This document shows, piece by piece, positions 1-54,534 of a stretch of DNA of 54,534 nucleotides. Position 1 is the first letter of the stretch. Every line of letters starts with the position of its first letter. The stretch is from Candidatus Gastranaerophilales bacterium (GTDB lineage: Bacteria > Cyanobacteriota > Vampirovibrionia > Gastranaerophilales > Gastranaerophilaceae). Under the pieces are notes generated by a model, which had not been told where the DNA came from, did no database searches, and saw only the letters and a program-made list of their open reading frames with translations. The stretch is taken from the NCBI GenBank assembly GCA_947624935.1, contig CANQML010000001.1, positions 1-54,534 on the forward strand, in the 5' to 3' direction. Both the position numbers and the translations under genes were made by a program.

Positions 1-77
1 ACCTATTTATGTTTATTGACAACGGGGCGGCAACGTTCCGTGAACAAACAAATTCTCTCGATAGGGTTGTACAAGTT
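1..77. repeat. 77-bp terminal overlap identical to 54458..54534 (circular-contig signature or terminal redundancy)
   Basis: The first and last 77 nt match exactly when compared directly. Confidence 0.95.
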
Positions 78-149
78 GTCGGTAGTACAAAATCCGCAAA
101 CAACGAACCACTCTATAAAAACGTTCATATTTGGAGAAAAATATCATGA
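1..149 (+). CDS. tail fibre protein, 3' end of the ORF starting at 53314 (wraps through the circular junction; stop TGA 147..149)
   Basis: The frame of the 53314 ORF is open to 54534. After collapsing the 77-bp overlap it continues in frame from nt 78 (VGSTKSANNEPLYKNVHIWRKIS*). Confidence 0.8.
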   Translation, partial: LFMFIDNGAATFREQTNSLDRVVQVVGSTKSANNEPLYKNVHIWRKIS

Positions 150-649
150 AAGTTTACAACGAAGAAAAAACGCAGGAACTTTTCAATGTCGATGAGGAGC
201 ACGGCTATTTACGCCCCGACAGGCTTCTCAAAGAACACCACGAGGGAATCGCCGAAAAAGTCATCAAGACTGCGGAAGAGGTCAAAGACGAACTTATCGC
301 AGAGGGGAAAGAGGTTTTGAAATATGAGGACGGAACGTACAGGGAGACCGTGGCTCGCTACGATAATGGCGGGAAAGACGTAAAAACAGTCATGCCCGTC
401 ATCGAGCCCGCCGTTCCCGCAAAAGACGAGTATGAGGATATAAAAGTGTATCACCCTTATACGGACGAGGAGTACATAGCGTATCTTCGCAGAGAGCGCG
501 AGCGTATCTGTTTCCCCGTTATAAATCGCGGCGCGGCGTGGTATTCCCGACTTACTCCCGAGCAGACCGAGGAACTTCAAGCGTGGTATCAGGCGTGGTT
601 GGACGTCACCGAAACAAAGGTAAAACCCCAAACACCCGAATGGATATAG
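146..649 (+). CDS. tail fibre assembly chaperone-like protein (Tfa-like)
   Basis: ATG 146 overlaps the fibre stop (ATGA). The C-terminus LTPEQTEELQAWYQAWLDVTETKVKPQTPEWI resembles the conserved C-terminal motif of tail fibre assembly proteins. The track start at 131 is an upstream TTG. Confidence 0.5.
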   Translation: MKVYNEEKTQELFNVDEEHGYLRPDRLLKEHHEGIAEKVIKTAEEVKDELIAEGKEVLKYEDGTYRETVARYDNGGKDVKTVMPVIEPAVPAKDEYEDIKVYHPYTDEEYIAYLRRERERICFPVINRGAAWYSRLTPEQTEELQAWYQAWLDVTETKVKPQTPEWI

Positions 650-651
650 TT

Positions 652-780
652 ATGATTATCTTTAAATGGTTTAAAAAAATAATTGCTAAAATAAAATTAT
701 GGAAACAAAACCGCTATGAGGAAAAGTACGACGAAGATGAAGATACAATAGACCCCGACAGCGATTATGATTTTTCATAA
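652..780 (+). CDS. small hypothetical protein (basic amphipathic N-terminus, acidic tail)
   Basis: ATG lies just after the preceding stop. Sequence MIIFKWFKKIIAKIKLWKQ... then DEDEDTIDPDSDYDFS. Confidence 0.3.
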   Translation: MIIFKWFKKIIAKIKLWKQNRYEEKYDEDEDTIDPDSDYDFS

Positions 781-809
781 AAATAATTATAATTTTTATT
801 TTAAACTTC

Positions 810-838
810 TTGACAAATATAAAAGTTAGGTATATAAT
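810..838 (+). promoter_or_regulatory. consensus sigma70/sigmaA promoter TTGACA-17-TATAAT
   Basis: TTGACA at 810..815, 17-nt spacer, TATAAT at 833..838. Confidence 0.75.
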
Positions 839-887
839 AATAGCGAAATAAGATTGAATATTCGCTGTTAAACCTCTTTATGAATTT

Positions 888-935
888 GTAGTGCGGAGCA
901 CAAAGTATTTTACTTTGTGCTCCCCTACATTTTAT
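888..935 (+). terminator. promoter-proximal stem-loop plus T-rich tract (leader attenuator candidate)
   Basis: Perfect 12-bp stem GGAGCACAAAGT / ACTTTGTGCTCC (895..906 / 912..923), extended by GTAG/CTAC and followed by ATTTTAT. Confidence 0.45.
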
Positions 936-965
936 AAGCAATTTTAAATAGGAGATACAGAAAAA

Positions 966-1316
966 ATGATTAAGTCAGTACTTGAACAAGCAATAAAGAC
1001 AATAGAGGCTGAAAAAGCACAAAAAATTGCAGTTATAAAGGACAAAGTTACAAGGGAACAGATTGCGCCTTTTAATGCTGAAATAGACAACGCGAGGTCA
1101 AAGGCGATAGCAGAGCTTGATACCGAAATGGCACAGGAAATTTCTGCCGTTAAACAGCAGTATGAAGCAAAGAAGCAAGAATTGATAAAGCTCGGTGAAG
1201 AAAAGAAAAAGGCAAATGCCGAAGCAGTGCTTGCGGGCGAAACGGCGGTTATAGCAAGTGAGTATGATACGCATATTGCAAAACTTACTGCTCAAATTGC
1301 AGAGATAAAAGAATAA
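966..1316 (+). CDS. coiled-coil protein, unknown function
   Basis: RBS GGAGA lies upstream of the ATG. Composition is A/E/K-rich and heptad-like. Confidence 0.6.
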   Translation: MIKSVLEQAIKTIEAEKAQKIAVIKDKVTREQIAPFNAEIDNARSKAIAELDTEMAQEISAVKQQYEAKKQELIKLGEEKKKANAEAVLAGETAVIASEYDTHIAKLTAQIAEIKE

Positions 1317-1342
1317 TTATAAATTTATAAGAGGATAAGGGT

Positions 1343-1858
1343 ATGGAGTGGTTAAATACATTACTTCATAATACTTGGTTTGTAGGTTGCGCTATGGCAG
1401 TCTTGATATTTGGCATAACTGAACTAATAAAACTGCCTTTAAAGAAAGGGATAAAGAAACTCATAAAAAACGAGCGCATACGCAAGATAGTAAACACAAT
1501 ATTTTTGCTCATACCTTTTGCATTAGGAATAGTATTTGAGTTGGTATTCAAAACTTACTATTTGCACACTGAATTTAACGGTGTAACAGGCTTGCATTAT
1601 GGCACTGCGGCGGTTACGCTTTATGGAGTTGTTGAAAGATTTTTCTATGAGAAAGGCGTTAAGATAGAAAACCCTTATAATACGGAAGAGGGGAAAGCTG
1701 TAACGCAAGCTGTTGAAGATATAACGAAAGACGGAAAAGTTGACGAAACCGATATAAAAACAGTAGAAAAGCTGTTTGAAAATACGACAGAGACAGAAAA
1801 AGCTGATACAGAAAAAACCCCAACCGCCGTAGACGATTTTTTGAACAAGGTAAAGTAA
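1343..1858 (+). CDS. holin-like membrane protein (2 predicted TM helices, charged C-terminal tail)
   Basis: Hydrophobic segments WFVGCAMAVLIFGITELI and IVNTIFLLIPFALGIVFELVF. Located after the fibre/chaperone genes, where lysis genes usually sit. Confidence 0.4.
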   Translation: MEWLNTLLHNTWFVGCAMAVLIFGITELIKLPLKKGIKKLIKNERIRKIVNTIFLLIPFALGIVFELVFKTYYLHTEFNGVTGLHYGTAAVTLYGVVERFFYEKGVKIENPYNTEEGKAVTQAVEDITKDGKVDETDIKTVEKLFENTTETEKADTEKTPTAVDDFLNKVK

Positions 1859-2464
1859 ATGAAAGCCGTTAAAAGGGCGATAATACTCTGTTGGATAATG
1901 CTTATTGTATGCTTTATCATTAAACTATTCGGTGGGAATTGGTTTGAGATAATATGCAACAATGAGCATTTTGTTTATGTCTGTAATTATTTAGATAAGC
2001 ATTTAATACCTAATTATGCTATTGCTTTTGTTTTGTATATTAGCTCAACATATTTGGTTGTTTGTGCTTGTTGTTTAACAAGCAAGCCTAATTTAAAACA
2101 ATTTTTTCTTATAATCATTGTAATTTTTGTTGTGTGGGCGACACAATTTATTACAATGACTGTAAAATCAATATTAGAAATAATTATGTTTCTTTTACTT
2201 CCGTTTTTTGTGTCTTGCTTGTCAATAGGATTTAATAATTGGAAAACGGCGTTAAAGGGAAATTGGTATAAAGGGATAATTGGATATGTTTTAGTTTTGT
2301 TGTTTCAGCTTTTGTCGTTGATAACAAAAAACATAGGTATAAAAATAACAGATAGTAGCACGCTAATTACATTTATTCTAATGATAGACTATTATATAAT
2401 GGTTATGCTTTATTATCTGTATGTTTTATTAAAAACAAAAAAGGAGAAAAATAAAAATGGGTAG
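1859..2464 (+). CDS. polytopic membrane protein, unknown function
   Basis: About 5-6 hydrophobic segments. The ATG abuts the previous stop (TAAATG). Confidence 0.55.
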   Translation: MKAVKRAIILCWIMLIVCFIIKLFGGNWFEIICNNEHFVYVCNYLDKHLIPNYAIAFVLYISSTYLVVCACCLTSKPNLKQFFLIIIVIFVVWATQFITMTVKSILEIIMFLLLPFFVSCLSIGFNNWKTALKGNWYKGIIGYVLVLLFQLLSLITKNIGIKITDSSTLITFILMIDYYIMVMLYYLYVLLKTKKEKNKNG

Positions 2465-2600
2465 ATTTGGTTTAATATTTTTCAGTGAAGAAATAGCACA
2501 GTTGGAAGCGTTTAAGAAAACTCTTACTAACAAAGACGAAATCGCTGAAATTGACAGGCAAATTGCCGAACTTCAAAAGAAAGCAGAAGAGAATAAGTAA
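2457..2600 (+). CDS. small protein (47 aa), not in ORF track
   Basis: AAGGAG at 2441..2446, ATG at 2457. MGRFGLIFFSEEIAQLEAFKKTLTNKDEIAEIDRQIAELQKKAEENK*. Confidence 0.4.
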   Translation: MGRFGLIFFSEEIAQLEAFKKTLTNKDEIAEIDRQIAELQKKAEENK

Positions 2601-2602
2601 TT

Positions 2603-3163
2603 ATGCTTATGAAATTGAAAGTTAAGTTTAGGCTCTTTCAAATTTCTACTTATGCGTTAGTTTTTGCGGCAATTATCTTAATGGCTTTATTGACGGGCAA
2701 ATACATTGAAACAGTAGGGCTGTTTATAAGTTTTGTTGCGTTAAGATATACTTTTAGTAAAACATACCACTCTAACTCATTTTGGACGTGTATAGCTATA
2801 AGTATAATTATATTTATAATTGCAATACTATTTGTACCGAAAATCAATTTAAGCATACTTGCTTGTATTGTATTCGGTTTACTTATAGATTTTATTGCTT
2901 ATAAATATAAAGACTATCAAGATAATAAAGCCGAGCTAAAAGAACTAACAAAGCCTAAACCGTTTTCGGTAGATACTTGTACTGAAAATGAGCTTATAGC
3001 GCGTTGTAAAGAGTTAAGATTATCCGAAGAAAATACTAATCTTGCTGTTGAGTTTTTTATTAAAAAGACCAAGCCAAGTATAATAGCAAATAAGCTATGT
3101 ATAGATGAAAAATCCGTACAGCGAAAGAAAACACGCTTAAAAGCAAAACTTAATAACAAATAA
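2603..3163 (+). CDS. membrane-anchored protein with C-terminal HTH (sigma70 region-4 / LuxR-like)
   Basis: The N-terminal ~100 aa is hydrophobic (3-4 TM). The C-terminus NELIARCKELRLSEENTNLAVEFFIKKTKPSIIANKLCIDEKSVQRKKTRLKAKL looks like an HTH. Confidence 0.4.
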   Translation: MLMKLKVKFRLFQISTYALVFAAIILMALLTGKYIETVGLFISFVALRYTFSKTYHSNSFWTCIAISIIIFIIAILFVPKINLSILACIVFGLLIDFIAYKYKDYQDNKAELKELTKPKPFSVDTCTENELIARCKELRLSEENTNLAVEFFIKKTKPSIIANKLCIDEKSVQRKKTRLKAKLNNK

Positions 3164-3182
3164 AAAAATCAAGATTTTTATA

Positions 3183-3222
3183 AGATTGTACAGCTTTTGT
3201 CGGTGTACAGTCTTATTTTTTT
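3183..3222 (+). terminator. intrinsic terminator
   Basis: 10-bp stem AGATTGTACA / TGTACAGTCT (one G-T pair), 11-nt loop, followed by TATTTTTTT. Confidence 0.6.
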
Positions 3223-3233
3223 GTGTTATAAAC

Positions 3234-3256
3234 TCCTTGAAAAATATTTCAAGGAG
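3234..3256 (+). promoter_or_regulatory. hairpin sequestering the Shine-Dalgarno of the 3267 gene
   Basis: CTCCTTGAAA-ATA-TTTCAAGGAG. The 3' arm contains AAGGAG, 10 nt upstream of ATG 3267. Confidence 0.45.
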
Positions 3257-3266
3257 ATTTTTTATT

Positions 3267-3851
3267 ATGGCTTTTAATGGTATTGGTTATACACCGAGCA
3301 ACCCCTTTTCTGTACATAATTCCTACCCTATGTACTCTCAACCTATATCACCTATCCCTCAAATGCCTATGCCTATGCAACAGCCTCAAATGCAACCGCA
3401 AATGGCGCAAGCGCAAGCATATCAACAGCCTATGCAACAAATGCAACAAGCACAGCAAGCTCAACAGCAAATGCAACAGCCTATGCAAAATATACCGCCT
3501 AAAACTAATAAAGTGTTTGTATTGAATAAAGAGGCGGCGGGTAATGCATTAGCGGAATACAACAGCGATTATGTATATTTCGACCAAGACAACCCTATAC
3601 TTTACAATGTCATAACCGATATGCAAGGAAAGAAAACTATAACAATGTATAAAGTAGAGCCGTACAGCGAGCCTGTTGCCCCTACGCCCGTAGAAATTGA
3701 TACTACGCAATTTGTTACGCAAGACCAATTTAAAGCGTTAGAAGAACAAATAGCGGCGTTAAAAGCTACGCCTAAAACGGTTGATACTAAACTTGAAATT
3801 AAAAAGACAGAGCCTAAAAAAGAAGTTAAGGCTGAACCCAAAACTGAATAA
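3267..3851 (+). CDS. Q/M/P-rich low-complexity protein with globular C-terminal half
   Basis: The ATG follows AAGGAG. N-terminus PQMPMPMQQPQMQPQMAQAQAYQQPMQQMQQAQQAQQQMQQPMQ. The track start at 3186 is upstream of the RBS. Confidence 0.6.
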   Translation: MAFNGIGYTPSNPFSVHNSYPMYSQPISPIPQMPMPMQQPQMQPQMAQAQAYQQPMQQMQQAQQAQQQMQQPMQNIPPKTNKVFVLNKEAAGNALAEYNSDYVYFDQDNPILYNVITDMQGKKTITMYKVEPYSEPVAPTPVEIDTTQFVTQDQFKALEEQIAALKATPKTVDTKLEIKKTEPKKEVKAEPKTE

Positions 3852-3861
3852 GGAGTAAATT

Positions 3862-4239
3862 ATGGCTAACCCTTTGTTTAATGGTAATAGTGCCGCTATG
3901 AGCGGTATGGCAAATGTAGCACAACCAACAATGATAGGCAATATACCTGTCCCGCCGCAAGTAATGGAAACAATACAAAGCGTATTTAATATGATACAAA
4001 GCGGGGCAGATTTATATACTGTAATAAAGGCATTAAAAGAAAAAAATATTACTCCGCAAGCGGTAGAAAGAGGGCTTTATCTTGCAATGCCGCAACTGCG
4101 AAATGCAAAACAAAAACTAATGCAAATAGGCATAAATCCCAAAGAAGTTATAGGACAGCTTATGAAAGAAAATAATATTTCGGAAACTGAACTTAAATCT
4201 ATGATAACGGATTTTGCAAAACAATTTAAAAAGAAATGA
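3862..4239 (+). CDS. hypothetical protein
   Basis: AAGGAG RBS and tight spacing within the operon. Confidence 0.55.
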   Translation: MANPLFNGNSAAMSGMANVAQPTMIGNIPVPPQVMETIQSVFNMIQSGADLYTVIKALKEKNITPQAVERGLYLAMPQLRNAKQKLMQIGINPKEVIGQLMKENNISETELKSMITDFAKQFKKK

Positions 4240-4303
4240 TTTAAACGCACGATGACGTCTATGTGCGATTAAATAAATAAAATTTAAAGGAGATTTAAAA
4301 AAT

Positions 4304-5026
4304 ATGTATGTAGAGGGTGATTTGCCTTTGACCGTTGGTGGGGGCAATAACAACTCAAACGAGGGCTTTGGAGGCTGGTGGGGCATTATAGCCCTTATTG
4401 CCGTTGCGGCTATTTTCGGTAGAAACGGCGGGCTGTTTGGCAACAACAACCAAGGCGGTGTAACACAAGCTGACCTTTGTACTGCGTTAAATTTTAACAA
4501 TACCGATAGCGCAGTAAGGAGTGTGCAGAGTGGTCTTTGCGACGGTTTTTATGCCGTAAATACGGGATTGCTTAATGGCTTTGCTGGTGTACAGCAAACG
4601 CTTTGTCAAGGATTTGGTGGTGTAAATACCGCTATAACTACGCAGGGCTATCAGAACCAGCTAGCAACGCAGGGACTTTCGGCACAGCTTGCTTCCTGTT
4701 GCTGTGATACGCTTGCCGCAATAAAAGACGTGTCTTGCCAAGCGGCGGCAAATACAGGCGCAATTATAAGCGCAGGACAGGCTAATACGCAGAGAATAAT
4801 TGACTATCTGTGCAATGAAAAGATTTCCTCGCTCCAAGCAGAAAATTCGCTTCTTACGGCGCAGTTGTCGCAGAACTCGCAGACTAACACTATTATAAAT
4901 GCGTTACGTCCTACTCCTGTTCCCGCTTTTCCCGCAAGCAATCTTTACGGTTTTTACGGGCAGGGTTGCGGTAGTTGCAACACAAGCTGTGGGTGCAGTG
5001 GATACGGCTATGGTAATGCGTTTTAA
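4304..5026 (+). CDS. Cys/Gly/Asn/Gln-rich protein with one N-terminal TM segment
   Basis: Contains GGWWGIIALIAVAAIFG, then 15 Cys including CCC, and a C-terminal GCGSCNTSCGCSGYGYGNAF. No family recognised. Confidence 0.6.
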   Translation: MYVEGDLPLTVGGGNNNSNEGFGGWWGIIALIAVAAIFGRNGGLFGNNNQGGVTQADLCTALNFNNTDSAVRSVQSGLCDGFYAVNTGLLNGFAGVQQTLCQGFGGVNTAITTQGYQNQLATQGLSAQLASCCCDTLAAIKDVSCQAAANTGAIISAGQANTQRIIDYLCNEKISSLQAENSLLTAQLSQNSQTNTIINALRPTPVPAFPASNLYGFYGQGCGSCNTSCGCSGYGYGNAF

Positions 5027-5078
5027 TTAACGCAATAACTTAATAGGCAAGGAGATTTTATCTCGCCAAATAAAAAAT

Positions 5079-5104
5079 GGGGCGGGAAACCGCCCCTTAT
5101 AATT
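5079..5104 (+). terminator. GC stem with GAAA tetraloop (terminator candidate)
   Basis: GGGGCGG-GAAA-CCGCCCC followed by TTATAATTT. The T-tract is weak. Confidence 0.4.
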
Positions 5105-5118
5105 TAAGGAGAATTATT

Positions 5119-5571
5119 ATGACTTATAAAATGATACAAGTAACAAACTTGCCTACTGCGCCGTTTGGTGCGGTTGCAATCGGCGGTGTTGTTCCTCTCG
5201 GCGTTGTAACGCATAAAGTTGGTGGCTGTACTTGCAATCAACCTACTTTTACTGTAACGACAAGCGGTGCAAATACTGTTAGTATAAATAATACAGGGCT
5301 TTATAGAGTTACTTTTGATGCAAGCGTTGTTGCAACGGCGGCGGGTGATGTAACACTTAATCTTGTACAAAACGGAACTGTTATTGCAAGCGCAACTGAA
5401 ACCGCAGTTGCGGGTGAAACCGTTAATCTTTCGCTTACGCGCATTATAGCGGTTTACAACACTTATGGTGGAGTTGTGCCTACCGTTCCTGCTAATATTC
5501 AAATTACTAATACGGGTACTACTGCGCTCACAAGCGGTACTTCTAACCTTATTGTTGAAAGGATTTACTAA
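5119..5571 (+). CDS. BclA C-terminal-domain-like (C1q/TNF-like jelly-roll) protein, no collagen repeats
   Basis: The pattern NTGLYRVTFDASVVATAAGDVTLNLVQNGTVIASA...NLSLTRIIAV...GTSNLIVERI parallels the BclA CTD strand pattern (recalled, not searched). The ATG follows AAGGAG. Confidence 0.45.
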   Translation: MTYKMIQVTNLPTAPFGAVAIGGVVPLGVVTHKVGGCTCNQPTFTVTTSGANTVSINNTGLYRVTFDASVVATAAGDVTLNLVQNGTVIASATETAVAGETVNLSLTRIIAVYNTYGGVVPTVPANIQITNTGTTALTSGTSNLIVERIY

Positions 5572-5585
5572 TAGGGGGTGTAATT

Positions 5586-6266
5586 ATGAATGATTATGCA
5601 AGAAGTAGAATGAGAGGTATGCGCGACGGTGCGCGTGGTAGGCGCGGTATGCGTGATAGAATACGCGGCGAATATCGCGGCGGTATGGATTTCCGCGGTG
5701 ATTATGCTATGCGGGACGGCAGACAAGGCGTAAAAGGCACGGGTAGATATGGTAGAGGCGGTAGTATGTATCGTGATAGAGGTTATGACGACGATTACGA
5801 TTATGACGAAACCTATGAAGAGCCGTATGACTACGATTATGACTATGCAATGCGCGACGGTAGGCGTGGTGTAAGAGGCTCTCGCAGAGATAGAGGCTAT
5901 GACGATTACGACTACGCAGACGAAGAAGATATGCACTTATCTAAACGCGAAATGCAAGAGTGGAAACGCTCTATGAAAAACGCAGACGGTACAATGGGAG
6001 AACATTACAGACTTGAAGAAATTATGCCTATGGCTGAAAAAATGGGTGTAAAATTTGAAGAGTTTGACGAAAAAGAGTTTTGCCTTGCCGTTAATATGAT
6101 GTATTCCGATTATTGCAAAGCAATGAGAGAAAGCGTTGCGCTCCCGCCCGATAAAGAACTTATGACCTATATCAAGCTGGCAAAGGCTTGGTTAGAGGAC
6201 GAGGACGCTCCCGAAGGCTCGGAGAAGTTGGCTTTATATTATCGTTGCATAGTTGACGATATGTGA
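5586..6266 (+). CDS. charge-patterned RG-rich / DY-rich repeat protein with globular C-terminal domain
   Basis: Repeats of MRDG(R)xG(V)xG alternate with YDDDYDYDETYEEPYDYDYDY. The C-terminal ~110 aa is non-repetitive. Confidence 0.6.
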   Translation: MNDYARSRMRGMRDGARGRRGMRDRIRGEYRGGMDFRGDYAMRDGRQGVKGTGRYGRGGSMYRDRGYDDDYDYDETYEEPYDYDYDYAMRDGRRGVRGSRRDRGYDDYDYADEEDMHLSKREMQEWKRSMKNADGTMGEHYRLEEIMPMAEKMGVKFEEFDEKEFCLAVNMMYSDYCKAMRESVALPPDKELMTYIKLAKAWLEDEDAPEGSEKLALYYRCIVDDM

Positions 6267-6283
6267 GTAGGAGGGTAGATAGG

Positions 6284-6313
6284 CGGCAAGGGTGGAAAAG
6301 CTCTTGCCGTTTA
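6284..6313 (+). terminator. intrinsic terminator
   Basis: 9-bp stem CGGCAAGGG / CTCTTGCCG, then TTTAT. Confidence 0.5.
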
Positions 6314-6323
6314 TCGTATAATT

Positions 6324-6695
6324 ATGTCTGATTTTATGTATTACAATATAAACCCAAAAAAAGAAACTACTTTTGATTGCGTTTGTAGAGCAATAAGCCT
6401 TGCAAGTGGTTTGCCCTATCTCACTACTTCGCGGTTACTTGACCTTGTATCGGAACATACGGGATATGATAGAATAACGCTTAAATCTTATTCTTACCTA
6501 TTAGAAAAGATATTATTATACCCCGTATTCTATTGTGATTATGAGGAAACCGTTGACGAGGTTATAGAAAAATACCCGCATAATACATTACTTATACGCA
6601 TAGACGGACATTTATTGTGTGCCGTGGCTTCTGTAATAACTGATTTGTGGGATAGCCGTGATAGATTAGTTACTTGCTATTGGATAGCAAAATAA
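6324..6695 (+). CDS. putative papain-fold cysteine peptidase-like protein
   Basis: Candidate Cys-His-Asp arrangement (FDCVCRAISLA ... IDGHLLCAV ... DLWDS). Assigned by motif recall only. Confidence 0.3.
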   Translation: MSDFMYYNINPKKETTFDCVCRAISLASGLPYLTTSRLLDLVSEHTGYDRITLKSYSYLLEKILLYPVFYCDYEETVDEVIEKYPHNTLLIRIDGHLLCAVASVITDLWDSRDRLVTCYWIAK

Positions 6696-6698
6696 CAC

Positions 6699-6727
6699 TT
6701 GACAATTTAAACTTTTTATTATACAAT
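6699..6727 (+). promoter_or_regulatory. near-consensus promoter TTGACA-17-TACAAT
   Basis: TTGACA at 6699..6704 and TACAAT at 6722..6727. Confidence 0.7.
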
Positions 6728-6753
6728 ATTATAAAAATTTATGGAGATAATTT

Positions 6754-7050
6754 ATGAATACTTATTTAACAAACTCATTAGATTTTTGCTGTGGCTTTAA
6801 CGGTGCAATCAATGACGAATTAACTATTGGTGAAAAAATTTTGCTTGTAAAAGAGGACGGCTCTGTATGTGAAACCTATGGCGATTACGAAGATGGAAAA
6901 ACTTATACCGCCAAAAAGTTTTGGGTTATAAGAAAATCTTATCGTGATTTAGCAAGGTTTGATACCAAAGAAAAAGCACAAGCCGAGTTTGACCGTATAT
7001 TAAAAGAGATTGGTAGCGAAAGCAAAGTAGTAGTAATTACAAACAAATAA
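6754..7050 (+). CDS. hypothetical protein (single-gene moron)
   Basis: Has its own promoter (6699) and terminator (7124). Confidence 0.55.
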   Translation: MNTYLTNSLDFCCGFNGAINDELTIGEKILLVKEDGSVCETYGDYEDGKTYTAKKFWVIRKSYRDLARFDTKEKAQAEFDRILKEIGSESKVVVITNK

Positions 7051-7123
7051 AATATAATATGGAAAGTAGCAAAAGTGATTTTGCTCTGCTGGCAAGTATG
7101 ATTTATTGTACTTGCACTTGATT

Positions 7124-7150
7124 AGGGTAGGTTATTCCTACCCTTTTCTC
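7124..7150 (+). terminator. intrinsic terminator
   Basis: AGGGTAGG-TTATT-CCTACCCT followed by TTTTCTC. Two further 7-bp hairpins precede it (about 7066..7083 and 7092..7116). Confidence 0.65.
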
Positions 7151-7206
7151 ATATTCAAAAAAATTAAAATATTTTCAAAAACTTTAAAAAAAGTATAGTA
7201 AAACTA

Positions 7207-7235
7207 TTGACAAGCGGTGTTTTAGGGCTTATAAT
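7207..7235 (+). promoter_or_regulatory. consensus promoter TTGACA-17-TATAAT
   Basis: TTGACA at 7207..7212 and TATAAT at 7230..7235. Confidence 0.75.
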
Positions 7236-7268
7236 AAAGGTACAAATTAAGCAAAAGGAGAATAAATA

Positions 7269-7457
7269 ATGGAATTAAGCGAAGAAATAATTGCTTTTAG
7301 GGCAAGATACAATATGAGCCAAAAGAAAATGGCAGAATTGTGTAATGTATCTTTTGTAACACTTTTCTACATAGAGAAAGGCAATGATTGTACTGATTTA
7401 ACAAGGTATAAGATTTTGCAAGCAATGGAAAAGTACGAAAGAGAACATATTGATTAA
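7269..7457 (+). CDS. XRE/Cro-type HTH transcriptional regulator
   Basis: MSQKKMAELCNVSFVTLFYIEKG is a typical HTH_3 core. Confidence 0.6.
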   Translation: MELSEEIIAFRARYNMSQKKMAELCNVSFVTLFYIEKGNDCTDLTRYKILQAMEKYEREHID

Positions 7458-7468
7458 AGGAGTGGGCT

Positions 7469-7756
7469 ATGGGTGATATTGATAGAGATAAATGGGCAAG
7501 CCTTTTTTATGTTCTTGATTTCGCAAATGAACAAGTAGTTAAGTTTAACAAAACAATAGCGGACATTACAAACAAAATACAACTTACTTCTATTGAAGAA
7601 ATAAAGCATAACGAAGAATACGAGCTTATGGAAAATGCACCGCAATTTGATATAAACCAAATAAAGTGGTGTATTAAAATGGGTATAAGACTAACAAAAA
7701 GAGAAAAGGCATACGCTGTATTATATTTGGGTTATGACCTTAAAGACTTAAAATAA
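7469..7756 (+). CDS. hypothetical protein
   Basis: RBS AGGAG, within the operon. Confidence 0.5.
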   Translation: MGDIDRDKWASLFYVLDFANEQVVKFNKTIADITNKIQLTSIEEIKHNEEYELMENAPQFDINQIKWCIKMGIRLTKREKAYAVLYLGYDLKDLK

Positions 7757-8217
7757 TGAATAGCTGTACTAATAAACAATGTTCTTTATACGGCAAATGC
7801 AATTTAGGCACTAATTGTATTCTGTATAAAGGGAAAGCAAAAGGCAATAAATATCACGCCGAAAAATGCGAATATAAGGGCGAAATCTTTGATAGCCAAA
7901 AGGAAAGAGATAGGTATATCGAATTAACCTTGCTTTTAAAAGCTGGTGAAATAACCGATTTACAAAGGCAAGTTAAATACGAGCTTATTCCTGCTCAAAG
8001 AGAGGCTGATACCATAGGTAAAAGGGGCGGGGTAAAAAAAGGTAAGCTAATCGAGGCGGGAGTGGGCTATGTTGCTGATTTTGTTTACAAAGATAAAAAC
8101 GGCAATCTTGTTGTAGAGGACGTAAAAGGTTATAGACAAGGCGGTGCATACGCCGTGTTTACGATAAAACGAAAACTATTTTTGTATAAGTATGGAATAA
8201 GAATAAAAGAGGTGTAA
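7756..8217 (+). CDS. DUF1064-family nuclease-fold protein (putative Holliday-junction resolvase)
   Basis: Motifs KYHA..GEIFDSQKERDRYIEL...GEITDLQRQVKYEL...YVADFVY...VVEDVKG match the DUF1064 pattern as recalled. Confidence 0.6.
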   Translation: MNSCTNKQCSLYGKCNLGTNCILYKGKAKGNKYHAEKCEYKGEIFDSQKERDRYIELTLLLKAGEITDLQRQVKYELIPAQREADTIGKRGGVKKGKLIEAGVGYVADFVYKDKNGNLVVEDVKGYRQGGAYAVFTIKRKLFLYKYGIRIKEV

Positions 8218-8219
8218 TT

Positions 8220-8492
8220 ATGAAAAGAAAAATACTTATTGTTTTAATGGCATTAAGTCTATGTTTACTATGTGGCTGTGCCTCAACTGCAAGGGCTTGT
8301 AAATCTTGTAGTAGCGATATGAACGGCGGGCTTGATAGAATAATCAATGTTTATTCACTTGACGGACAGCTGATAGCAACCTACGAGGGGTTTGTAGACA
8401 TAGACGATAACGATAACGGCTCAATTATGTTTGACCTTAACGGCAAACGTTATGTATATTATAATGCAATAATTGAAGTAATTGAAAAATAA
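8220..8492 (+). CDS. lipoprotein
   Basis: Signal peptide MKRKILIVLMALSLCLLCGC with a lipobox-like LCGC. Confidence 0.55.
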   Translation: MKRKILIVLMALSLCLLCGCASTARACKSCSSDMNGGLDRIINVYSLDGQLIATYEGFVDIDDNDNGSIMFDLNGKRYVYYNAIIEVIEK

Positions 8493-8507
8493 AAAGGAGA
8501 ATTAACA

Positions 8508-8750
8508 ATGTTTAAAAGAAATAAAAACCACTGCACACAACAAAATTACAAATCATCATTTGTTATAAAGATATTTTATCCGACACACGAGTGGACGGAC
8601 TATTTTAACACAGAGGATAGTTGGAATGAAACTTTTGATAAAATCAATAAACTTTTTCAAGAAAAAAACAATGAGGATAAAATTATTGTTTTAGACAACG
8701 TAATTCATAATTTATCGCGCGCAGACGTGGTACTTAAATGTAAAGAGTAA
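8508..8750 (+). CDS. hypothetical protein
   Basis: AAGGAG RBS. Confidence 0.5.
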   Translation: MFKRNKNHCTQQNYKSSFVIKIFYPTHEWTDYFNTEDSWNETFDKINKLFQEKNNEDKIIVLDNVIHNLSRADVVLKCKE

Positions 8751-8763
8751 AGGAGAATTAACA

Positions 8764-9114
8764 ATGCGGAAATGGATTTGGACTTTTGGTGGTGAAACGA
8801 TATTTAGAAATAAATATGTTGTTGTTTACTGCGAAAAAGGTGATGGTAGGGATATATTGTTTGAGATATACGGCAGAGAAAATTTGTGTATGTCTTATCT
8901 TGAACAGTTTGAACCTGAAAAAGAAACGGAATTAAGGCACAAAGGCTATACGCAAATAGCGGAATGGACTATAACAGATAAGTATATAAGTGTTGACGTT
9001 TATCATTATGTAGATTGTGGGCGGTTAGATAAAGAAACGATAACACAGCAAGGCGATACTTTATCTTATGATTTTATACATAAAGTATGGGAAACTATGA
9101 TAGGTGGTGTGTAA
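8764..9114 (+). CDS. hypothetical protein
   Basis: AAGGAG RBS. Confidence 0.5.
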   Translation: MRKWIWTFGGETIFRNKYVVVYCEKGDGRDILFEIYGRENLCMSYLEQFEPEKETELRHKGYTQIAEWTITDKYISVDVYHYVDCGRLDKETITQQGDTLSYDFIHKVWETMIGGV

Positions 9115-9260
9115 TGAGATATTTTACTAATGATATACCCGACGCTCCGTGGATAAAAAGAGCGGAATTATACGGTGACCCGTGGTATGACCCGTATTTT
9201 GACGACAACGAAGAAAATTATGATTATGAAGAAGAAAGCGAGGACGAAGAGGTAGAATAA
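9114..9260 (+). CDS. small acidic protein (48 aa), not in ORF track
   Basis: TAATG overlaps at both ends. MRYFTNDIPDAPWIKRAELYGDPWYDPYFDDNEENYDYEEESEDEEVE*. Confidence 0.4.
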   Translation: MRYFTNDIPDAPWIKRAELYGDPWYDPYFDDNEENYDYEEESEDEEVE

Positions 9261-9769
9261 TGGCACAATTATATATGTTAACAGAAAAAGCGAAAGAGCT
9301 TTATAACAATTTAATGGAAACAGCAGATACCGAAACGGGCGAGATTGATACCGATATATCTCAACAGCTTGATAATATGCTTATGGAAGTAAACGAAAAA
9401 GCTGTAACAATAGGTAGTGTATATCGCGCTATGACTACGGAAGCTGACAATGTACAAAAAGAAATAGACCGCTTGCAAGCGATACACGACCGAATAGATA
9501 AAAAGGCGAAGAAATTAAAAGAGTATTTATCTATTAACTTACAAAAGTTAGGCATAGAAAAAATACAAGGTCTTTATGCGAACATATCGTTTACTACTTC
9601 GCGACGCTGTATTGTTACTGAAATAAACGCTATTCCAGAAAAATATTTGAAAAAAGAAGTAAAAATAGAAGTCAATCCCGACTTAAATGCTATAAAAAAG
9701 GCTATAAAGAGCGGTGAAGAAATAGACGGTGCGCATATTGAAACCGTAAAGAATATACAAATTAAGTGA
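9260..9769 (+). CDS. siphovirus Gp157-family protein
   Basis: Size, N-terminal coiled coil, the ...IPEKYLKK...GEEIDGAHIE... pattern, and position just upstream of the recombinase. Confidence 0.55.
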   Translation: MAQLYMLTEKAKELYNNLMETADTETGEIDTDISQQLDNMLMEVNEKAVTIGSVYRAMTTEADNVQKEIDRLQAIHDRIDKKAKKLKEYLSINLQKLGIEKIQGLYANISFTTSRRCIVTEINAIPEKYLKKEVKIEVNPDLNAIKKAIKSGEEIDGAHIETVKNIQIK

Positions 9770-9780
9770 GGGAATAAACA

Positions 9781-10494
9781 ATGAATATTTACGAAAAATT
9801 ACTTGCAATACAAACAGAGCTTAAAGCTCCGAAAAGTCAATACAATTCTTTTGGTAAATACAATTACCGCAACTGCGAAGATATTTTAGAGGCGGTAAAG
9901 CCTATTTGCAAAAAATATAATGTCGTACTTTTCTTAACAGACGATATTATCTATGTTGAGGGTAGGCATTATGTAAAAGCAACGGCAACGCTTATTGATT
10001 GCGAAAAGCCTAATGAAATGGTGTTTGTTTCGGCAAACGCAAGAGAGGAAGCGGAAAAGAAAGGAATGGACGGCTCGCAGGTAACGGGTGCAAGCAGTTC
10101 CTACGCTCGTAAATACGCCCTTAACGGCTTATTCGATATAGACGATACCAAAGACAGCGACACAACAAATACGGGCGATAAAACGGCAAAAGAAAAGCCT
10201 GCGGAAAGCGCAAGCAATAGTACAGTAAGCAACGCGCAACCGCCTAAACCGATAGCGCAAGCAAGCGGTGCAATGACTTTGGCGCAAGCAAAAGCATATT
10301 GCTTTACAAACGGCAAAAACGCAAACAAGCCTCTTGGTGAGGCAAGCGACGGTTTTTTAACCTGGGTTAGCCAAAACGGCAACGGAAAAGCAAAAATGGC
10401 GGCAGATATAATTTTGAAAAGCCGTGCGGAAGTAAAATCATATCAACAATCTTTAATAGAAGATACAGAGGACGACGGAGATATTCCTTTTTGA
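9781..10494 (+). CDS. erf: ERF-family single-strand annealing recombinase with SSB-like acidic C-terminal tip
   Basis: N-terminus MNIYEKLLAIQTELKAPKSQYNSFGKYNYRNCEDILEAVKP is typical of the ERF family. It ends in DDGDIPF. Confidence 0.75.
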   Translation: MNIYEKLLAIQTELKAPKSQYNSFGKYNYRNCEDILEAVKPICKKYNVVLFLTDDIIYVEGRHYVKATATLIDCEKPNEMVFVSANAREEAEKKGMDGSQVTGASSSYARKYALNGLFDIDDTKDSDTTNTGDKTAKEKPAESASNSTVSNAQPPKPIAQASGAMTLAQAKAYCFTNGKNANKPLGEASDGFLTWVSQNGNGKAKMAADIILKSRAEVKSYQQSLIEDTEDDGDIPF

Positions 10495-10502
10495 GGTGAG
10501 TT

Positions 10503-10982
10503 ATGTTAAAAATAATGGCAAAGAAATGGGCTAAAAATCAAAAACTTTTGAAACAAAAATTTGCAACGACAAAAGGCTTAAATATATGTAATTATATTGA
10601 TATTGTTAAAATGACATTTGATGTTATTTATAATTCTAACGAACAAGATTATGGTAGTAAACTTGATATTGAACAAATAACACAAATTGATAATGGCGAT
10701 TATCAAGGAACACTTCTTTATCTTATACCATTTGACACATATCAACCGAGCGAATACGAATACTTAATGACCTATGTTGATTATGGAAGTTGTAGCGGTT
10801 GCGATACTCTTATGGCAATACAGGCTTATGGATATAGCGAGGAGTTTCTTAACGATAGGCAAGTAAAAGAGTTTATGCAACTTGCATTACATATTATACA
10901 ACATACTATTAGACCGTACAATTGTGGTTGGAGAAAAGACGAAGATTTTGAAACAATAGAAACCGACAAAACAGAGGATTAA
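10503..10982 (+). CDS. hypothetical protein (YGSCSGCD motif)
   Basis: Operon context only. Confidence 0.5.
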   Translation: MLKIMAKKWAKNQKLLKQKFATTKGLNICNYIDIVKMTFDVIYNSNEQDYGSKLDIEQITQIDNGDYQGTLLYLIPFDTYQPSEYEYLMTYVDYGSCSGCDTLMAIQAYGYSEEFLNDRQVKEFMQLALHIIQHTIRPYNCGWRKDEDFETIETDKTED

Positions 10983-10985
10983 ATT

Positions 10986-11225
10986 ATGACTGAACAAGCA
11001 AAGAAGTTGTTAAGTGATTATATAAGTTTATGCCCTACTGCACCGCAAAAGACACAGTCTGCATTGTCTTTATATAATCTTTACGAAACCGCTTTACAAA
11101 TAGTAGAAAGCGATAAAGACAATGAAACCATACAGCAAGCAATGTTATACTTAAAAGCAGATATATCAAAAGGGCTTTTAGAATTGTCTGAAAACATTAT
11201 AAAGCAACATAAGGGGGAAGAATAA
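10986..11225 (+). CDS. hypothetical protein
   Basis: Operon context only. Confidence 0.5.
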   Translation: MTEQAKKLLSDYISLCPTAPQKTQSALSLYNLYETALQIVESDKDNETIQQAMLYLKADISKGLLELSENIIKQHKGEE

Positions 11226-11629
11226 TGGCAACGCTAAAAGAATATGTAGAACAATACGGTGGTTTTATAGACGATTTAGGTATTATAAAGCAATTTATTA
11301 TAGGCAATGGACTTGAAGAAGAGGCTATTAAAATGCTTGCCGAATTGTCCGAGATAAAGATAAACAGCCTTAAACAGGGTATGTATGCGTTTAGAGGTAA
11401 TGTGCAAATGCTATCTATGAATAATTACCGAGATTTTTATGAAAAAGATTTTGCCGATTTATTGCAAAAAGCAAGTTTTTTTGTAGCTATTGGTCAAGAT
11501 ATAAAACAATACGAGTTTTGGGAAAAGCTGAAAGAGGAAGTGCCCAAACATAAAATTAACTTATTGTTGTGGAACGATTTGCACGAACTATTAACAAAAA
11601 ACGGCATTAAATTCAAGGGAGAAGAATAA
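11225..11629 (+). CDS. hypothetical protein
   Basis: TAATG start/stop overlap. Confidence 0.5.
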   Translation: MATLKEYVEQYGGFIDDLGIIKQFIIGNGLEEEAIKMLAELSEIKINSLKQGMYAFRGNVQMLSMNNYRDFYEKDFADLLQKASFFVAIGQDIKQYEFWEKLKEEVPKHKINLLLWNDLHELLTKNGIKFKGEE

Positions 11630-12057
11630 TGCAAGATTTAACCACTATTGATTGGCAGATTTACAACATACTCAAAGAGCAAACAGATTGGATTAGCCAA
11701 AAAGATTTAGCCTTGCTTTACTTGCAAAAGAATAATTATCAAACGGCTTATGAAGAGTGTTTAGCTCAATCTTCCGCTGAATTTCATAACAATAATCAAA
11801 TAAGAAAGGTTATTACAAAGTCTATAAGAAACCTTAATCAAAGTGATACGACACAGAAAATCATTTTAAGCGGCTCAAAGGGCGTTAAAATAGCCAACGA
11901 AGAAGAGTTTGACTTATATATCGAAAGGCAAATGATAGCCGTTAAAAGCAAAATAGGGCGTATTTCAAAGATAGCTAAAAAGGGCAATAGAAACGGACAA
12001 TGCCGTATCACTTTTGGTAAATACGAAAGAGATTTTATAGAGGCATTTAAGGAGTGA
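11629..12057 (+). CDS. hypothetical protein
   Basis: TAATG start/stop overlap. Confidence 0.5.
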   Translation: MQDLTTIDWQIYNILKEQTDWISQKDLALLYLQKNNYQTAYEECLAQSSAEFHNNNQIRKVITKSIRNLNQSDTTQKIILSGSKGVKIANEEEFDLYIERQMIAVKSKIGRISKIAKKGNRNGQCRITFGKYERDFIEAFKE

Positions 12058-12062
12058 TTATT

Positions 12063-12263
12063 ATGGAAATGAGAGAAAATGAATTGCATAAGGCGATACA
12101 AGAAACTGTATGGCACGAGGCAGACTATAAATTCTGGACTTTTTTTGACTGTCCTGTTTGCGGGAAAAGATTGTGCGGCACAAGTACGCCAGATGATGAA
12201 AAACTTATGGCAAGATATTTCCCAAATTATTGCCCTAATTGTGGAGCAAGATTAGAGAGGTAA
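12063..12263 (+). CDS. zinc-ribbon protein
   Basis: CPVC...CPNC pairs. ATG 12063 is preferred to the GTG at 12054. Confidence 0.5.
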   Translation: MEMRENELHKAIQETVWHEADYKFWTFFDCPVCGKRLCGTSTPDDEKLMARYFPNYCPNCGARLER

Positions 12264-12359
12264 ATAATGGAAAACATAGTTAAAGAGCAAATAGAAGAAA
12301 TAGCCGAAGATACAGGGTTAGATTTTTCCATAAAGGACGAATAAATTTCAAAATTTCCC

Positions 12360-12388
12360 TTGACAACCGAATAATAAAGGGTTATAAT
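12360..12388 (+). promoter_or_regulatory. consensus promoter TTGACA-17-TATAAT driving the tRNA unit
   Basis: TTGACA at 12360..12365 and TATAAT at 12383..12388. Confidence 0.75.
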
Positions 12389-12503
12389 GAATACAGATTA
12401 AAAAATGCGGCTTTTTAATCGAAATAAACAGTTATAAACCCTTGTTGATAGTGAAAGTATGCCGCATTGTGCGAGTAGCTATTGATAAGGGCTTTATATT
12501 TAT

Positions 12504-12577
12504 AGAGGTGTAGCTCAATGGTAGAGCGCGCGGCTTTGACCCGTGATATGTAAGTTCAATTCTTGCCGCCTCTGCCA
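12504..12577 (+). tRNA. tRNA-Gln (anticodon UUG), CCA encoded
   Basis: Hand-folded cloverleaf. Acceptor AGAGGUG/CGCCUCU, D arm GCUC-AAUGGUA-GAGC, anticodon arm CGCGG-CUUUGAC-CCGUG, T arm GUAAG-UUCAAUU-CUUGC, discriminator G. Confidence 0.85.
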
Positions 12578-12739
12578 CGCCGCCGCGTGCGAAGTAGGAC
12601 GGAAAATATCTATAACCGTTAGGAACAAGCGGGATATTGATGTCTGAGTTAAGCGGAAACTAAAATATCTTACGCGTGATTTATTTTAGCAGTTAAGCCG
12701 TGCCAAACTTGGCTAAGTAACTATAAATATCGGAAACAA

Positions 12740-12815
12740 GCTTCAATAGCTCAATCGGCAGAGCAATCGCCTTGTAAGCGATAGGTTGCAAGTTCAAATC
12801 TTGCTTGAAGCTCCA
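12740..12815 (+). tRNA. tRNA-Thr (anticodon UGU), CCA encoded
   Basis: Hand-folded cloverleaf. Acceptor GCUUCAA/UUGAAGC, D arm GCUC-AAUCGGCA-GAGC, anticodon arm AUCGC-CUUGUAA-GCGAU, T arm GCAAG-UUCAAAU-CUUGC. Confidence 0.85.
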
Positions 12816-12842
12816 AAACAAATAAAAAGTATTAAAAAAGTA

Positions 12843-12871
12843 TTGACATTGTACCATAATAGTGTTATAAT
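12843..12871 (+). promoter_or_regulatory. consensus promoter TTGACA-17-TATAAT
   Basis: TTGACA at 12843..12848 and TATAAT at 12866..12871. Confidence 0.75.
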
Positions 12872-12968
12872 AAAAGGGTAAAAAGCAGGACAGTAGGTAG
12901 CTCCTATTGCCGATAATCACCTTATGTCGGCTAACTGCTTTTTTACAAACCATATTATAGGTGTAGTT

Positions 12969-13376
12969 ATGGCTAACAATTTCAAGAAAAAGCAAAAGGA
13001 AGAACGCAAAAAGTTTAGGTCGTGGGAGTGCGAATTTCAAAAAGATAGATACATAAGATTTCCGCACAGCGCATTAACACACGAAAATTTCAAAAGTCTG
13101 TCGGTTTATGCCAAAACTTTGTATATGTATATGAAAGATTGGGCGTATGGTTGCAAAGGTTTTATTGAAAAGCAAGAAAACAACGGCAATGGCGAGTTTG
13201 AGTTTTCAATTAGATTAGCAAAAAGCATATTAAACTGTTCTTTACAAAAAGCAAGTGATACAGTACACGAATTAGAGCAAAAAGGTTTTATAGAAAGACA
13301 AAACAATTCTGCCCGTTCATACCAAACAAGTATATGGCAATTTTCTGATAAGTGGTATAAAGGGGATATGGTATAA
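12969..13376 (+). CDS. winged-helix DNA-binding protein (paralogue of 16878..17282)
   Basis: Shares YxRxxxxxL...LSxxAxxLYxxMKxxAxG...ELxxKGFIE...YxFSxxW with the 16878 product. ATG 12969 lies after a structured leader. Confidence 0.5.
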   Translation: MANNFKKKQKEERKKFRSWECEFQKDRYIRFPHSALTHENFKSLSVYAKTLYMYMKDWAYGCKGFIEKQENNGNGEFEFSIRLAKSILNCSLQKASDTVHELEQKGFIERQNNSARSYQTSIWQFSDKWYKGDMV

Positions 13377-13423
13377 TATAATATTTGTACTGTAAAATAG
13401 AATAGAAAAAAGTGAAACCTATT

Positions 13424-13518
13424 TGTCCTTTGTGGTAGAATAGCTTACAAGCGATAAATTCTTAAAACAGCGTTCGTGTCCTACGAGGTAGAACAAGCCA
13501 TTTCTATGGGATAGGACA
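13424..13518 (+). promoter_or_regulatory. operator-like repeats plus extended -10 promoter upstream of the XRE gene
   Basis: TGTCCT-N5-GTAGAA occurs at 13424 and 13477, with an inverted AGGACA at 13513. TGgTAGAAT at 13433..13441. Confidence 0.35.
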
Positions 13519-13541
13519 GCAAAATAAACATTGAGGTAGTT

Positions 13542-13736
13542 ATGAATACCAAACAAATAAGATTAAGTGCGTATTTAACACAACGGAAGTTTGCCGAGCG
13601 GTTGGGTGTTAGTGTTAGTAGTGTTAGAGCGTGGGAACAAAACTTGTGCAAGCCTAACATAACACAACAAGGCAAGATAGTAGCGTTTTGTAGAGAGAAT
13701 AATATACCTATTGAAACAAAGGCAAATAATGAATAA
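13542..13736 (+). CDS. XRE-type HTH regulator
   Basis: LTQRKFAERLGVSVSSVRAWEQ is an HTH core. Confidence 0.6.
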   Translation: MNTKQIRLSAYLTQRKFAERLGVSVSSVRAWEQNLCKPNITQQGKIVAFCRENNIPIETKANNE

Positions 13737-14313
13737 ATTTATCTGTTCGGGTAGGTTTTGTGCAGACCCGATACTAATTGAAAAAGACGATAAAATTGTA
13801 GCTTGTAGGTTTACGCTTGCTGTTGCGCGTGAAATGCCTCAAATACGAGGACAAACTGATTTTATTGATTTTATATCTTATTGCTCCGAGAAAAACAATA
13901 CGGCTGATTATATACGGCAATATTGTAGAAAAGGTATGCTTGTAGAGGTAGTAGCCGAAGTGCATACTAAACTAATGGATAGAGAAGATAAAAAGTTTAA
14001 GTTAGAGCAAAAGGTTGTATATTCAATCCGTATTCTTTCCTCTAAAAAAGAGTATGCAGACTTTATAGAAAGCGTACATAAAAAGAGAGGAAGAAAACCG
14101 AAAAAGAAAGTAGAGAATAGTGATACAGAAACTACCGAAACTACCGAGAATAAGCAAGTAGCCGAAACCGATAATAAGCCTAAAAAGACTATTAAAGAAA
14201 CGGCTGTAAAGCAAGAAACGGAAGTTACGGAAGTTGAGGAAGAGCTTGACGATATAGAAAAAGAGATAAGCAAATACACAACATTTTCCGTTGACGATAT
14301 GATACCATTTTAA
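13729..14313 (+). CDS. ssb: single-stranded DNA-binding protein
   Basis: OB-fold-like N-terminus (MNKFICSGRFCADPIL...), low-complexity acidic linker, and C-terminal DDMIPF tip. ATG 13729 is preferred to the TTG at 13711. Confidence 0.75.
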   Translation: MNKFICSGRFCADPILIEKDDKIVACRFTLAVAREMPQIRGQTDFIDFISYCSEKNNTADYIRQYCRKGMLVEVVAEVHTKLMDREDKKFKLEQKVVYSIRILSSKKEYADFIESVHKKRGRKPKKKVENSDTETTETTENKQVAETDNKPKKTIKETAVKQETEVTEVEEELDDIEKEISKYTTFSVDDMIPF

Positions 14314-14323
14314 GAGGTGATAT

Positions 14324-14476
14324 ATGTATAATTGTATAATTAAAGGTTGTTCTTGCGAATACGCAGAATATAATGGGTTATGTGGCTCGTATGATTGCAT
14401 AAAGGACAACAAAGAAGAAATTGACGATATAGACGAAATGAATTTTTATGATTTAATGGACGAGGGCGAATTATGA
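14324..14476 (+). CDS. small Cys-rich protein (50 aa), not in ORF track
   Basis: RBS GAGGTG. ATGA overlap with the next gene. Confidence 0.4.
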   Translation: MYNCIIKGCSCEYAEYNGLCGSYDCIKDNKEEIDDIDEMNFYDLMDEGEL

Positions 14477-14841
14477 GAGAGATTTTATTTCGTGGAAAAA
14501 CATTTGACGGTGAATGGCTTTATGGCGACTTGTGGAATGGAATAGATAAATACATTAATAGCAATGTATGCATAATGTTAGTAGACCCCGACACCGTTTC
14601 CGAGTTTACGGGTTTATACGATAAAAACGGCAAAAGGATATTTGAGGGAGATATTATAACCGCAAATGTCGGGCAAAGCGAAAACGAAGATGAATACCTA
14701 TCCAGCACAAACATAGTTGTTTCTTTTGAAAATGGATATTTTTATCCTTTTGCTATTGCTTGCGGTTGGAGAAGTTGGGTAACAGATATAGAAGTTATAG
14801 GCAACAAGTGGGATAATCCCGAATTACTAAAAGAGGACTAA
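14473..14841 (+). CDS. YopX-family protein
   Basis: MREILFRGKT...GEWLYGDL...EFTGLYDKNGKRIFEGDII is the characteristic YopX pattern. Confidence 0.7.
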   Translation: MREILFRGKTFDGEWLYGDLWNGIDKYINSNVCIMLVDPDTVSEFTGLYDKNGKRIFEGDIITANVGQSENEDEYLSSTNIVVSFENGYFYPFAIACGWRSWVTDIEVIGNKWDNPELLKED

Positions 14842-14843
14842 TT

Positions 14844-15122
14844 ATGACAATACAAGAAGCTATTGAGTTAATAGGTCAACCTATTTATGTGTATGAAGTG
14901 TATCAAAGTTTATACACTGAAAAGAAAGAGGTTTTCTTTGATATTTATGAAAGCAAGATAATAATGGTAGGCAAAGATTTTGTGTATGATGACGATAGTT
15001 CACTAAAAGATATAGGGAGAACTCATTATTTTAACGAATATAACGAAACTTGGTTTACCGATAAAGATTTATGCGAGCAAGCGGCTAAAAACGAAATAGA
15101 GGAAATGAATTATGACAAATAG
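14844..15122 (+). CDS. hypothetical protein
   Basis: Operon context only. Confidence 0.5.
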   Translation: MTIQEAIELIGQPIYVYEVYQSLYTEKKEVFFDIYESKIIMVGKDFVYDDDSSLKDIGRTHYFNEYNETWFTDKDLCEQAAKNEIEEMNYDK

Positions 15123-15288
15123 ACAATGGCTTGAAAGTTTAAATGATGAAGAATTGGCGAAACAACTTTTAGAAAAAAAGTGTACGCGCTGTATTTGCAA
15201 AGTTGCAGGTGGGAACGCTTGCGTAAATACAGATTGCTATGTTGCGACTGAAAAATGGCTTAAAGCCGAACATAAAGACGAGGAATAA
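15112..15288 (+). CDS. small Cys-containing protein (58 aa), not in ORF track
   Basis: MTNRQWLESLNDEELAKQLLEKKCTRCICK.... It overlaps the previous gene's end and stops 2 nt before the next ATG. Confidence 0.45.
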   Translation: MTNRQWLESLNDEELAKQLLEKKCTRCICKVAGGNACVNTDCYVATEKWLKAEHKDEE

Positions 15289-15290
15289 CT

Positions 15291-15692
15291 ATGAGTAAAA
15301 TATTTCTTAAAATGGTTTTTATTGATATAAAAGAAGATTGTCCGACTTTCTTGCTGAAAGAAGTGTATGAAATACGAAATGTTATGTACACTTATATAGA
15401 CGATAAAGAAGAAATAGAGAAGATAAAGCAAGGTTTTGAAAAAGACGGCTTGGATTGCTTTATCGAGGACGGCGTACTTTATATCACGGGAATAGACAGA
15501 AAAAATAAAGAGAGAATAGAGGCAGGTATAAAAGAGCTAACAGAAAAAATGGAAGCTATAAGAAAGTTTGAAGCTATGCCTAATCCCATAATAAACGATT
15601 ATCCCAAAACAGATGATTATGAGAAAGACTATATAGACCGCCTTGCCGAAAAATATCGTAAAGAGGCAGAAGATAAAGGTAAATTAAACTAA
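15291..15692 (+). CDS. hypothetical protein
   Basis: Operon context only. Confidence 0.5.
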   Translation: MSKIFLKMVFIDIKEDCPTFLLKEVYEIRNVMYTYIDDKEEIEKIKQGFEKDGLDCFIEDGVLYITGIDRKNKERIEAGIKELTEKMEAIRKFEAMPNPIINDYPKTDDYEKDYIDRLAEKYRKEAEDKGKLN

Positions 15693-15706
15693 AAGGGGAA
15701 CTGTGT

Positions 15707-15934
15707 ATGTCATATTATTGTATTAGCTTGGCTTGCAAAAAATTTGAGCAATGCAAAAGAGCTTGTATTTATGCTAATTTTCCCAATGTAGCCATAGAAG
15801 ATTTTTCATATTATGGTTCTTCAAGTTGTCATATTGACAAAGACGGCAAACAACATTTTGAAAATGAATATTGGTGCGGAGCTAACGGAAATTACAAAAT
15901 GTTTATACCAATAACAGAGGGAATTAACAAATAA
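15707..15934 (+). CDS. Cys-rich hypothetical protein
   Basis: Operon context only. Confidence 0.5.
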   Translation: MSYYCISLACKKFEQCKRACIYANFPNVAIEDFSYYGSSSCHIDKDGKQHFENEYWCGANGNYKMFIPITEGINK

Positions 15935-15936
15935 AA

Positions 15937-16584
15937 ATGAAATACTTTGCAATAGACGATAACAAAACCGTTTCTAAACTTGAATATATCGAAAACGAAA
16001 TGAGTGATTTTCTCGATAAACTTGCCATAGAAAAGCAAGAAAACGAAATGAGAAAAAAGCCGTTACCGATAGAGTTTAATACACGGATATATAACAAGTT
16101 AGAATTAGTTATGTTAAAGGCTGAAAGTCCTATGTCTAACAACGAGGCTTTGTGTATATCTGCAAGCGAGTTTTATGACCTTTATAACGAATACTGCGAG
16201 CTTTGTTGTTGGATAGAAAATAAAGTAGGTATTCCGTATTATAAAAACAAACCCGAATTTTGTAATTATTGCGCGATAACGACGGAGGCTTTTGATACGA
16301 TAAAGACAACGGGCGGGAAAATAGACGGACACCAAATGGAAGCTGTAAACGATATTGATACAAGAATAGCCAACTCTATACTTGTATCGGCTGAAAACGC
16401 CGAGATTAAATCTAAAATGGCAGAATTTAGGTTAGGGGCTAAAAACGGTTTAGGGCATAGAATACAGACAGTCAATAATCACGAGCCTGTAATGGTATTG
16501 CCTATAAGAGAAACAGATTTTTCGCCCATATCGGAAATAGCACCGCCTAAAATGCCTAAACAAATAACGAATAAGAAAGAATAA
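15937..16584 (+). CDS. possible terminase small subunit-like protein
   Basis: The segment KPEFCNYCAITTEAFDTIK...DTRIANSILVSAEN...MAEFRLGAKNGLG resembles the HTH and C-terminal motif of Terminase_2-type small subunits. Weak, by recall only. Confidence 0.35.
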   Translation: MKYFAIDDNKTVSKLEYIENEMSDFLDKLAIEKQENEMRKKPLPIEFNTRIYNKLELVMLKAESPMSNNEALCISASEFYDLYNEYCELCCWIENKVGIPYYKNKPEFCNYCAITTEAFDTIKTTGGKIDGHQMEAVNDIDTRIANSILVSAENAEIKSKMAEFRLGAKNGLGHRIQTVNNHEPVMVLPIRETDFSPISEIAPPKMPKQITNKKE

Positions 16585-16669
16585 CGGTTAAACCCCTCTC
16601 AAACGCACAGAATAGCCCCTCTACGGCTCGATAATACTTTTCTCGATAAAGTCATTAGGTAAACAATAA

Positions 16670-16698
16670 AAGCCGTTAGAATTGAAATTAGACGGCTT
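16670..16698 (+). terminator. stem-loop, possible terminator
   Basis: AAGCCGT-N15-ACGGCTT. The T-tract is not immediately adjacent. Confidence 0.3.
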
Positions 16699-16729
16699 AA
16701 AATTGGTTTTATGTTTTTTATCAATATGC

Positions 16730-16758
16730 TTGACAATAAAACAGAAAAGTAGTATAAT
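16730..16758 (+). promoter_or_regulatory. consensus promoter TTGACA-17-TATAAT
   Basis: TTGACA at 16730..16735 and TATAAT at 16753..16758. Confidence 0.75.
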
Positions 16759-16839
16759 GATAGAGTAGTAAGTAGAGTGCCGCTATTTATTATGAATTTA
16801 ATAGGTTAGAATTACCCCTCGTGATAGGAAAGGACGGCA

Positions 16840-16866
16840 CCCGAGTACTTCACTTGGGGTTTTCTT
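16840..16866 (+). terminator. leader terminator/attenuator between promoter and gene
   Basis: CCCGAGT-ACTTC-ACTTGGG then GTTTTCTTATT, preceded by a long-range stem GTGCCG (16777) / CGGCAC (16835). Confidence 0.5.
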
Positions 16867-16877
16867 ATTAAATTACA

Positions 16878-17282
16878 ATGTCGAGAGGAAAGAAAATTAC
16901 TCCGTTCAAAGACTATGAGCAAGTAACGGATAGAAACGGGTATGAAGTTAATTATTTACGAATAACAAGTATTCAATTAGCGTGTATGAACGAATTATCG
17001 GCAAACGCTTTTCGCTTGTATGTAATGATGAAAAGTTATGCAAAAGGTGAAGTGCAGTTTACTTACCCATACAGAATTTATAAAAACATTTTTTCAAAGC
17101 AAACATTTATAAAGGTTAGGCAAGAGCTTGTTGATAAAGGCTATATAGAGCCGTTCCACTCCCACAAAACAATGAGGACTGAAAACGAATACAGATTTAG
17201 TAGTGTTTGGCGTACTCGCAATAAACAAGTTATAGCCGATATAATCAATAGGGAAAAGAGGAAACCTAATAAGAAAACCTAA
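16878..17282 (+). CDS. winged-helix DNA-binding protein (paralogue of 12969..13376)
   Basis: See the 12969 entry. LSANAFRLYVMMKSYAKGEVQF...RQELVDKGYIEP...YRFSSVW. Confidence 0.5.
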   Translation: MSRGKKITPFKDYEQVTDRNGYEVNYLRITSIQLACMNELSANAFRLYVMMKSYAKGEVQFTYPYRIYKNIFSKQTFIKVRQELVDKGYIEPFHSHKTMRTENEYRFSSVWRTRNKQVIADIINREKRKPNKKT

Positions 17283-17317
17283 TAGGGTGGCATAATATTG
17301 TATATCTTCCTAAAAAA

Positions 17318-17432
17318 TAGACAGTGCAAGCGGTGAAAAACAGCCTAAAACAACACAAATCTTGTCTATTTTTGGAACAGTGCAATACAATCTTGTCTAA
17401 AAAATAGGAAAGATTTTGCGTTACACTGTCTA
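17318..17432. repeat. cluster of short direct and inverted repeats upstream of the HNH gene
   Basis: TAGACAGTG (17318) pairs with CACTGTCTA (17424). AATCTTGTCTA occurs twice (17358, 17389) and ACAGTGCAA twice (17321, 17377). Confidence 0.5.
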
Positions 17433-17455
17433 ATTCTTGAACAGCCAAAATAACT

Positions 17456-17800
17456 ATGAAAAGCAAATACAGAAAAAAGTATTTAGAATATCTTAAAAGC
17501 GATAAGTGGCAAGAAGTAAGGAAAGCAAAGGCAAAGGAACAGAATTACACCTGCGAGCGTTGCCATAAAGTGATTAAGAAAGGTTTTCATATTCACCATA
17601 AAACCTATGAGCATTTAGGCAATGAGCCGTTAAGCGATTTAATGTTTTTATGCGAAGATTGCCATAAGGAAATACACAAAATCATTGCTAAAAAGAAAAT
17701 GAGGAAGTCTAAAACTTCCCCAAAGAACAAGAATAAGCGTAAAACGGTGCGTAAGCCGTCTAAAAAGCCCTCTGTGGCAAAGAAAAGGTTTTCTCGATAA
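17456..17800 (+). CDS. HNH endonuclease
   Basis: CERCH...HIHHK...CEDCHKEIH, with a basic C-terminal tail. Confidence 0.8.
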   Translation: MKSKYRKKYLEYLKSDKWQEVRKAKAKEQNYTCERCHKVIKKGFHIHHKTYEHLGNEPLSDLMFLCEDCHKEIHKIIAKKKMRKSKTSPKNKNKRKTVRKPSKKPSVAKKRFSR

Positions 17801-17852
17801 TTTATTCATAGAAAAGAAAAAGGGCATTAAAACGCAAAATAAAGGGCAAGAA

Positions 17853-17876
17853 AAAGAGCGGGTTATTCCGCTCTTT
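17853..17876. terminator. bidirectional terminator between convergent operons
   Basis: AAAGAGCGG-GTTATT-CCGCTCTTT, with an A-run upstream and a T-run downstream. Confidence 0.7.
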
Positions 17877-17881
17877 ATGTT

Positions 17882-18166
17882 TTATTTATCATACTTAAAT
17901 GTGAAATAAGCAATAGCTTGTGGGCAATTATACATTTTCATATAATCTTTATCGTCATACCGCTTTGTGCCAACAAGATATGTATGCCAATCTATGCGCT
18001 TGTCATAGTCGTAATAGCTAAAAACTAAATCTTCTCTCGCAAAAGCGTTTTCGTGATAATCTACAAGGAAGTCTAAAAAATCTTCCATTGTATTAAATTC
18101 CTTTGATTGTGATAATGCCTCGTCCAATGACATCATTGACCCAGCGGGTCTGTAAATAATTTTCAT
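17882..18166 (-). CDS. hypothetical protein
   Basis: Last gene of the leftward operon. Confidence 0.5.
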   Translation of the reverse strand: MKIIYRPAGSMMSLDEALSQSKEFNTMEDFLDFLVDYHENAFAREDLVFSYYDYDKRIDWHTYLVGTKRYDDKDYMKMYNCPQAIAYFTFKYDK

Positions 18167-18182
18167 AATTTAATTCTCCTTA

Positions 18183-18860
18183 TTAACTTTTTTCTTCTAA
18201 AATCTTCCGCAACTTACTTGCAGTAACCTCACATTCTCGTTCTTGATTATCAAATTTTATTTTTATCTTAAACGGGTATTCAGAAGAAATTTTTGTAATG
18301 GTTGCCTTTCTTTCTTGAACAAGCATTACCAACAAATCATCTACACATATAACACGCTCACCAACGGAAAACTCTTTTGCTATTCGACTATCTCTTTCTG
18401 TATCGCATAACTTTTCCAAAAGTCGCGCAATCGGAGTTGTTCCACCGTAATGATTAGTTTCGTTTGCATAGTTTTCAAACACAACAAAGTCATCATCTGT
18501 AAGTTTAGACATAAAATCTTTAACGGCGGTACAAAACTGTTCTCTAACTTTGTCTTTTTTCTCGACCACCTCTTTAACCTTTTCCGCAACCGCATTTTTC
18601 AATTCATTACATACAGCTTCCGCCGACAAAAAGCAATTCAATCTGCACTCTACGTCGTCTTTTTCTCTAATTTCATTACCGTGATAATATATTTCTTCAT
18701 AATAGCGTTTAATATTTTTTTCTGTGCAATCAATAGAGCCTTTTGCTTTTCGTGCAAGGTCGTTTGAAAAATTTTCAACGTGGTCTATATAACCACCTGC
18801 GTTATATTCGTTGTAAAATGTTTTCCCGCAAATCGGGCATTGCATAATTGTATATTTCAT
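18183..18860 (-). CDS. hypothetical protein with N-terminal zinc-ribbon
   Basis: MQCPICGKTF. No family recognised. Confidence 0.5.
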   Translation of the reverse strand: MKYTIMQCPICGKTFYNEYNAGGYIDHVENFSNDLARKAKGSIDCTEKNIKRYYEEIYYHGNEIREKDDVECRLNCFLSAEAVCNELKNAVAEKVKEVVEKKDKVREQFCTAVKDFMSKLTDDDFVVFENYANETNHYGGTTPIARLLEKLCDTERDSRIAKEFSVGERVICVDDLLVMLVQERKATITKISSEYPFKIKIKFDNQERECEVTASKLRKILEEKS

Positions 18861-18862
18861 TT

Positions 18863-19294
18863 TTAATTCTCCTTTTCCTTTTCTATTTTTTCTTTTAGCT
18901 TAAAAACATATTGTCTTGATACACCAAAACGCTTTGCAATAGAACTCATAGTTTCGTTTGTAAAGCTCATTTGCCTAATCGCTTGAATTATATCGCTTGT
19001 TTGTTTACTTCGCGTTCTTGGGCGTTTTATACCGCTTAAAGCTATCTTTACAGTTGTTGCCGAGCATTTATATTTATTTTTCAAGTAATCAATATCTGTA
19101 AAGCCGTTAAGACAGTCCTCACGGATTTTATCAAAGTCAATTCTATGATTGCTTGCTTTGTGTATTCCGCTACCGCTAATCACTTGATTAACATAAACAT
19201 AAGGCACTCCTAAAAGAATAGCTATCTCTTTTGCCGTATGCGTTTTATAAAGCATTAAGATTGATTGCTTTTGCTCGTAAGTGATAAGTGCCAT
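18863..19294 (-). CDS. DNA-binding protein with two HTH motifs
   Basis: TAKEIAILLGVPYVYVNQVIS and TMSSIAKRFGVSRQYVFKLKEK. ATG 19294 (MALITY) is preferred. Confidence 0.5.
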   Translation of the reverse strand: MALITYEQKQSILMLYKTHTAKEIAILLGVPYVYVNQVISGSGIHKASNHRIDFDKIREDCLNGFTDIDYLKNKYKCSATTVKIALSGIKRPRTRSKQTSDIIQAIRQMSFTNETMSSIAKRFGVSRQYVFKLKEKIEKEKEN

Positions 19295-19893
19295 TATTTC
19301 TCTCTCCTTGTAAGCGTTCCGCATAGCGCACAATAAATTTGACCTGTCCGAATTTCGTCGCCATTTTTTATCTGTTTAGCGCAACTTTTTACCCAATTAT
19401 ATGCTAATGGGTTTTGTGCGGCTTCGGTTATCTTCTCTTTCGCTATTCTTTTGTTTTCTTCCGTCAATTCGGGGAGCAATTTCCAACCAAGCTCACTTAT
19501 ACCTTGTTTACAATCATTTTCCGTTGGGAACACATAACACTCCTTATGTATTGCTCCGATAATAGTATGTATTTCCCCTATTTGTATTAGCTTGTATGAA
19601 ATAGAATACTTATTTATGTTTACTTTTGTAATTTTACAAGGTACAGGTAAATAGCCTAAATAGCTATAACTCATTCTGCCTATCGCGTAAACAGTATCTC
19701 CAACTTTGTATTTTGGGACAAGTCCACCGCGCTCCGATTTTAGCCAAGTTGTAATACAAGCAATACAGTTTTTGTATTCTTGACATCTTTTATATCCAAC
19801 CATACACAAATCGTCAATATTTTCCCCGCCTCTTTTTATCACCCAAGCCAGCTCGTTATCTGTTAAAGTCATAAGATATTCTCTTCCTGTCAT
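19294..19893 (-). CDS. hypothetical protein
   Basis: GAGGTG RBS before ATG 19893 (MTGREY). Confidence 0.5.
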   Translation of the reverse strand: MTGREYLMTLTDNELAWVIKRGGENIDDLCMVGYKRCQEYKNCIACITTWLKSERGGLVPKYKVGDTVYAIGRMSYSYLGYLPVPCKITKVNINKYSISYKLIQIGEIHTIIGAIHKECYVFPTENDCKQGISELGWKLLPELTEENKRIAKEKITEAAQNPLAYNWVKSCAKQIKNGDEIRTGQIYCALCGTLTRREK

Positions 19894-19901
19894 ATTACAC
19901 C

Positions 19902-20330
19902 TCAATTCTGTTTTAATTCCGCAATAACATTTTCAATATTCCACTCTTTGCGAAGTTTCAAATTCCGTTTTGCTTTGTTTGCTTTATCTTTGCCGTGAAA
20001 TTGAAAATCCCTAACGAACGGAACACCGATAGTCAAAAGCAGGTCCTCTGCCGTCCAAAGTGCGCCCTCAATGCACTTCAAATCGTCCTCGCATAATGCT
20101 CTGTCTTTATATTCATACTCTCCTTCTAAAAATCGAACGCCTAAATCTCCGTCTATGGAAATGCCTTCCTCGTCAACGGATATAACGGCATAAACTTTCG
20201 TATAATACCCCTCTAAAATGCGAATAGAATAAATTGCACAGTCATAATCTCTATCGCACTTCTCCCAGCCTGTTTTTGTTAAATAATCAAAAATTTTATT
20301 ATCAAATGCTGTTCTATCGCTGAATTTCAT
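19902..20330 (-). CDS. hypothetical protein
   Basis: Operon context only. Confidence 0.5.
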   Translation of the reverse strand: MKFSDRTAFDNKIFDYLTKTGWEKCDRDYDCAIYSIRILEGYYTKVYAVISVDEEGISIDGDLGVRFLEGEYEYKDRALCEDDLKCIEGALWTAEDLLLTIGVPFVRDFQFHGKDKANKAKRNLKLRKEWNIENVIAELKQN

Positions 20331-20344
20331 ATTTATATCCTCAC

Positions 20345-20662
20345 TTATAGATATTTCTGTAATCTTGTGCGGAAATCAATCGGCTCATTGTCGTATTTGA
20401 CATATATATGCTCGTCATTGTGTAAACCGTCAATGCTAACCCAATTAAAACCTTTTAATTCCGTTACAAGCCAATGTGCCTCTTTCATAATCGCTCCGAG
20501 CGCAACGGCAGGGACAACCCAGCCGTCATATTGATTGCCCATAAAATCAATACATTTTTCTCTCTTGATATTCTTCTTGAAAAAAGCGTATGCTTTGCTT
20601 TTCGGCTCAATATCCATACCAAAAGTTATTCCGTCAAAATATTCTGCGTGTAATTCTTTCAT
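20345..20662 (-). CDS. hypothetical protein
   Basis: ATGA overlap with the upstream gene. Confidence 0.5.
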   Translation of the reverse strand: MKELHAEYFDGITFGMDIEPKSKAYAFFKKNIKREKCIDFMGNQYDGWVVPAVALGAIMKEAHWLVTELKGFNWVSIDGLHNDEHIYVKYDNEPIDFRTRLQKYL

Positions 20663-20838
20663 ACATTATGTTCCTTTACTGTCTTTTCAATAAATTCAAG
20701 TGTTTCCTTAAAAGCAACTTCTCGCCCAGCAAAATAATCGTCATACTTTTTATATTTGCCGTAAACTGAATTATTATGTGCTTTGCTAATCGATATAAGT
20801 AGCCAATCTTTAATTTCCTTTACTATATCATTTTCCAT
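20659..20838 (-). CDS. small protein (59 aa), not in ORF track
   Basis: MENDIVKEIKDWLLISISKAHNNSVYGKYKKYDDYFAGREVAFKETLEFIEKTVKEHNV*. Confidence 0.45.
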   Translation of the reverse strand: MENDIVKEIKDWLLISISKAHNNSVYGKYKKYDDYFAGREVAFKETLEFIEKTVKEHNV

Positions 20839-20840
20839 AA

Positions 20841-21416
20841 TTACCTATTCTCCTTTAATATTCTTGATACAGTAGAGGGTGATATTCCTAACTCTACCGC
20901 TATTTCTTTACCCATTTTACCTTGTGAAGATAAATCTAAAACTCTATCTGATAAGGCTTTGCTTTTGTTTGGTCTGCCGAGAATTATGCCCTCGTCCTTT
21001 TTCGCGGCAAGAGCTTGCCTTGTACGGTCTGCTATCAAGTCGCGCTCGAATTGTGCAAATGCACTCATAATATGGAATACAAGCGCAGACATAGCGTCCA
21101 TTTTATTATCACCGCCTACTGTTAGGTTTTCCTTTAAGAATATAACCTTTACTTTTTTATCTCTAACAAGCAAGTTAGTTGTATCTATCAAGTCTTGTAC
21201 ACTTCTTGCCATACGGCTCATACTTTCAAAATACACCTCATCACCCGCTTGCAAGACTTCAAGCAAGTTATTAAATTCTTCTCTTATACAAGCCTTTTTA
21301 GTTCCGCTTATTTTTTCCTCAAACAGTCTGTCAAGCTGATAATCTTTCAAAACATATTCTTGCCTTGTGTATTCCTGTTTGTCGGCTACGGACACTCTTA
21401 TATAGCCGTATCTCAT
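20841..21416 (-). CDS. small serine recombinase (resolvase/invertase family) with C-terminal HTH
   Basis: MRYGYIRVS (catalytic Ser), ...SRMARS..., ...FAQFERDLIADRTRQAL..., and C-terminal GKEIAVELGISPSTVSRIL. ATGA overlap with the upstream gene. Confidence 0.9.
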   Translation of the reverse strand: MRYGYIRVSVADKQEYTRQEYVLKDYQLDRLFEEKISGTKKACIREEFNNLLEVLQAGDEVYFESMSRMARSVQDLIDTTNLLVRDKKVKVIFLKENLTVGGDNKMDAMSALVFHIMSAFAQFERDLIADRTRQALAAKKDEGIILGRPNKSKALSDRVLDLSSQGKMGKEIAVELGISPSTVSRILKENR

Positions 21417-21883
21417 TTTAATATCTCCCATACTTTATTTGTTTTGAAATCTATTAAATAATCCCTGTTATTTTCGGCTGTTCTTGTTTTTGCAAGTTTT
21501 TTGTTTGCCACATTATGCCACCAAAAATAATCGCCATAACCTTGCCACCGTAACGATATAAAATCATTAGTCAATCGGTCAAAAAAGTTAAACTCCCAAA
21601 ACAAATCATTTGCCCATTTTTCATATCTTGCAAAACCCATAAACATTTTCTTTTGAGTTGGCAAAACATAAAATTCTTCTTTTGATTTACCTTTCCCCCT
21701 TGTGCCGTAGAGTTTAAGCTCATTAAGATTGGGCAGTATAATACCATAAACATTATTAAGTGTTTTTTGTAAATCAACATAGTTATACCAGCAATACAAA
21801 TCAATTTCTTTTTCTGTTTGCCCCATTACTTTTGCAGAATATCTGCCAAGTAGTTTGCGTACATATATAAGTTCATATCTCAT
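21413..21883 (-). CDS. hypothetical Trp/Tyr-rich protein
   Basis: Operon context only. Confidence 0.5.
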   Translation of the reverse strand: MRYELIYVRKLLGRYSAKVMGQTEKEIDLYCWYNYVDLQKTLNNVYGIILPNLNELKLYGTRGKGKSKEEFYVLPTQKKMFMGFARYEKWANDLFWEFNFFDRLTNDFISLRWQGYGDYFWWHNVANKKLAKTRTAENNRDYLIDFKTNKVWEILK

Positions 21884-21888
21884 AGTTA

Positions 21889-22068
21889 TTACTCCTTGTC
21901 CTCTTTTTTCAAGATTTCTCGCGTTGTAGTTTGTAAAAGTTGTCTCCCTCGATAATACTCATTGTCGCAATATGAACTTTTGCCGTCATTTTTGTGCCTT
22001 ATGTCATTATCAAGCATACCTGTTATTTGAAAAATATTTAACAATCGCTCTAATAATTCTTTTTCCAT
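21889..22068 (-). CDS. small hypothetical protein (59 aa)
   Basis: GAGGA RBS before ATG 22068 (MEKELL). Confidence 0.4.
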   Translation of the reverse strand: MEKELLERLLNIFQITGMLDNDIRHKNDGKSSYCDNEYYRGRQLLQTTTREILKKEDKE

Positions 22069-22070
22069 AG

Positions 22071-22310
22071 TTAATAATCCTCGTCGTTCCTCTCTTTTTT
22101 TATTTTTTGTCCGCAAAAGGGACAATAACTAAACGGTACGCTTACTGGTGTATCACCCATTGCAGATATAAGAGGTGGATATGCATAAAAGTCTATCGCC
22201 AATCCGCCCCGTGTTCCTTGAAATCTGTGATAGCCACTATGGGCAGAACAAATTTGTTTTATATCTTCCTCTATATCTTCTTCTGTGTAATAAGTGTAAT
22301 CATCTATCAT
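22071..22310 (-). CDS. hypothetical protein with C-terminal zinc-ribbon-like CPFCG
   Basis: AAGGAG lies 8 nt upstream of ATG 22310 (MIDDYTYY). Confidence 0.5.
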   Translation of the reverse strand: MIDDYTYYTEEDIEEDIKQICSAHSGYHRFQGTRGGLAIDFYAYPPLISAMGDTPVSVPFSYCPFCGQKIKKERNDEDY

Positions 22311-22323
22311 AATCTTTACTCCT

Positions 22324-23367
22324 TTATTTATCATATTTTCCTGTTATACAGTTAAGAATTTCTCTATCGCTAATATTCGCGCATTGACAACGGAAAAGTG
22401 TTGTTGAGTTCGGCAATTTAATATAGCTATCGCCCTTGCCTAAAAGTTCCGCACCCTTGCCGCAGTCAATAACGTTCATTGAGTGCCTTGCGTTTGCCGT
22501 AGTCAAGCAAACCTTTGTAGGCAGATTATATTTAATCAAGCCTGTTACAACGCTTGCTCGCGGGTCTTGCGTTGCCACAATAAGGTGTATGCCCGCCGCT
22601 CTACCCTTTTGTGCTATCCTCACGATATATTCCTCTACTTCGTTTTTAGAGGTCATCATAAGGTCGGCTAACTCGTCTATAACAACCACAATTCTATTGC
22701 CGTCATACTTCTTTAACCCTTTTGCTTGCATTTCACCATACCGCCGTTCCATTTCGTCAACGGCGATAGAAAGCCACTCTAACGCCTCGCTATTATCTTT
22801 TGCAACCTTATATATGCGTTTGTGTATATCTTGCTCATACAAGCCAAATTCCGCGCCTTGTTTAGGGTCTATTAAAATTAAACTCGCAGTTGAAAAACAT
22901 AACAGCTCCATAATAAGACTGTTTAGCAAACAAGATTTACCACTTCCTGTTGACCCCGCTATAAGTAAGTGTGCCGCTTCGTCCATATTTGTAACAATAA
23001 AATCGAAGTTACCTTTGCCGAAAGAAATATAGCCTTTTTGCCTTGCCGCTTGTTCGCCGTCTTTATCTTCGGCAATAGCTTTTTTAATAGCGTGTGCGCA
23101 ATCACCGCACGATATAAATTGCCTGTCGCAGTTACGCGATAATCGGAAAGTGCCGCCCTCTAACGGCTCATAGTTATAGCCAGCAAAAACGCGCATTTCC
23201 TTTATCACTCTATTAAACGCAGAAAGGGATACGGCAGAAATGATTTTAAACTCAAAATTTCCCGCTTGCGGTGAAAAGTAACAGCGTAATAATTCAACTT
23301 GTATTCCCGCCCTTGCAAAATAGTTAGTCAAATTTACGCTCATTTGCTCTATTGTTATATCGCCCAT
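22324..23367 (-). CDS. FtsK/SpoIIIE-family DNA translocase ATPase (motor domain only, no TM)
   Basis: Walker A GSTGSGKS, Walker B VVVIDELADLM, and IVATQDPR. Confidence 0.85.
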   Translation of the reverse strand: MGDITIEQMSVNLTNYFARAGIQVELLRCYFSPQAGNFEFKIISAVSLSAFNRVIKEMRVFAGYNYEPLEGGTFRLSRNCDRQFISCGDCAHAIKKAIAEDKDGEQAARQKGYISFGKGNFDFIVTNMDEAAHLLIAGSTGSGKSCLLNSLIMELLCFSTASLILIDPKQGAEFGLYEQDIHKRIYKVAKDNSEALEWLSIAVDEMERRYGEMQAKGLKKYDGNRIVVVIDELADLMMTSKNEVEEYIVRIAQKGRAAGIHLIVATQDPRASVVTGLIKYNLPTKVCLTTANARHSMNVIDCGKGAELLGKGDSYIKLPNSTTLFRCQCANISDREILNCITGKYDK

Positions 23368-23369
23368 AG

Positions 23370-23726
23370 TTATGCCCTCTTCCCCGTTGCGCTATCTTTA
23401 TTAGCTTGTTCTATAAGCTCGGCAAGCCTTGCACTCGCCCTTTTGCCCCAATCGCTGTTAAGCCCTTTGGCAAGAATATCAATATGTGCAGAAACATATT
23501 CCTTGCAAGCGGAAAAGGTTACAAATCCGCCCGCACCTACTCCCGCGCCTGTGCTTGCTTCTGTTGCTTGCCAATAGCCGTGCTGTTTCCTATAAAAGAC
23601 AACAATTATATTGCCGTCTTTATCTTTATGTTCCATCCTATGCCCCATAACAGGTCTTGCATAAAAAGTATCTGTATTTTCCAATTCATCAAATGTGTGC
23701 ATACACTCATAATATAACTTATTCAT
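23370..23726 (-). CDS. hypothetical protein
   Basis: Operon context only. Confidence 0.5.
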   Translation of the reverse strand: MNKLYYECMHTFDELENTDTFYARPVMGHRMEHKDKDGNIIVVFYRKQHGYWQATEASTGAGVGAGGFVTFSACKEYVSAHIDILAKGLNSDWGKRASARLAELIEQANKDSATGKRA

Positions 23727-23738
23727 AGTTATGCCCTC

Positions 23739-24053
23739 TCAATAAATAATACAACCCTCTATATAGTTTGATTTTATGCCTTTGTCTTTATCGCAGAATA
23801 TCAACGGCTCATCGACAATCTTTATAAAAACATTGTTTGCCTTGCCTACTCCCCAAAGTAATCGCTTGTCCGTCATAAAGGTTTTGCCGTGTTCTGTTTT
23901 CCAAACAAAATGTTTATGTGTTACCTTTACGCAGTCCACCTTGCTTGCAAAAACAGTTAGCCCGCTTCCGCTATTACAAACATAGCAATACTTTTTGTCG
24001 GTGTTTATCCACTCATAGTTGCGTTTAAAGTCGTTCCAAATTCTAATATACAC
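23739..24053 (-). CDS. hypothetical protein (GTG start)
   Basis: AAGGGGG RBS. Confidence 0.45.
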   Translation of the reverse strand: MYIRIWNDFKRNYEWINTDKKYCYVCNSGSGLTVFASKVDCVKVTHKHFVWKTEHGKTFMTDKRLLWGVGKANNVFIKIVDEPLIFCDKDKGIKSNYIEGCIIY

Positions 24054-24065
24054 AGTTATACCCCC

Positions 24066-24287
24066 TTAAATAAATTGCCTTATATACTGTTTATACGGTG
24101 TTTTTGTGCCTGTTGCTTTTACTTCGTCATAAGTCATCAACGCTTTTATTCTGTCAAGCTCGCGCTGTTCCTTTTCGTCTTTGGGCGGAATATAGTTCCC
24201 CAAACCCGCAAAAGCGTTGTGTCGTCTTGCCGTCATTATCTTAAAATCTTTAAATGAAATAGTTAATCTTTGATTATAATTTAACAT
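24066..24287 (-). CDS. hypothetical protein
   Basis: AAGGGGG RBS. Confidence 0.5.
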   Translation of the reverse strand: MLNYNQRLTISFKDFKIMTARRHNAFAGLGNYIPPKDEKEQRELDRIKALMTYDEVKATGTKTPYKQYIRQFI

Positions 24288-24298
24288 AATATACCCCC

Positions 24299-24508
24299 TT
24301 AACCTCTGTAATCAACAATTCTATGTTTGCCGTTTTCTTCTCTTTCAATATCTATTTTTTCGGTAAAAAACTGTGATATAAACCTATGCGCCATCGCATT
24401 TGCGCCGTTGTAATATTCAAGTTCAGCTTGCTCGCCGTGCGTAATTGCTTCAAAGTAAACCTCATCAAGCCATTTTGCAACACGTTCAAAAAGTTCCTGT
24501 TGTTCCAT
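24299..24508 (-). CDS. hypothetical protein
   Basis: Preceded by the repeated AAATAATTTATAAAGAGG module. Confidence 0.5.
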   Translation of the reverse strand: MEQQELFERVAKWLDEVYFEAITHGEQAELEYYNGANAMAHRFISQFFTEKIDIEREENGKHRIVDYRG

Positions 24509-24611
24509 AATTAAACCTCTTTATAAATTATTTATTTAAGCCGTAACGGCTCATTTTTATTGTTGTGATAAAATATACTACCTCGCCCATAAAAGGGCGC
24601 AGAATTGAAAT

Positions 24612-24869
24612 TTAGGCGGTTAGAATTGATTTCAAGCTATCGAAAAAATCAAACAGCGATTTTAATGTTCGTTTGTCGTATGTCGCCGTGCTTGCGTCAT
24701 TCGGACTTTTTGATTTTGCACAATAAATAAGCGAGTGCGGCGCAGGAATATCGAGCATATCACAAAGAATATAAAAATCAAGTTGTTCTAATTCTTCCTT
24801 GCCTTTTGCCCATTGTTTAGCCGCTTCCAATACGGCTTGATTTCTCTTTTCGCATTGCTCAATAGTCAT
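24612..24869 (-). CDS. hypothetical protein
   Basis: Preceded by the repeated AAATAATTTATAAAGAGG module. Confidence 0.5.
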   Translation of the reverse strand: MTIEQCEKRNQAVLEAAKQWAKGKEELEQLDFYILCDMLDIPAPHSLIYCAKSKSPNDASTATYDKRTLKSLFDFFDSLKSILTA

Positions 24870-24957
24870 AAAATACCTCTTTATAAATTATTTTTCCGCT
24901 ATGCGGTGGGGCGGGTAGTGTTTTAGGAGTTTCCCGCTATCGCTCCGAAAAGTGCAG

Positions 24958-25101
24958 TTATGCTCTCCTTAAATATAAATTTTTAACTTTTTCAAACTCT
25001 TCTTGACTTATCGCAGAAAGGGGCAGACCCCCGAACCACAAACGGCAGAAAGACAGAAAGCCACATAAAGTTTTAATATTTGTATGAATATAGAATTGCA
25101 T
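24958..25101 (-). CDS. small hypothetical protein (47 aa)
   Basis: Internal ATG (MQFYIH). The RBS is weak. Confidence 0.3.
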   Translation of the reverse strand: MQFYIHTNIKTLCGFLSFCRLWFGGLPLSAISQEEFEKVKNLYLRRA

Positions 25102-25117
25102 AATTATACACCGCCAT

Positions 25118-25303
25118 TTAAAACCAAACAAAAACCTTTTTACCCGCCTTTTCAAGCTCTTCAACGGTATAAATTTCCCCGTTGATTTTTACGCACTGTT
25201 GCCCCCATTCATCCGAATAAACGCGTCGGTCAATATGCGCGTTGCCTTGCGTGATTGTCGCAAACAGCGGATAACCTGCGCAAAATTCTTTTTCAAGTGT
25301 CAT
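25118..25303 (-). CDS. small hypothetical protein (61 aa)
   Basis: AAGGAG before ATG 25303 (MTLEKEF). Confidence 0.45.
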   Translation of the reverse strand: MTLEKEFCAGYPLFATITQGNAHIDRRVYSDEWGQQCVKINGEIYTVEELEKAGKKVFVWF

Positions 25304-25404
25304 TTTGTTAAATCTCCTTTGCCTGTCATCATCAGTACGGGGCGGCAAACCCCCGCAGACGGGCAGAAAAAGCCCGTTTCGACTGTTTAATTAAATCACC
25401 CCCC

Positions 25405-25527
25405 TTATAAATACAGAAAATCGCCATTTTGCCAAACAATTTGAGAATAGCCGCGCCTTTTTAATCTCAAAATCGTAGAATTAGCGGGATATTGCCACAT
25501 TTTTTTACCTTTTGCGTAATAAGTCAT
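25405..25527 (-). CDS. small hypothetical protein (40 aa), not in ORF track
   Basis: GGAG RBS. MTYYAKGKKMWQYPANSTILRLKRRGYSQIVWQNGDFLYL*. Confidence 0.35.
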   Translation of the reverse strand: MTYYAKGKKMWQYPANSTILRLKRRGYSQIVWQNGDFLYL

Positions 25528-25644
25528 AATAATATACTCCTCTTTATGCGTTTAGTTTTGCCGTGTGCGGTCTTTGGACGCTCTCGGCGGACGCATTAAC
25601 GGCGGGCAAGCCGCCGCCCATCTGCTATAATTTCACCCCCTTTA

Positions 25645-25992
25645 TTATGCTAATGCCCTGTTTATAAGCTCGGCGCGCAATTCCGCAATCTTTTTATTTG
25701 CGCGTTCTTCCGCGCTTTTGTCGGATAAGTGCGCCCAATATTCTGCGATTGCATTTTCCGCTTCCTCTTCGAGGTCGTCATACTTTACGCGCGCGCCCGT
25801 TAAATTCCTATAACCTGTGCAAACACAAACGCCGCCGCCGATGTCGTAAGCGTCCCAATTCCAACCGTAAACGCCTTTGTTATAAGCGTAAGCATTTAAG
25901 CCGCGCAACAGATATTGCGCGCCGCAATAGCCTATTCTAATAACTTGCTTGTTTGTTGTTTCTAACTGTTTGTTTGTCAATTTGATTTTCAT
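25645..25992 (-). CDS. hypothetical protein (115 aa, GC-rich codons)
   Basis: AAGAGGG RBS before ATG 25992 (MKIKLTNKQ). Contains IRIGYCGAQYLL...GVYGWNWDAYD. Confidence 0.5.
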   Translation of the reverse strand: MKIKLTNKQLETTNKQVIRIGYCGAQYLLRGLNAYAYNKGVYGWNWDAYDIGGGVCVCTGYRNLTGARVKYDDLEEEAENAIAEYWAHLSDKSAEERANKKIAELRAELINRALA

Positions 25993-26087
25993 AATAAAAC
26001 CCTCTTTATAATTTATTTGCGGGCGGGCTTGCAACCGCCACCGCCGCATTAACCCCTTGCGGGGCTGCTCTGCGTTACAAATTTATT

Positions 26088-26219
26088 TTAATTATTTGTA
26101 CAAATACAAGCGATTAAATACACCGCGCGCGGGTTTTTTTCGTGCATTTCCCACGCGAGCGCGTCCGCCTCTTCAAATGTTTTCCCGCCCGCGAGCATTC
26201 CCGCGCTTTGCTCTACCAT
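26088..26219 (-). CDS. small GC-rich ORF, start ambiguous (43 aa from the ATG; the frame is open for 77 codons without a canonical start)
   Basis: MVEQSAGMLAGGKTFEEADALAWEMHEKNPRAVYLIACICTNN*. The upstream in-frame part reads ...YEFYCPSGNTFTFCAQCDKSAAAYARQ. Confidence 0.35.
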   Translation of the reverse strand: MVEQSAGMLAGGKTFEEADALAWEMHEKNPRAVYLIACICTNN

Positions 26220-26315
26220 TTGCCGCGCATACGCCGCCGCGCTTTTATCGCATTGGGCACAAAATGTAAATGTATTGCCACTCGGGCAATAAAATTCATA
26301 ATTGCCAAACGATAA

Positions 26316-26370
26316 CCGCCCCCCGAGTCAAGGTTAATTTGATTATAACACCGCCCGCCCCCCGTGTCAA
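26316..26370 (-). repeat. two copies of TTGAC(A/T)CGGGGGGCGG, 39 bp apart; the distal copy supplies the -35 of the leftward promoter
   Basis: Plus-strand ccgccccccgAgtcaa (26316..26331) and ccgccccccgTgtcaa (26355..26370). Confidence 0.7.
26342..26370 (-). promoter_or_regulatory. consensus promoter TTGACA-17-TATAAT for the leftward operon
   Basis: The reverse complement reads TTGACA cggggggcgggcggtgt TATAAT. Confidence 0.75.
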
Positions 26371-26419
26371 CCCTTTTATTATACTTTTTTTAATATTCTT
26401 TTAGTTTTTTTAATATGTA

Positions 26420-26437
26420 CACGCGCCCGCGCGCGTG
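26420..26437. other. GC hairpin CACGCGC-CCGC-GCGCGTG; the motif CGCGCCCGC occurs three times (26422, 26452, 26649)
   Basis: Read directly. GC islands sit inside an AT-rich intergenic region. Confidence 0.6.
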
Positions 26438-26506
26438 ATATAAATATCCTGCGCGCCCGCCCTGCTAACCCTTGCAGGCGTGGAAGGAGCCGCCCCGCGC
26501 CCCCGC

Positions 26507-26640
26507 TTTTTTCTTTTTATTTATTTTTCTTTTTTGTAAATTATTCAAAATTACTTTTTGTAATTTTGTACACTAAATAATTATGTAAATTATTCAATGT
26601 ATTGATATGATTATTTAATGATTTTTGTAAAAAAATAAAG
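26507..26640. other. extremely AT-rich tract (about 13% G+C by hand count) with TTTTGTA half-sites and a 13-bp direct repeat; DNA-unwinding-element candidate
   Basis: TTTTGTA at 26532, 26556, 26564 and 26623. GTAAATTATTCAA at 26536 and 26585. Confidence 0.45.
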
Positions 26641-26720
26641 TAACATATCGCGCCCGCACTCGCTCATTCTGTTTTTTCGTGCTTTTTATCCCGTCTAACC
26701 GATTTATAAAACGTTCATAT

Positions 26721-26749
26721 TTGAAATTTTGTTGATTTTTGGCTAAAAT
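26721..26749 (+). promoter_or_regulatory. candidate promoter TTGAAA-17-TAAAAT inside the gene-free hub
   Basis: TTGAAA at 26721..26726 and TAAAAT at 26744..26749. Confidence 0.45.
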
Positions 26750-26761
26750 ATGCCAAAATCA

Positions 26762-26785
26762 GGGCGGGAGGGGTGCCCGTGGGGG
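26762..26785 (+). other. canonical G-quadruplex motif GGG-C-GGG-A-GGGG-TGCCCGT-GGGGG; a second G block GGGGTGGGGG lies at 26806..26815
   Basis: Read directly. Four G3+ tracts with loops of 1, 1 and 7 nt. Confidence 0.6.
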
Positions 26786-26821
26786 CAAAGGTTGCGGATT
26801 TGAAAGGGGTGGGGGTAACCT

Positions 26822-26890
26822 CATACACTTACAATTTAGAAATTTGAATTTAGCTATTCACATACACTTACAAAATTAAAATTTCAATTT
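26822..26890. repeat. two imperfect 30-bp direct repeats (25/30 identical), period 39 bp
   Basis: CATACACTTACAATTTAGAAATTTGAATTT versus CATACACTTACAAAATTAAAATTTCAATTT. Confidence 0.7.
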
Positions 26891-26891
26891 C

Positions 26892-27203
26892 AAGTCTTTA
26901 TCAAGACTTTCATTTTAGTTTATGAGATTATTCGGTAAATCCGAATTATCTCTTTACTCACTTAAACTGACATAAAAGCTATAAAAGATTATCAGTATAT
27001 TGATAATGATAGGTAGTAATCATTTCAAAAACGCCGTTAGAGCTTATAATTAGCGTTCTAACGGGTTTTAGAATAAACTATGGGTAAATACACGGAAAGG
27101 CTAAATAAGGGTTTAGAAAGCAAATAAAAGCCTTTCCGAGAGAGTATAATTTTATTGGTGTTTTAGTGGTAAAATATTTCCTATAAAGATAGAAATAGGA
27201 AAA
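26892..27203 (+). other. run of six stem-loops, including a terminator-like one at 27034..27069
   Basis: Stems at 26892..26909 (7 bp), 26924..26952 (12 bp, 1 mismatch), 26988..27007 (7 bp), 27034..27069 (8 bp then GTTTTA), 27093..27138 (10 bp) and 27177..27202 (8 bp). Confidence 0.55.
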
Positions 27204-27221
27204 GGGTATTTTTAGAGAGCA

Positions 27222-27405
27222 TTTTGTAGTCTATGGTGTTTACAAAATAGGGGTAAAGTGGCATTTTTGTAGCCTGTACTGTTTACAAAAATTTTGTAAC
27301 CTACTGTGTTTACAAAAAGTATGATTTTGTAGCCGTGTGCGTTTACAAAATTTTTTCTGTGTAATAAAATTTATTTATAATTTTGTAGTTATTTTGTTTA
27401 CAAAA
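27222..27405. repeat. five 25-26-bp palindromic iterons TTTTGTA(G/A)-N8-9-GTTTACAAAA
   Basis: Copies at 27222..27247, 27265..27290, 27292..27317, 27325..27350 and 27381..27405. Confidence 0.85.
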
Positions 27406-27425
27406 TTGATTTAGTATGATATAAT
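27397..27425 (+). promoter_or_regulatory. promoter TTTACA-17-TATAAT whose -35 lies inside iteron 5
   Basis: TTTACA at 27397..27402 and TATAAT at 27420..27425. Confidence 0.55.
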
Positions 27426-27521
27426 GAATATACAGAGCAAGGACAGCCCTATTGCAAGGGGTTTCCGAGCGTTCCTGCGGATTACTTGCTTTGTACATTT
27501 TTGCTTGGGGAACGCAAGTTA

Positions 27522-28067
27522 ATGAAAAAGGTAACGAAATACATAAATGATACGCATAAGCCTGTACCGCTGTATGAGGGTGCGGACGGAGAGAAGTTGT
27601 TTGACGTGCCGCCGAACGGCGGTATGGCGAAGATATTTACGGAAGCGCAGATTAGAAGTCAAACGGCGTATGCAAGTAGAGTACAATACGATTGGAAGTT
27701 TATAAAGTGTATGGAAAATGAGCAAGAGATAATAATTCTGTTAAAAGACGACTTAAAGACTTTTTACGCTTTAACCGTAATGAAACATTTTCTGTTAAAA
27801 GATAGGAATATTTTAGTTAAAAATATAGTTAAGGACGGTAAAGAGCAAACAGTTAAGTTTACCGCTATTGATTTACAAGAGGCTTTGGGGTATAAGACGA
27901 GGCAAGCGGCAAGCAAGCATATTATGAAATTAAAGAGCTTGAATATAGTAAAGGGCATAAAGACAAAAGATTTCGGTTATGTTTTTGCTATTAACCCGAA
28001 TTACTATATGAACGGCACTTCTGTACCGAAAGAGATAAGTGAGTTATTCAACGAGGACAATAAATGA
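27522..28067 (+). CDS. winged-helix DNA-binding protein, putative iteron-binding replication initiator or regulator (RepL-like)
   Basis: wHTH-like LQEALGYKTRQAASKHIMKLKSLNIVKGI. It is the first gene after the iterons. ATG 27522 is preferred to the TTG at 27486. Confidence 0.4.
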   Translation: MKKVTKYINDTHKPVPLYEGADGEKLFDVPPNGGMAKIFTEAQIRSQTAYASRVQYDWKFIKCMENEQEIIILLKDDLKTFYALTVMKHFLLKDRNILVKNIVKDGKEQTVKFTAIDLQEALGYKTRQAASKHIMKLKSLNIVKGIKTKDFGYVFAINPNYYMNGTSVPKEISELFNEDNK

Positions 28068-28246
28068 TAGGTTGGATTGTAGCAGTAGTAGGTTTAATTT
28101 GTTTTATTGCAAGCATTTTTGCTTTTCGTAAGGCATATATAAAAGAAAAAGACGAGATAGGGTTGTTGTTTTTATTTACTATTGCTTTTGGGTTTTTGTT
28201 TGCTGTTGGCGGTACGGCGATTGCAATAATGTCGCTATTAAAATAA
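28064..28246 (+). CDS. small membrane protein (2 TM)
   Basis: Hydrophobic sequence; ATGA overlap. Confidence 0.5.
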   Translation: MIGWIVAVVGLICFIASIFAFRKAYIKEKDEIGLLFLFTIAFGFLFAVGGTAIAIMSLLK

Positions 28247-28265
28247 ATTTAACGAGAGGCTAATT

Positions 28266-28574
28266 ATGACAAAGCAAGAACTTGAAACTTTATTAGATAT
28301 GACAAAAAAAGAAAAACAAAGTTACGAAAATGCGCTGTTTGAAATAAAAAAATGTATGCAATCTGCGGCTGATATGTTTAATAGCGGTTTAGCCGAAGAA
28401 AGTGATTTTAACAACGGAATACAAAATGCTTTGTGCGTAATATCGGAAATAATAAATTCTCACATTTCTTCTTATTCTTACCTTAAATGTCCAAAATTCA
28501 AGTACACAGACGATGATAAACCTGCTTTTACTGTAATTGAGGGCGGGTTATCAAAAAAGAAACAAGAGGTATAA
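28266..28574 (+). CDS. hypothetical protein
   Basis: Operon context only. Confidence 0.5.
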   Translation: MTKQELETLLDMTKKEKQSYENALFEIKKCMQSAADMFNSGLAEESDFNNGIQNALCVISEIINSHISSYSYLKCPKFKYTDDDKPAFTVIEGGLSKKKQEV

Positions 28575-28575
28575 T

Positions 28576-28839
28576 ATGGAAACAAAAGCAGATACCTTGA
28601 AAGACATACCAAAAGGCAAATATTGCAAAGGTTGTAAATACAATAGAATAATCACACAAAAAACAGTAAATATGTTTGGTGATGATAGCGGTTATATAGA
28701 AAAATATTATTGTGCTTTGTTTAATTGTGAATTAGATAATAATTATCATTATTTTGCTTTTATTGACAAGCTAATAGAGCCGAACACTAAATGCTTTGAG
28801 TGTTCTTTGAAAACGGAGGAATTTAACGAGGGGAACTGA
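28576..28839 (+). CDS. Cys-rich hypothetical protein
   Basis: ATG 28576 (METKADT). Confidence 0.5.
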   Translation: METKADTLKDIPKGKYCKGCKYNRIITQKTVNMFGDDSGYIEKYYCALFNCELDNNYHYFAFIDKLIEPNTKCFECSLKTEEFNEGN

Positions 28840-28841
28840 TT

Positions 28842-29147
28842 ATGAAAGATTATAGGTTAAGCGAGATATTGAGTTATTGTTATTCTAATGGCGATTGCAA
28901 ACAATGTGAGTTAGAAAAAATTTGTTCTCATAGACTTGATTATATAAGCATATGCAACATAGAGCCGCGCGATATGATTGAATTGCCGTGTATAAACGAA
29001 ATAGATAAATCTAAAACGGGTTGTTATACACTTGACGGCAAGTTTTATGAAGTTATCTTTCGTGATAAAGACGGCTCAATAAAGGTTATGCAAGCGGAAA
29101 GCAAAGACGAGGCATATAAATTTTTAGCAATGTTAAAAGGAAACTAA
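28842..29147 (+). CDS. hypothetical protein
   Basis: Operon context only. Confidence 0.5.
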   Translation: MKDYRLSEILSYCYSNGDCKQCELEKICSHRLDYISICNIEPRDMIELPCINEIDKSKTGCYTLDGKFYEVIFRDKDGSIKVMQAESKDEAYKFLAMLKGN

Positions 29148-29149
29148 TT

Positions 29150-29365
29150 ATGACACTTGAAGAATTAGACAAACATTATAAAAAATATTCTTGTAAAAAG
29201 TGTAACAATGCGCTGTTGGACAAGAAATATGATGTTATAAAGTGTAAAATAAATAATTGTCATAACTATATTTATCCCTCTAATAGTTGTGTTTCTTGTG
29301 CTGATTTTCAAAAAAGAATAGATAAACAAAAAACTTTTAATCTTTTTGGTGAGTGTAAAGTATGA
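29150..29365 (+). CDS. Cys-rich hypothetical protein
   Basis: Operon context only. Confidence 0.5.
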   Translation: MTLEELDKHYKKYSCKKCNNALLDKKYDVIKCKINNCHNYIYPSNSCVSCADFQKRIDKQKTFNLFGECKV

Positions 29366-30045
29366 AAATAGAGCCAAACAACTGCTATAATCTTGATTGT
29401 GAAATAGGTATGCGGTTAATGATAGAGCAAGGGCTTAAAGCTGATTGTATGTTGACTGATATTCCTTATGGGGAAGTAAATCGTTTGTCTAATGGCTTGC
29501 GACAATTAGATAAAGGGCAAGCTGACGAAGAAACATTTTGCTTAAATAGCTTTTTAGAAACTGCTGAAAAAGTTGTTAGTGGTGTGTTTATTATTTTTTG
29601 TGGCACGGAACAAGTATCGCAAATAAGAAAGTTTTTTGTTAAACATAATTGTGCAACACGATTGCTTATATGGGAGAAAACTAACCCATCTCCAATAAAC
29701 GGCGATAAACTTTATTTGAGTGGTATTGAGTGCGCTGTTTATGCAAAGAAAAGTGGCGGTACATTTAATGGCTTTTGTAAAAATACTGTTTTTAGAAAGC
29801 CTACTGTTCAAAGTGATATTCACCCAACAATGAAACCTTTATCTTTGTGGTATGAATTACTGAGAGATAATACAAATGAGGGATAGCTTGTTATTGACCC
29901 TTGTATGGGAAGTTTTACAACAGCTATTGCTTGCCATAAATTAAGTCGAAATTGGATTGGTTTTGAATTAAACAAGGAATTTTATAAAAGCGGATATGAA
30001 AGATACAAACAAGTGTCTGCACAAATGAGTATTTTTGATTTATAA
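29362..30045 (+). pseudogene. N6-adenine/N4-cytosine DNA methyltransferase (beta class) interrupted by an in-frame TAG at 29884..29886
   Basis: Motif IV-like TDIPYG lies upstream. The SAM-binding motif LVIDPCMGSFTT lies immediately after the TAG in the same frame. The frame ends at TAA 30043..30045. Confidence 0.7.
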
Positions 30046-30085
30046 AGAATTTTCTTAATATTGGCATAATAGTGGAGTTGAGTTA

Positions 30086-30301
30086 ATGGAAGAAAAATTT
30101 GTTGATTTGCTCGAATATGCATTTGAAAACTTTATTGATACAGCGATTGAGCGAGGAGCTGAATATAAAGAAATTTACGATAAGCAATCCGATTTTGCAA
30201 AATCATTTTTTCTCGGCGCAGTTGCCACTTATCTTTCAAAAGAAGAATATTTGCGCATATTTTCTTTGGCAGACAAGGCAGAAAAATTAAATAACAATTA
30301 A
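30086..30301 (+). CDS. hypothetical protein
   Basis: Operon context only. Confidence 0.5.
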   Translation: MEEKFVDLLEYAFENFIDTAIERGAEYKEIYDKQSDFAKSFFLGAVATYLSKEEYLRIFSLADKAEKLNNN

Positions 30302-30314
30302 AGGAGTAATTTTT

Positions 30315-30644
30315 ATGGAATTATGGGTAAGAAGTCAAGATAAAAGGCTTTTATGTAAAGTTGATAGTCTTAATTGCTATAAACTTAATGGCAGTTTTAA
30401 CATATCAACGGGAAATCAACTGTTAGGTAAATATTCTACCGAAGAACGCTGTCTTGAAATAATAGACGAGATACAAGGAAAGCTAAAAGATTTTTCTTTT
30501 GTATCTGTAAAAGGCATTACGCAAGAAGAATTTGACAAATTAAACAACAATGCTTATGAATACGGTGTTGTTTGTTTGCCAAGCGGAGTAGATATTGTTC
30601 ACCACGATATAGACGTTTTTACTTATCAAATGCCCGAAAACTAA
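30315..30644 (+). CDS. hypothetical protein
   Basis: AAGGAG RBS. Confidence 0.5.
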   Translation: MELWVRSQDKRLLCKVDSLNCYKLNGSFNISTGNQLLGKYSTEERCLEIIDEIQGKLKDFSFVSVKGITQEEFDKLNNNAYEYGVVCLPSGVDIVHHDIDVFTYQMPEN

Positions 30645-30668
30645 TAAAAATACAAGGATTGTATAATT

Positions 30669-30974
30669 ATGCAAAATATTAAACTTGACGGCTCAACAGG
30701 TTGTTTTATTCACCGCGATAAAGACGGAATACATTTAGAAATGGTTGTAAATGATAATTTGGGGTGTAAAAGCGGTGATTATAAAACTGTAAAGCCCGAA
30801 GATTGTCCTACTCAATACGATTATGTTATAGACATAAGCGAAACTACTTATATAACGCTTGTAAAATGTATGCTGTCATTAGCAACACGCGAAGAATTTA
30901 ACAAAATATTACTTAACCCCGTTGACGGGGCTTGTTGGGAAGTAACCCATAGAAAAACAAACAAAAAGCAATGA
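30669..30974 (+). CDS. hypothetical protein
   Basis: ATGA overlap with terL. Confidence 0.5.
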   Translation: MQNIKLDGSTGCFIHRDKDGIHLEMVVNDNLGCKSGDYKTVKPEDCPTQYDYVIDISETTYITLVKCMLSLATREEFNKILLNPVDGACWEVTHRKTNKKQ

Positions 30975-33013
30975 ATAGTCTTAAAAATATTATTGATAGC
31001 CGATTACAGTTTGTGGCTACTTTTACCGAAAAATCGTATTGTGTTTGTAAAGATTGCGGTAGAGAGTGGAAAACTAAACTTGTAAACGGCGAAAAAGTAT
31101 ATGATTTGAAAGCAAAGTGCGATTGCGGTTGTAAAGAATACCAAAATAGGTATTTAGTTGAAAACAACGAGTTTGTTATTCAAGTCTTACAAGATTTAGC
31201 AAAAGCGTATAAGACGGAAATACACGAATATCTTGCGCCGTCTAATCTGCCCGATAAAGAAAAGCGAATACGCGACCATATAAGAGATATTATGACGAGG
31301 GTTAAGCCTATTGCAGAGGGTAGGCTTGACTACTTTACTAATCAATACACAAAATGGTATAACAAAGGCGTTGCGGAACTTCAAAGAGGCAAAAATAAAA
31401 ACAAGTATAAGAGTAGGAAAGAAATACCTATTGAAGATTTTTCACCCGAAGTAAAACAACAATTAAAAACTTATAAACAGTATGTAGATATTTTCAAAGG
31501 GTTAGTAGAAGATTATACTGCGTTAGTTGCGTTTAGGCACTTTGAAACTTTTTGTTTGTACATAGACAGAATATTCGGTAATGATATTTTTACACCCTCA
31601 ATAAGGCTATTCAAAGGGTTTTATTACTATGCTAACAAAATGGTTTTGGACGGCGATGTCAAGTTTATAGAAAAACAATGTTTTGCTGGCGCGGGCAAGT
31701 CTATAACCGACTGCGCTTTAATCTGTTGGATTTTAGGCATTGATATTAACACGGACGTGCTTAAAATCTTCGGCAATGATGAAAACATACAAAACGCTAT
31801 GGATACCATAACGCAAATAATGTGTTCGCCGTATTACGCAAAGGTATTTCCGTACTTTGAAAAGTTTAACGGCAATAAAAACGATATGTTTTCTAAACTC
31901 AAAGAGGCAAGCGGTGATTTAAAGATAAGCGGTAGTATTAAAACGCTTAATTTAAGGGTTAAGTCAAAAGGTGAGAAAACGGACGGCGTAAGAGCTAAAT
32001 TCTTATTCTTGGACGATATAGACGCAGCTGACGACACCCTCGAAAACTATAAAAAGTCTATTTTCTTATATAGAACAAGGTGGCGCAAAAGAAAATATAA
32101 CGATAATCAGTTTTATATCATTGCAAGCGGAACAACATACCACAGAGAAGATTTTTTATCATTTCTTAAAGAAAAGTTCGGCTCACAGTACGCAACGCCA
32201 TCACCGTTTGAGTTTACTTCAACGGCAAGGACTAACGAGATTACGCCTAACGGACTTTCCGTATTCTGCGTAATTTACGGGCTTGACGAAAACGATAAAT
32301 CGACTTATGAAAAGAAGTTTACAACCCAATCGTTTTTGAACGAACGAAAAGACGATTATCGTACTTTTATGGCTATGACACAACAACAGCCGTTACCGCC
32401 AGAGGGTGCGCCGTTTGATTATGATAATCTTCCTAACCTATACGGCGAAGAGGGAATACCGCACTTGCCCGACCGCTTACAGGAAGTATGCAGAGCTTCC
32501 CTCGACCCTGCAAGAAAAGGTAAAGACTTTAATTCTATGCCTATAATTGTTACAATAAACGGCGAAATGTATTTACAAGATTGTATATTCAATAACGACC
32601 CGCCCGACAAACTTCCTTATCAAATAGTCGATATGATTGAAAAACACCATATTGTAGAGTTAGATATAGAAAACAATACCGATACTACTTTTGATTTGCT
32701 TATTAAGAAAATTCTTAAAGAGCGCGGAATAATGTACTGTAATGTTACTTCGTTTTATAGTTACGAGAAAAAAGACCAAAAAATAAAGAACTATGAAACT
32801 GCAATAAAGAGTATTCATTACCCCGAACGCGATGTGTATTCTCGAAATTCGCCTATGGGGAACTTTATGTATTGGTTTACTAACTATGACTATGAACACC
32901 CGCCCAAACACGACGATAGCGTAGATAGCCTTGCTAACTATTCACAGAGATTTATAATCAATAAGCCTACGGGAGTACAGATAAAAACCTATTCTCGAAG
33001 AAAACATTATTAA
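30971..33013 (+). CDS. terL: terminase large subunit
   Basis: Walker A CFAGAGKS, Walker B KFLFLDDID, nuclease-domain motifs SLDPARKGKD and HDDSVDSLA. 680 aa with an N-terminal Cys cluster. Confidence 0.85.
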   Translation: MNSLKNIIDSRLQFVATFTEKSYCVCKDCGREWKTKLVNGEKVYDLKAKCDCGCKEYQNRYLVENNEFVIQVLQDLAKAYKTEIHEYLAPSNLPDKEKRIRDHIRDIMTRVKPIAEGRLDYFTNQYTKWYNKGVAELQRGKNKNKYKSRKEIPIEDFSPEVKQQLKTYKQYVDIFKGLVEDYTALVAFRHFETFCLYIDRIFGNDIFTPSIRLFKGFYYYANKMVLDGDVKFIEKQCFAGAGKSITDCALICWILGIDINTDVLKIFGNDENIQNAMDTITQIMCSPYYAKVFPYFEKFNGNKNDMFSKLKEASGDLKISGSIKTLNLRVKSKGEKTDGVRAKFLFLDDIDAADDTLENYKKSIFLYRTRWRKRKYNDNQFYIIASGTTYHREDFLSFLKEKFGSQYATPSPFEFTSTARTNEITPNGLSVFCVIYGLDENDKSTYEKKFTTQSFLNERKDDYRTFMAMTQQQPLPPEGAPFDYDNLPNLYGEEGIPHLPDRLQEVCRASLDPARKGKDFNSMPIIVTINGEMYLQDCIFNNDPPDKLPYQIVDMIEKHHIVELDIENNTDTTFDLLIKKILKERGIMYCNVTSFYSYEKKDQKIKNYETAIKSIHYPERDVYSRNSPMGNFMYWFTNYDYEHPPKHDDSVDSLANYSQRFIINKPTGVQIKTYSRRKHY

Positions 33014-33041
33014 AAAATATTAAAAATCTTTCAAAAAACAC

Positions 33042-33070
33042 TTGACAATAAAGGAATACGGCTATATAAT
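33042..33070 (+). promoter_or_regulatory. consensus promoter TTGACA-17-TATAAT
   Basis: TTGACA at 33042..33047 and TATAAT at 33065..33070. Confidence 0.75.
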
Positions 33071-33124
33071 AGCTATGATAGTTGAGTTCAGGCGATTATC
33101 GAAAATAAATTATTGCTAACGATA

Positions 33125-33178
33125 CCACCCCCGAAAGCGGCTGAACACGCAAGTAGGGGAGTGGTTATTGTTTTATTT
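33125..33178 (+). terminator. leader terminator/attenuator just upstream of the C5-methyltransferase
   Basis: CCACCCCC / GGGGAGTGG stem (one bulge), 23-nt loop, then TTATTGTTTTATTT. The loop segment CTGAAC can pair with upstream GTTCAG (33086). Confidence 0.45.
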
Positions 33179-33185
33179 AAGACCT

Positions 33186-34145
33186 ATGCAAATGAGTATG
33201 TTTGACGGCGAGCATAAATTAAAAATAGATAAGCCTATTCGTTTGATAGAATTGTTTGCAGGAATAGGAGCGCAAGCAAAAGCACTTGAAAGAATAGGCG
33301 TACCGTTTGAGCATTACCGCATTTGCGAGTTTGATAAATATGCAATAAAAAGTTATAATGCTATACACGGCACAAACTTTGAAACAAGTGATATAAGAAC
33401 AATTACAGCTAACGATTTAGGAATAGTTGATACAGATAAATATTGCTATATTATGACATACTCATTCCCTTGCACAGATTTATCCGTTGCGGGCAAACAA
33501 ATGGGTATGAGTAAAGGCACACAAACCCGTAGCGGGTTACTTTGGGAAGTTGAGCGGTTACTAAAAGAAATGAAAGAATTACCGCAAATACTTTTAATGG
33601 AAAATGTACCGCAAGTTATAGGGCAAAAAAATATAAAAGATTTTGCCGATTGGATAGCTTTTCTTGATACGCTTGGTTATAAAAGCAAATGGCAAGTATT
33701 AAACGCAAAAGATTTTAATGTGCCGCAAAATAGAGAGCGTTGCTATATGGTTAGCGCATTGGGGAATAACTATTTTGCGTTTCCCGATACGGTTAAATTA
33801 ACAAAAAAATTAGAAACAATTTTTGAGCCGAGTGTTAGCAAAAAATATTTTAATGTTCCTCCGTCAATGATAAAAGCATTAGAAAACGGAAAGGTGATAT
33901 TGCTAAACGATAGAGAATATTCTTGTACCGTAACTTGTAAAAATGATAGGTGGCATAATGTAGGGCTTTATATGCAAGACGGGAGAATAAGATATTTAAC
34001 TGAAAAAGAAGTTTGGCGGCTTATGGATTTTGACGATAAAGATTACGAAGTGTCAAAAAATATTCCGTCTGGACAACTTTACAAACAAGCAGGTAATAGT
34101 ATTGTTGTAGCAGTTTTACAAGCTATTTTTAATCAAATGTTATAA
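33186..34145 (+). CDS. DNA (cytosine-5) methyltransferase
   Basis: Motif I LFAGIGA, motif IV SFPCTDLS, motif VI ENV, motif VIII QNRER, motif X GNSI. ATG 33186 is preferred to the TTG at 33168. Confidence 0.9.
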   Translation: MQMSMFDGEHKLKIDKPIRLIELFAGIGAQAKALERIGVPFEHYRICEFDKYAIKSYNAIHGTNFETSDIRTITANDLGIVDTDKYCYIMTYSFPCTDLSVAGKQMGMSKGTQTRSGLLWEVERLLKEMKELPQILLMENVPQVIGQKNIKDFADWIAFLDTLGYKSKWQVLNAKDFNVPQNRERCYMVSALGNNYFAFPDTVKLTKKLETIFEPSVSKKYFNVPPSMIKALENGKVILLNDREYSCTVTCKNDRWHNVGLYMQDGRIRYLTEKEVWRLMDFDDKDYEVSKNIPSGQLYKQAGNSIVVAVLQAIFNQML

Positions 34146-34157
34146 AGGAGTAATTTT

Positions 34158-34304
34158 ATGTTTAACAAACAAAAAAGAGAAGAAAAGGAATTAGCAGTTA
34201 AGAATATCAAACAGCCTATTAGACACGATTATGAAAATGAAGAATTGAAAGTAGGCATAGAGTATTCAAAAGAAGAAAGAAAATTAGGTAAAAAGAGTGA
34301 TTGA
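34158..34304 (+). CDS. small basic protein (48 aa), not in ORF track
   Basis: AAGGAG RBS. MFNKQKREEKELAVKNIKQPIRHDYENEELKVGIEYSKEERKLGKKSD*. Confidence 0.35.
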   Translation: MFNKQKREEKELAVKNIKQPIRHDYENEELKVGIEYSKEERKLGKKSD

Positions 34305-34308
34305 CCAC

Positions 34309-34337
34309 TTGACAAGTAAATAATTATGTGATATAGT
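34309..34337 (+). promoter_or_regulatory. promoter TTGACA-17-TATAGT with an extended -10 TG
   Basis: TTGACA at 34309..34314 and TGaTATAGT at 34329..34337. Confidence 0.7.
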
Positions 34338-34466
34338 TATTATAGTGATTATAAGGTGCTGGTTTATAATCAAAATAATTAAAGGTTTATAATCCCATTG
34401 CTTATAGTGGAAGTCCAGCACACCGAAACTATTTGCAGTGGGCTTATTTTTTACTTGAAAGGCGAT

Positions 34467-34967
34467 ATGGATTACAGCACGGAATTAGATTGTTTTTTAT
34501 CTTTATGTTATAAGGCGCAACATATAATTTTTGAAAATCTAATGCGTGGCAATTATATTGCTTGCTGGACTATTGATAATCAAGAATTACCAAAATTGAC
34601 ACCGATAGAGCAAATATTTTATGTGCAAAGTTCTATAACAGCATATAACAACAATTTTGCTTTTAATTTAATTCCTCAACAAAAAATACAAAACGGCAAT
34701 AAATGTTACATTGTAGATTTTTTAATAAATTCTGTTTATTTTAGAGATAATTTGGTAAAATTGAATAAGCCTTTGGTTATTGAGCTTGACGGCAAAGATT
34801 ATCATAGCAGTACAAAGCAAATGAATTATGACTATGCAAGAGAAAATGATTTGAAATTATTAGGTTATGATATTATTAGATTTACGGGCAGTCAAATTTA
34901 TAACGACACAGAGAATTGTGTAAAAAAGGTTGCTAAATATCTAAATATTGATTTGGTTGAGGAGTAA
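34467..34967 (+). CDS. DUF559 / Vsr-like restriction-endonuclease-fold protein
   Basis: The C-terminal pattern YIVDFLI...VIELDGKDYHSS...DYARENDLKLLGYDIIRFTG matches DUF559-type nucleases as recalled. Confidence 0.5.
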   Translation: MDYSTELDCFLSLCYKAQHIIFENLMRGNYIACWTIDNQELPKLTPIEQIFYVQSSITAYNNNFAFNLIPQQKIQNGNKCYIVDFLINSVYFRDNLVKLNKPLVIELDGKDYHSSTKQMNYDYARENDLKLLGYDIIRFTGSQIYNDTENCVKKVAKYLNIDLVEE

Positions 34968-34972
34968 AGATT

Positions 34973-35836
34973 ATGGCAGTATTTAAGGTACACAAAACAC
35001 AAAATTACACGGTAATGAGCAATTACCATTTAAGGGAAAAGAATATGAGTATGAAAGCAAAAGGCTTATTGTCTGTTATGCTTTCATTACCGCAAGATTG
35101 GGATTATTCTATTAGCGGACTTTGTGCGCTTGGCATAGAAAAGGAAACCGCTATAACCGCTATGCTTAACGAGCTTAAAGAGTTTGGTTATCTTGTAGTG
35201 CAAAAGATTTACCCGAATAAAGAAAACGGCGGTAGGATAGAATATATATATAATATCTACGAACAGCCCCAAAAACAAGAGGGTAAAAAACAAGGGTTAG
35301 AAAATCAAGGGCTTGTAGGTCAAGGGGTTGAAACACAAGGGGTAGAAGATATAGGTCTATATAATAATACTAATAAACAAAATACTAATGAACAAAGTAT
35401 TGATATAAATAATATATATATAAACGGGACAAGCAATAACCTTTTATCAGTCAATGAAGTTTTGGAATTAGCTAAAACTCATTGCCGAGTGCTTTATGAC
35501 AGATTTCAACGCAAGATAGACGAGAAAGGACAAGTCCATTTATATGACACTTTACAAAATGTTTTAGACGAGATAGGTAGGTATTACACTATTGAGCAAT
35601 TAAAAGAGCTGTTTATAAAGGCAAGTAAACTGTATTGTTCTACTCCAAACTATTCTAATCTTGACTTACTATGGCTGTTAAACAACTTGAAAAAGATAGA
35701 GGACACGCCTATTAGGGAAGGTACAAGCGGTGGCGATAATTCCCCCTCAAAGTTTACTGAAACTAAAACAGCAGAGGAGTTGGAATACGAAAAGCAATTA
35801 TACGAAAAGTTAAGTAGAGTAGGGAGAGTTGACTAA
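34973..35836 (+). CDS. replication initiator/organizer with N-terminal winged helix (RepA_N / DnaD-like)
   Basis: NYTVMSNYHLREKNMSMKAKGLLSVMLSLPQDWDYSISGL...LNELKEFGYLVV. Directly upstream of the helicase-loader-like ATPase. Confidence 0.55.
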   Translation: MAVFKVHKTQNYTVMSNYHLREKNMSMKAKGLLSVMLSLPQDWDYSISGLCALGIEKETAITAMLNELKEFGYLVVQKIYPNKENGGRIEYIYNIYEQPQKQEGKKQGLENQGLVGQGVETQGVEDIGLYNNTNKQNTNEQSIDINNIYINGTSNNLLSVNEVLELAKTHCRVLYDRFQRKIDEKGQVHLYDTLQNVLDEIGRYYTIEQLKELFIKASKLYCSTPNYSNLDLLWLLNNLKKIEDTPIREGTSGGDNSPSKFTETKTAEELEYEKQLYEKLSRVGRVD

Positions 35837-36726
35837 TGGAATACAGCTTAATTGATTTGATAAAGAAAGGGTTTACTAAAATCACCGCTGACGAAAGAGA
35901 ATATTACCTCACTCACTATATATCAACGGAAGAAAAGCAAATAGGCAAACCGATTTTTGAAATGACGAAAGAGGAAGAACTTGAATACGATAGGCTTTGC
36001 TTTAACAATAAAGCGGGAAACCTAAAAGGCTATGATTGCCCGATATGCAAGAATAAGGGCGAGATTATGGTGGTAAAGGACGGAATAGCCTATTACCCCG
36101 ACTGTTCTTGTATGAAAATCCGTAGGTCGCTTGCGAATATGGAAAATAGCGGGCTTGGCAATTTACTTAACATTTACACCTTTGACAAGTATAAATGCAC
36201 TTACGATTGGCAAAAACACGCTTATGAAAGAGCAAAAGCGTTTATTACAAGCGATAGCAATTTCTTTACAATGGCAGGGCAGTCGGGGACAGGCAAGACT
36301 ATGTTATGTACAGCGGTTGCAGGAGCTTTGTTAAAACAAGGCATAGAGCTTAAATATATGCTTTGGCTTGACGAGAGCATAAAGATAAAACAAGTGGTAA
36401 ACGACAATAAGCAATACGGGAGTATGATTGAAGAACTAAAAAATATACCTGCGCTTTATATAGACGATTTTTTGAAAACCGAAAAGGGCGGTGCGCCTAC
36501 TTCCGCTGATATACGGCTTGCTAATGAGATTATAAATTATCGCTATAACAAGTGTAGAGCCGATAAATCGCAAAGGCACATAACGATTATAAGCACAGAG
36601 TGGTTATTACCGCAATTAAACGAATTTGATAATGCGCTTGCGGGGCGAATATATGAATTATCAAAACCCGATTTCTTTATACAGATAACGGGAGCGGAAA
36701 AGAATTATAGGTTGAAAGATTTTTAA
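35836..36726 (+). CDS. DnaC/IstB-like AAA+ ATPase (helicase loader) with N-terminal Cys4 zinc finger
   Basis: Walker A GQSGTGKT, Walker B LYIDDF, and CPICKN...CSC. Confidence 0.75.
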   Translation: MEYSLIDLIKKGFTKITADEREYYLTHYISTEEKQIGKPIFEMTKEEELEYDRLCFNNKAGNLKGYDCPICKNKGEIMVVKDGIAYYPDCSCMKIRRSLANMENSGLGNLLNIYTFDKYKCTYDWQKHAYERAKAFITSDSNFFTMAGQSGTGKTMLCTAVAGALLKQGIELKYMLWLDESIKIKQVVNDNKQYGSMIEELKNIPALYIDDFLKTEKGGAPTSADIRLANEIINYRYNKCRADKSQRHITIISTEWLLPQLNEFDNALAGRIYELSKPDFFIQITGAEKNYRLKDF

Positions 36727-36737
36727 GGAGATAGACA

Positions 36738-36995
36738 ATGACAGCGGAAGAATTAAACGAAATTTTTGATAATCAAGATAAAAAATTCTCTATTGAAGAG
36801 TTGAAAGAAGTTTTTATCGGATTACAAGAATATTGCAATAATAGACAAAAGGAAATTAAGAACGATTATATGAAAGGGGAAATAACACACGACAAAGCTA
36901 TTACTACTATTTATTTTTGTGCGGGGGAAGTAAATGCTTTGCAAAGAGTTCTTAACTTATTAGAGCGTTTAGACAGCGATAAAACAGAGGTGTAA
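36738..36995 (+). CDS. hypothetical protein
   Basis: AAGGAG RBS. Confidence 0.5.
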   Translation: MTAEELNEIFDNQDKKFSIEELKEVFIGLQEYCNNRQKEIKNDYMKGEITHDKAITTIYFCAGEVNALQRVLNLLERLDSDKTEV

Positions 36996-36996
36996 T

Positions 36997-37197
36997 ATGT
37001 TTTTAATTACTGACGATATTATTGATAATTTAAAACCTATTGATAGCGAAACGCTTGACAAGTTATGTACACCCGAAATTATAAACGATTTTCGTGAAAG
37101 GACTAAAAACGCTAAAATAATTCATTTACATAGCAACAAAGTTTATAAGTGGGAAAACAATGAATTGATAGAGGTTAAAAAGAGGAAAGCAAAATGA
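36997..37197 (+). CDS. hypothetical protein
   Basis: Operon context only. Confidence 0.45.
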   Translation: MFLITDDIIDNLKPIDSETLDKLCTPEIINDFRERTKNAKIIHLHSNKVYKWENNELIEVKKRKAK

Positions 37198-37418
37198 AAC
37201 AAACACCTTTTTCACTTGAAATACACTATGTCAACAATGTTATTGATAAGTGGTTTTATGATAGCGAAAGCTGTTTAGAACAAGCATACAAACAATTAAA
37301 AAGTTTTTTAATAGGCAAGAAAAAATACAAAAATATGTATGTTGAATTTTACCAAATAGGCAAACTTGTCAATCTTGACAATGTGATTTTTATTGAAAAG
37401 AAGATAATAACGCCGTAA
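37194..37418 (+). CDS. hypothetical protein
   Basis: ATGA overlap. Confidence 0.45.
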   Translation: MKQTPFSLEIHYVNNVIDKWFYDSESCLEQAYKQLKSFLIGKKKYKNMYVEFYQIGKLVNLDNVIFIEKKIITP

Positions 37419-37465
37419 ATAGTATAAGTACAGCTTATATTTATTCATAAATTTATGAAATTCTC

Positions 37466-37494
37466 TTGACAAACGAAAAATCTTGTGGTATTTT
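37466..37494 (+). promoter_or_regulatory. promoter TTGACA-17-TATTTT with an extended -10 TG
   Basis: TTGACA at 37466..37471 and TGgTATTTT at 37486..37494. Confidence 0.6.
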
Positions 37495-37529
37495 AGAATA
37501 AAATAAAGTATTATTAGATTTATGCCTAT

Positions 37530-37745
37530 ATGAGCGAACAAGAAAAAAGCGAGCTTGAAAAGAAGAAATTTCATAAAGTGTTATGTTACCGTTGCGGACT
37601 TCCATTGAATATACAGACAACGGAAGAAGTCGGGTATAAAGTATCGCAAGCAAACATAAAGGTTTGGTGCGTACATTGCCAAAGGTATTGTAAAATACAA
37701 ATTCCCGAAAACGCAAGGTTTATAAATTGTGAGGAGAAGAAATGA
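37530..37745 (+). CDS. zinc-ribbon protein (CxxC...CxxC)
   Basis: CYRCG ... CVHCQ. Confidence 0.5.
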   Translation: MSEQEKSELEKKKFHKVLCYRCGLPLNIQTTEEVGYKVSQANIKVWCVHCQRYCKIQIPENARFINCEEKK

Positions 37746-38695
37746 TAGTTATAAGCCCCCAAAATCTTAAAACTGTTGGTGCAATAGTCAATGTTGCTGA
37801 TATTGTAGCAGACAGTAACGGTGATTATGTACTTAAAGCGGGTACGCCCGTTTATGGCTCGGCGTTAAGCGAAGATAGGCAAACGGCATTAACTTTATCG
37901 GGCATAAAGGCAAGAGGAATTGTTTACAGAGATATTTACTTTGAAAATGGCGAAAAGGAAGTAAATGTTACGCTTATTGTCAATGGTATGGTAGATATTA
38001 CTTACCTTGACGAAGATATAAAGGAAAAACTCACTCACGAAGTTCAAAGTCAATTATTTAACATACAGTTTGTAAACGGTGTAGGCAGATTGTTTACAAA
38101 TGTTGCTAATAAGACACAATTATTGTCTGCAATAACAAAAGGTGGCACTATTGTTCTTGAAAGCGATATAACCGATATTACCGATAGAATTGAAATAACG
38201 AAAGATACCGAGATTGACCTTAACGGAAAAACGTTACAAGGCTCGTGCGGAAGTAATATTTCACTTCTTTGGGTAACGGGCGGTGAGCTTACTATAAGGG
38301 GCAAAGGTACAGTAAAATGTACGGACGGCTACGCGATATATGTAGGTAGCGTTGCGTTAGGCGATAAGAAAGGTAAAGTAGTTATAGAGGGCGGTACTTA
38401 TAGCGGTGAAACAACCGTTGTACACGTTATTTGCGGTACGGCTGAAATAAAAAGCGGTACATTTAAGCTGAATAACTCAATGGGTACATACGGTGCTAAC
38501 TTCTTACTTAACTGTCAAGATACTTCTATTGGCAAGGCAAGTATAGAGGTTACGGGCGGTACATATTATGATTTTAACCCCGCCGAAGCTGAAAATAACG
38601 ATTTAGGCGCAGGCAAAAAGACAACCTATGTAAAGAGCGGTTATAAGTCCGTAAAAGACAAGTCGCAAAACATTTGGACTGTTATAAAAGCATAG
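37742..38695 (+). CDS. capsid-decoration-protein paralogue fused to a C-terminal beta-helix-like domain (head fibre candidate)
   Basis: The N-terminal ~115 aa aligns with the 41121..41522 product (YVLKAGTPVYGS/YRVKAGTPLYTS; TLIVNGMVD/TLVINGMVD; IQFVNG/IQFVRG). The C-terminal ~200 aa has repetitive G-x-hydrophobic beta-strand rungs. Confidence 0.55.
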   Translation: MIVISPQNLKTVGAIVNVADIVADSNGDYVLKAGTPVYGSALSEDRQTALTLSGIKARGIVYRDIYFENGEKEVNVTLIVNGMVDITYLDEDIKEKLTHEVQSQLFNIQFVNGVGRLFTNVANKTQLLSAITKGGTIVLESDITDITDRIEITKDTEIDLNGKTLQGSCGSNISLLWVTGGELTIRGKGTVKCTDGYAIYVGSVALGDKKGKVVIEGGTYSGETTVVHVICGTAEIKSGTFKLNNSMGTYGANFLLNCQDTSIGKASIEVTGGTYYDFNPAEAENNDLGAGKKTTYVKSGYKSVKDKSQNIWTVIKA

Positions 38696-38738
38696 TTTGA
38701 TATAAAAATTACATAACGGCATAGACTGATAGCGCGGA

Positions 38739-38786
38739 GCGCAGATTAACTCTTTTATTAGGGTTAGTTTGCGCTTTTTATTTTTT
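38739..38786 (+). terminator. intrinsic terminator
   Basis: 12-bp stem GCGCAGATTAAC / GTTAGTTTGCGC (two G-T pairs), then TTTTTATTTTTT. Confidence 0.7.
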
Positions 38787-38798
38787 CAAGGGTAGTGT

Positions 38799-40397
38799 AT
38801 GGAAATTAGAGGTTGCAAAATAGAAAAGTCGGGAATACCAAAAATAGAAATTCCCGTTAGACTTAAAGATTTAGACGAAGAAGTAATTGCATACTACTTA
38901 CCTTATTGTATAGCGCAAGCGAAAGAAAATGCAAAGAAAATACGCTATTTAAATGATTATGTTGACGGCTCTTTTCAACCGATAGACAAACATATTTACG
39001 ACAAAAAAACAAGCGGAAATGCTGAAAACCGCATAAAAGAAAACCACGCTTATGAGATTATTCAATTTAAAGAGGGCTTTTATTGCGGTGATAGCATACA
39101 GTTTTCGAGTAAAAATCCCGATAAACAAGAAGCTATGTTTTGCTTAAACCAACAGCTTGTAGATACAAGTTACCACTCTAAAAGTATTGAGCGTTGGCAT
39201 AATGCGTTAGCAACGGGAACGGCAATCAGTTTTATAATGCCTCGCGCAGATATATTTAACGATATAGGCGAGGGTGAAAACAGAGTAACAACTTATAAAA
39301 CCGAAAGCGAGGGTTATAATGTAAAAACTGACGCTTGCTTTGTTTATGAAATTGTTGACGGCGAGAATAACGCTATTGTTTATTCTTCTTATATAGGCGA
39401 AAGTGGGCTTAAAGATTTATTCTGTTTTAATATTGCGCAAGTGCGCAACAGAATTACTAACCGAAACGAGCAAATTGTTACCGTTTATACGCGAGAGGCT
39501 ATATACGAATACAAAAAAGTAAACGAAAAAAATGAGTTAGTTTATGTAGCTTCAAATGTAGCATACGGCAGATTGCCTATGACGGAACACGCAACAAACA
39601 ACACGCGCATTTCGCCTATTGAAGTAATAAATGATTTGCTTAATGCAATAAACTTAACTGTTTCAATAGAAGTAAACAGCATACAAGATAAAGTATATCA
39701 ACTGTTGGTATTTTTAGGTGCAGATATAGGCGATGAGGGCGTTGACGCGCTATATCAAAACGGCGTTGTTTGCGTTCCCCCCAGCCAATTTGGAAATACT
39801 GACGTTAAAGCTATATCAAATGATTTAAAGTGTGCAGATACAAACACTTCAATCGAGCGTATGTTGACGAGAGCGTTTGATATTGTAGGCGTTCCGTTAG
39901 CAAGTGCGGCTGTTTCAAGCGGTAATAACGAGGCGGCGTATTTGGGCGGCGGTTGGACTAACGCAAGTGTTGTTGCTAAAAGAGATATTGCTTATGACGA
40001 AAGATTTGCAAAAGAGGAATTAGAAAAAATCATAAAGATTTGCTCTTTAAATCCTCAAAACCCTGTCAATGCAATAACAGCAAGCGAAATAAATATTAAG
40101 TACAACATAAACCAAAGCAATAACTTACTTGTCAAAACACAAGCAATGCAAAACTTAAAAGAAATAGGCTTTGCAATAGAAGATATAGTAAAAACTATTC
40201 CGCTGTTTAATGACGAGGCTAATGTTGCTAAACGCTGTGAAGAAAACTTAAAAAAAATACAAGAGCAATTAAAACAGTTGCAAAATTCGACTACTAACAA
40301 TTCAAACGAACAGCCTACGGGCGATAATTTGAAAGGCGAGCAAAAGCAACAGCAAGCGCAACAAACACAAGGCGAACAGGCAAAAAGCGTTTCATAA
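38799..40397 (+). CDS. portal protein (SPP1 Gp6-like)
   Basis: 532 aa, upstream of scaffold and capsid. NRIKENHAYEIIQFKEGFYCGDSIQF resembles the conserved portal N-terminal motif. Confidence 0.75.
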   Translation: MEIRGCKIEKSGIPKIEIPVRLKDLDEEVIAYYLPYCIAQAKENAKKIRYLNDYVDGSFQPIDKHIYDKKTSGNAENRIKENHAYEIIQFKEGFYCGDSIQFSSKNPDKQEAMFCLNQQLVDTSYHSKSIERWHNALATGTAISFIMPRADIFNDIGEGENRVTTYKTESEGYNVKTDACFVYEIVDGENNAIVYSSYIGESGLKDLFCFNIAQVRNRITNRNEQIVTVYTREAIYEYKKVNEKNELVYVASNVAYGRLPMTEHATNNTRISPIEVINDLLNAINLTVSIEVNSIQDKVYQLLVFLGADIGDEGVDALYQNGVVCVPPSQFGNTDVKAISNDLKCADTNTSIERMLTRAFDIVGVPLASAAVSSGNNEAAYLGGGWTNASVVAKRDIAYDERFAKEELEKIIKICSLNPQNPVNAITASEINIKYNINQSNNLLVKTQAMQNLKEIGFAIEDIVKTIPLFNDEANVAKRCEENLKKIQEQLKQLQNSTTNNSNEQPTGDNLKGEQKQQQAQQTQGEQAKSVS

Positions 40398-40496
40398 CGC
40401 ATTGTAAATAAAAGTGCAAAGAAGCACTCTAAAAAATGCAAGGGTATAAACCCCTTTTCAGAGAAGAAAAGTAAAATAAACGCAAAGGAGATTTTT

Positions 40497-41108
40497 ATGT
40501 TTAAGTGTAGGTATGGCAAGATTATGTTTGCGCCCGATACGGGAGCGGACGGCGGTGCAGGTGCAAGCGGTGTTGACGGTGTAGAAACGGAAACTCCCGA
40601 TACAACCGATTGGAAAGCCTTGTATGAAAAAGAACACGCTGACAAGGAAAAACTGAAAACAAGTTTTGATAAAACAGCGAGTGAGATTGCAGAGCTGAAA
40701 AGGCAAAACAAGGCTAAAATGACAGAGGACGAGCAACGGCAAGCGGAGCAAGCGGAAAGAGAAGCTAAATATCAAAGTATGCAAAATGAGCTTAACGAGA
40801 TAAAGACTTCTAATGTGTTTGCAAAGCAAGGCTTTAATGAAACCGATTATGCGGACTTGTCAAAAAAACTTGTAGAAAGTTGCGGTGAACACGCAAGCGA
40901 AGTTGCGGAAATAATAACCGCTTTTGTAAAGAAAAGCAATCAAACAGCAGTTGCAAATGCAAGAAACGGCGCAGTTGTTGACGGCGCAAAACCGCCCAAA
41001 GCAAGTACAGCCACAAAAGAAGAACATACCTATGCAAATATAGCTTCTCAAATGAACGCACAAAACAATAGGATTGACGAAATTAAAAATCATTATAAAA
41101 AAAGTTAA
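40497..41108 (+). CDS. scaffolding protein (GP20-like)
   Basis: Coiled-coil, charged protein located between portal and capsid. Confidence 0.65.
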   Translation: MFKCRYGKIMFAPDTGADGGAGASGVDGVETETPDTTDWKALYEKEHADKEKLKTSFDKTASEIAELKRQNKAKMTEDEQRQAEQAEREAKYQSMQNELNEIKTSNVFAKQGFNETDYADLSKKLVESCGEHASEVAEIITAFVKKSNQTAVANARNGAVVDGAKPPKASTATKEEHTYANIASQMNAQNNRIDEIKNHYKKS

Positions 41109-41120
41109 AGGAGTTATAAA

Positions 41121-41522
41121 ATGGTAACAAAGGAAACTTATACCACAGGCACGGTTATACTGATTAAGCCTGAAACCGCAAGACGGGTTGGTTGCGTTAT
41201 TAAGAAGCCCTCTCTTTCCGACAGCGACGGCAAGTATAGGGTTAAGGCGGGTACGCCTCTTTATACGTCAGAAGCCTTGACGGAAGTAGGCATAGATAGG
41301 AGCAAGGCATTGTCCGATACAGAGGGCGGCGTTGGCTCGGCGGCAGGTGTGCTTTACGAGGACATTGTATTTAAGGACAAAGAAGAAGAGGCTAACGGAA
41401 CTTTGGTAATTAACGGTATGGTTGATTATCTTAAACTTGACAGCACAATACAAGCAAAAATTACTACGGACGTTGAAACAAAACTTCCGCATATACAATT
41501 TGTTAGAGGGAGGGCAGACTAA
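41121..41522 (+). CDS. head decoration protein (gpD-position)
   Basis: 133 aa, immediately upstream of the gpE-type capsid gene. Confidence 0.5.
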   Translation: MVTKETYTTGTVILIKPETARRVGCVIKKPSLSDSDGKYRVKAGTPLYTSEALTEVGIDRSKALSDTEGGVGSAAGVLYEDIVFKDKEEEANGTLVINGMVDYLKLDSTIQAKITTDVETKLPHIQFVRGRAD

Positions 41523-41524
41523 TA

Positions 41525-42565
41525 ATGAACAGCCTTTATGATATTGTAACCGCACCTGAAATTGCGGCTTATTGGGAAGATAACCAACAGTACAACGAGC
41601 CTTATTTTGGCGAGGGCAAATTCCCTAATATGAAGAAAGTAGGGCTTGACCTTGCGTGGATTAAGGGTGCAAGGCGCGCGCCCGTTTCCCTCTCGCTTTC
41701 GGCGTTTGACGCGGACGTTTTGCCCTTAAAGCGTGGCGAAGTTGAGAGATTGGCAACGGAAATGCCTTTCTTTAAGAACGAGTACAGAATTGACGAAAAA
41801 ACAAGGCAGGAATTGCTTATACTTACGCAAGCGGGCAACGCTGGCGCAAATGCCATTATAGGTCAAGTATTTAACGACGAGGCTAACCTTTTGCGTAACG
41901 CGGCACTCACCCGTGAAATGCTCCGTATGCAGTTGCTGACTACGGGTGTTATTTCCCTTGACGATAACGGGCAGAAATTCTCTTATGATTTCGGACTTCC
42001 CGAAGAGCATAAGGTAGAGCCTAATACGAAGTGGGGCGTTGTAGCTACCGCTGACCCCGTTGCCGATATTGAAAAATGGCAGTTAATGATAGCGGAAGAA
42101 AAAGGTACTGCGCCTACGGAAATTCTGCTTAACAGCGCAACTTTGGCAGCTATGGCAAAGGTTGACGCTATTAAAAACGGCGTATTTGCAAACAGCAATG
42201 TTACGACACTTCCTACGAGAGGACAGGTTGTTGCGTTCTTGCAAGACCAGCTTGGAATTACTGTTTATGTATATGACAAAGGTTATAACAAGAACGGCAA
42301 GTTCACGAAGTTTGTTCCTGACGGCACCGTTGTACTTATGCCCGCTACTACTTTGGGTAACACTTGGTTTGGTACTACTCCCGAAGAGGCAGACTTGCAA
42401 ACGGGCGGGACTGATGCAGTTGTCAGCGTTGTAGATACGGGCGTTGCAATAACCACTTGGAAAGAAAAAGACCCCGTAAACGTGCGTACAAAGGCTTCGG
42501 AAGTTGTACTTCCCTCTTTTGAGCTTGCTGACGAGGTTATTATCGCAAGCGTACTTACTGATTAA
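41525..42565 (+). CDS. major capsid protein (lambda gpE-like family)
   Basis: 346 aa. The N-terminal pattern LYDIVTAPEIAAYWE...FPNMKKVGLDLAWIKG is typical of Phage_cap_E as recalled. Position supports the call. Confidence 0.8.
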   Translation: MNSLYDIVTAPEIAAYWEDNQQYNEPYFGEGKFPNMKKVGLDLAWIKGARRAPVSLSLSAFDADVLPLKRGEVERLATEMPFFKNEYRIDEKTRQELLILTQAGNAGANAIIGQVFNDEANLLRNAALTREMLRMQLLTTGVISLDDNGQKFSYDFGLPEEHKVEPNTKWGVVATADPVADIEKWQLMIAEEKGTAPTEILLNSATLAAMAKVDAIKNGVFANSNVTTLPTRGQVVAFLQDQLGITVYVYDKGYNKNGKFTKFVPDGTVVLMPATTLGNTWFGTTPEEADLQTGGTDAVVSVVDTGVAITTWKEKDPVNVRTKASEVVLPSFELADEVIIASVLTD

Positions 42566-42575
42566 AAGGTGATTT

Positions 42576-42818
42576 ATGGCGTGGATTGACGTAAAAAGGC
42601 AAGGCGATAGGAATATTTATCGCATAACCACAGAGGCTTACGAAAAAGATTTCAAAGCGCAAGGCTATAAGATTGTAAACGAAACCGCGAATAACGCCGA
42701 TAATAGCGTTTCTGCGGCGCAAAACGGCACAGCCGATAAATCTATCAAGCCCACGCCCGAAACGCCGTCAAAACGCAAATACACGCGCCACAAAGATATT
42801 GCCGATAAAAAAGAATAA
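42576..42818 (+). CDS. hypothetical protein (head module)
   Basis: Position only. Confidence 0.45.
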   Translation: MAWIDVKRQGDRNIYRITTEAYEKDFKAQGYKIVNETANNADNSVSAAQNGTADKSIKPTPETPSKRKYTRHKDIADKKE

Positions 42819-42834
42819 TAGGAAAAGGAAAGGT

Positions 42835-43179
42835 ATGGCTAAATTAGCTGAACTCATAAAAAAGGTTAAAGCAGATTTCAAAAGTCAATATAACTATTTA
42901 ACCGATGACGAAGTTGAGGGTATTTACGAACAAGCGTTATATACTTATTTAGACCTTGCCTTTCCTTACCATTATGAAGTAGTTGAAATTCCCGAAGATA
43001 GACCGAGAGCGATATATTGGGTAAAAGACTGTATGAAAGAGATAATAGACCGTAACGGAATAACGGCAACAAGCTATTCCGAAAATGGTTTATCATATAC
43101 TTGGAGTACAGATATGGTTAGCGATATATTAAGACAGCGGGTTATAGGTTTATGCGGAGTACGAGGTAGTAAACGGTGA
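42835..43179 (+). CDS. head-tail connector (gp6-like adaptor)
   Basis: Size and position. ATG 42835 (MAKLAELIKK) follows an AGGAAAGG RBS. Confidence 0.5.
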   Translation: MAKLAELIKKVKADFKSQYNYLTDDEVEGIYEQALYTYLDLAFPYHYEVVEIPEDRPRAIYWVKDCMKEIIDRNGITATSYSENGLSYTWSTDMVSDILRQRVIGLCGVRGSKR

Positions 43180-43544
43180 AAGTAGGTTTACCTATATGGC
43201 ATTGCAAAAGGATATACAAGCCAAACGCCGTTATTAAAGAGTACGAATTGCCGAATAAGATTATTACAAGGTTTAGGCATTTAACCGTACAGCCCGCAAG
43301 CGGTGATAGCGATATAGAGGAATTTGGCGAAAATATCAGGCAATATCAAAACATAATAGCACAGCCTTATGATAAATGGGTAGGCGTATTTGTAGAGGGC
43401 GATATGTGCTATGTAGAGAAAACACCTACGGAAGAAGATTTAGAAGATACAACCGCTGAAAACGCTGATTATATTGTCGATAGCGTTAGACCACAAAATA
43501 AGGCTATTAGAATAATACTTAAAAAGCGTACAGGCGAAAACTAA
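43176..43544 (+). CDS. head closure / neck protein candidate (GTG start)
   Basis: GTGA overlap; position. Confidence 0.35.
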   Translation: MKVGLPIWHCKRIYKPNAVIKEYELPNKIITRFRHLTVQPASGDSDIEEFGENIRQYQNIIAQPYDKWVGVFVEGDMCYVEKTPTEEDLEDTTAENADYIVDSVRPQNKAIRIILKKRTGEN

Positions 43545-43561
43545 ACTTATAAGGAGTTATT

Positions 43562-43720
43562 ATGGAAGTTGTAAAGATAAAAAGAAACGGCGTTACCAAA
43601 ACTGTTGAAAAGGGTGCTGTTTCGGATTATAACAAACGCGGTTGGGTAGTAGATAAAGGCGACACCAAAAAGCCTACTTCCACTACTGACCCTTACAGTT
43701 TTTACGGCACTAAAAAGTAA
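43562..43720 (+). CDS. small protein (52 aa), not in ORF track
   Basis: AAGGAG RBS. MEVVKIKRNGVTKTVEKGAVSDYNKRGWVVDKGDTKKPTSTTDPYSFYGTKK*. Confidence 0.45.
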   Translation: MEVVKIKRNGVTKTVEKGAVSDYNKRGWVVDKGDTKKPTSTTDPYSFYGTKK

Positions 43721-43723
43721 TAA

Positions 43724-44332
43724 ATGAAAATTCCCGTAGGCTATACTGAAAAAGCCATAGACAAAGCAATAAAGCAAGTAGAGGAATACCGAAAGCGTTT
43801 TCAAAACTTGATACCTGATTTTTTTGAGCGTTGCGCCCAAAAGATAATTAGCCTTGCTAATGATAGGTTAAGCACAGTACAAATTTCCCCTACGATATTA
43901 GACGGCATTAGAAACGGCTGGCAAACTAAAAAACTTGACGATAAACATTTTGTGCTTGAAAACACAAGCGATAAAAGCGTTTATATTGAGTTCGGTGTAG
44001 GACAAGTAGGTGCTGAAAACCCGCACGAATTAGCGGGCAAAGAGGGCTACGAGTATAATGTTTCTAACACAAAGTCGGGTAAAAACACAAAGTGGTCTAA
44101 CCCGTATAGCGGTGAAACGCAATGGTATATATCTTTTAGGTCGTTAGACGATATAGATATAGCCGATACATACTACGAGCCTTTAACAGAGCCTAAATAT
44201 GCACGGCGAAGTAGAAAGTATATTCGTACAAGCGGACAACCCGCAACAATGTTTGCTTTTAATGCTGTACAAGACTTTATGGATAATAAAATGTACGAGC
44301 CTATATGGAAAGAACTTATTAAAGGTTTATAA
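43724..44332 (+). CDS. HK97 gp10-like neck/tail-completion protein
   Basis: The segment ...SVYIEFGVG... and position. Confidence 0.4.
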   Translation: MKIPVGYTEKAIDKAIKQVEEYRKRFQNLIPDFFERCAQKIISLANDRLSTVQISPTILDGIRNGWQTKKLDDKHFVLENTSDKSVYIEFGVGQVGAENPHELAGKEGYEYNVSNTKSGKNTKWSNPYSGETQWYISFRSLDDIDIADTYYEPLTEPKYARRSRKYIRTSGQPATMFAFNAVQDFMDNKMYEPIWKELIKGL

Positions 44333-44334
44333 CA

Positions 44335-44781
44335 ATGGATATAACGGTTTACGACAAGTTATACGAGGCACTTGATATTGTGCTTAAAAAGTTTAATACT
44401 GAAAGCGGTTACAATGTTGGGTTAGCTCCGTTTGAGCCTGCCGAGCCGCAATATCCGTTAGTTATATTTGACGAAATTCGTAACCAACCCCAAACCGTTT
44501 ATTATAGCAGTAGAGAGGAAATATCTTCTTTGGGTTATAGGGTAGATATATTTGCTAAAACAGCAACTATAAAATCACCTAACGGCAAAAAAGGGCAAGT
44601 TACAAAACAACAAATATGTAGAAACATTATGCAAGTAGTAACCGACTTCTTACAAAAAAGAATAAAGTTACGCTTGATAAGCAACAATTCGTTTCCGAGC
44701 GTAGGAACGCAAGGCGAGCTATATCAAATTGTACTTGTATTCCAACGCCCGCACTACGATAACAGAGAACAATTTGTTTAA
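44335..44781 (+). CDS. tail terminator / tail-completion protein candidate
   Basis: Position only. Confidence 0.3.
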   Translation: MDITVYDKLYEALDIVLKKFNTESGYNVGLAPFEPAEPQYPLVIFDEIRNQPQTVYYSSREEISSLGYRVDIFAKTATIKSPNGKKGQVTKQQICRNIMQVVTDFLQKRIKLRLISNNSFPSVGTQGELYQIVLVFQRPHYDNREQFV

Positions 44782-44793
44782 GGAGAAATAATT

Positions 44794-45573
44794 ATGCAAA
44801 AGGGTTTTTTAATTGAAACCGAAGATGACAGCAGAAAACACAACCCGTATGGAAGTGCGTTGCTTGTTGACGAAAACAACGAGGGTTTTTATGCAATAAC
44901 CATACCCCTTGAAGGCATACCTACTGTTACGGGCGACCCCGAAACTTTTGAATATAATGTTCTTACTGAAAGAAGTAAAGGACAGACAAAAGGTAAAATC
45001 GAGCTTGAAGCCGCCTCTACCGATTTCTTTTGGACGAAAGAAAATTGCAATAGGTTAGACCAACTCAAAGATAAAGTATTGCAGTATATGACTGTATATG
45101 GTAACGGCATAGGCGTAAAGTTTAATGCCGAATTGTCTTATAGAGCTAACGACGTTGATAACGGCGATAACCTTAAAGGTACTTTGACTATTACGCCGAG
45201 CAGTCTTGGCGATATGGTTTATGACGTTAGACCTTTAATTAAGCAAACATTACAGTTTGCAGGAACTATACCCGCCGATATAGTTTTGACCGATAAAGAA
45301 GAGTATAAATTATCTTGCAAGGTAAAAGACGATACGGCGGCAAAGGTTACGGCTACGGTTATAGGGGACGCTTCCGATAAGTACACCGCAACTTGGGCAG
45401 ACGGTACTCTTACTCTTAAAGCCAATGAGGGTATAAAGCAAAGCGATTACGCTATGGTTAGACTTGAAATAACCGATACCACTTCCAAAATTGACGGTGA
45501 GGAAAGCATTAACAAGTATGCGCCTTACACGCTGTTTATAGATTTATCATACGCTGGCGAAGTTAGCGAATAA
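44794..45573 (+). CDS. major tail protein
   Basis: 259 aa, immediately upstream of the chaperone pair and tape measure. Confidence 0.6.
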   Translation: MQKGFLIETEDDSRKHNPYGSALLVDENNEGFYAITIPLEGIPTVTGDPETFEYNVLTERSKGQTKGKIELEAASTDFFWTKENCNRLDQLKDKVLQYMTVYGNGIGVKFNAELSYRANDVDNGDNLKGTLTITPSSLGDMVYDVRPLIKQTLQFAGTIPADIVLTDKEEYKLSCKVKDDTAAKVTATVIGDASDKYTATWADGTLTLKANEGIKQSDYAMVRLEITDTTSKIDGEESINKYAPYTLFIDLSYAGEVSE

Positions 45574-45599
45574 AAAATAATTATTAAAAGGACACCTAT

Positions 45600-46214
45600 A
45601 TGAGTGCAAATATAATATCGTCATTAACAATAGACAAAGGAACTGAAAACGAAAAAACTTACAAGCTGTTTTTTAGTAAAGCATTGCAAGTTAGATTTCA
45701 AGAGTTGCAAGACGAAAAGCTAAAAAATGCGGAATATCAGCAAGAAATAACCGAAAGCGAACGCCTTAAAGCAGAGTATGAAAAGATAAAAACAATCTAC
45801 GATAAGGCACAAGACGAATATTATGCCGATATGGCAAACAAAGACAAGCAAGCAATATTTGAAGCCGTTGAACAACGGTATTTGAAAGTTTATAATAATT
45901 GGCTTGAATATTCGACTACGCACGTTGCTCCTAATGAATTGAATAACCGTACATTATGGATATGCGGACAACTTGTTTTGCTTGGTTTGGAAACACAATA
46001 TAATTTAAGCAAAGAAGAAGCCGAAAATGTATGGAATAAATATGTAGAGCAAAACGGTTATGTTGAGGGATTAGAGTTTTTAAGTTCAACGGGTGTTTTG
46101 TGGCTTGGTGCGCAAGACGGTGATAGCGAAAACCCATTTGTACAACAAATGCGGGAAAGGGCAATACAGCAAGCCGACAACCGCAAAACGGGTTTGAGCA
46201 AAGTGAAGAAGTAA
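45600..46214 (+). CDS. tail assembly chaperone (G-like)
   Basis: Position upstream of the tape measure; contains the frameshift site. Confidence 0.65.
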   Translation: MSANIISSLTIDKGTENEKTYKLFFSKALQVRFQELQDEKLKNAEYQQEITESERLKAEYEKIKTIYDKAQDEYYADMANKDKQAIFEAVEQRYLKVYNNWLEYSTTHVAPNELNNRTLWICGQLVLLGLETQYNLSKEEAENVWNKYVEQNGYVEGLEFLSSTGVLWLGAQDGDSENPFVQQMRERAIQQADNRKTGLSKVKK

Positions 46215-46561
46215 ATCTTTACGAGTATTTTGCTTATGAGTTATTGCCGTGCGCAAAATCTTACGGTATGTCCGAAAAGGAATTTTGGTACGGCGACCCT
46301 AAACTCTATCAAGCATACCAAAAACAATACTTTGAAAGATTAAGTTATGAAAGCTATATACAAGGGCTTTATAACTATATCGGCGTTTCTACGGCGTTAA
46401 GTAATTTTGCCCGAAAGAAAGGCGAAAAAGCGCAGTCGTATTTAGATAAACCTATAAACTTATATGGTGAGCCTAAAAAGACAAAACAACAAGCGTACCT
46501 TGAATATGAAAAAGGTAGGCAATATCAAATGGATTGGGTAAATTCATTATCAACAAACTAA
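45600..46561 (+). CDS. tail assembly chaperone G-T fusion product (via -1 frameshift at 46190..46196)
   Basis: The shifted frame reads ...NRKTGL/EQSEEVNLYEYFAYELLPCAKSYGMSEKEFW.... The track ORF 46244..46561 is its 3' part. Confidence 0.6.
46190..46196 (+). promoter_or_regulatory. -1 programmed ribosomal frameshift slippery heptamer G GGT TTG
   Basis: An X XXY YYZ heptamer in the zero frame of the 45600 ORF. The -1 frame is open from 46127 to 46561. Confidence 0.65.
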
Positions 46562-46582
46562 AAAAGCGGAGGAGTTAAAGTT

Positions 46583-48568
46583 ATGCCAGATTATCAAGTA
46601 GGCAATTTACAAATTGTCTTTGAAGCGGTAGACCAAACAGCCTCCGCTTTTGATAAACTATCTAAAAATTTAAGTGCGATAAAAAATGTCGTTTTTAACA
46701 TAAGTAAAATTGACAGTACAAGCATAAAGAAATTTGGCGAAAACCTTGAACAAATTAGAGTACAATTTACACCGTTTTTAGCCGACATAAAAAATGTAGG
46801 CGAAGAACTTATATCCTTAAACAATATATTAAAAACAGCGGGCGGGAAACCCGAAAAAATGACCGAAACGGCAAATGCTATTGCTGATATAAGTAAAAAT
46901 TTATCTACAACAACGCAAACAAACGAAGAATTAAAAGAAACAATTATAGAGGGTACAAACGCTATAATTGCAGGAGCTAACAGAGCAAAGAAAAATACAC
47001 AAGACCTTGTAATACAACAACAAAAAGCGGCTATTGAGGCAAAACAACACGAATTAGCATTATTAAAAGCTAATTACGCTATGGGCAATCTCAATATTAC
47101 TTCAAAAGAATACGCGCAGCAGGTAGATAATCTTGAAAGCGAAATAAAAAGATTAAGCGGTGCGGTTGACGAAGTAGATAAACCCGTTAAAAAAACAACA
47201 AATAGTTGGAAGAAATTTCTTAATCAGATTAAGCGCGTAGCTATATATAGGCTAATAAGAACATTGTTAAAGTCCGTTGTATCTACTTTTAGAGATACAA
47301 TCAACGCTTTTGCGCAAGTAGATGACGGCGTAAATGAAACAATGTCAAGTCTTACAAGTTCGCTTAATGTTATAAAGCTCTCAATAGGCACAAGCATATT
47401 GCCTTTGTTGCAAATGATAGAGCCTATTGTTAGTCAAATAGCCGTTGCTTTTGCTAATCTTGGCAATATGATAAGTGCTACTTTTGCAAAAGAGGGTAAG
47501 TTTACAAAAATAAATACTGAATACATAGAAGATTACCGTAAACAAATAGAAAAAACACAAGGTAGTCTACTTGATTTTGATAAATTCCGTGTATTAAATA
47601 GACAAGAGGGGCAATTAAGTAATTTTCTTTTGCCCAACCAAAGTGTTGAAGAATATAAAAAAGAGCTTGGCACTACGGCTTGGCAATATGACCTTATATC
47701 GGGCACTATACAAAGCATAAGCAAATTTTTAGCGACAGCTTTTGACACTGTTAAGCAAATAATAGAGGCAGTTAGACCTTTTGCAAGTATAGTTTTAGGC
47801 ATTGCAAGTAGTGTGCTTAATATTGCAACAGGGTTATTAGACGTTTTAAATAAAAGCGGCTTAATCAAACCTATTGTAGGGGCAATATTAGGTTATTTAG
47901 TAGCTATTAGTGCAACTAAAATAATTACTTGGCTTGGTAGTGGGAAACTTGTAACATTTATAAGCAATGTAATTAGTAAACTTGAATTAACAGAAAAAAA
48001 TTTATCAAAAATATTAACTTCAAATAAATTATTAAGTATAAGTATAGGTGCGCTTGCAGGCAGTGTATTTTATTTTATATCAAGCCTTGATAATATGAGC
48101 AAAAGTACAGCTTGGCTTGTTGGCGGTTTATCAACTTTAATTGGTGTATTAGTAGGTGTAGCGACGGCAATAATTGCCGTTAAGGCGGCAGGATTAGGAT
48201 TAGGTGCGGCTTTAAAAGCGGCGGTTTCCGTAGGTGCATTAACTACTGCTATTGGTTTAGCAATAGGAACTGCCGTTTCAACTGCAAATAGCTCGGCAAA
48301 AAACAATTCTGCTGTATCTGATAGAAGTACAGCCTCTATTGCAAGCGCAACAAGTAGTAGTATTAGCTACGGCGGATATTCCGCACAAACAACAAGTATA
48401 AATACAAATACAAGCACAGAGCAAGCAATGTATAATGCGCTTGTTAGATACAATAGAGAAAACCCGAATGATAATACACCGATAGTAGTTGAAATAGACG
48501 GACAAAAAGTTTTTGAGGCAACAAGACGAACCGCAGGCAGGCGTGGTTTAGGTTTTGGTAATATTTAA
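46583..48568 (+). CDS. tape measure protein
   Basis: 661 aa with an N-terminal coiled coil and central Gly/Ala-rich hydrophobic segments. Position supports the call. Confidence 0.85.
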   Translation: MPDYQVGNLQIVFEAVDQTASAFDKLSKNLSAIKNVVFNISKIDSTSIKKFGENLEQIRVQFTPFLADIKNVGEELISLNNILKTAGGKPEKMTETANAIADISKNLSTTTQTNEELKETIIEGTNAIIAGANRAKKNTQDLVIQQQKAAIEAKQHELALLKANYAMGNLNITSKEYAQQVDNLESEIKRLSGAVDEVDKPVKKTTNSWKKFLNQIKRVAIYRLIRTLLKSVVSTFRDTINAFAQVDDGVNETMSSLTSSLNVIKLSIGTSILPLLQMIEPIVSQIAVAFANLGNMISATFAKEGKFTKINTEYIEDYRKQIEKTQGSLLDFDKFRVLNRQEGQLSNFLLPNQSVEEYKKELGTTAWQYDLISGTIQSISKFLATAFDTVKQIIEAVRPFASIVLGIASSVLNIATGLLDVLNKSGLIKPIVGAILGYLVAISATKIITWLGSGKLVTFISNVISKLELTEKNLSKILTSNKLLSISIGALAGSVFYFISSLDNMSKSTAWLVGGLSTLIGVLVGVATAIIAVKAAGLGLGAALKAAVSVGALTTAIGLAIGTAVSTANSSAKNNSAVSDRSTASIASATSSSISYGGYSAQTTSINTNTSTEQAMYNALVRYNRENPNDNTPIVVEIDGQKVFEATRRTAGRRGLGFGNI

Positions 48569-48570
48569 TT

Positions 48571-49047
48571 ATGAAAAAGATAGAAGAAATTAAAAACCAT
48601 TTAGAAGATTATGTCGCAGACGGTATAGACCGAATTCAGATAGATGGTGAGTTCTATACCGAATACGATAAATACACTTCTTTTTGGGAACAGTCAATGA
48701 CTAAATCGCCCGATAGAACACAAACGGGTGCTATGCCTAACCTTAATACTATTTCTACCTTTGAGAGTTTTCACGTTACTGTACACTATGATATAATGCC
48801 TATTGACGATTTTAGACGGCTTATGAAACAATTTAAGGGGAAACAAACAATAGGCGTAGATAAGAAAATAGAAGTTACTTTTAAGGGTTACGACCATATA
48901 TATAATCAAGTTGTAACGCGCCGTATGTATTTAGCAACACCGCAAATGCCCGATTATTATGAATTGCCTTTGGGCGACGGCAGAGTTGCGGTAGCGGGCG
49001 TGCATAATTATACATTAGAATTTATAGACACAAATAACGCAGTATGA
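48571..49047 (+). CDS. distal tail protein candidate
   Basis: Position after the tape measure. Confidence 0.45.
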   Translation: MKKIEEIKNHLEDYVADGIDRIQIDGEFYTEYDKYTSFWEQSMTKSPDRTQTGAMPNLNTISTFESFHVTVHYDIMPIDDFRRLMKQFKGKQTIGVDKKIEVTFKGYDHIYNQVVTRRMYLATPQMPDYYELPLGDGRVAVAGVHNYTLEFIDTNNAV

Positions 49048-50123
49048 TAACTATTCAAGCAAGGATAAACATAACGGGAAACAGTAGCGGTACAATCACT
49101 TCGGCAAGTAATTCACTTAAAGGGAATAATGTGTCAAGTGATTTAACGGCGGTAGTTAATAAGAAAGAAACACCGTTAGGCAAACCGTTTATATTAGGAC
49201 GGAGTATATTAGGAAAGGGCGATACCTATACTAAACAACTGCCGTATTATATGGGTGCGCAACTTGCTAATAGCGCGGGAAATTTTGCAAATAAATACAC
49301 TATTACGATAAACGGCACTGATATTTCAAGTGCCGTTATAGTCTTTGATAAAGAAAATGAGAGATACCCTAAAAGTCTTTTAGTGGACGGCGAAATTTAT
49401 GTAGACGACGACCCGCAAATCGAAATACATTTTCCTAATACTTCAAATTCTCATACTATTGAAATATCGAATTGGAATACGCCTAATGAGCCGTTAATTA
49501 TTACGGGCATTTACGCTGATTTAAGCATTGATATAGGCTTAAATAACCTTATATCTTTTAATAGCACGATACAAGATAGAGATAGTAGTGATTATCCTAC
49601 ATATGGGCTTATATCTAATACGGCAACACTTAACTTTGCCGATTTAGACGAGCAAACAAAAGACTTAATCACTCAAAAGATATTGCATAGCGGTATTACT
49701 GTTACAGTTGAACTTGTAAATGATACGGCAAATAAGCGCGAGCAAATTTGCCAAATGGAAATACGCAATTTAAGCTATGACAATAACAATAGGTCTGTAT
49801 CATTATCCTTAAAAGACAATCTTGAAGATTTACAAGATATTAACTTTGAGGGCATAAGCTATACTCCTACCGTTAGTACGCCAAAAACAGCAAAAGAGAT
49901 TTATGATATTTTATACGAGGCAACAAAAAAATTAAACAAATATCAATGGCAATCTTATGACGAATTAGACGAGGAAGTAAAGGACAGACTTAATAGCATA
50001 ACAATACAATATCCTACTATGGAAAGCTCTAATTTATGGGATGGTTGGAATAAACTTTGTCAATTATGTTTATTGCATATTTATATTGACAACAACAATG
50101 TAGTTGTGGTAAAATGTGATTAA
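49044..50123 (+). CDS. tail-associated / baseplate hub protein candidate
   Basis: Position; ATGA overlap. Confidence 0.4.
   Translation: MITIQARINITGNSSGTITSASNSLKGNNVSSDLTAVVNKKETPLGKPFILGRSILGKGDTYTKQLPYYMGAQLANSAGNFANKYTITINGTDISSAVIVFDKENERYPKSLLVDGEIYVDDDPQIEIHFPNTSNSHTIEISNWNTPNEPLIITGIYADLSIDIGLNNLISFNSTIQDRDSSDYPTYGLISNTATLNFADLDEQTKDLITQKILHSGITVTVELVNDTANKREQICQMEIRNLSYDNNNRSVSLSLKDNLEDLQDINFEGISYTPTVSTPKTAKEIYDILYEATKKLNKYQWQSYDELDEEVKDRLNSITIQYPTMESSNLWDGWNKLCQLCLLHIYIDNNNVVVVKCD
50086..50115 (+). promoter_or_regulatory. internal promoter TTGACA-18-TAAAAT with an extended -10 TG
   Basis: TTGACA at 50086..50091 and TGgTAAAAT at 50107..50115, inside the 3' end of the 49044 gene. 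Confidence 0.5.
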
Positions 50124-50146
50124 AGGAAATTAAGGAGATTAAAAGT

Positions 50147-50509
50147 ATGGGCGATTTTTCGGACGGGAGAGGAATGATAGCTCTTATGGCGATTATGGCA
50201 ATATTCGGTAATGGTAATAGCTTACCTATAAAAATTACTGACGAAGAGCGCAAGGAATTTATAGACTGTTTAGAAAAGTCGATAGAAGAAACGAAAAAAG
50301 ATATTGAAAATATAAAGAATAATTCTTTTGCGCTTGCCGATACCGAACAAACAAAAGCTATTTTAGAAAGCGAGCAAAATACTATAACATATTTTACTAA
50401 CTTTATAGAAAAATTAAAAAGCGGTGAAGAAATACCCGATATTGCTTTTTATTACGGTCTTAAAGGGTTATGCGAAATGAGAAAGAAAAAGGATAACCCG
50501 AAAGAGTAA
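50147..50509 (+). CDS. hypothetical protein with N-terminal hydrophobic segment
   Basis: AAGGAG RBS; GMIALMAIMAIFG. Confidence 0.5.
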   Translation: MGDFSDGRGMIALMAIMAIFGNGNSLPIKITDEERKEFIDCLEKSIEETKKDIENIKNNSFALADTEQTKAILESEQNTITYFTNFIEKLKSGEEIPDIAFYYGLKGLCEMRKKKDNPKE

Positions 50510-50514
50510 CGCTT

Positions 50515-50784
50515 ATGCAAAAGACTGATACCGATACTCTTATAGAGCAATTAAAAGCATTATATAATCAAACGCTTGATTTTATTGATTATATCAATAA
50601 TGGGCATAGCAGAAAGCAATATGGTGAAAGCTGTATGAATAGATTTATAAAGAAAACTATGCAATTAAACGAGTATATCAAGCAATTAGAAAACGGCGGT
50701 AAACACGACAAGCCGTTTGAGTATTGGTGCAATCTTTTAGGCGATATTTTAGTTTCCGATAATTTCTACCACGAGGACAAATAA
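50515..50784 (+). CDS. hypothetical helical protein
   Basis: Operon context only. Confidence 0.5.
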   Translation: MQKTDTDTLIEQLKALYNQTLDFIDYINNGHSRKQYGESCMNRFIKKTMQLNEYIKQLENGGKHDKPFEYWCNLLGDILVSDNFYHEDK

Positions 50785-53303
50785 TGGCAGATTATTATAT
50801 AACTTCTAATAAGCGGGTACAATTTTTCGAAAGCACATCGGCTGATGAATTAAAACAAATACAATTACCCGAATTATTAGGAAAAAATAATTTAAACCTT
50901 ATAAGACAAAACACTTATCAGCCTTATTTATCACTATATCCTCCCTTTGATTTTGATGATGAGGGATTATTTGGTTGTATTCTATTATCAAGCACTTCAC
51001 CAAGTCAATTCAGTGATACAGCATATACGGGCACATATACTTTTTCTTTGCCTAAATTAAGCTTATATATAACAGCAAGCTTATATGCAAAATATGCAGA
51101 AAGTTCGTACAAAGCAACACTTCGGCTGGTTTTTTTAACAGAAGAAACTGAACACAGTAATGGTATAGTTTATTTAATTATTGGTTGTGCGAGAATAGAC
51201 AACAAATATGAAGAGGGATATATTCATAACGGAACATTTTCTTGGGATAAAAATGTAGTTAAGGATACATATCAAGGAGTATTAACGGTAGCAGCAGACA
51301 ACGGGGCAAATACTTTAACAAGTTTTGATTTCAGTGGCACAGCTTTTACTGAAAAAGAATATCAATGGTTACTTAATAATACTAATTTAACCGAAGAAGA
51401 TTTTGAATATAAAGGCATTACTTTTCACGCTAATGGAGGGGCTATTGGAGGCTTATCATCGGCAACCAAATTAGTAGACCCTCAAACGCATAAAGTTATA
51501 CCGCCCGATATAACAAACTCTGACCCGTCAAAAAAATTCCTTGGTTGGGCATATTATGGGACAAGTGACATAATAGATTTTAATAATGTTGAATTTTATG
51601 AAAGTGTAGACGTATATGCAGTATGGCAGTCATCAGATTTTTCCGTTACTTTTAACGCTAATGGCGGGCAATTTAAAGACGGTACAAAAAGAAAAGCAGC
51701 AGGAGTTCACCCCGACACACATAAAGTACAATTTACTGAACGCCCTATATCATCAAATTCAAATGAAATATTTGTTGGGTGGGGTGAAAATGCAAGTTCA
51801 ATCTTTCCTATTGATTTAGATACTGAAGAGTTTTATTCTTCTACTGAGCTTTATGCTATATGGGAAAGAAGTACGCCTACTCCTCCCATTGGCGGGGGAA
51901 AGGCTATTATAATACCCTCAAAATATATATACGAAATAGACGACAACAAAGTTATTGATAATGAAGTTGATAACCTTGAAGTTGAAGCGATAAAAGCTGA
52001 AATATCCAATCGATATGGGGAAATTGTAGGCAAATTTACTTATGACAATAAAGCAGATTTTAAAAGCGCAACTACTAAAAGCAACCAAAACATAGGCAAC
52101 ACTGTAATGGGCGGGTCAAGTTCTCGAAGAGTGGCGGTTGTATATGTAACAATCACCCCCGTGTTTATTGAAAAAACAATAAACATACCAAAAGAGCAAA
52201 CGAACGCGTTTGTAGAAAGTATTTTAACAGGCACTTCTCCAAGCGGGTATGAAAATATCAAATATACAATTTATGGGAAACGTATAACAGGAATAACAAC
52301 TGCAACGGCAAATCTGCATAGAGACGAAACAACCGTAAGCCCTTTTGGCATACAATCAATAACTGTTGATAATCCGCAAAAAAATTATGAAAGCGATATT
52401 GAGGCATATACATTAGAAAAAACAATAACAGTTGAAGAAAACGAAATATATGGCGATTTTGCGCCAACGGCAAATGCTGACATAAGTTTAACATATACTG
52501 ACGATATAACAAATTTATCCACAGCAAAAGCAAATGAAGTAACAATAAACGGCATAAAATATTGGCAAGTAAATGTAAAAATTTATTCGGGTGTTAAAAC
52601 AGCAACATATAAGGGTGGCGGTTTGGGGTCGGGTAGTGACCTTTCTATACCTTTAAGTGGAAACTATGAAGAATATGCACCGTACAGTATAGAAATAAAT
52701 TTATATGGCAATACAATAACGCTTGATTTGCAAGACGAAACGCTTAAAATAGGCAACGGACAACACATATATTCTTTTAGCGGAAATGAGTTAATGCAGA
52801 CTACTAATACTGATACTGTTAATGATACTTATCAAAAAGTAATTGATAGTTGGAAAGAGGGGAAAGAAGTTGCTACATTAAGGTGCGCTATTGCGAATTA
52901 TCAAAACAACATTAAAATTACAATAATAAGTAGTAGTGTTGTAGCTAACGGTTATTCATGTGAAGCTATTAGCAATTATGAACTTAAAAACGGCGACAAA
53001 ATTTATTATAAAAACGCTGTTTATACTGTAGCAGACTGGACTGGTTTTTACGGAATTTTATTTATACCTTTTGATAATGAATTTATTTCTAATACAGAAA
53101 TAATTGTATCGGTTAATGAAAACTCCGATAAAATGTTTTTTTTACAAGGCGATATAGTAGAGCCTTATGTTTATGGCGCAGACGGTAGAGATAAACCTAT
53201 GGCTACTAAAAAAGACGGTACGCCTAAACAGTTTAAAGTAATTAGCGTTGGAATAAACAATAATAACGGAATAACGCAAGATATTGTTATACAAGAGGTA
53301 TAA
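50784..53303 (+). CDS. baseplate / receptor-binding protein with two InlB B-repeat (Listeria-Bacteroides repeat) modules
   Basis: ITFHANGG...FLGWAYYG...VDVYAVWQ and VTFNANGG...FVGWGENA...TELYAIWE. Confidence 0.6.
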   Translation: MADYYITSNKRVQFFESTSADELKQIQLPELLGKNNLNLIRQNTYQPYLSLYPPFDFDDEGLFGCILLSSTSPSQFSDTAYTGTYTFSLPKLSLYITASLYAKYAESSYKATLRLVFLTEETEHSNGIVYLIIGCARIDNKYEEGYIHNGTFSWDKNVVKDTYQGVLTVAADNGANTLTSFDFSGTAFTEKEYQWLLNNTNLTEEDFEYKGITFHANGGAIGGLSSATKLVDPQTHKVIPPDITNSDPSKKFLGWAYYGTSDIIDFNNVEFYESVDVYAVWQSSDFSVTFNANGGQFKDGTKRKAAGVHPDTHKVQFTERPISSNSNEIFVGWGENASSIFPIDLDTEEFYSSTELYAIWERSTPTPPIGGGKAIIIPSKYIYEIDDNKVIDNEVDNLEVEAIKAEISNRYGEIVGKFTYDNKADFKSATTKSNQNIGNTVMGGSSSRRVAVVYVTITPVFIEKTINIPKEQTNAFVESILTGTSPSGYENIKYTIYGKRITGITTATANLHRDETTVSPFGIQSITVDNPQKNYESDIEAYTLEKTITVEENEIYGDFAPTANADISLTYTDDITNLSTAKANEVTINGIKYWQVNVKIYSGVKTATYKGGGLGSGSDLSIPLSGNYEEYAPYSIEINLYGNTITLDLQDETLKIGNGQHIYSFSGNELMQTTNTDTVNDTYQKVIDSWKEGKEVATLRCAIANYQNNIKITIISSSVVANGYSCEAISNYELKNGDKIYYKNAVYTVADWTGFYGILFIPFDNEFISNTEIIVSVNENSDKMFFLQGDIVEPYVYGADGRDKPMATKKDGTPKQFKVISVGINNNNGITQDIVIQEV

Positions 53304-53313
53304 GGAGTAATTT

Positions 53314-54534
53314 ATGGCAAGTTTTACGCCGAGTAAGAAAACGGCAAGTGATTTTAATAATAACACGAAATATGTTGATTACGACCCTGCATTAGGAATT
53401 ACAGGGGATAGTCCGCAAGCAGAAACGATAAACAATCTTGTTGAAAGCGCATTGTATACACAAGAGAGGGCTGATAGCGCGGCTCAAAGTGCGGCAAATG
53501 CTGAAAGTTCTGCCGATAACGCTAATTCGGCGGCAGAGGCGGCGCAAAAGACGGCGGACGGCAAGTATACATTACCGGCAGGCGGTATACCGGCAAGCGA
53601 TTTAAAAGGCGATATCCCGACCTCGAAGATAACAGGGCTTGCCACAGTAGCAACAAGCGGCGATTATAATGACCTGTTGCATAAACCTGCCGCATACTCG
53701 TTGCCAATTGCAACGTCGACCGTTCTCGGCGGCGTTAAGAGCTCCACAACAGGTACAGACGGCACAGATTATAACGTCCAGGTAAATGCAGACGGCACAA
53801 TGAAAGTCAATGTGCCCAGCCCTGATTTAAGCGGTTATGCGAGGCTTGACGGCACGCAAGAATTTACGGGTAAAAACACCTTTACTGCAAGCACGACGTT
53901 TACGGAAACGGACAATACCGGGAACTACACCAACATAGACGGTGCCTCGATTGGAGTGGTTTCTGATTATGGTGACATTGCAACATATATTACTTCTGAC
54001 GGTATAGAGATAAAAGCGGACAATGGTGAGACTAATACTGAATATCAAGCGACAGGTATAACTTATAATCACAACGATAATACCAATACTTTGTCTTTCC
54101 CCCAAAAAAGTGGTACGCTTTTTCTTAAAGAGGAATTTAAGGCGGCAGAAAAGGCTTTTATTAAATTTGAAGTCGGTGATTATTTTATTACAGGAAATAC
54201 AACTTCACCCGCCGCACGTTTTGGCGGTACTTGGGAAGAACTTCCGCAAGGCACCTTCCTTCGCGCAACAGGCACGAGCGGCGCGATTTCATCGGGTACT
54301 GCGACGGACGGCGGAAGCAATTCGCATAATCATGTTGTTGGTGCGCAAGACGATACAAGTGCATACGCAATTATGGATACGGGCATAGCAGTCATTGACG
54401 GTACTAATCAAAGAGGTGTTTTAACCCGTACATCCCAAGTTCACGGTTATTCGAGCGACCTATTTATGTTTATTGACAACGGGGCGGCAACGTTCCGTGA
54501 ACAAACAAATTCTCTCGATAGGGTTGTACAAGTT
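53314..54534 (+). CDS. tail fibre protein (5' part; continues to nt 149 through the circular junction)
   Basis: An Ala/Ser-rich coiled N-terminal region, then ...VGDYFITGNTTSPAARFGGTWEELPQGTFLRATG...GGSNSHNH, a fibre-tip/collar-like motif. No stop before the window end. Confidence 0.8.
   Translation, partial: MASFTPSKKTASDFNNNTKYVDYDPALGITGDSPQAETINNLVESALYTQERADSAAQSAANAESSADNANSAAEAAQKTADGKYTLPAGGIPASDLKGDIPTSKITGLATVATSGDYNDLLHKPAAYSLPIATSTVLGGVKSSTTGTDGTDYNVQVNADGTMKVNVPSPDLSGYARLDGTQEFTGKNTFTASTTFTETDNTGNYTNIDGASIGVVSDYGDIATYITSDGIEIKADNGETNTEYQATGITYNHNDNTNTLSFPQKSGTLFLKEEFKAAEKAFIKFEVGDYFITGNTTSPAARFGGTWEELPQGTFLRATGTSGAISSGTATDGGSNSHNHVVGAQDDTSAYAIMDTGIAVIDGTNQRGVLTRTSQVHGYSSDLFMFIDNGAATFREQTNSLDRVVQV
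54458..54534. repeat. 77-bp terminal overlap identical to 1..77
   Basis: Exact match. Confidence 0.95.

What the first reader, a model, noticed from the sequence alone, without database searches (positions are those of the whole stretch)
26750..27070. Candidate ~310-nt structured ncRNA beginning with a G-quadruplex-forming 5' end
TTGAAA-17-TAAAAT (26721..26749) would start an RNA at about 26756. That RNA begins with GGGCGGGAGGGGTGCCCGTGGGGG and then GGGGTGGGGG. It contains the paired 30-nt repeats and three hairpins. It ends at a terminator-like hairpin (CCGTTAGA/TCTAACGG followed by GUUUUA, 27034..27069). G-runs of this kind are conspicuous in a genome that is mostly 25-40% G+C.
Basis: inference. 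Interest (0 to 1): 0.6.

Follow-up and report, generated by a model that had tools for sequence, protein, structure and literature searches.

The report
Phage control hub, not proven RNA
The G-rich stretch, repeats and hairpins are real and sit in the only gene-free hub of a complete 54-kb rabbit-gut phage. They look more like the right half of a replication-origin and control cassette than a stand-alone folded RNA, and no available data can show whether an RNA is made.

Summary
These are the TTGAAA-17-TAAAAT promoter-like site, the only canonical G-quadruplex motif in the phage, two direct repeats with a 39-nt period, three small hairpins and a larger hairpin.

Evidence for a discrete ~310-nt structured RNA is weak:
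- Promoter-like sites are about as frequent here as chance predicts.
- The "terminator" has only four U and reads better on the opposite strand.
- All hairpins are near-perfect palindromes that fold equally well on both strands.
- Rfam finds nothing, even at E ≤ 10.
- In related phages seen in public rabbit-gut and other gut runs, two of the three small hairpins are replaced by 163 unrelated bases. In another relative, one repeat unit is deleted.

The stretch is the right half of a ~720-bp ORF-free cassette (26421-27138) that relatives share as a unit. This cassette or its hub holds the genome's most AT-rich segment, a local GC-skew switch at about 26700-26720 and the highest palindrome density. 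It also holds G-rich patches whose strand flips at the same point. A distantly RepL-like winged-helix gene with five binding sites lies next to it.

My best reading (about 0.4) is a cis-acting origin and control module, possibly activated by transcription. A discrete ncRNA remains possible (about 0.2). No RNA-seq data exist for this phage. The scan has not noted this element on other DNA.

The parts
26421..26510 (.). GC-rich island (C-rich on the + strand) at the left edge of the shared cassette. It begins with the hairpin CACGCGC-CCGC-GCGCGTG (26420-26437).
   Evidence: Relatives' similarity starts at 26421. G4Hunter gives -1.56 at 26490-26514.
26515..26650 (.). AT-rich segment that looks like a DNA-unwinding element. 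It carries TTTTGTAAA-type half-sites of the neighbouring winged-helix protein's palindromes.
   Evidence: 26515-26594 is the most AT-rich 80-nt window of the whole phage, at 89%. TTTACAAAA occurs exactly at 26532 and 26623 and with one mismatch at 26556, 26564 and 26581, all on the minus strand.
26721..26749 (+). Sigma-70-like promoter candidate, TTGAAA-17-TAAAAT, with no extended -10.
   Evidence: One search gives 10 of 12 matches, with site density in the region near chance. The hexamers show no listed change in relatives; 26729 and 26741 in the spacer do change. The local minimum of cumulative GC skew is at about 26700-26720.
26756..26821 (+). G-rich patch (32 G, 9 C). It holds the canonical G4 motif 26762-26785 and GGGGTGGGGG at 26806-26815. 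A second promoter-like site, TTGAAA-18-TACACT (26800-26829), overlaps it.
   Evidence: The listed substitutions in relatives (26775, 26780, 26797) all fall outside the G tracts, which would happen by chance about 26% of the time.
26822..26890 (.). Two direct repeats with a 39-nt period (30-nt core, exact 13-nt head CATACACTTACAA) and phased A/T tracts.
   Evidence: family D5. One related contig skips exactly 26822-26860, which is one unit (table 5).
26892..26909 (.). Hairpin or palindrome H1 (7-bp stem, 4-nt loop).
   Evidence: It is replaced, together with H2, by 163 other bases in two relatives.
26924..26952 (.). Hairpin or palindrome H2 (5+6 bp, 5-nt loop).
   Evidence: Stability is the same on both strands (-13.5 and -13.1 kcal/mol).
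26988..27007 (.). Hairpin or palindrome H3 (7-bp AT stem).
27034..27064 (.). Hairpin H4 (8-bp perfect stem, extendable). It is flanked by AAAAACG on the left and GUUUUAG on the right, so it looks like a two-way terminator with the better U-run on the minus strand.
   Evidence: The stem is unchanged in three relatives except 27034 C>T, which comes with 27033 G>C.
27093..27138 (.). Hairpin H5 (10-bp stem, 26-nt loop). It marks the right edge of the shared cassette.
   Evidence: Relatives in runs X11 and X13 diverge exactly after 27138 (table 7).
27143..27172 (-). Minus-strand promoter-like site, TTACCA-18-TATACT. It could start a ~105-nt leftward RNA made of H5, H4 and a U-run.
   Evidence: One search gives 9 of 12 matches. 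This is inference only.
27222..27425 (+). Five palindromic sites (TTTTGTAG-N10-TTTACAAAA) that cover the strong rightward promoter at 27397-27425.
   Evidence: family D1. One search gives 11 of 12 with TG..
27522..28067 (+). Winged-helix DNA-binding protein, distantly RepL-like.
   Evidence: The protein has no Pfam hit of its own. Of 30 distant relatives, 22 match HTH_11 and 8 match RepL PF05732, with a best E-value of 4.5e-5.
26342..26370 (-). Consensus leftward promoter, TTGACA-17-TATAAT, with a G-rich spacer. It heads the operon that carries the ribozymes.
   Evidence: One search gives 12 of 12 with TG. One search gives G4Hunter -1.76 at 26349-26373.

Best explanation
The stretch is the right half of a ~720-bp ORF-free, cis-acting cassette (26421-27138). 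The cassette lies in the only divergent hub of a complete circular 54,457-bp phage genome. It is most likely the replication-origin and control region that works with the adjacent RepL-like winged-helix gene.

From left to right the cassette reads:
- a C-rich island;
- the genome's most AT-rich segment, with half-sites of the winged-helix protein's palindromes;
- a short C-rich piece;
- a promoter-like site;
- the G-rich patch;
- two iteron-like 39-nt repeats with phased A/T tracts;
- a row of unrelated palindromes, the last two of which look like two-way terminators.

**Shown:** the layout, the composition extremes, the skew switch, the palindrome enrichment, sharing as a unit among relatives, and the variable repeat number.

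**Inferred:** the elements act mainly as DNA, or as transiently single-stranded DNA, for protein binding, bending, unwinding and insulation. If the promoter-like site fires, the G-rich transcript would help in cis rather than as a free folded RNA. It could do so by opening the origin or by forming a stable R-loop on the C-rich template.
For: - **Genome and hub:** the contig has a 77-nt terminal overlap, so it is a circular assembly. The hub is the only place where the minus-strand and plus-strand gene blocks diverge.
- **Shared as a unit:** related contigs in two other studies align over 26421-26890 and 26953-27138 at about 85-94% and then run on unlike exactly at 26421 and 27138. Both edges are GC-rich hairpins.
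- **Composition:** 26515-26594 is the most AT-rich 80-nt window of the genome (89%). The local minimum of cumulative GC skew is at about 26700-26720.
- **G-rich patches:** four of the five strongest G4Hunter windows of the phage lie in the hub. G is on the minus strand left of about 26700 and on the plus strand to the right.
- **Palindromes:** the density of perfect palindromes is 8-9 per kb at 26-28 kb, against about 3 per kb elsewhere.
- **Repeats:** the number of repeat units varies between relatives, as it does for iterons.
- **Binding sites:** 7 of the 14 exact TTTACAAAA copies in the window lie in the hub, including two in the AT-rich segment.
- **Neighbouring gene:** it is a winged-helix protein with weak but repeated RepL similarity among its distant relatives.
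- **Strand symmetry:** hairpins are strand-symmetric, as expected for DNA-level palindromes.
Against: - No replication data exist.
- The GC-skew switch and the strand flip of the G patches also coincide with the switch of transcription direction, so they do not single out an origin.
- No DnaA boxes lie in the hub.
- The five palindromes are all different sequences. That fits structure-based roles (RNA or single-stranded DNA hairpins, terminators) better than repeated binding of one protein.
- An earlier scan note (e1-4357298, not checked here) places a second replication module, an organizer plus a DnaC-like loader, near 35-36.7 kb. That module could carry the real origin.
- The RepL link is distant: the protein itself has no Pfam hit.
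- Relatives are only about 10% diverged, so conservation says little about constraint.
Confidence: 0.4

Rival explanations
1. One reading: a discrete, stable, trans-acting structured ncRNA. It would be transcribed rightwards from about 26756 and end at H2, H4 or H5, giving 200-385 nt with a G-quadruplex-prone 5' end.
For: - A promoter-like site lies at the right distance, and its hexamers show no listed change in relatives.
- Five unrelated perfect hairpins suggest that structure matters more than sequence.
- The stems of H4 and H5 carry 1 of the 12 listed differences in 27013-27138, where about 3.8 are expected. My binomial estimate is p ≈ 0.07. That one difference keeps a G·U pair on the plus strand only.
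- The skew switch lies at the promoter.
- The same phage carries other structured RNAs, a hammerhead and twister ribozymes.
Against: - There is no strand preference in folding.
- No Rfam match was found.
- The U-tail on the plus strand is weak.
- H1 and H2 are replaced by 163 nt in two relatives, and one repeat unit is dispensable in another.
- The listed change 26775 G>A breaks the only predicted hairpin inside the G patch.
- No covariation can be measured.
Confidence: 0.2
2. A sense leader with a countertranscript, as in plasmid copy-number control. A rightward leader from 26756 would be attenuated at H4/H5. The attenuation would be driven by a ~105-nt leftward antisense RNA that starts near 27137, runs through H5 and H4, and ends at the CGUUUUUG run. 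This would tune read-through into the Rep-like gene.
For: - A minus-strand promoter-like site at 27172..27143 would place the start at the foot of H5.
- H5 and H4 are each followed by a T-rich run on the minus strand.
- The H4 and H5 stems are conserved in three relatives while the linker between them varies.
- Antisense attenuation is the usual control in Firmicute plasmids such as pT181 and pIP501 (review PMC5703833).
Against: - The Rep-like gene has its own strong, operator-covered promoter downstream of the supposed attenuator.
- The minus-strand promoter matches only 9 of 12 positions, and its region is not shared with the X11 and X13 relatives.
- No expression data exist.
Confidence: 0.12
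3. A packaging recognition site (cos or pac) or the genome termini. The GC-rich patch would be the cut site, and the repeats and palindromes would be terminase or bending-protein sites.
For: - From my own knowledge, cut sites in low-GC phages are often short GC-rich islands flanked by repeats.
- The hub is the largest non-coding region and lies 3.5-4 kb upstream of the large terminase gene at 30971.
- The assembly is circular, so the true ends are unknown.
Against: - The hub is further from the terminase genes than usual, with at least six ORFs in between.
- Similar G-rich patches of opposite polarity lie 300-450 bp to the left, which a single cut site does not explain.
- No read-end data are available, because the runs are kept only as contigs.
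Confidence: 0.08
4. No joint function. The stretch would be a loose collection of separate operators, terminators and decaying repeats between two operons, and the G patch would be only an extreme of the general strand bias.
For: - Each single signal is weak or of chance quality.
- Relatives tolerate a replacement and a deletion.
- The G excess has the same sign as in the flanking genes.
Against: - The cassette is kept and exchanged as a unit with sharp hairpin borders.
- The extremes of AT content, G-richness and palindrome density all fall within one kilobase of a genome that is otherwise tightly packed with genes.
Confidence: 0.15

Closest known systems
Non-coding origins of Firmicute phages and iteron plasmids (AT-rich segment plus direct and inverted repeats beside the initiator gene)
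   Same: It is an ORF-free region with an AT-rich segment, direct repeats of variable number, many inverted repeats and an adjacent DNA-binding initiator-like gene with its own repeated sites.
   Different: The initiator is only distantly RepL-like. No DnaA boxes are present. G-rich patches of opposite polarity flank the AT-rich core, which is not a described feature of these origins. Function is untested.
Mitochondrial LSP-CSB II primer site (PMC3488243, PMC4176368) and, from my own knowledge, the ColE1 RNA II primer
   Same: A promoter is followed closely by a run of G tracts on the non-template strand. In those systems this gives a hybrid G-quadruplex or persistent R-loop that ends transcription and primes DNA synthesis.
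   Different: This is a resemblance of layout only. No R-loop, primer or transcript is shown here. The sequence after the 66-nt patch is G-poor (3 G in 26822-26890). There is no homology.
ssoA-type single-strand origins of rolling-circle plasmids, including the RepL/pSN2 family (PMC5703833, PMC4598088)
   Same: It is a non-coding region of a few hundred bases rich in hairpins, near a RepL-like gene. A TAGCGT hexamer sits in the H4 hairpin.
   Different: The RSB motif is absent within 3 mismatches. TAGCGT occurs at chance frequency, 26 copies against 32 expected. The spacing does not fit. It is not a member.
Type III toxin-antitoxin antitoxin RNAs (ToxI-like) and phage pseudo-ToxI mimics
   Same: A promoter-like site is followed by tandem ~39-nt repeats and then a hairpin. 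The repeat number differs between relatives.
   Different: There are only two units. No ToxN-type toxin gene follows; the next gene is a winged-helix protein 450 nt away. No similar repeat array exists in the binned host genome.
Rfam families, including the self-cleaving ribozymes found nearby
   Same: The same phage carries Hammerhead_II and Twister-P5 within 1.5 kb.
   Different: Those ribozymes lie on the other strand, inside the leftward operon. Nothing in 26700-27150 matches any of the 4227 families at E ≤ 10 beyond noise.

Membership tests
Canonical G-quadruplex motif | Four runs of at least three G separated by loops of 1-7 nt | tested here: met
   26762-26785 has loops of 1, 1 and 7 nt. 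It is the only such motif in the phage. Actual folding is not testable here.
Sigma-70 promoter | -35 and -10 hexamers 16-18 nt apart, more frequent than chance | tested here: inconclusive
   10 of 12 matches at 26721-26749. The region has 9 sites against 6.0 ± 2.6 in shuffles.
Intrinsic terminator | GC-containing stem-loop followed directly by a run of at least 5 U within 8 nt | tested here: not met
   On the plus strand H4 is followed by GUUUUAGA, with 4 U, and the scan does not list it. The minus strand has CGUUUUUG.
Any Rfam family | Covariance-model score at or near the gathering threshold | tested here: not met
   The best match is 17 bits against thresholds of 39-80, with E from 0.36 to 9.8.
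Structured ncRNA (generic) | Strand-specific structure with compensatory changes in relatives | tested here: inconclusive
   z is -4.75 on the plus strand and -5.0 on the minus strand. Only one informative pair change is listed (27033/27034). 66 difference rows were hidden, and no relative's sequence could be fetched.
ssoA single-strand origin | RSB motif (TTATGCCGAGAAAATTT) about 50 nt upstream of CS-6 (TAGCGT) in a long hairpin | tested here: not met
   There is no RSB in the hub at up to 3 mismatches. CS-6 is present at 27051-27056 but at chance frequency.
Iteron-type origin | Repeated initiator-binding sites next to an AT-rich unwinding segment and the initiator gene | tested here: inconclusive
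   Five palindromic sites at 27222-27410, half-sites in the 89% AT segment and a neighbouring RepL-like gene are all present. Binding and replication were not tested.
DnaA-dependent origin | Cluster of DnaA boxes (TTATCCACA) | tested here: not met
   No box with up to 1 mismatch lies between 24013 and 44278.
Type III TA antitoxin array | Tandem RNA repeats directly upstream of a ToxN-, AbiQ- or CptN-type endoribonuclease gene | tested here: not met
   Two repeats are present. The downstream gene is a winged-helix protein with no ToxN hit.
RNA anti-CRISPR (CRISPR-repeat mimic) | Similarity to a host CRISPR repeat | tested here: not met
   The host array on contig C63 has a 36-nt repeat in 33 copies. 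The phage shows no match beyond 9-mers and no spacer hit.
R-loop or hybrid-G4 primer site (CSB II-like) | Transcription-dependent stable RNA-DNA hybrid at G tracts on the non-template strand that yields a primer | not testable with these tools
   Only the layout, a promoter-like site followed by a G patch, is seen.
cos/pac site | Virion DNA ends or terminase cutting at the site | not testable with these tools
   The public runs are held only as contigs. The assembly is circular.

The most novel reading that the evidence does not exclude
A bacteriophage origin is licensed or primed by its own promoter-proximal G-quadruplex or R-loop-forming transcript. RNA started at about 26756 would stay hybridised, or form a hybrid G4, over the 66-nt G patch and hand a 3' end or an opened duplex to the replication machinery. 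This would be a bacterial-virus counterpart of the mitochondrial LSP-CSB II primer. Mirror-image G patches would serve the leftward side.
Probability: 0.1. Interest if true: 0.75.

Novelty: new member of a known kind. Interest (0 to 1): 0.3.

Why it matters
If the cassette is the origin and control region, it gives a handle on replication in a phage lineage with no relatives in INPHARED, IMG/VR, PLSDB or the GTDB genomes searched. It would also be a small replicon part (cassette plus Rep-like gene) that can be tested directly.

The G-rich patches of opposite polarity around the AT-rich core are unusual for a low-GC phage. From my own knowledge, RNA G-quadruplexes are generally depleted in bacteria. 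If the patches proved to act through R-loops or G4 structures, they would give a simple bacterial model for G4-linked replication priming.

If the stretch is only a set of operators and terminators, it is ordinary.

Tried and rejected
**Searches for homologues (all empty)**
- blastn of the hub against INPHARED phages and PLSDB plasmids.
- 200 genomes of the host's family by DNA; only short AT-rich chance hits.
- 400 genomes of the order with the Rep-like profile.
- Rep-like protein or profile in IMG/VR, JGI metagenomes and GTDB contigs (one search failed for lack of a conserved block).
- Exact motif scans.
- An 18-mer scan gave 18 IMG/VR hits. Fifteen came from one unrelated phage family and the flanks of all hits were unrelated, so they are chance matches.
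- The large terminase has only three distant (26-28%) unannotated matches.

**Tools and data that were unavailable**
- None of the hub ORFs looked up, nor the neighbouring gene read from two alternative start sites, is on record as an exact protein sequence.
- No RNA holder was listed for this DNA.

**Hypotheses tested and rejected**
- ssoA.
- DnaA boxes.
- A CRISPR-repeat mimic, or host spacers against the phage.
- Similarity of the G patch to the host's abundant G-rich repeat family.
- Complementarity between the G patch and the C-rich islands. Only one 9-mer matched, and it is changed in a relative.
- A Gly/Arg-rich 46-aa ORF over the G patch (26739-26879). It has no ribosome-binding site, and its TTG start is lost in a relative through 26741 G>A.
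- Recoded ORFs. There is no suppressor tRNA, and no long ORF appears with TAG=Q or TGA=W.

The earlier-notes look-ups found no look-alike on other DNA.

Full report
**Setting**

The window is contig C1 of a 2.2-Mb, 181-contig binned genome. The first and last 77 bases are identical, so the contig is a circular assembly of 54,457 bp. It encodes a large terminase, DNA methylases and an FtsK-like ATPase, so it is a phage.

Holders of the DNA are rabbit-gut metagenomes. Genes run leftwards from about 26300 down to 17882. They run rightwards from 27522 through the end and on to about 17800. The finding therefore lies in the single divergent, ORF-free hub at 26300-27480.

The hub has no ORF of 60 aa or more under table 11. 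None appears with TAG=Q or TGA=W except unsupported fragments, and the phage's two tRNAs (Gln-UUG, Thr-UGU) are not suppressors.

**Observation**

- **Promoter-like site:** TTGAAA-17-TAAAAT at 26721-26749 matches 10 of 12 positions. Such sites number 9 in this 1.7 kb against 6.0 ± 2.6 in shuffles.
- **G4 motif:** 26762-26785 is the only canonical G4 motif of the phage. Whole-genome shuffles expect 0.035 and hub shuffles 0.003.
- **What is actually odd:** 44% of shuffles of the 66-nt patch itself also produce a G4 motif. The unusual thing is a patch with 32 G and 9 C.
- **Repeats:** the two repeats (26822-26851 and 26861-26890, 39-nt period) share an exact 13-nt head.
- **Hairpins:** four perfect-stem hairpins lie at 26892-26909, 26924-26952, 26988-27007 and 27034-27064. 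A fifth, just outside the finding, lies at 27093-27138.

**Is it an RNA gene?**

Several results weigh against a precisely folded RNA.
- Rfam finds tRNAs, a Hammerhead_II (25317-25384, minus strand) and a Twister-P5 (26023-26074, minus strand) in the window. It finds nothing in the hub, even when 26700-27150 is searched alone at E ≤ 10.
- The 320-nt stretch folds better than shuffles on both strands alike (z -4.75 and -5.0).
- Each hairpin has almost the same energy on either strand, because the stems are perfect palindromes with hardly any G·U pairs.
- The closing hairpin is followed by GUUUUAG on the plus strand and by CGUUUUUG on the minus strand. The terminator scan does not list it.

**What relatives show**

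No homologue exists in INPHARED, PLSDB, IMG/VR, JGI metagenomes or GTDB genomes. The only comparative data come from laying contigs of four public runs on 26200-27600.

- Relatives from two other studies align over 26421-26890 and 26953-27138 at roughly 85-94% identity.
- They become unlike exactly at 26421 and 27138.
- They replace 26891-26952 (H1 and H2) with 163 other bases.
- A low-depth contig lacks exactly one 39-nt repeat unit.
- Listed substitutions in the G patch (26775, 26780, 26797) spare all G tracts, but three random changes would do so 26% of the time.
- 26775 G>A breaks the only predicted hairpin inside the patch.
- In 27013-27138, 1 of the 12 listed differences falls in the H4 and H5 stems, where about 3.8 are expected (my estimate, p ≈ 0.07).
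- That one change (27034 C>T, together with 27033 G>C) keeps pairing on the plus strand only.
- Sixty-six difference rows were not displayed, so these counts are incomplete.
- No RNA run is listed.

The existence and ends of a transcript therefore cannot be decided.

**What the surroundings say**

The shared unit 26421-27138 is bordered by GC-rich hairpins at 26420-26437 and 27093-27138. Within it or around it:
- 26515-26594 is the most AT-rich 80-nt window of the whole genome, at 89%.
- That segment carries five copies (two exact, three with one mismatch) of the half-site TTTACAAAA, all on the minus strand.
- The same half-site forms the five palindromes at 27222-27410, which cover the strong rightward promoter at 27397-27425.
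- Cumulative GC skew has its local minimum at about 26700-26720.
- Four of the five strongest G4Hunter windows of the phage lie in the hub. G is on the minus strand at 26349-26373 and 26490-26514, and on the plus strand at 26761-26785 and 26791-26815.
- Perfect palindromes reach 8-9 per kb here against about 3 per kb elsewhere.

The next gene (27522-28067) has no Pfam hit of its own. A profile search found 46 distant relatives. Of 30 scanned, 22 match winged-helix models and 8 match the plasmid initiator family RepL, with a best E-value of 4.5e-5. PDB matches are winged-helix regulators.

**Reading**

The layout best fits a cis-acting origin and control cassette. It has a strongly AT-rich core flanked by GC-rich pieces, iteron-like repeats of variable number, bent A/T-tract DNA, many palindromes and an adjacent autoregulated initiator-like gene. 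I give this about 0.4.

A promoter-like site followed by G tracts on the non-template strand resembles sites where transcription yields a persistent R-loop or hybrid G-quadruplex that primes replication. Examples are mitochondrial CSB II (PMC3488243, PMC4176368) and, from my own knowledge, ColE1 RNA II. This is a resemblance of layout, not a tested mechanism, and the sequence after the patch is G-poor.

Rival readings are:
- a leader with a countertranscript for attenuation, using a possible ~105-nt leftward RNA from about 27137 through H5 and H4 (0.12);
- a packaging site (0.08);
- an unrelated collection of operators and terminators (0.15).

**Rejected**
- ssoA: the RSB motif is absent and CS-6 occurs at chance frequency (motifs from PMC4598088).
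- DnaA boxes.
- A ToxI-like antitoxin: no toxin gene follows.
- A CRISPR-repeat mimic.
- Kinship with the host's own G-rich repeat family.
- A Gly/Arg-rich small ORF.

**Verdict**

The RNA interpretation can be neither confirmed nor excluded, and the indirect evidence leans against a precisely folded 310-nt RNA. The stretch is most likely part of an origin and control cassette of a phage lineage that is otherwise uncatalogued. Interest is modest unless the G patch proves to act through an R-loop or G4.

Noticed in passing
window 25317-25384 (-), 26023-26074 (-), 25567-25626 (-): The leftward operon of small ORFs carries a Hammerhead_II ribozyme (53 bits) and a Twister-P5 ribozyme (51 bits). 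It also has a second, sub-threshold Twister-P5-like element (26.7 bits, E 0.01). Each sits in a short GC-rich gap between genes.
   Followed up: partly
window 24540-24600, 24895-24950, 25010-25070: Further short GC-rich intergenic islands lie in the same operon with no Rfam match. Given the neighbouring ribozymes, they may be divergent or unknown self-cleaving RNAs.
   Followed up: no
host contigs C2-C179 of G000 (e.g. C2:32172, C27:18094, C129:358 and 606): The binned host genome holds about 65-75 copies of a GC-rich hairpin repeat family that contains canonical G4 motifs, such as CCCCCTCGCCCC-TTGC-GGGAGAGGGCTGGGGTGAGGGG. Copies are often followed by further GC hairpins and preceded by 8-9-nt tandem repeats. 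Many lie within 200 nt of contig ends, so the family looks like a REP- or MITE-like repeat that breaks the assembly. It has no similarity to the phage hub.
   Followed up: partly
window 1-77 and 54458-54534: The two contig ends share an exact 77-nt overlap. The contig is therefore a circular assembly of 54,457 bp, probably a complete phage genome.
   Followed up: yes
window 26314-26375 (-): The consensus leftward promoter (TTGACA-17-TATAAT with TG) has a spacer made of G runs. The motif TTGAC(A/T)CGGGGGGCGG occurs twice, 39 nt apart, which is the same period as the repeats in the finding.
   Followed up: no
window 27028-27172 (-): A small leftward RNA of about 105 nt is possible.
   Followed up: partly
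host contig C63:5408-7560: A CRISPR array of 33 copies of a 36-nt repeat (GTTATAGTTGACAGTCTGATTAATCTCTGATATAAT) with 30-nt spacers. No spacer matches the phage contig.
   Followed up: yes
relatives of window 27522-28067 (proteins P0002, P0008, P0014): In some relatives the winged-helix C-terminal part is fused to an N-terminal T5orf172/MUG113 (GIY-YIG-like) domain in place of this phage's N-terminus. This matches the break in DNA similarity at 27138.
   Followed up: partly

Follow-up and report, generated by a model that had tools for sequence, protein, structure and literature searches.

The stretch from 27222 to 28067 raises the question of why a tailed phage in which no integrase was detected carries five repeated palindromic sites directly in front of a gene for a small winged-helix protein, and whether this arrangement serves the replication, the regulation or the maintenance of the phage genome. 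The window, by which we mean the whole 54,534-nucleotide stretch of DNA that was analysed, had previously been described in a sequence-only reading. In that description, the repeats were regarded as the iterons of a plasmid-type replicon, and the phage was thought to fit an extrachromosomal phage-plasmid lifestyle. Here we address both ideas by considering in turn the genome setting, the sites, the promoter with its leader, the protein and the relatives of the element.

Conforming to the earlier description of a complete circular genome, the assembly closes as a circle via a direct terminal overlap of 77 nt, giving a unit length of ∼54,457 bp. The element is known only from unit-length (54–57 kb) contigs of gut metagenomes, which are circular and were recovered in at least eight assemblies; the source samples are rabbit gut metagenomes. 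The element was present in no RNA run. Its genes are oriented leftward from 17882 to 26049 and rightward from 27522 onward, through the junction, to ∼17800. The genome has a single divergent hub devoid of genes, with the array at its right edge, and a leftward consensus promoter lies at 26342–26370, ∼850 bp from the array. The GC skew has its minimum at 26–27 kb but, since this minimum coincides with the switch in gene orientation, it does not provide independent evidence for an origin. Pfam scans, which took in every ORF of ∼115 aa or more, identified TerL, an SPP1-type portal, an E-type capsid protein, two DNA methylases, ERF, Gp157 and SSB. In addition, the scans recovered the small resolvase (20841–21431, minus strand; 196 aa) and the FtsK/SpoIIIE-like ATPase (22324–23367, minus strand) that had been named before, as well as a borderline RepA_N-like protein of 150 aa encoded elsewhere in the genome. 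No tyrosine or large serine integrase was detected among these ORFs, which agrees with the initial assessment, and the same scans returned no ParA/ParB, no toxin-antitoxin domain and no XRE-type repressor. The RepL-like gene under study is the first of an operon that continues into the genes for the methylase, the terminase and the structural proteins, and the large terminase gene terL (30971–33013) is located in this operon 3 kb downstream of the cassette.

A further replication locus is present at ∼35.3 kb. Here, an HTH_36 organiser gene (34973–35836; 287 aa) is followed by a gene for an IstB/DnaC-like loader ATPase. Inside the linker of the organiser gene, five 15 bp iterons of the CAAGGG type (35271–35347) are followed by an AT-rich stretch, so that the origin region spans 35271–35440. 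By its gene content and repeats, this locus is a canonical origin of the organiser/DnaC type. Because of its presence, the RepL-like unit is not needed as the sole origin of the genome, and a RepL-like cassette would represent a second replicon.

The array itself occupies 27222–27405 and comprises five sites of 25–26 bp, all of which have the same orientation on the plus strand. A pattern scan combined with shuffled sequences confirmed both the number of sites and their inverted ends, TTTTGTA and TACAAAA, which are centred 19 bp apart in each site. The consensus found in four of the five sites is the 26 bp sequence TTTTGTAR-N8-GTTTACAAAA, while the remaining site measures 25 bp and has an N7 spacer; the spacer of N8-9 that had been assigned originally is corrected accordingly. 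Specifically, site 1 (27222–27247) has the 26 bp sequence TTTTGTAGTCTATGGTGTTTACAAAA with inverted arms of 7–10 bp, site 2 (27265–27290) has the sequence TTTTGTAGCCTGTACTGTTTACAAAA, and site 3 (27292–27317), which abuts site 2, has the sequence TTTTGTAACCTACTGTGTTTACAAAA, in which one A is replaced by the consensus G in L001, a near-identical relative. In site 4 (27325–27350; TTTTGTAGCCGTGTGCGTTTACAAAA), the right arm doubles as the −35 element for a weaker promoter-like match (27342–27370). Site 5 (27381–27405; TTTTGTAGTTATTTTGTTTACAAAA) is the 25 bp site that is one base short, and it overlaps the −35 hexamer of the promoter described below. When the window was shuffled with its dinucleotides preserved, the expected number was 0.00 for the strict site pattern and 0.21 for the loose pattern TTTGTA-N9-14-TACAAA, which was observed five times. 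Furthermore, no copies of the site were found outside the array on either strand of the whole 54.5 kb window. Since the sites are unique in the genome, the protein would have a single target locus rather than being a regulator of multiple promoters.

Classical iterons are tandem direct repeats of 17–22 bp with regular helical phasing. The present sites are instead palindromes that share one orientation and have an irregular start-to-start spacing (43, 27, 33 and 56 bp), and the designation of the array as iterons could thus not be maintained. Nevertheless, five sites distributed across 185 bp far exceed the needs of simple autorepression, and such a layout is the one seen in origins and centromeres. 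Sites 4 and 5 are separated by a spacer of 30 bp (27351–27380), which has an A+T content of 90% and is a candidate unwinding element. Another A+T stretch is located ∼600 bp upstream of the array (26500–26645, plus strand; 83% A+T). It holds four TTTTGTA half-sites and one TTATGTA variant, all in the same orientation, and it is kept in the relatives L003 and L004; these half-sites hint that it may be an accessory region for binding of the protein or for unwinding. A search for DnaA boxes with at most one mismatch yielded none within the divergent hub and showed no enrichment.

A promoter scan placed the promoter of the gene at 27397–27425 on the plus strand, where TTTACA-17 nt-TATAAT, preceded by an upstream TG, matches at 11 of 12 positions. 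Its −35 hexamer (27397–27402) is located inside the right arm of site 5, exactly as had been proposed. The arrangement of initiator sites over the initiator's own promoter, as in theta replicons of the iteron type, was thus found here, and it was also found in the relatives L020 and L024. Between the promoter and the gene there is a leader of 90 nt, of which 57 nt (27435–27491, plus strand) are predicted to form an invariant outer stem of 7 bp around two hairpins. In six homologous leaders, 95% of the cells were paired, as compared to 31–52% with slid partners. Moreover, four pairs were changed on both sides, and none of 500 shuffles reached the observed covariation score. The z-score of the single sequence was only −1.67, and Rfam contained no family matching the leader. 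On the basis of these six related sequences, we have moderate confidence that the leader structure is conserved, and it reads as a second layer of control on the synthesis of the RepL-like protein. An extra small hairpin is found immediately 5′ of the start codon, where the ribosome-binding site is expected.

The RepL-like gene (27522–28067, plus strand) encodes a protein of 181 aa, which was assessed with an AF2 model, hhalign and local HMMs. The AF2 model obtained from a 45-sequence alignment had a pLDDT of 92.9, as compared to 38 for the single-sequence model, and displayed a four-stranded N-terminal beta unit, a helix, a wHTH (residues 67–157) and a C-terminal helix, in this order. The size of the protein and its single central wHTH are as in RepL (PF05732), and members of the family gave wHTH hits in Pfam. 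Direct Pfam and PHROG scans of the 181 aa product gave nothing usable, with no RepL hit even at E 10, and the window protein does not reach the gathering threshold of RepL (PF05732, 20.3 bits). PF05732 was hit directly by 11 of the 45 family members (best E 1.1e-6), and the four member hits that were inspected scored 17–18.7 bits and covered profile positions 70–128 only. The family is rare, with 79 relatives at E ≤0.001 among 1.84 billion representative proteins in a profile search, and it is all but missing from PHROGs. One distant member, P0080 (24% identity), adjoins a tyrosine integrase, and its gene has no room for an upstream array.

The motifs of the family, which are an N-terminal D-x-x-T-G-E, F-x-K, a segment with N-x-L, the HTH and N-P-x-Y-x-x-x-G, were reminiscent of RepL, and the resemblance was therefore tested. 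The reference profile consisted of eight genes annotated as ‘replication/maintenance protein RepL’ from plasmids of six phyla or classes. When the 45-sequence family was aligned with these eight plasmid RepL proteins, hhalign returned a match with a probability of 98.3% (E 1.6e-14) over 124 columns, which corresponded to residues 17–178 of 181. The family HMM also recognized the plasmid RepL proteins of Clostridium baratii (42.5 bits) and Staphylococcus aureus (33.2 bits) over nearly their full length, and a third plasmid RepL protein scored 26.5 bits. Two other wHTH proteins of the genome served as negative controls and reached 1–5% against the family profile in hhalign, showing that the match to RepL is not a generic HTH effect. 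The homology to annotated plasmid RepL therefore extends over the whole protein, and we conclude from these alignments that the protein is a distant branch within the RepL family of plasmids (PF05732). P1 RepL was also considered as a relative and rejected, as it scored 7% against the plasmid RepL profile and 6% against the window family, with the match confined to the HTH. The wHTH of RepL/RepA_N-type architecture that had been postulated for the product of the 27522 gene thus held with respect to the wHTH and to RepL, although the Pfam score for RepL is below the threshold, but not with respect to RepA_N, to which no similarity of the window protein was found.

Foldseek comparison of the model with the PDB, which had been suggested as a check, supported a winged helix, but it retrieved only generic winged-helix regulators (SmtB, MarR, TubR and CodY; E ≥0.009). 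Likewise, a sequence search of solved structures gave only weak wHTH matches, and there was no Rep structure among the PDB matches by fold or by sequence. The model contains one wHTH and a beta unit, and not the two winged helices of initiators with the Rep_3 fold. Covalent nicking of the HUH or Rep_trans type is unlikely, because at no column of the phage family alignment does Tyr or His reach 60%. The protein would most likely act by DNA binding.

To what extent this architecture is conserved can be seen from the relatives of the element. The array is kept in L001 and L002, the proteins of which are 99% identical to that of the window, and the stretch differs by three base changes, including the one that restores the consensus of site 3. 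In L020, whose protein is 60% identical, five sites with the altered consensus TTTGTAAAG-N7-CTTTACA are present. The inter-site gaps in L020 are 22, 6, 12 and 38 nt, as compared to 22, 6, 12 and 35 nt in the window, and the sequences of the gaps are unrelated. Also in L020 the fifth site is the short one, its right arm forms the −35 of TTTACA-17-TATACT, and the spacer between sites 4 and 5 has an A+T content of 87%. L024 has the same unit of site 5 and promoter as the window (TTTACA-17-TATAAT). Since the geometry is conserved without conservation of the spacer sequences, we infer that the five sites would assemble one defined nucleoprotein complex.

The upstream hub is conserved in L003 and L004 up to approximately window position 27150. 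Beyond this point, the segment comprising array, promoter, leader and first 56 codons is swapped for other repeats, of the types TGCATAAAA and ATTCATAAA, and a paralogue with 25% identity. The C-terminal two thirds of the window-type gene persist in these relatives, either as a truncated second gene or in fusion with a T5orf172 nuclease domain. As the sites and the gene were replaced together, they appear to be exchanged as one cassette. No further relatives emerged when the protein profile, TerL and the leader motif were used as queries against IMG/VR, the JGI metagenomes and the genomes of GTDB, and for this reason the comparative set is small.

Based on these findings, we favour the view that 27222–28067 represents a RepL-type initiator together with its cognate, autoregulated five-site array, and we give this view about an even chance of being correct. 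It is supported by the RepL homology, the conserved site geometry, the joint replacement of sites and gene, and the presence of repeats upstream of plasmid repL genes. It is weakened by the sub-threshold Pfam score for RepL, the generic Foldseek matches, the palindromic and irregularly spaced sites, and the lack of DnaA boxes in the hub. Further points against it are the canonical origin elsewhere in the genome, a position at the head of an operon that would suit a regulator, and the occurrence of P0080 without an array. In such a cassette, dimers of the protein would bind each of the 25–26 bp sites via the winged helix, with TTTTGTA and TACAAAA as the half-sites, and five bound dimers held in a fixed geometry would constitute a single nucleoprotein complex. 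Occupancy of site 5 would mask the −35 and shut off the protein's own promoter, resulting in autoregulation and hence dosage control. DNA synthesis could then start once the complex has destabilised the spacer of 90% A+T or brought host replication proteins to it, while the conserved structured leader may offer a second, post-transcriptional control point. Designs of this kind are known, and the cassette adds new representatives with its protein family, its site architecture and its leader.

The main rival explanation, which we regard as unlikely but serious, is that a RepL-derived fold without initiator function acts purely as a transcriptional autoregulator or switch, and that the sites are five operators bound cooperatively so as to repress or time the strong promoter of the entire rightward operon. 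Such a regulator would be well placed, with site 5 over the −35, site 4 over a second promoter-like match, and its gene as the first of an operon that leads to the methylases, the terminase and the virion genes. Moreover, palindromic sites are typical of dimeric repressors, repressors are also the nearest structures in the Foldseek comparison, and replication could be left to the complete canonical module elsewhere in the genome. However, the homology spans the full RepL length, including the N-terminal beta unit and NP-x-x-x-x-G, and is not confined to the HTH, and five sites with rigidly conserved gaps across 185 bp are more than autorepression would need. The distance of ∼850 bp between the array and the leftward promoter argues against a bidirectional switch of the CI/Cro type, and the absence of the site elsewhere in the genome also speaks against a mere regulator. 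In type II and type III partition loci, repeat arrays that overlap the promoter of the binding-protein gene are the standard layout. The overlap of array and promoter would fit this layout if the array were a centromere-like partition site and the protein a winged-helix adaptor, in the style of TubR/tubC or ParR/parC, that segregates an episome and represses its own promoter. The presence of TubR among the fold matches, the NCBI name of the RepL family (‘replication/maintenance’) and a genome without an integrase are consistent with this idea. Yet, Pfam revealed no NTPase of the ParA, ParM or TubZ type near the gene or genome-wide, and TubR did not match better than did generic ArsR and MarR proteins. 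In addition, RepL is the sole protein of plasmids of 1.3–1.5 kb, where it must serve replication (PMC6789725). We consider a partition function quite improbable.

Even less credible, and indeed very improbable, is the assumption that the stretch is a pac region and the protein a DNA-recognition subunit associated with the terminase. Winged-helix domains and repeated sites are common features of small terminase subunits, and the gene is located in the same operon as terL, 3 kb upstream of it. However, eight other genes, including a methylase gene, lie between the two, and a 101 aa ORF that overlaps the start of terL is a better candidate for the small subunit. Moreover, the homology is to RepL and not to small terminase subunits, and a pac function would leave the promoter overlap and the autoregulatory layout unexplained. 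Both the pac-site reading and a reading of the protein as a late activator were rejected because of the homology to RepL and the confinement of the site to a single locus.

Bearing on the proposed phage-plasmid lifestyle are the missing integrase, the resolvase and the circular unit-length contigs in at least eight assemblies, beyond which we obtained no positive evidence. The idea is weakened by the absence of partition genes, of copies in host genomes and of a match to plasmid records. With respect to a partition or addiction module, only the resolvase and the FtsK-like ATPase were found. Neither 50,697 phage records nor 72,556 plasmid records gave a match when searched at the DNA and protein levels, and no relative of TerL was detected among 185,579 species, each represented by a single genome. 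The search of host assemblies that had been recommended for detecting the element thus yielded no extrachromosomal circle, and we judge a phage-plasmid lifestyle to be improbable. This holds, if anything, a little more for its most elaborate version, a two-replicon phage-plasmid of a gut Firmicute. In this scenario, a dosage-controlled RepL-type replicon, made up of the five-site array, an autorepressed promoter and the structured leader, would sustain a low-copy episome, the resolvase would resolve multimers, and the origin at 35.3 kb would drive lytic replication, while the RepL-like protein would also repress the late genes of the 45 kb rightward operon.

To our knowledge, RepL is among the least understood families of plasmid initiators, with undefined binding sites and an undefined control circuit. 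RepL proteins are HTH proteins of ∼18 kDa that belong to the pSN2 family, and their mechanism was described as poorly characterised and their control as unstudied (PMC5703833). A solitary repL module was sufficient for replication of pLA6_12 from Roseobacter (PMC6789725), and RepL is the only protein of plasmids of 1.3–1.5 kb. In three of the four RepL plasmids that we examined, repeats were found directly upstream of repL. Specifically, pSRD77, of which repL is the only gene, has two 22 bp repeats upstream of repL, a Bacillus RepL plasmid has three 22 bp repeats that terminate 21 bp upstream of the start codon, and a C. baratii RepL plasmid has several repeats adjoining the start, while the ermC plasmid of S. 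aureus has no such array beside the start of repL. Plasmids of this group (pSN2 family, PF05732; the ermC plasmids, pSRD77 and pLA6_12) and the window thus share small proteins of 140–185 aa with a common order of elements, namely an N-terminal beta hairpin with D-x-x-T-G-E, a central wHTH and NP-x-x-x-x-G. The upstream repeats are also shared, but they are two to three tandem repeats of 22 bp in the plasmids and five palindromes of 25–26 bp here. The window protein is ∼19% identical to the plasmid proteins over the aligned columns and lies below the Pfam threshold. Furthermore, the plasmids measure 1–7 kb, whereas the present element is a 54.5 kb tailed phage with a conserved structured leader. 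This phage lineage offers a comparative definition of a RepL-like target, which consists of five palindromes in a fixed geometry, the fifth of which would occlude the promoter, together with a covarying leader RNA. It could possibly become a tractable model for DNA recognition and dosage self-limitation by RepL-type proteins and, if the cassette self-replicates, it would constitute a compact new replicon for gut Firmicutes.

The closest formal analogue is oriR/incC of phage P1, in which five RepA sites precede repA, the −35 and −10 are located inside sites, and the initiator is autoregulated (NC_005856 annotation). P1 and the window phage each have more than one replicon, the second one here being a candidate. 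However, RepA of P1 belongs to another kind of initiator and uses direct iterons of 19 bp with a regular spacing of ∼21 bp, and P1 oriR comes with DnaA boxes, Dam sites, the second control array incA and parAB, none of which were found here. With the RepL/oriL system of P1, for which an AT-rich element is essential (PMC9948254), the present unit has in common a name and the putative status of a phage-borne second replicon, but homology is undetectable and oriL is located inside repL rather than upstream of it. An origin within the initiator gene, as in the lambda O type, is a design that occurs in this same genome at 35271–35440, in another protein family (HTH_36), and not at the array. The locus also differs from a CI/Cro immunity switch, since the array serves the rightward promoter only and the fold is a winged helix rather than XRE.

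Among phages, a parallel is offered by crAssphage (Carjivirus communis), in which repL heads the plus-strand block with a predicted origin just upstream, and the authors of that study argue for a phage-plasmid lifestyle (preprint PMC10983915). CrAssphage is also an integrase-less gut phage in which repL comes first in a strand block, and the parallel is one of gene position, not of sequence comparison. It belongs to another phage lineage with a host from another phylum, and its origin is also only predicted. After crAssphage, the window phage would be the second independent example of an integrase-less gut phage with a RepL-like gene at the head of a strand block, which bears on how frequent episomal or carrier-state lifestyles are among gut phages.

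A conserved leader RNA (27435-27491, plus strand) lies upstream of the RepL-like gene, and copies of it were found in five related sequences (L020 876-935; L021 1-60; L022 1-63; L024 93-155; L025 14-73). Compensatory base changes were observed across the window and these five relatives, and no matching Rfam family was found for the leader. The first conserved leader base is the exact start of two metagenome contigs, both from one sample, which indicates that assemblies break at the array of five palindromic sites preceding the leader.

Further upstream, an 83% A+T block (26500-26645) carries four TTTTGTA half-sites and one TTATGTA variant, all in a single orientation. This block is kept in L003 and L004, two relatives that lack the five-site array and retain a truncated window-type winged-helix gene. 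In L004, the truncated copy (P0004, 6001-6372) encodes 123 aa that are 81% identical to the window-type protein but lack its N-terminal beta unit, and it follows a paralogue that arrived with sites of its own. P0004 is probably what was left when a cassette was replaced via recombination inside the gene. P0002 of L003 (6001-6744) combines the RepL-like winged-helix domain with a nuclease domain of the T5orf172/MUG113 (GIY-YIG) type in one fusion protein, and in L022 (640-1362) such a domain directly follows the RepL-like gene. This suggests that the RepL-like DNA-recognition module has been reused for aiming a nuclease. Seven further representatives of the family (P0010, P0017, P0028, P0030, P0038, P0041 and P0048) carry an uncharacterised N-terminal extension of ∼100-130 residues.

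A canonical lambda-O-style origin (35271-35440) is located within the gene for an HTH_36 organiser protein (34973-35836). It comprises five repeats of 15 bp that share the core CAAGGG and, after them, an AT-rich stretch, all within the part encoding the low-complexity linker of the protein. Directly after this gene comes that of a loader, an IstB/DnaC-like ATPase (35836-36726).

The minus strand, which carries the leftward operon, has matches above the Rfam gathering scores for a type II hammerhead ribozyme (25317-25384; 53.2 bits) and, at the very start of this operon, a type-P5 twister ribozyme (26023-26074; 51.2 bits). Genes for tRNA Gln-TTG (12504-12577) and Thr-TGT (12740-12815) adjoin a 150 aa RepA_N-like gene (12924-13376), a borderline assignment that scores 30.5 bits where the cut-off is 30. 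This phage genome also encodes an AgrB-like membrane protein (2603-3163; PF04647, E 4.8e-12), a hint that the host is a Firmicute and that the phage may interfere with quorum sensing by peptides. The contig was assembled as a closed circle: its ends overlap exactly and directly over 77 nt (1-77 and 54458-54534), and the ORF that starts at 53314, the last one, runs on across the junction.

RepL of phage P1 (gene at L026 5727-6572) and the Pfam-type plasmid RepL proteins have been taken as equivalent in at least one recent preprint. We reject this relationship, as no homology between the two was detectable with hhalign (7%), and conclude that their common name is misleading.

Follow-up and report, generated by a model that had tools for sequence, protein, structure and literature searches.

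Within the window, the whole 54,534-nucleotide stretch of a Candidatus Gastranaerophilales contig that was analysed, a short series of plus-strand features leads into a block of phage head genes. A sigma-70-type promoter with an extended −10 element (TTGACA-N17-TATTTT, TGn; 10/12 consensus) lies at 37466..37494 and is followed by the first leader cistron (37530..37745), an ORF for a 71-aa zinc-ribbon protein whose CxxC...CxxC pattern is made up of C19/C22 and C47/C50, and whose only Pfam matches (NinD, DZR) were sub-threshold. Its stop codon overlaps, as ATGA, the start of a 317-aa ORF (37742-38695), hereafter the fusion. Residues 1-114 of the fusion (37742..38083) form a putative gpD-like (beta-tulip) domain, the N-domain, and residues ~118-317 (38093..38695) a predicted capped right-handed beta-helix module, the C-domain. 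Downstream lie an intrinsic-terminator-like hairpin of 18 pairs with a T-run (38736..38787), the portal gene (38799..40397; SPP1_portal, 4.8e-23; phrog_64), a scaffolding gene (40497..41108; phrog_172, 9.8e-6), the gene of a 133-aa stand-alone decoration protein with a predicted gpD/SHP-like fold (Dec, 41121..41522) and that of the major capsid protein (MCP, 41525..42565). The MCP belongs to the lambda gpE family (Phage_cap_E, 1.8e-45; phrog_29, 3e-73) and shows 27% local identity to lambda E. Thus Dec is encoded directly upstream of the E-family capsid gene, and the fusion gene sits upstream of the portal gene, not of the capsid gene. An initial annotation of this DNA had listed a product encoded at 37742, a CxxC gene and an adjacent portal gene, all of which were found where it had placed them.

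We compared the two putative decoration proteins by sequence and by predicted structure. A BLASTP alignment of the fusion with the 41121 product contains 53/120 identities (44%, E 1e-27) and covers ~113 residues, in agreement with the ~115 shared N-terminal residues claimed in the initial annotation; the motif pairs quoted there (KAGTPVY/KAGTPLY, TLIVNGMVD/TLVINGMVD and IQFVNG/IQFVRG) are all found in it. Both paralogues match phrog_909, the fusion N-domain with 8.8e-10 and Dec with 7.7e-14. The AF2 model of Dec (pLDDT 80) retrieved lambda gpD, phage 21 SHP (four chains) and the YSD1 decoration protein (6xgq_a) as its top six Foldseek matches in the PDB, with probabilities of 0.97 for lambda gpD (8xqb_J0) and 0.91-0.98 for SHP (1td0/1td3), albeit at modest scores (E 0.008-0.18, TM 0.37-0.54). 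These predicted fold matches and the gene position upstream of the capsid gene support the earlier assignment of the 41121 product as a head decoration protein. At the sequence level, no link to lambda gpD was detected by hhalign (probability 0.5%) or by profile searches against PDB sequences, and Dec-type proteins gave no Pfam match at E≤0.1, including none to the Pfam gpD family. The fusion N-domain itself was modelled poorly (pLDDT <50, AF2), so its beta-tulip fold is deduced from that of its paralogue Dec at 44% identity.

The two paralogues differ at their N-termini. Residues 1-10 of Dec have pLDDT<50, forming a predicted disordered arm, and the protein starts with MVTKETY, compared with MTSKETF in lambda. 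In gpD-type proteins, the N-terminal segment is the main capsid clamp (PMC7602432). In alignments, the fusion starts ~12 residues later than stand-alone Dec in the window, L001 and L009, and the open frame of the window's fusion extends just 3 codons beyond its ATG in the upstream direction; the fusion of relative L004 retains the complete Dec N-terminus. As this Dec-arm of ~12 residues is absent from most copies, the fusion may need co-assembly with Dec. Both fusion domains are under purifying selection, with dN/dS values of 0.08-0.41 (0.14-0.31 for the N-domain). We considered whether the N-domain of the window arose by recent duplication of the resident Dec gene and rejected this, because 37742 and 41121 share no DNA similarity and the N-domains of the fusions group in a clade of their own with the Dec of L009, not with that of the window.

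Comparison with relatives revealed exchange of modules at this locus. DNA identity between the window and L004 is 96.7% up to 37725, disappears over 37726-38136 (the fusion N-domain), returns at 82.8% over 38137-41008, disappears again over 41009-42689 (Dec and MCP) and is 96% beyond. Two separate patches have therefore been replaced in an otherwise near-identical relative, namely the Dec+capsid cassette and the N-domain alone of the fusion. The L004 fusion N-domain is 86% identical in amino acids and 82.6% in nucleotides to L004's own Dec, which is barely related to the Dec of the window (E 0.11); L004 is the only case that fits a recent duplication or gene conversion. All six fusion-bearing genomes (6/6) have an N-domain homologous to the resident Dec. 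Because the N-domain of L004 was replaced by a new Dec copy when Dec and MCP were replaced, a need to match the head is implied, and this joint exchange strengthens the proposal, already made in the initial annotation, that a decoration paralogue serves as a head-display protein. It supports capsid binding by the N-domain. Judged from the same genomes, the matching between N-domain and capsid is only coarse: between L001 and L009, the fusion N-domains are 92% identical, the Decs 36% and the MCPs 42%.

This last comparison also bears on the possibility that the product does not reside on the capsid shell, and that the Dec-like domain instead is an oligomerisation base or an intracellular partner of Dec or MCP, modulating Dec assembly or located at the neck or portal vertex, with the beta-helix acting there. 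Coexistence of nearly the same N-domain with such different capsid proteins would be accommodated by an off-shell location, as would the lack of the Dec-arm in most fusions and the placement of the gene ahead of a terminator, in the leader and apart from the head genes. However, the N-domain of L004 changed exactly when Dec and MCP did, and the L004 fusion keeps the whole Dec N-terminus. Moreover, the C-domain belongs to a family of surface or extracellular modules that also occurs in bacterial proteins of lipoprotein type, with lipoprotein signals in its carriers P0010, P0011 and P0149. We consider an off-shell role unlikely on balance.

For the C-terminal part, residues ~118-317 were modelled with pLDDT ~90 (AF2) as successive short strands capped by an N-terminal helix, ~7 rungs long. 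Nearly all of the best Foldseek matches to this model are right-handed beta-helix proteins, including adhesins, tailspikes, pectate lyases and the adenovirus capsid protein LH3, although none is significant (E≥0.014, TM≤0.37). The predicted fold thus favours the beta-helix-like C-terminus of ~200 aa that had been proposed earlier, with best matches that are all non-significant. No match to the C-domain was found in Pfam (including its Pectate_lyase and Beta_helix families), NCBIfam, PHROG or PDB sequences; profile matches to de novo TIM barrels in the PDB were discarded as spurious and due to low complexity. The family counts 7,908 representatives and reaches up to 18 tandem copies per protein. 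In L025, a 782-aa protein that weakly matches a tail-fibre PHROG ends at its C-terminus in this module. No second copy turned up at any other site of the window, such as tail fibres. P0007 and P0008 carry a third kind of N-domain (~85 aa) on the same cargo, and no paralogue of these ~85 residues was found within 20 kb around. A region search for other architectures joining a Dec-like domain to any cargo returned the query alone, the word-based method being too insensitive for this purpose.

Conservation across 392 copies of the C-domain is concentrated in glycines, hydrophobic residues and the motifs DLNG, LNxxD and GGxFxxFNP. A few Asn, Asp or Glu positions are conserved as well (in LNxxD, N in 94% and D in 80% of copies), and no conserved set of catalytic-type residues was found among these copies, so that ligand binding is predicted in preference to depolymerase activity. 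This distinction matters because beta-helices are the usual fold of depolymerases, and pectate lyases and Klebsiella phage depolymerase tailspikes are among the best Foldseek matches, as expected if the capsid-anchored cargo were an enzyme, i.e. a head-borne polysaccharide depolymerase or lyase acting on capsule, mucin or biofilm glycans. Yet those matches are insignificant like the others (all E>0.01), no acidic/basic constellation is conserved beyond one Asn and one Asp, and the module, only ~7 rungs long and repeated up to 18 times in tandem in giant proteins, has the build typical of an adhesin or spacer, not that of an enzyme. An enzymatic cargo is accordingly quite improbable.

Next, we asked what belongs to the fusion gene among the signals around it. 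The fusion is present in the window, L016, L001/L014, L009 and L004 and absent from L015, L017 and L018, and these three have the promoter, the zinc-ribbon gene, the hairpin with T-run and the portal gene in the same order without it. The window, L004, L001 and L009 all have an identical promoter core, TTCTCTTGACAAAC...TGTGnTAT, and an equivalent promoter (TTGACA-17-TATAGT/TATAAT) is found in the fusion-less L015 and L017. No other strong plus-strand promoter follows the 37466 one until 50086. Counts from generic promoter and terminator scans equal chance expectation, and support for the sites comes from conservation across relatives and from an excess of extended −10 patterns (7 against 0.46 expected). 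Among RNA-seq runs, none was found to contain the sequence of this phage. Zinc-ribbon homologues occupy the same place in all relatives, including the fusion-less L015 (E 3e-8) and L017 (E 1.5e-8). The hairpin (38736-38777) has a predicted energy of −29.5 kcal/mol (z −4.5); its stem ends 22 nt, and the T-run about 12 nt, before the portal ATG. It is kept with pair-preserving changes in L001 and L009, and a hairpin of different sequence is located at the same place in L015 and L017. G+C is 0.32-0.37 across 37-39 kb, like that of the neighbouring sequence, with no compositional anomaly.

These observations bear out the initial annotation as to the existence of a promoter at 37466 and a hairpin terminator before the portal gene, and do not support its view that they belong to the fusion alone and that the unit as a whole was inserted as a moron: the same signals occur in fusion-less relatives, only the fusion cistron is variable, and G+C is not atypical. 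As they are present in relatives without the fusion, the promoter, the zinc-ribbon gene and the terminator are not part of the cargo; since three relatives keep the leader without it, the fusion is an optional cistron inside a conserved late-operon leader. From its conservation, the 37466 promoter probably belongs to this leader and is not private to the fusion gene, and the 38736 hairpin is probably an attenuator or regulated terminator of the leader. The three elements before the portal gene are a candidate late-gene control device. That the fusion is a classical moron, an independently transcribed and horizontally acquired cargo that benefits the lysogen or its host and is not in the virion, is suggested by the promoter-gene-terminator appearance and by the presence/absence polymorphism among syntenic relatives but is very improbable, given that flanking signals shared with fusion-less relatives already contradict it for promoter and terminator, composition is ordinary, the N-domain is tied to the head module and no signal peptide is present.

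Cumulatively, the evidence shows that this rabbit-gut phage has a second, optional copy of its lambda-gpD-like decoration protein fused to a predicted beta-helix surface module, which probably serves as a natural head display fibre. With moderate confidence, we favour an explanation in which the 317-aa product is an accessory head protein of two exchangeable modules, a Dec-paralogue anchor and a beta-helix knob, encoded by an optional leader cistron. For its incorporation into virions, the site and the stoichiometry, we infer the following arrangement. The most likely role of the N-terminal ~113 residues would be to dock at decoration sites, by analogy to lambda the threefold and quasi-threefold positions, as homotrimers or, given the missing N-terminal arm, as mixed trimers with Dec. 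A self-capped beta-helix, formed by the C-terminal ~200 residues, would stand out from the head as a knob for adhesion or binding, which would make the protein as a whole a head fibre, or a natural form of gpD display. The fusion cistron follows the zinc-ribbon gene, the two being flanked by a strong promoter and a hairpin that are both conserved, and from this position in the leader it would be co-transcribed with the zinc-ribbon gene, upstream of any attenuation at the hairpin. A more elaborate combination of these elements is tentative and rather unlikely to hold in full: the arm-less paralogue could not clamp the capsid alone and would enter mixed trimers with resident Dec, giving a built-in mosaic display of single beta-helix knobs; anchor and cargo would be exchanged independently by recombination at the domain joint; and the dose would be set by the position in a protein-coding leader upstream of a conserved regulated terminator, which the zinc-ribbon protein may control.

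Accessory head proteins such as Hoc, pb10 and the fibres of phi29 are believed to attach phages to mucus, cell walls or non-host surfaces. Known examples have projections of Ig-like or coiled-coil type, and their binding domains are not related to the cement protein. Here, the putative anchor is a diverged copy of the cement protein, and the cargo is a predicted beta-helix from a very large family named in no curated library, for which the C-domain is a candidate new domain-family entry. Replacement of the anchor together with Dec and MCP, with retention of the cargo, illustrates the rebuilding of such proteins upon exchange of head genes. If the preferred explanation is true, the fusion would offer a ready-made, evolution-tested capsid-display scaffold for phages of gut anaerobes, a way to approach what a ~200-aa module found in thousands of giant surface proteins does, and a simple system for how two paralogues share decoration sites.

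The leader of the window resembles known late-control arrangements. In lambda, the PR'-tR' late leader, subject to Q antitermination, consists of a strong promoter and then a terminator just before the structural genes, and P2 Ogr-type proteins are zinc-finger late activators. The window likewise has a promoter and a terminator before structural genes and a ~70-aa four-cysteine protein at the start of the late region, but its leader, unlike that of lambda, is protein-coding. No homology to Q or Ogr was found with Pfam or PHROG.

As a variation on known head-fibre and decoration systems, the fusion can be set beside several of them. The LH3 hexon-interlacing protein of snake adenovirus (atadenovirus) is a right-handed beta-helix on an icosahedral capsid and is among the fold matches (5g5o/5g5n), although it is a trimeric beta-helix on the non-HK97 capsid of an animal virus and its match scores here are insignificant (E≥0.2). 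The phi29 head fibre gp8.5 is dispensable and thought to aid cell-wall attachment (PMC7602432). Its projection is an alpha-helical supercoil, whereas that of the window is a beta-helix module; no plain decoration paralogue competes for the same sites in phi29, and no sequence similarity between gp8.5 and the fusion was detected. T4 Hoc, T5 pb10 and Sf14 gp20 are likewise accessory and dispensable. Each joins a domain that binds the capsid to adhesion-type domains of a kind also found in bacterial surface proteins, and they coexist with a cementing decoration protein, as do the Hoc-like gp20 and the beta-tulip gp33 in Sf14 (PMC11821841). By contrast with the fusion, which has a cement-protein paralogue as anchor and a beta-helix as cargo, these proteins bind hexamer centres via unrelated domains and have Ig-like folds. 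Lambda gpD and phage 21 SHP are the best fold matches of the window's Dec and share its position upstream of an E-family capsid gene, although sequence similarity to gpD is undetectable and the fusion copy of the window is without the N-terminal arm. In engineered mosaic gpD display, wild-type D and a C-terminal D-fusion are combined in one phage (e.g. PMC6784203). The window has the same layout, a plain Dec and a Dec with C-terminal cargo, as a natural gene pair, making the fusion a putative natural counterpart of engineered gpD display.

We found the ORFs exactly where the initial annotation had placed them, and all lie on the plus strand. A 71-aa zinc-ribbon ORF with two CxxC pairs (37530-37745) is followed by the 317-aa fusion ORF (37742-38695), whose ATG overlaps the zinc-ribbon stop codon (ATGA). 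Downstream are the portal gene (38799-40397; SPP1_portal, 4.8e-23), the scaffold gene (40497-41108; phrog_172), the stand-alone 133-aa decoration protein (Dec; 41121-41522; phrog_909, gpD-like in fold and position) and a lambda-E family major capsid protein (MCP) gene (41525-42565; Phage_cap_E, 1.8e-45). The 680-aa product of 30971-33013 contains a T7-type terminase RNaseH-like domain (1.8e-11), and the large terminase is therefore set apart from the portal, at a distance of ~5.8 kb filled by methylase and replication genes. This separation is also kept in three fusion-bearing relatives, L004, L001 and L009. In L001, ~800 bp upstream of the leader promoter (5380-6170), where the window has replication genes, contain no convincing ORF and may represent a non-coding element or decayed genes.

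The proposal that the fusion N-domain is a Dec paralogue is borne out by BLASTP: fusion residues 1-113 align with Dec residues 12-130 at 44% identity (E 1e-27), and the three motifs quoted in its favour lie inside the alignment. A similarity of this degree cannot plausibly be due to chance, and we take the paralogy as real. Both proteins match phrog_909. The best six PDB matches of an AlphaFold2 model of Dec, built from 33 homologues (pLDDT 80, residues 1-10 disordered), were lambda gpD of the mature virion (8xqb_J0, probability 0.97), four phage 21 SHP chains (1td0/1td3, 0.91-0.98) and the YSD1 decoration protein (6xgq_a), all of them modest (E 0.008-0.18, TM-score 0.37-0.54). Dec has no Pfam match, and hhalign revealed no sequence-level link to lambda gpD (probability 0.5%). 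In lambda, gene D lies directly upstream of E, and Dec likewise lies directly upstream of the E-family capsid gene. From its predicted fold and gene position, not from curated-family membership, Dec is accepted as a gpD-like (beta-tulip) decoration protein. The Dec N-terminus (41121-41150), MVTKETYT, resembles the MTSKETFT of lambda gpD (lambda D locus L011, 748-780), the remainder having no detectable sequence similarity; this likeness, a lead only, may reflect a conserved capsid-clamping arm or chance.

A recent duplication of the window's Dec is ruled out as the origin of the fusion by tree placement, and the absence of DNA similarity between the two genes agrees. The L009 Dec forms a clade (100/100) with four fusion N-domains (window, L001, L009 and P0045), separate from the clade of the window and L001 Decs, so the paralogy within the window is an old one. 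The window, L001 and L009 fusions also start ~12 residues later in the alignment than stand-alone Decs, and in the window just three open codons precede the ATG. The L004 fusion has a complete N-terminus. In gpD-type proteins, the N-terminal "Dec-arm" is described as the chief capsid contact (review PMC7602432). An arm-less fusion may bind the capsid weakly or need mixed trimers with Dec.

Next, we consider the cargo. The beta-helix character assigned to the C-terminal ~200 aa is supported by prediction: in a model of the whole fusion, confident across residues 118-317 (pLDDT ~90), a single strand leads into a capping helix (124-133), then come many short strands in series and finally a C-terminal cap. 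Nearly all best Foldseek matches (PDB, BFVD) are right-handed beta-helix proteins, including pectate lyases, Klebsiella phage depolymerase tailspikes, a protein annotated as PfbA-like adhesin and adenovirus LH3, all below significance (E at least 0.014, TM-score at most 0.37). No family match was obtained in Pfam, NCBIfam or PHROG, and the ~200-aa module (38093-38695) may define a new domain family. When 1.84 billion representatives were searched with a profile, 7,908 proteins were retrieved at E<=0.001, counted as representatives at 50% clustering; among the matches listed beyond close relatives, coverage is confined to the C-domain. Tandem arrays of the domain are common; they reach 18 copies, and the proteins concerned can be as long as 7,230 aa. 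Some carriers (P0010, P0011, P0149) have lipoprotein-type signals, one lies on a 344-kb contig, and 39 IMG/VR viral contigs, many of jumbo-phage size, encode it without a Dec-like part. At locus L025 a 782-aa protein, weakly matched to a tail-fibre PHROG, has the domain at its C-terminus. Across 392 copies, conservation falls on glycines, on hydrophobic residues and on three motifs, DLNG, LNxxD (N 94%, D 80%; LLNCQD from residue 255 of the window fusion) and GGxFxxFNP; no acid/base arrangement of the sort usual in lyases and hydrolases emerges. Our reading of the modelled C-domain is that of a bead-like surface module, a beta-helix closed by its own caps, whose role is more probably binding or spacing than catalysis. 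C-domain-type cargo (48-53% identity) also occurs in P0008 (L006, 10001-10828) and P0007 (L008, 377-1192), behind a third, unrelated kind of N-domain (~85 aa, all-beta) in a 94-kb phage-like contig setting; no paralogue of that N-domain was found in the 20 kb covered around it.

The relatives compared come from rabbit-gut and other gut metagenomes. DNA identity between the window and L004 is 96.7% up to 37725, through the zinc-ribbon gene, absent over the fusion N-domain (37726-38136), 82.8% over the C-domain, portal and scaffold (38137-41008), absent over Dec and MCP (41009-42689) and 96% in the downstream genes from 42690. The L004 fusion N-domain differs from the window's and matches L004's own Dec (86% aa identity; 82.6% nt identity over nucleotides 1-339). 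That Dec, still a phrog_909 member, is almost unrelated to the window Dec (E 0.11), the two MCPs share just 25% identity, and the cargo is 89% identical. The two replaced patches and the matching L004 pair therefore point to an anchor swapped with the Dec+MCP cassette while the cargo was kept. Head display, as initially suggested, is plausible, and this exchange supports it better. In 6/6 genomes that carry a fusion, N-domain and resident Dec are homologues, and dN/dS of 0.08-0.41 in both domains indicates purifying selection. The domain joint is, on sequence grounds, a recombination point: when the L001 and L009 fusions are compared, dS reaches 1.14 for the C-domain and just 0.17 for the N-domain. 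These two N-domains are 92% identical, the Decs 36% and the MCPs 42%; by such identities, the match of N-domain to resident capsid is coarse.

Of the window's 7 matches to the extended -10 pattern (0.46 expected), one is the promoter-like site at 37466 (TTGACA-N17-TATTTT with TGn). Four fusion-bearing phages share its core without change, also where flanks diverge. The hairpin at 38736-38777, with its T-run, is stable (z -4.5) and kept with pair-preserving substitutions in L001 and L009. The initial annotation took both signals as those of a self-contained moron, which is contradicted by fusion-less relatives with the same head module (n=3: L015, an NCBI assembly contig, and L017 and L018 from IMG/VR). 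L015 and L017 retain, in this order, a consensus promoter, a zinc-ribbon homologue (E 3e-8 and 1.5e-8), a hairpin with T-run whose sequence differs from the window's and, within about 25 nt, the portal ATG; L018 has a 59-aa ORF directly 5' of the portal gene and no fusion. The signals therefore constitute a conserved structural-operon leader (37466-37745 and 38696-38798 in the window, 4008-4345 in L015, 1840-2190 in L017), with a zinc-ribbon ORF of ~55-71 aa, seen in each relative examined whether or not it carries the fusion, and in these genomes the fusion is its sole optional cistron. Its insertion point has the zinc-ribbon stop on the 5' side and, on the 3' side, a conserved ATAACGGC...GCGCnnnGCGC motif that precedes the hairpin. 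In the window (38715-38752, ACATAACGGC...GCGCGGAGCGC) ATAACGGC and the palindrome sit just 5' of the terminator stem, and the second GCGC doubles as the long hairpin's 5' arm; a protein-binding site or an alternative pairing may be involved. There is no room for a promoter between hairpin and portal gene, and no comparably strong plus-strand promoter follows 37466 before 50086. The site there (50086-50115; TTGACA-18-TAAAAT with TG, 11/12), the only other near-consensus plus-strand promoter in the structural block, lies just 5' of the 50147 gene and the large tail gene 50784-53303. We infer that transcription of the late genes probably requires either hairpin read-through or promoters of a non-sigma-70 type. 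A putative attenuator, or a terminator under regulation, is a better description of the hairpin; the zinc-ribbon protein is a candidate regulator, and leader promoter, zinc-ribbon ORF and hairpin together would form a candidate late-gene control device. The four-cysteine protein shares size and cysteine spacing with Ogr-type late activators, with no detectable homology to them.

Of the initial interpretation, the paralogue, the predicted beta-helix and plausible head display are supported, and the moron with its own promoter and terminator is not. We consider it rather likely that the fusion is an accessory protein anchored to the capsid for display and that its gene is an optional cistron of the late-operon leader. 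A limited full-text literature search found no account of a beta-helix borne by a paralogue of a cement protein. Hoc, pb10 and Sf14 gp20 are analogous adhesin-type accessory head proteins; they differ in that their anchors are unrelated, their cargo is Ig-like and they occupy hexamer centres (PMC7602432, PMC11821841). The window's gene pair, plain Dec and Dec bearing C-terminal cargo, resembles engineered mosaic gpD display in layout (PMC6784203). The nearest structural relatives of the fusion anchor are lambda gpD and phage 21 SHP, and the nearest functional analogue of the fusion is the phi29 head fibre gp8.5, with its beta-tulip base and projecting domain.
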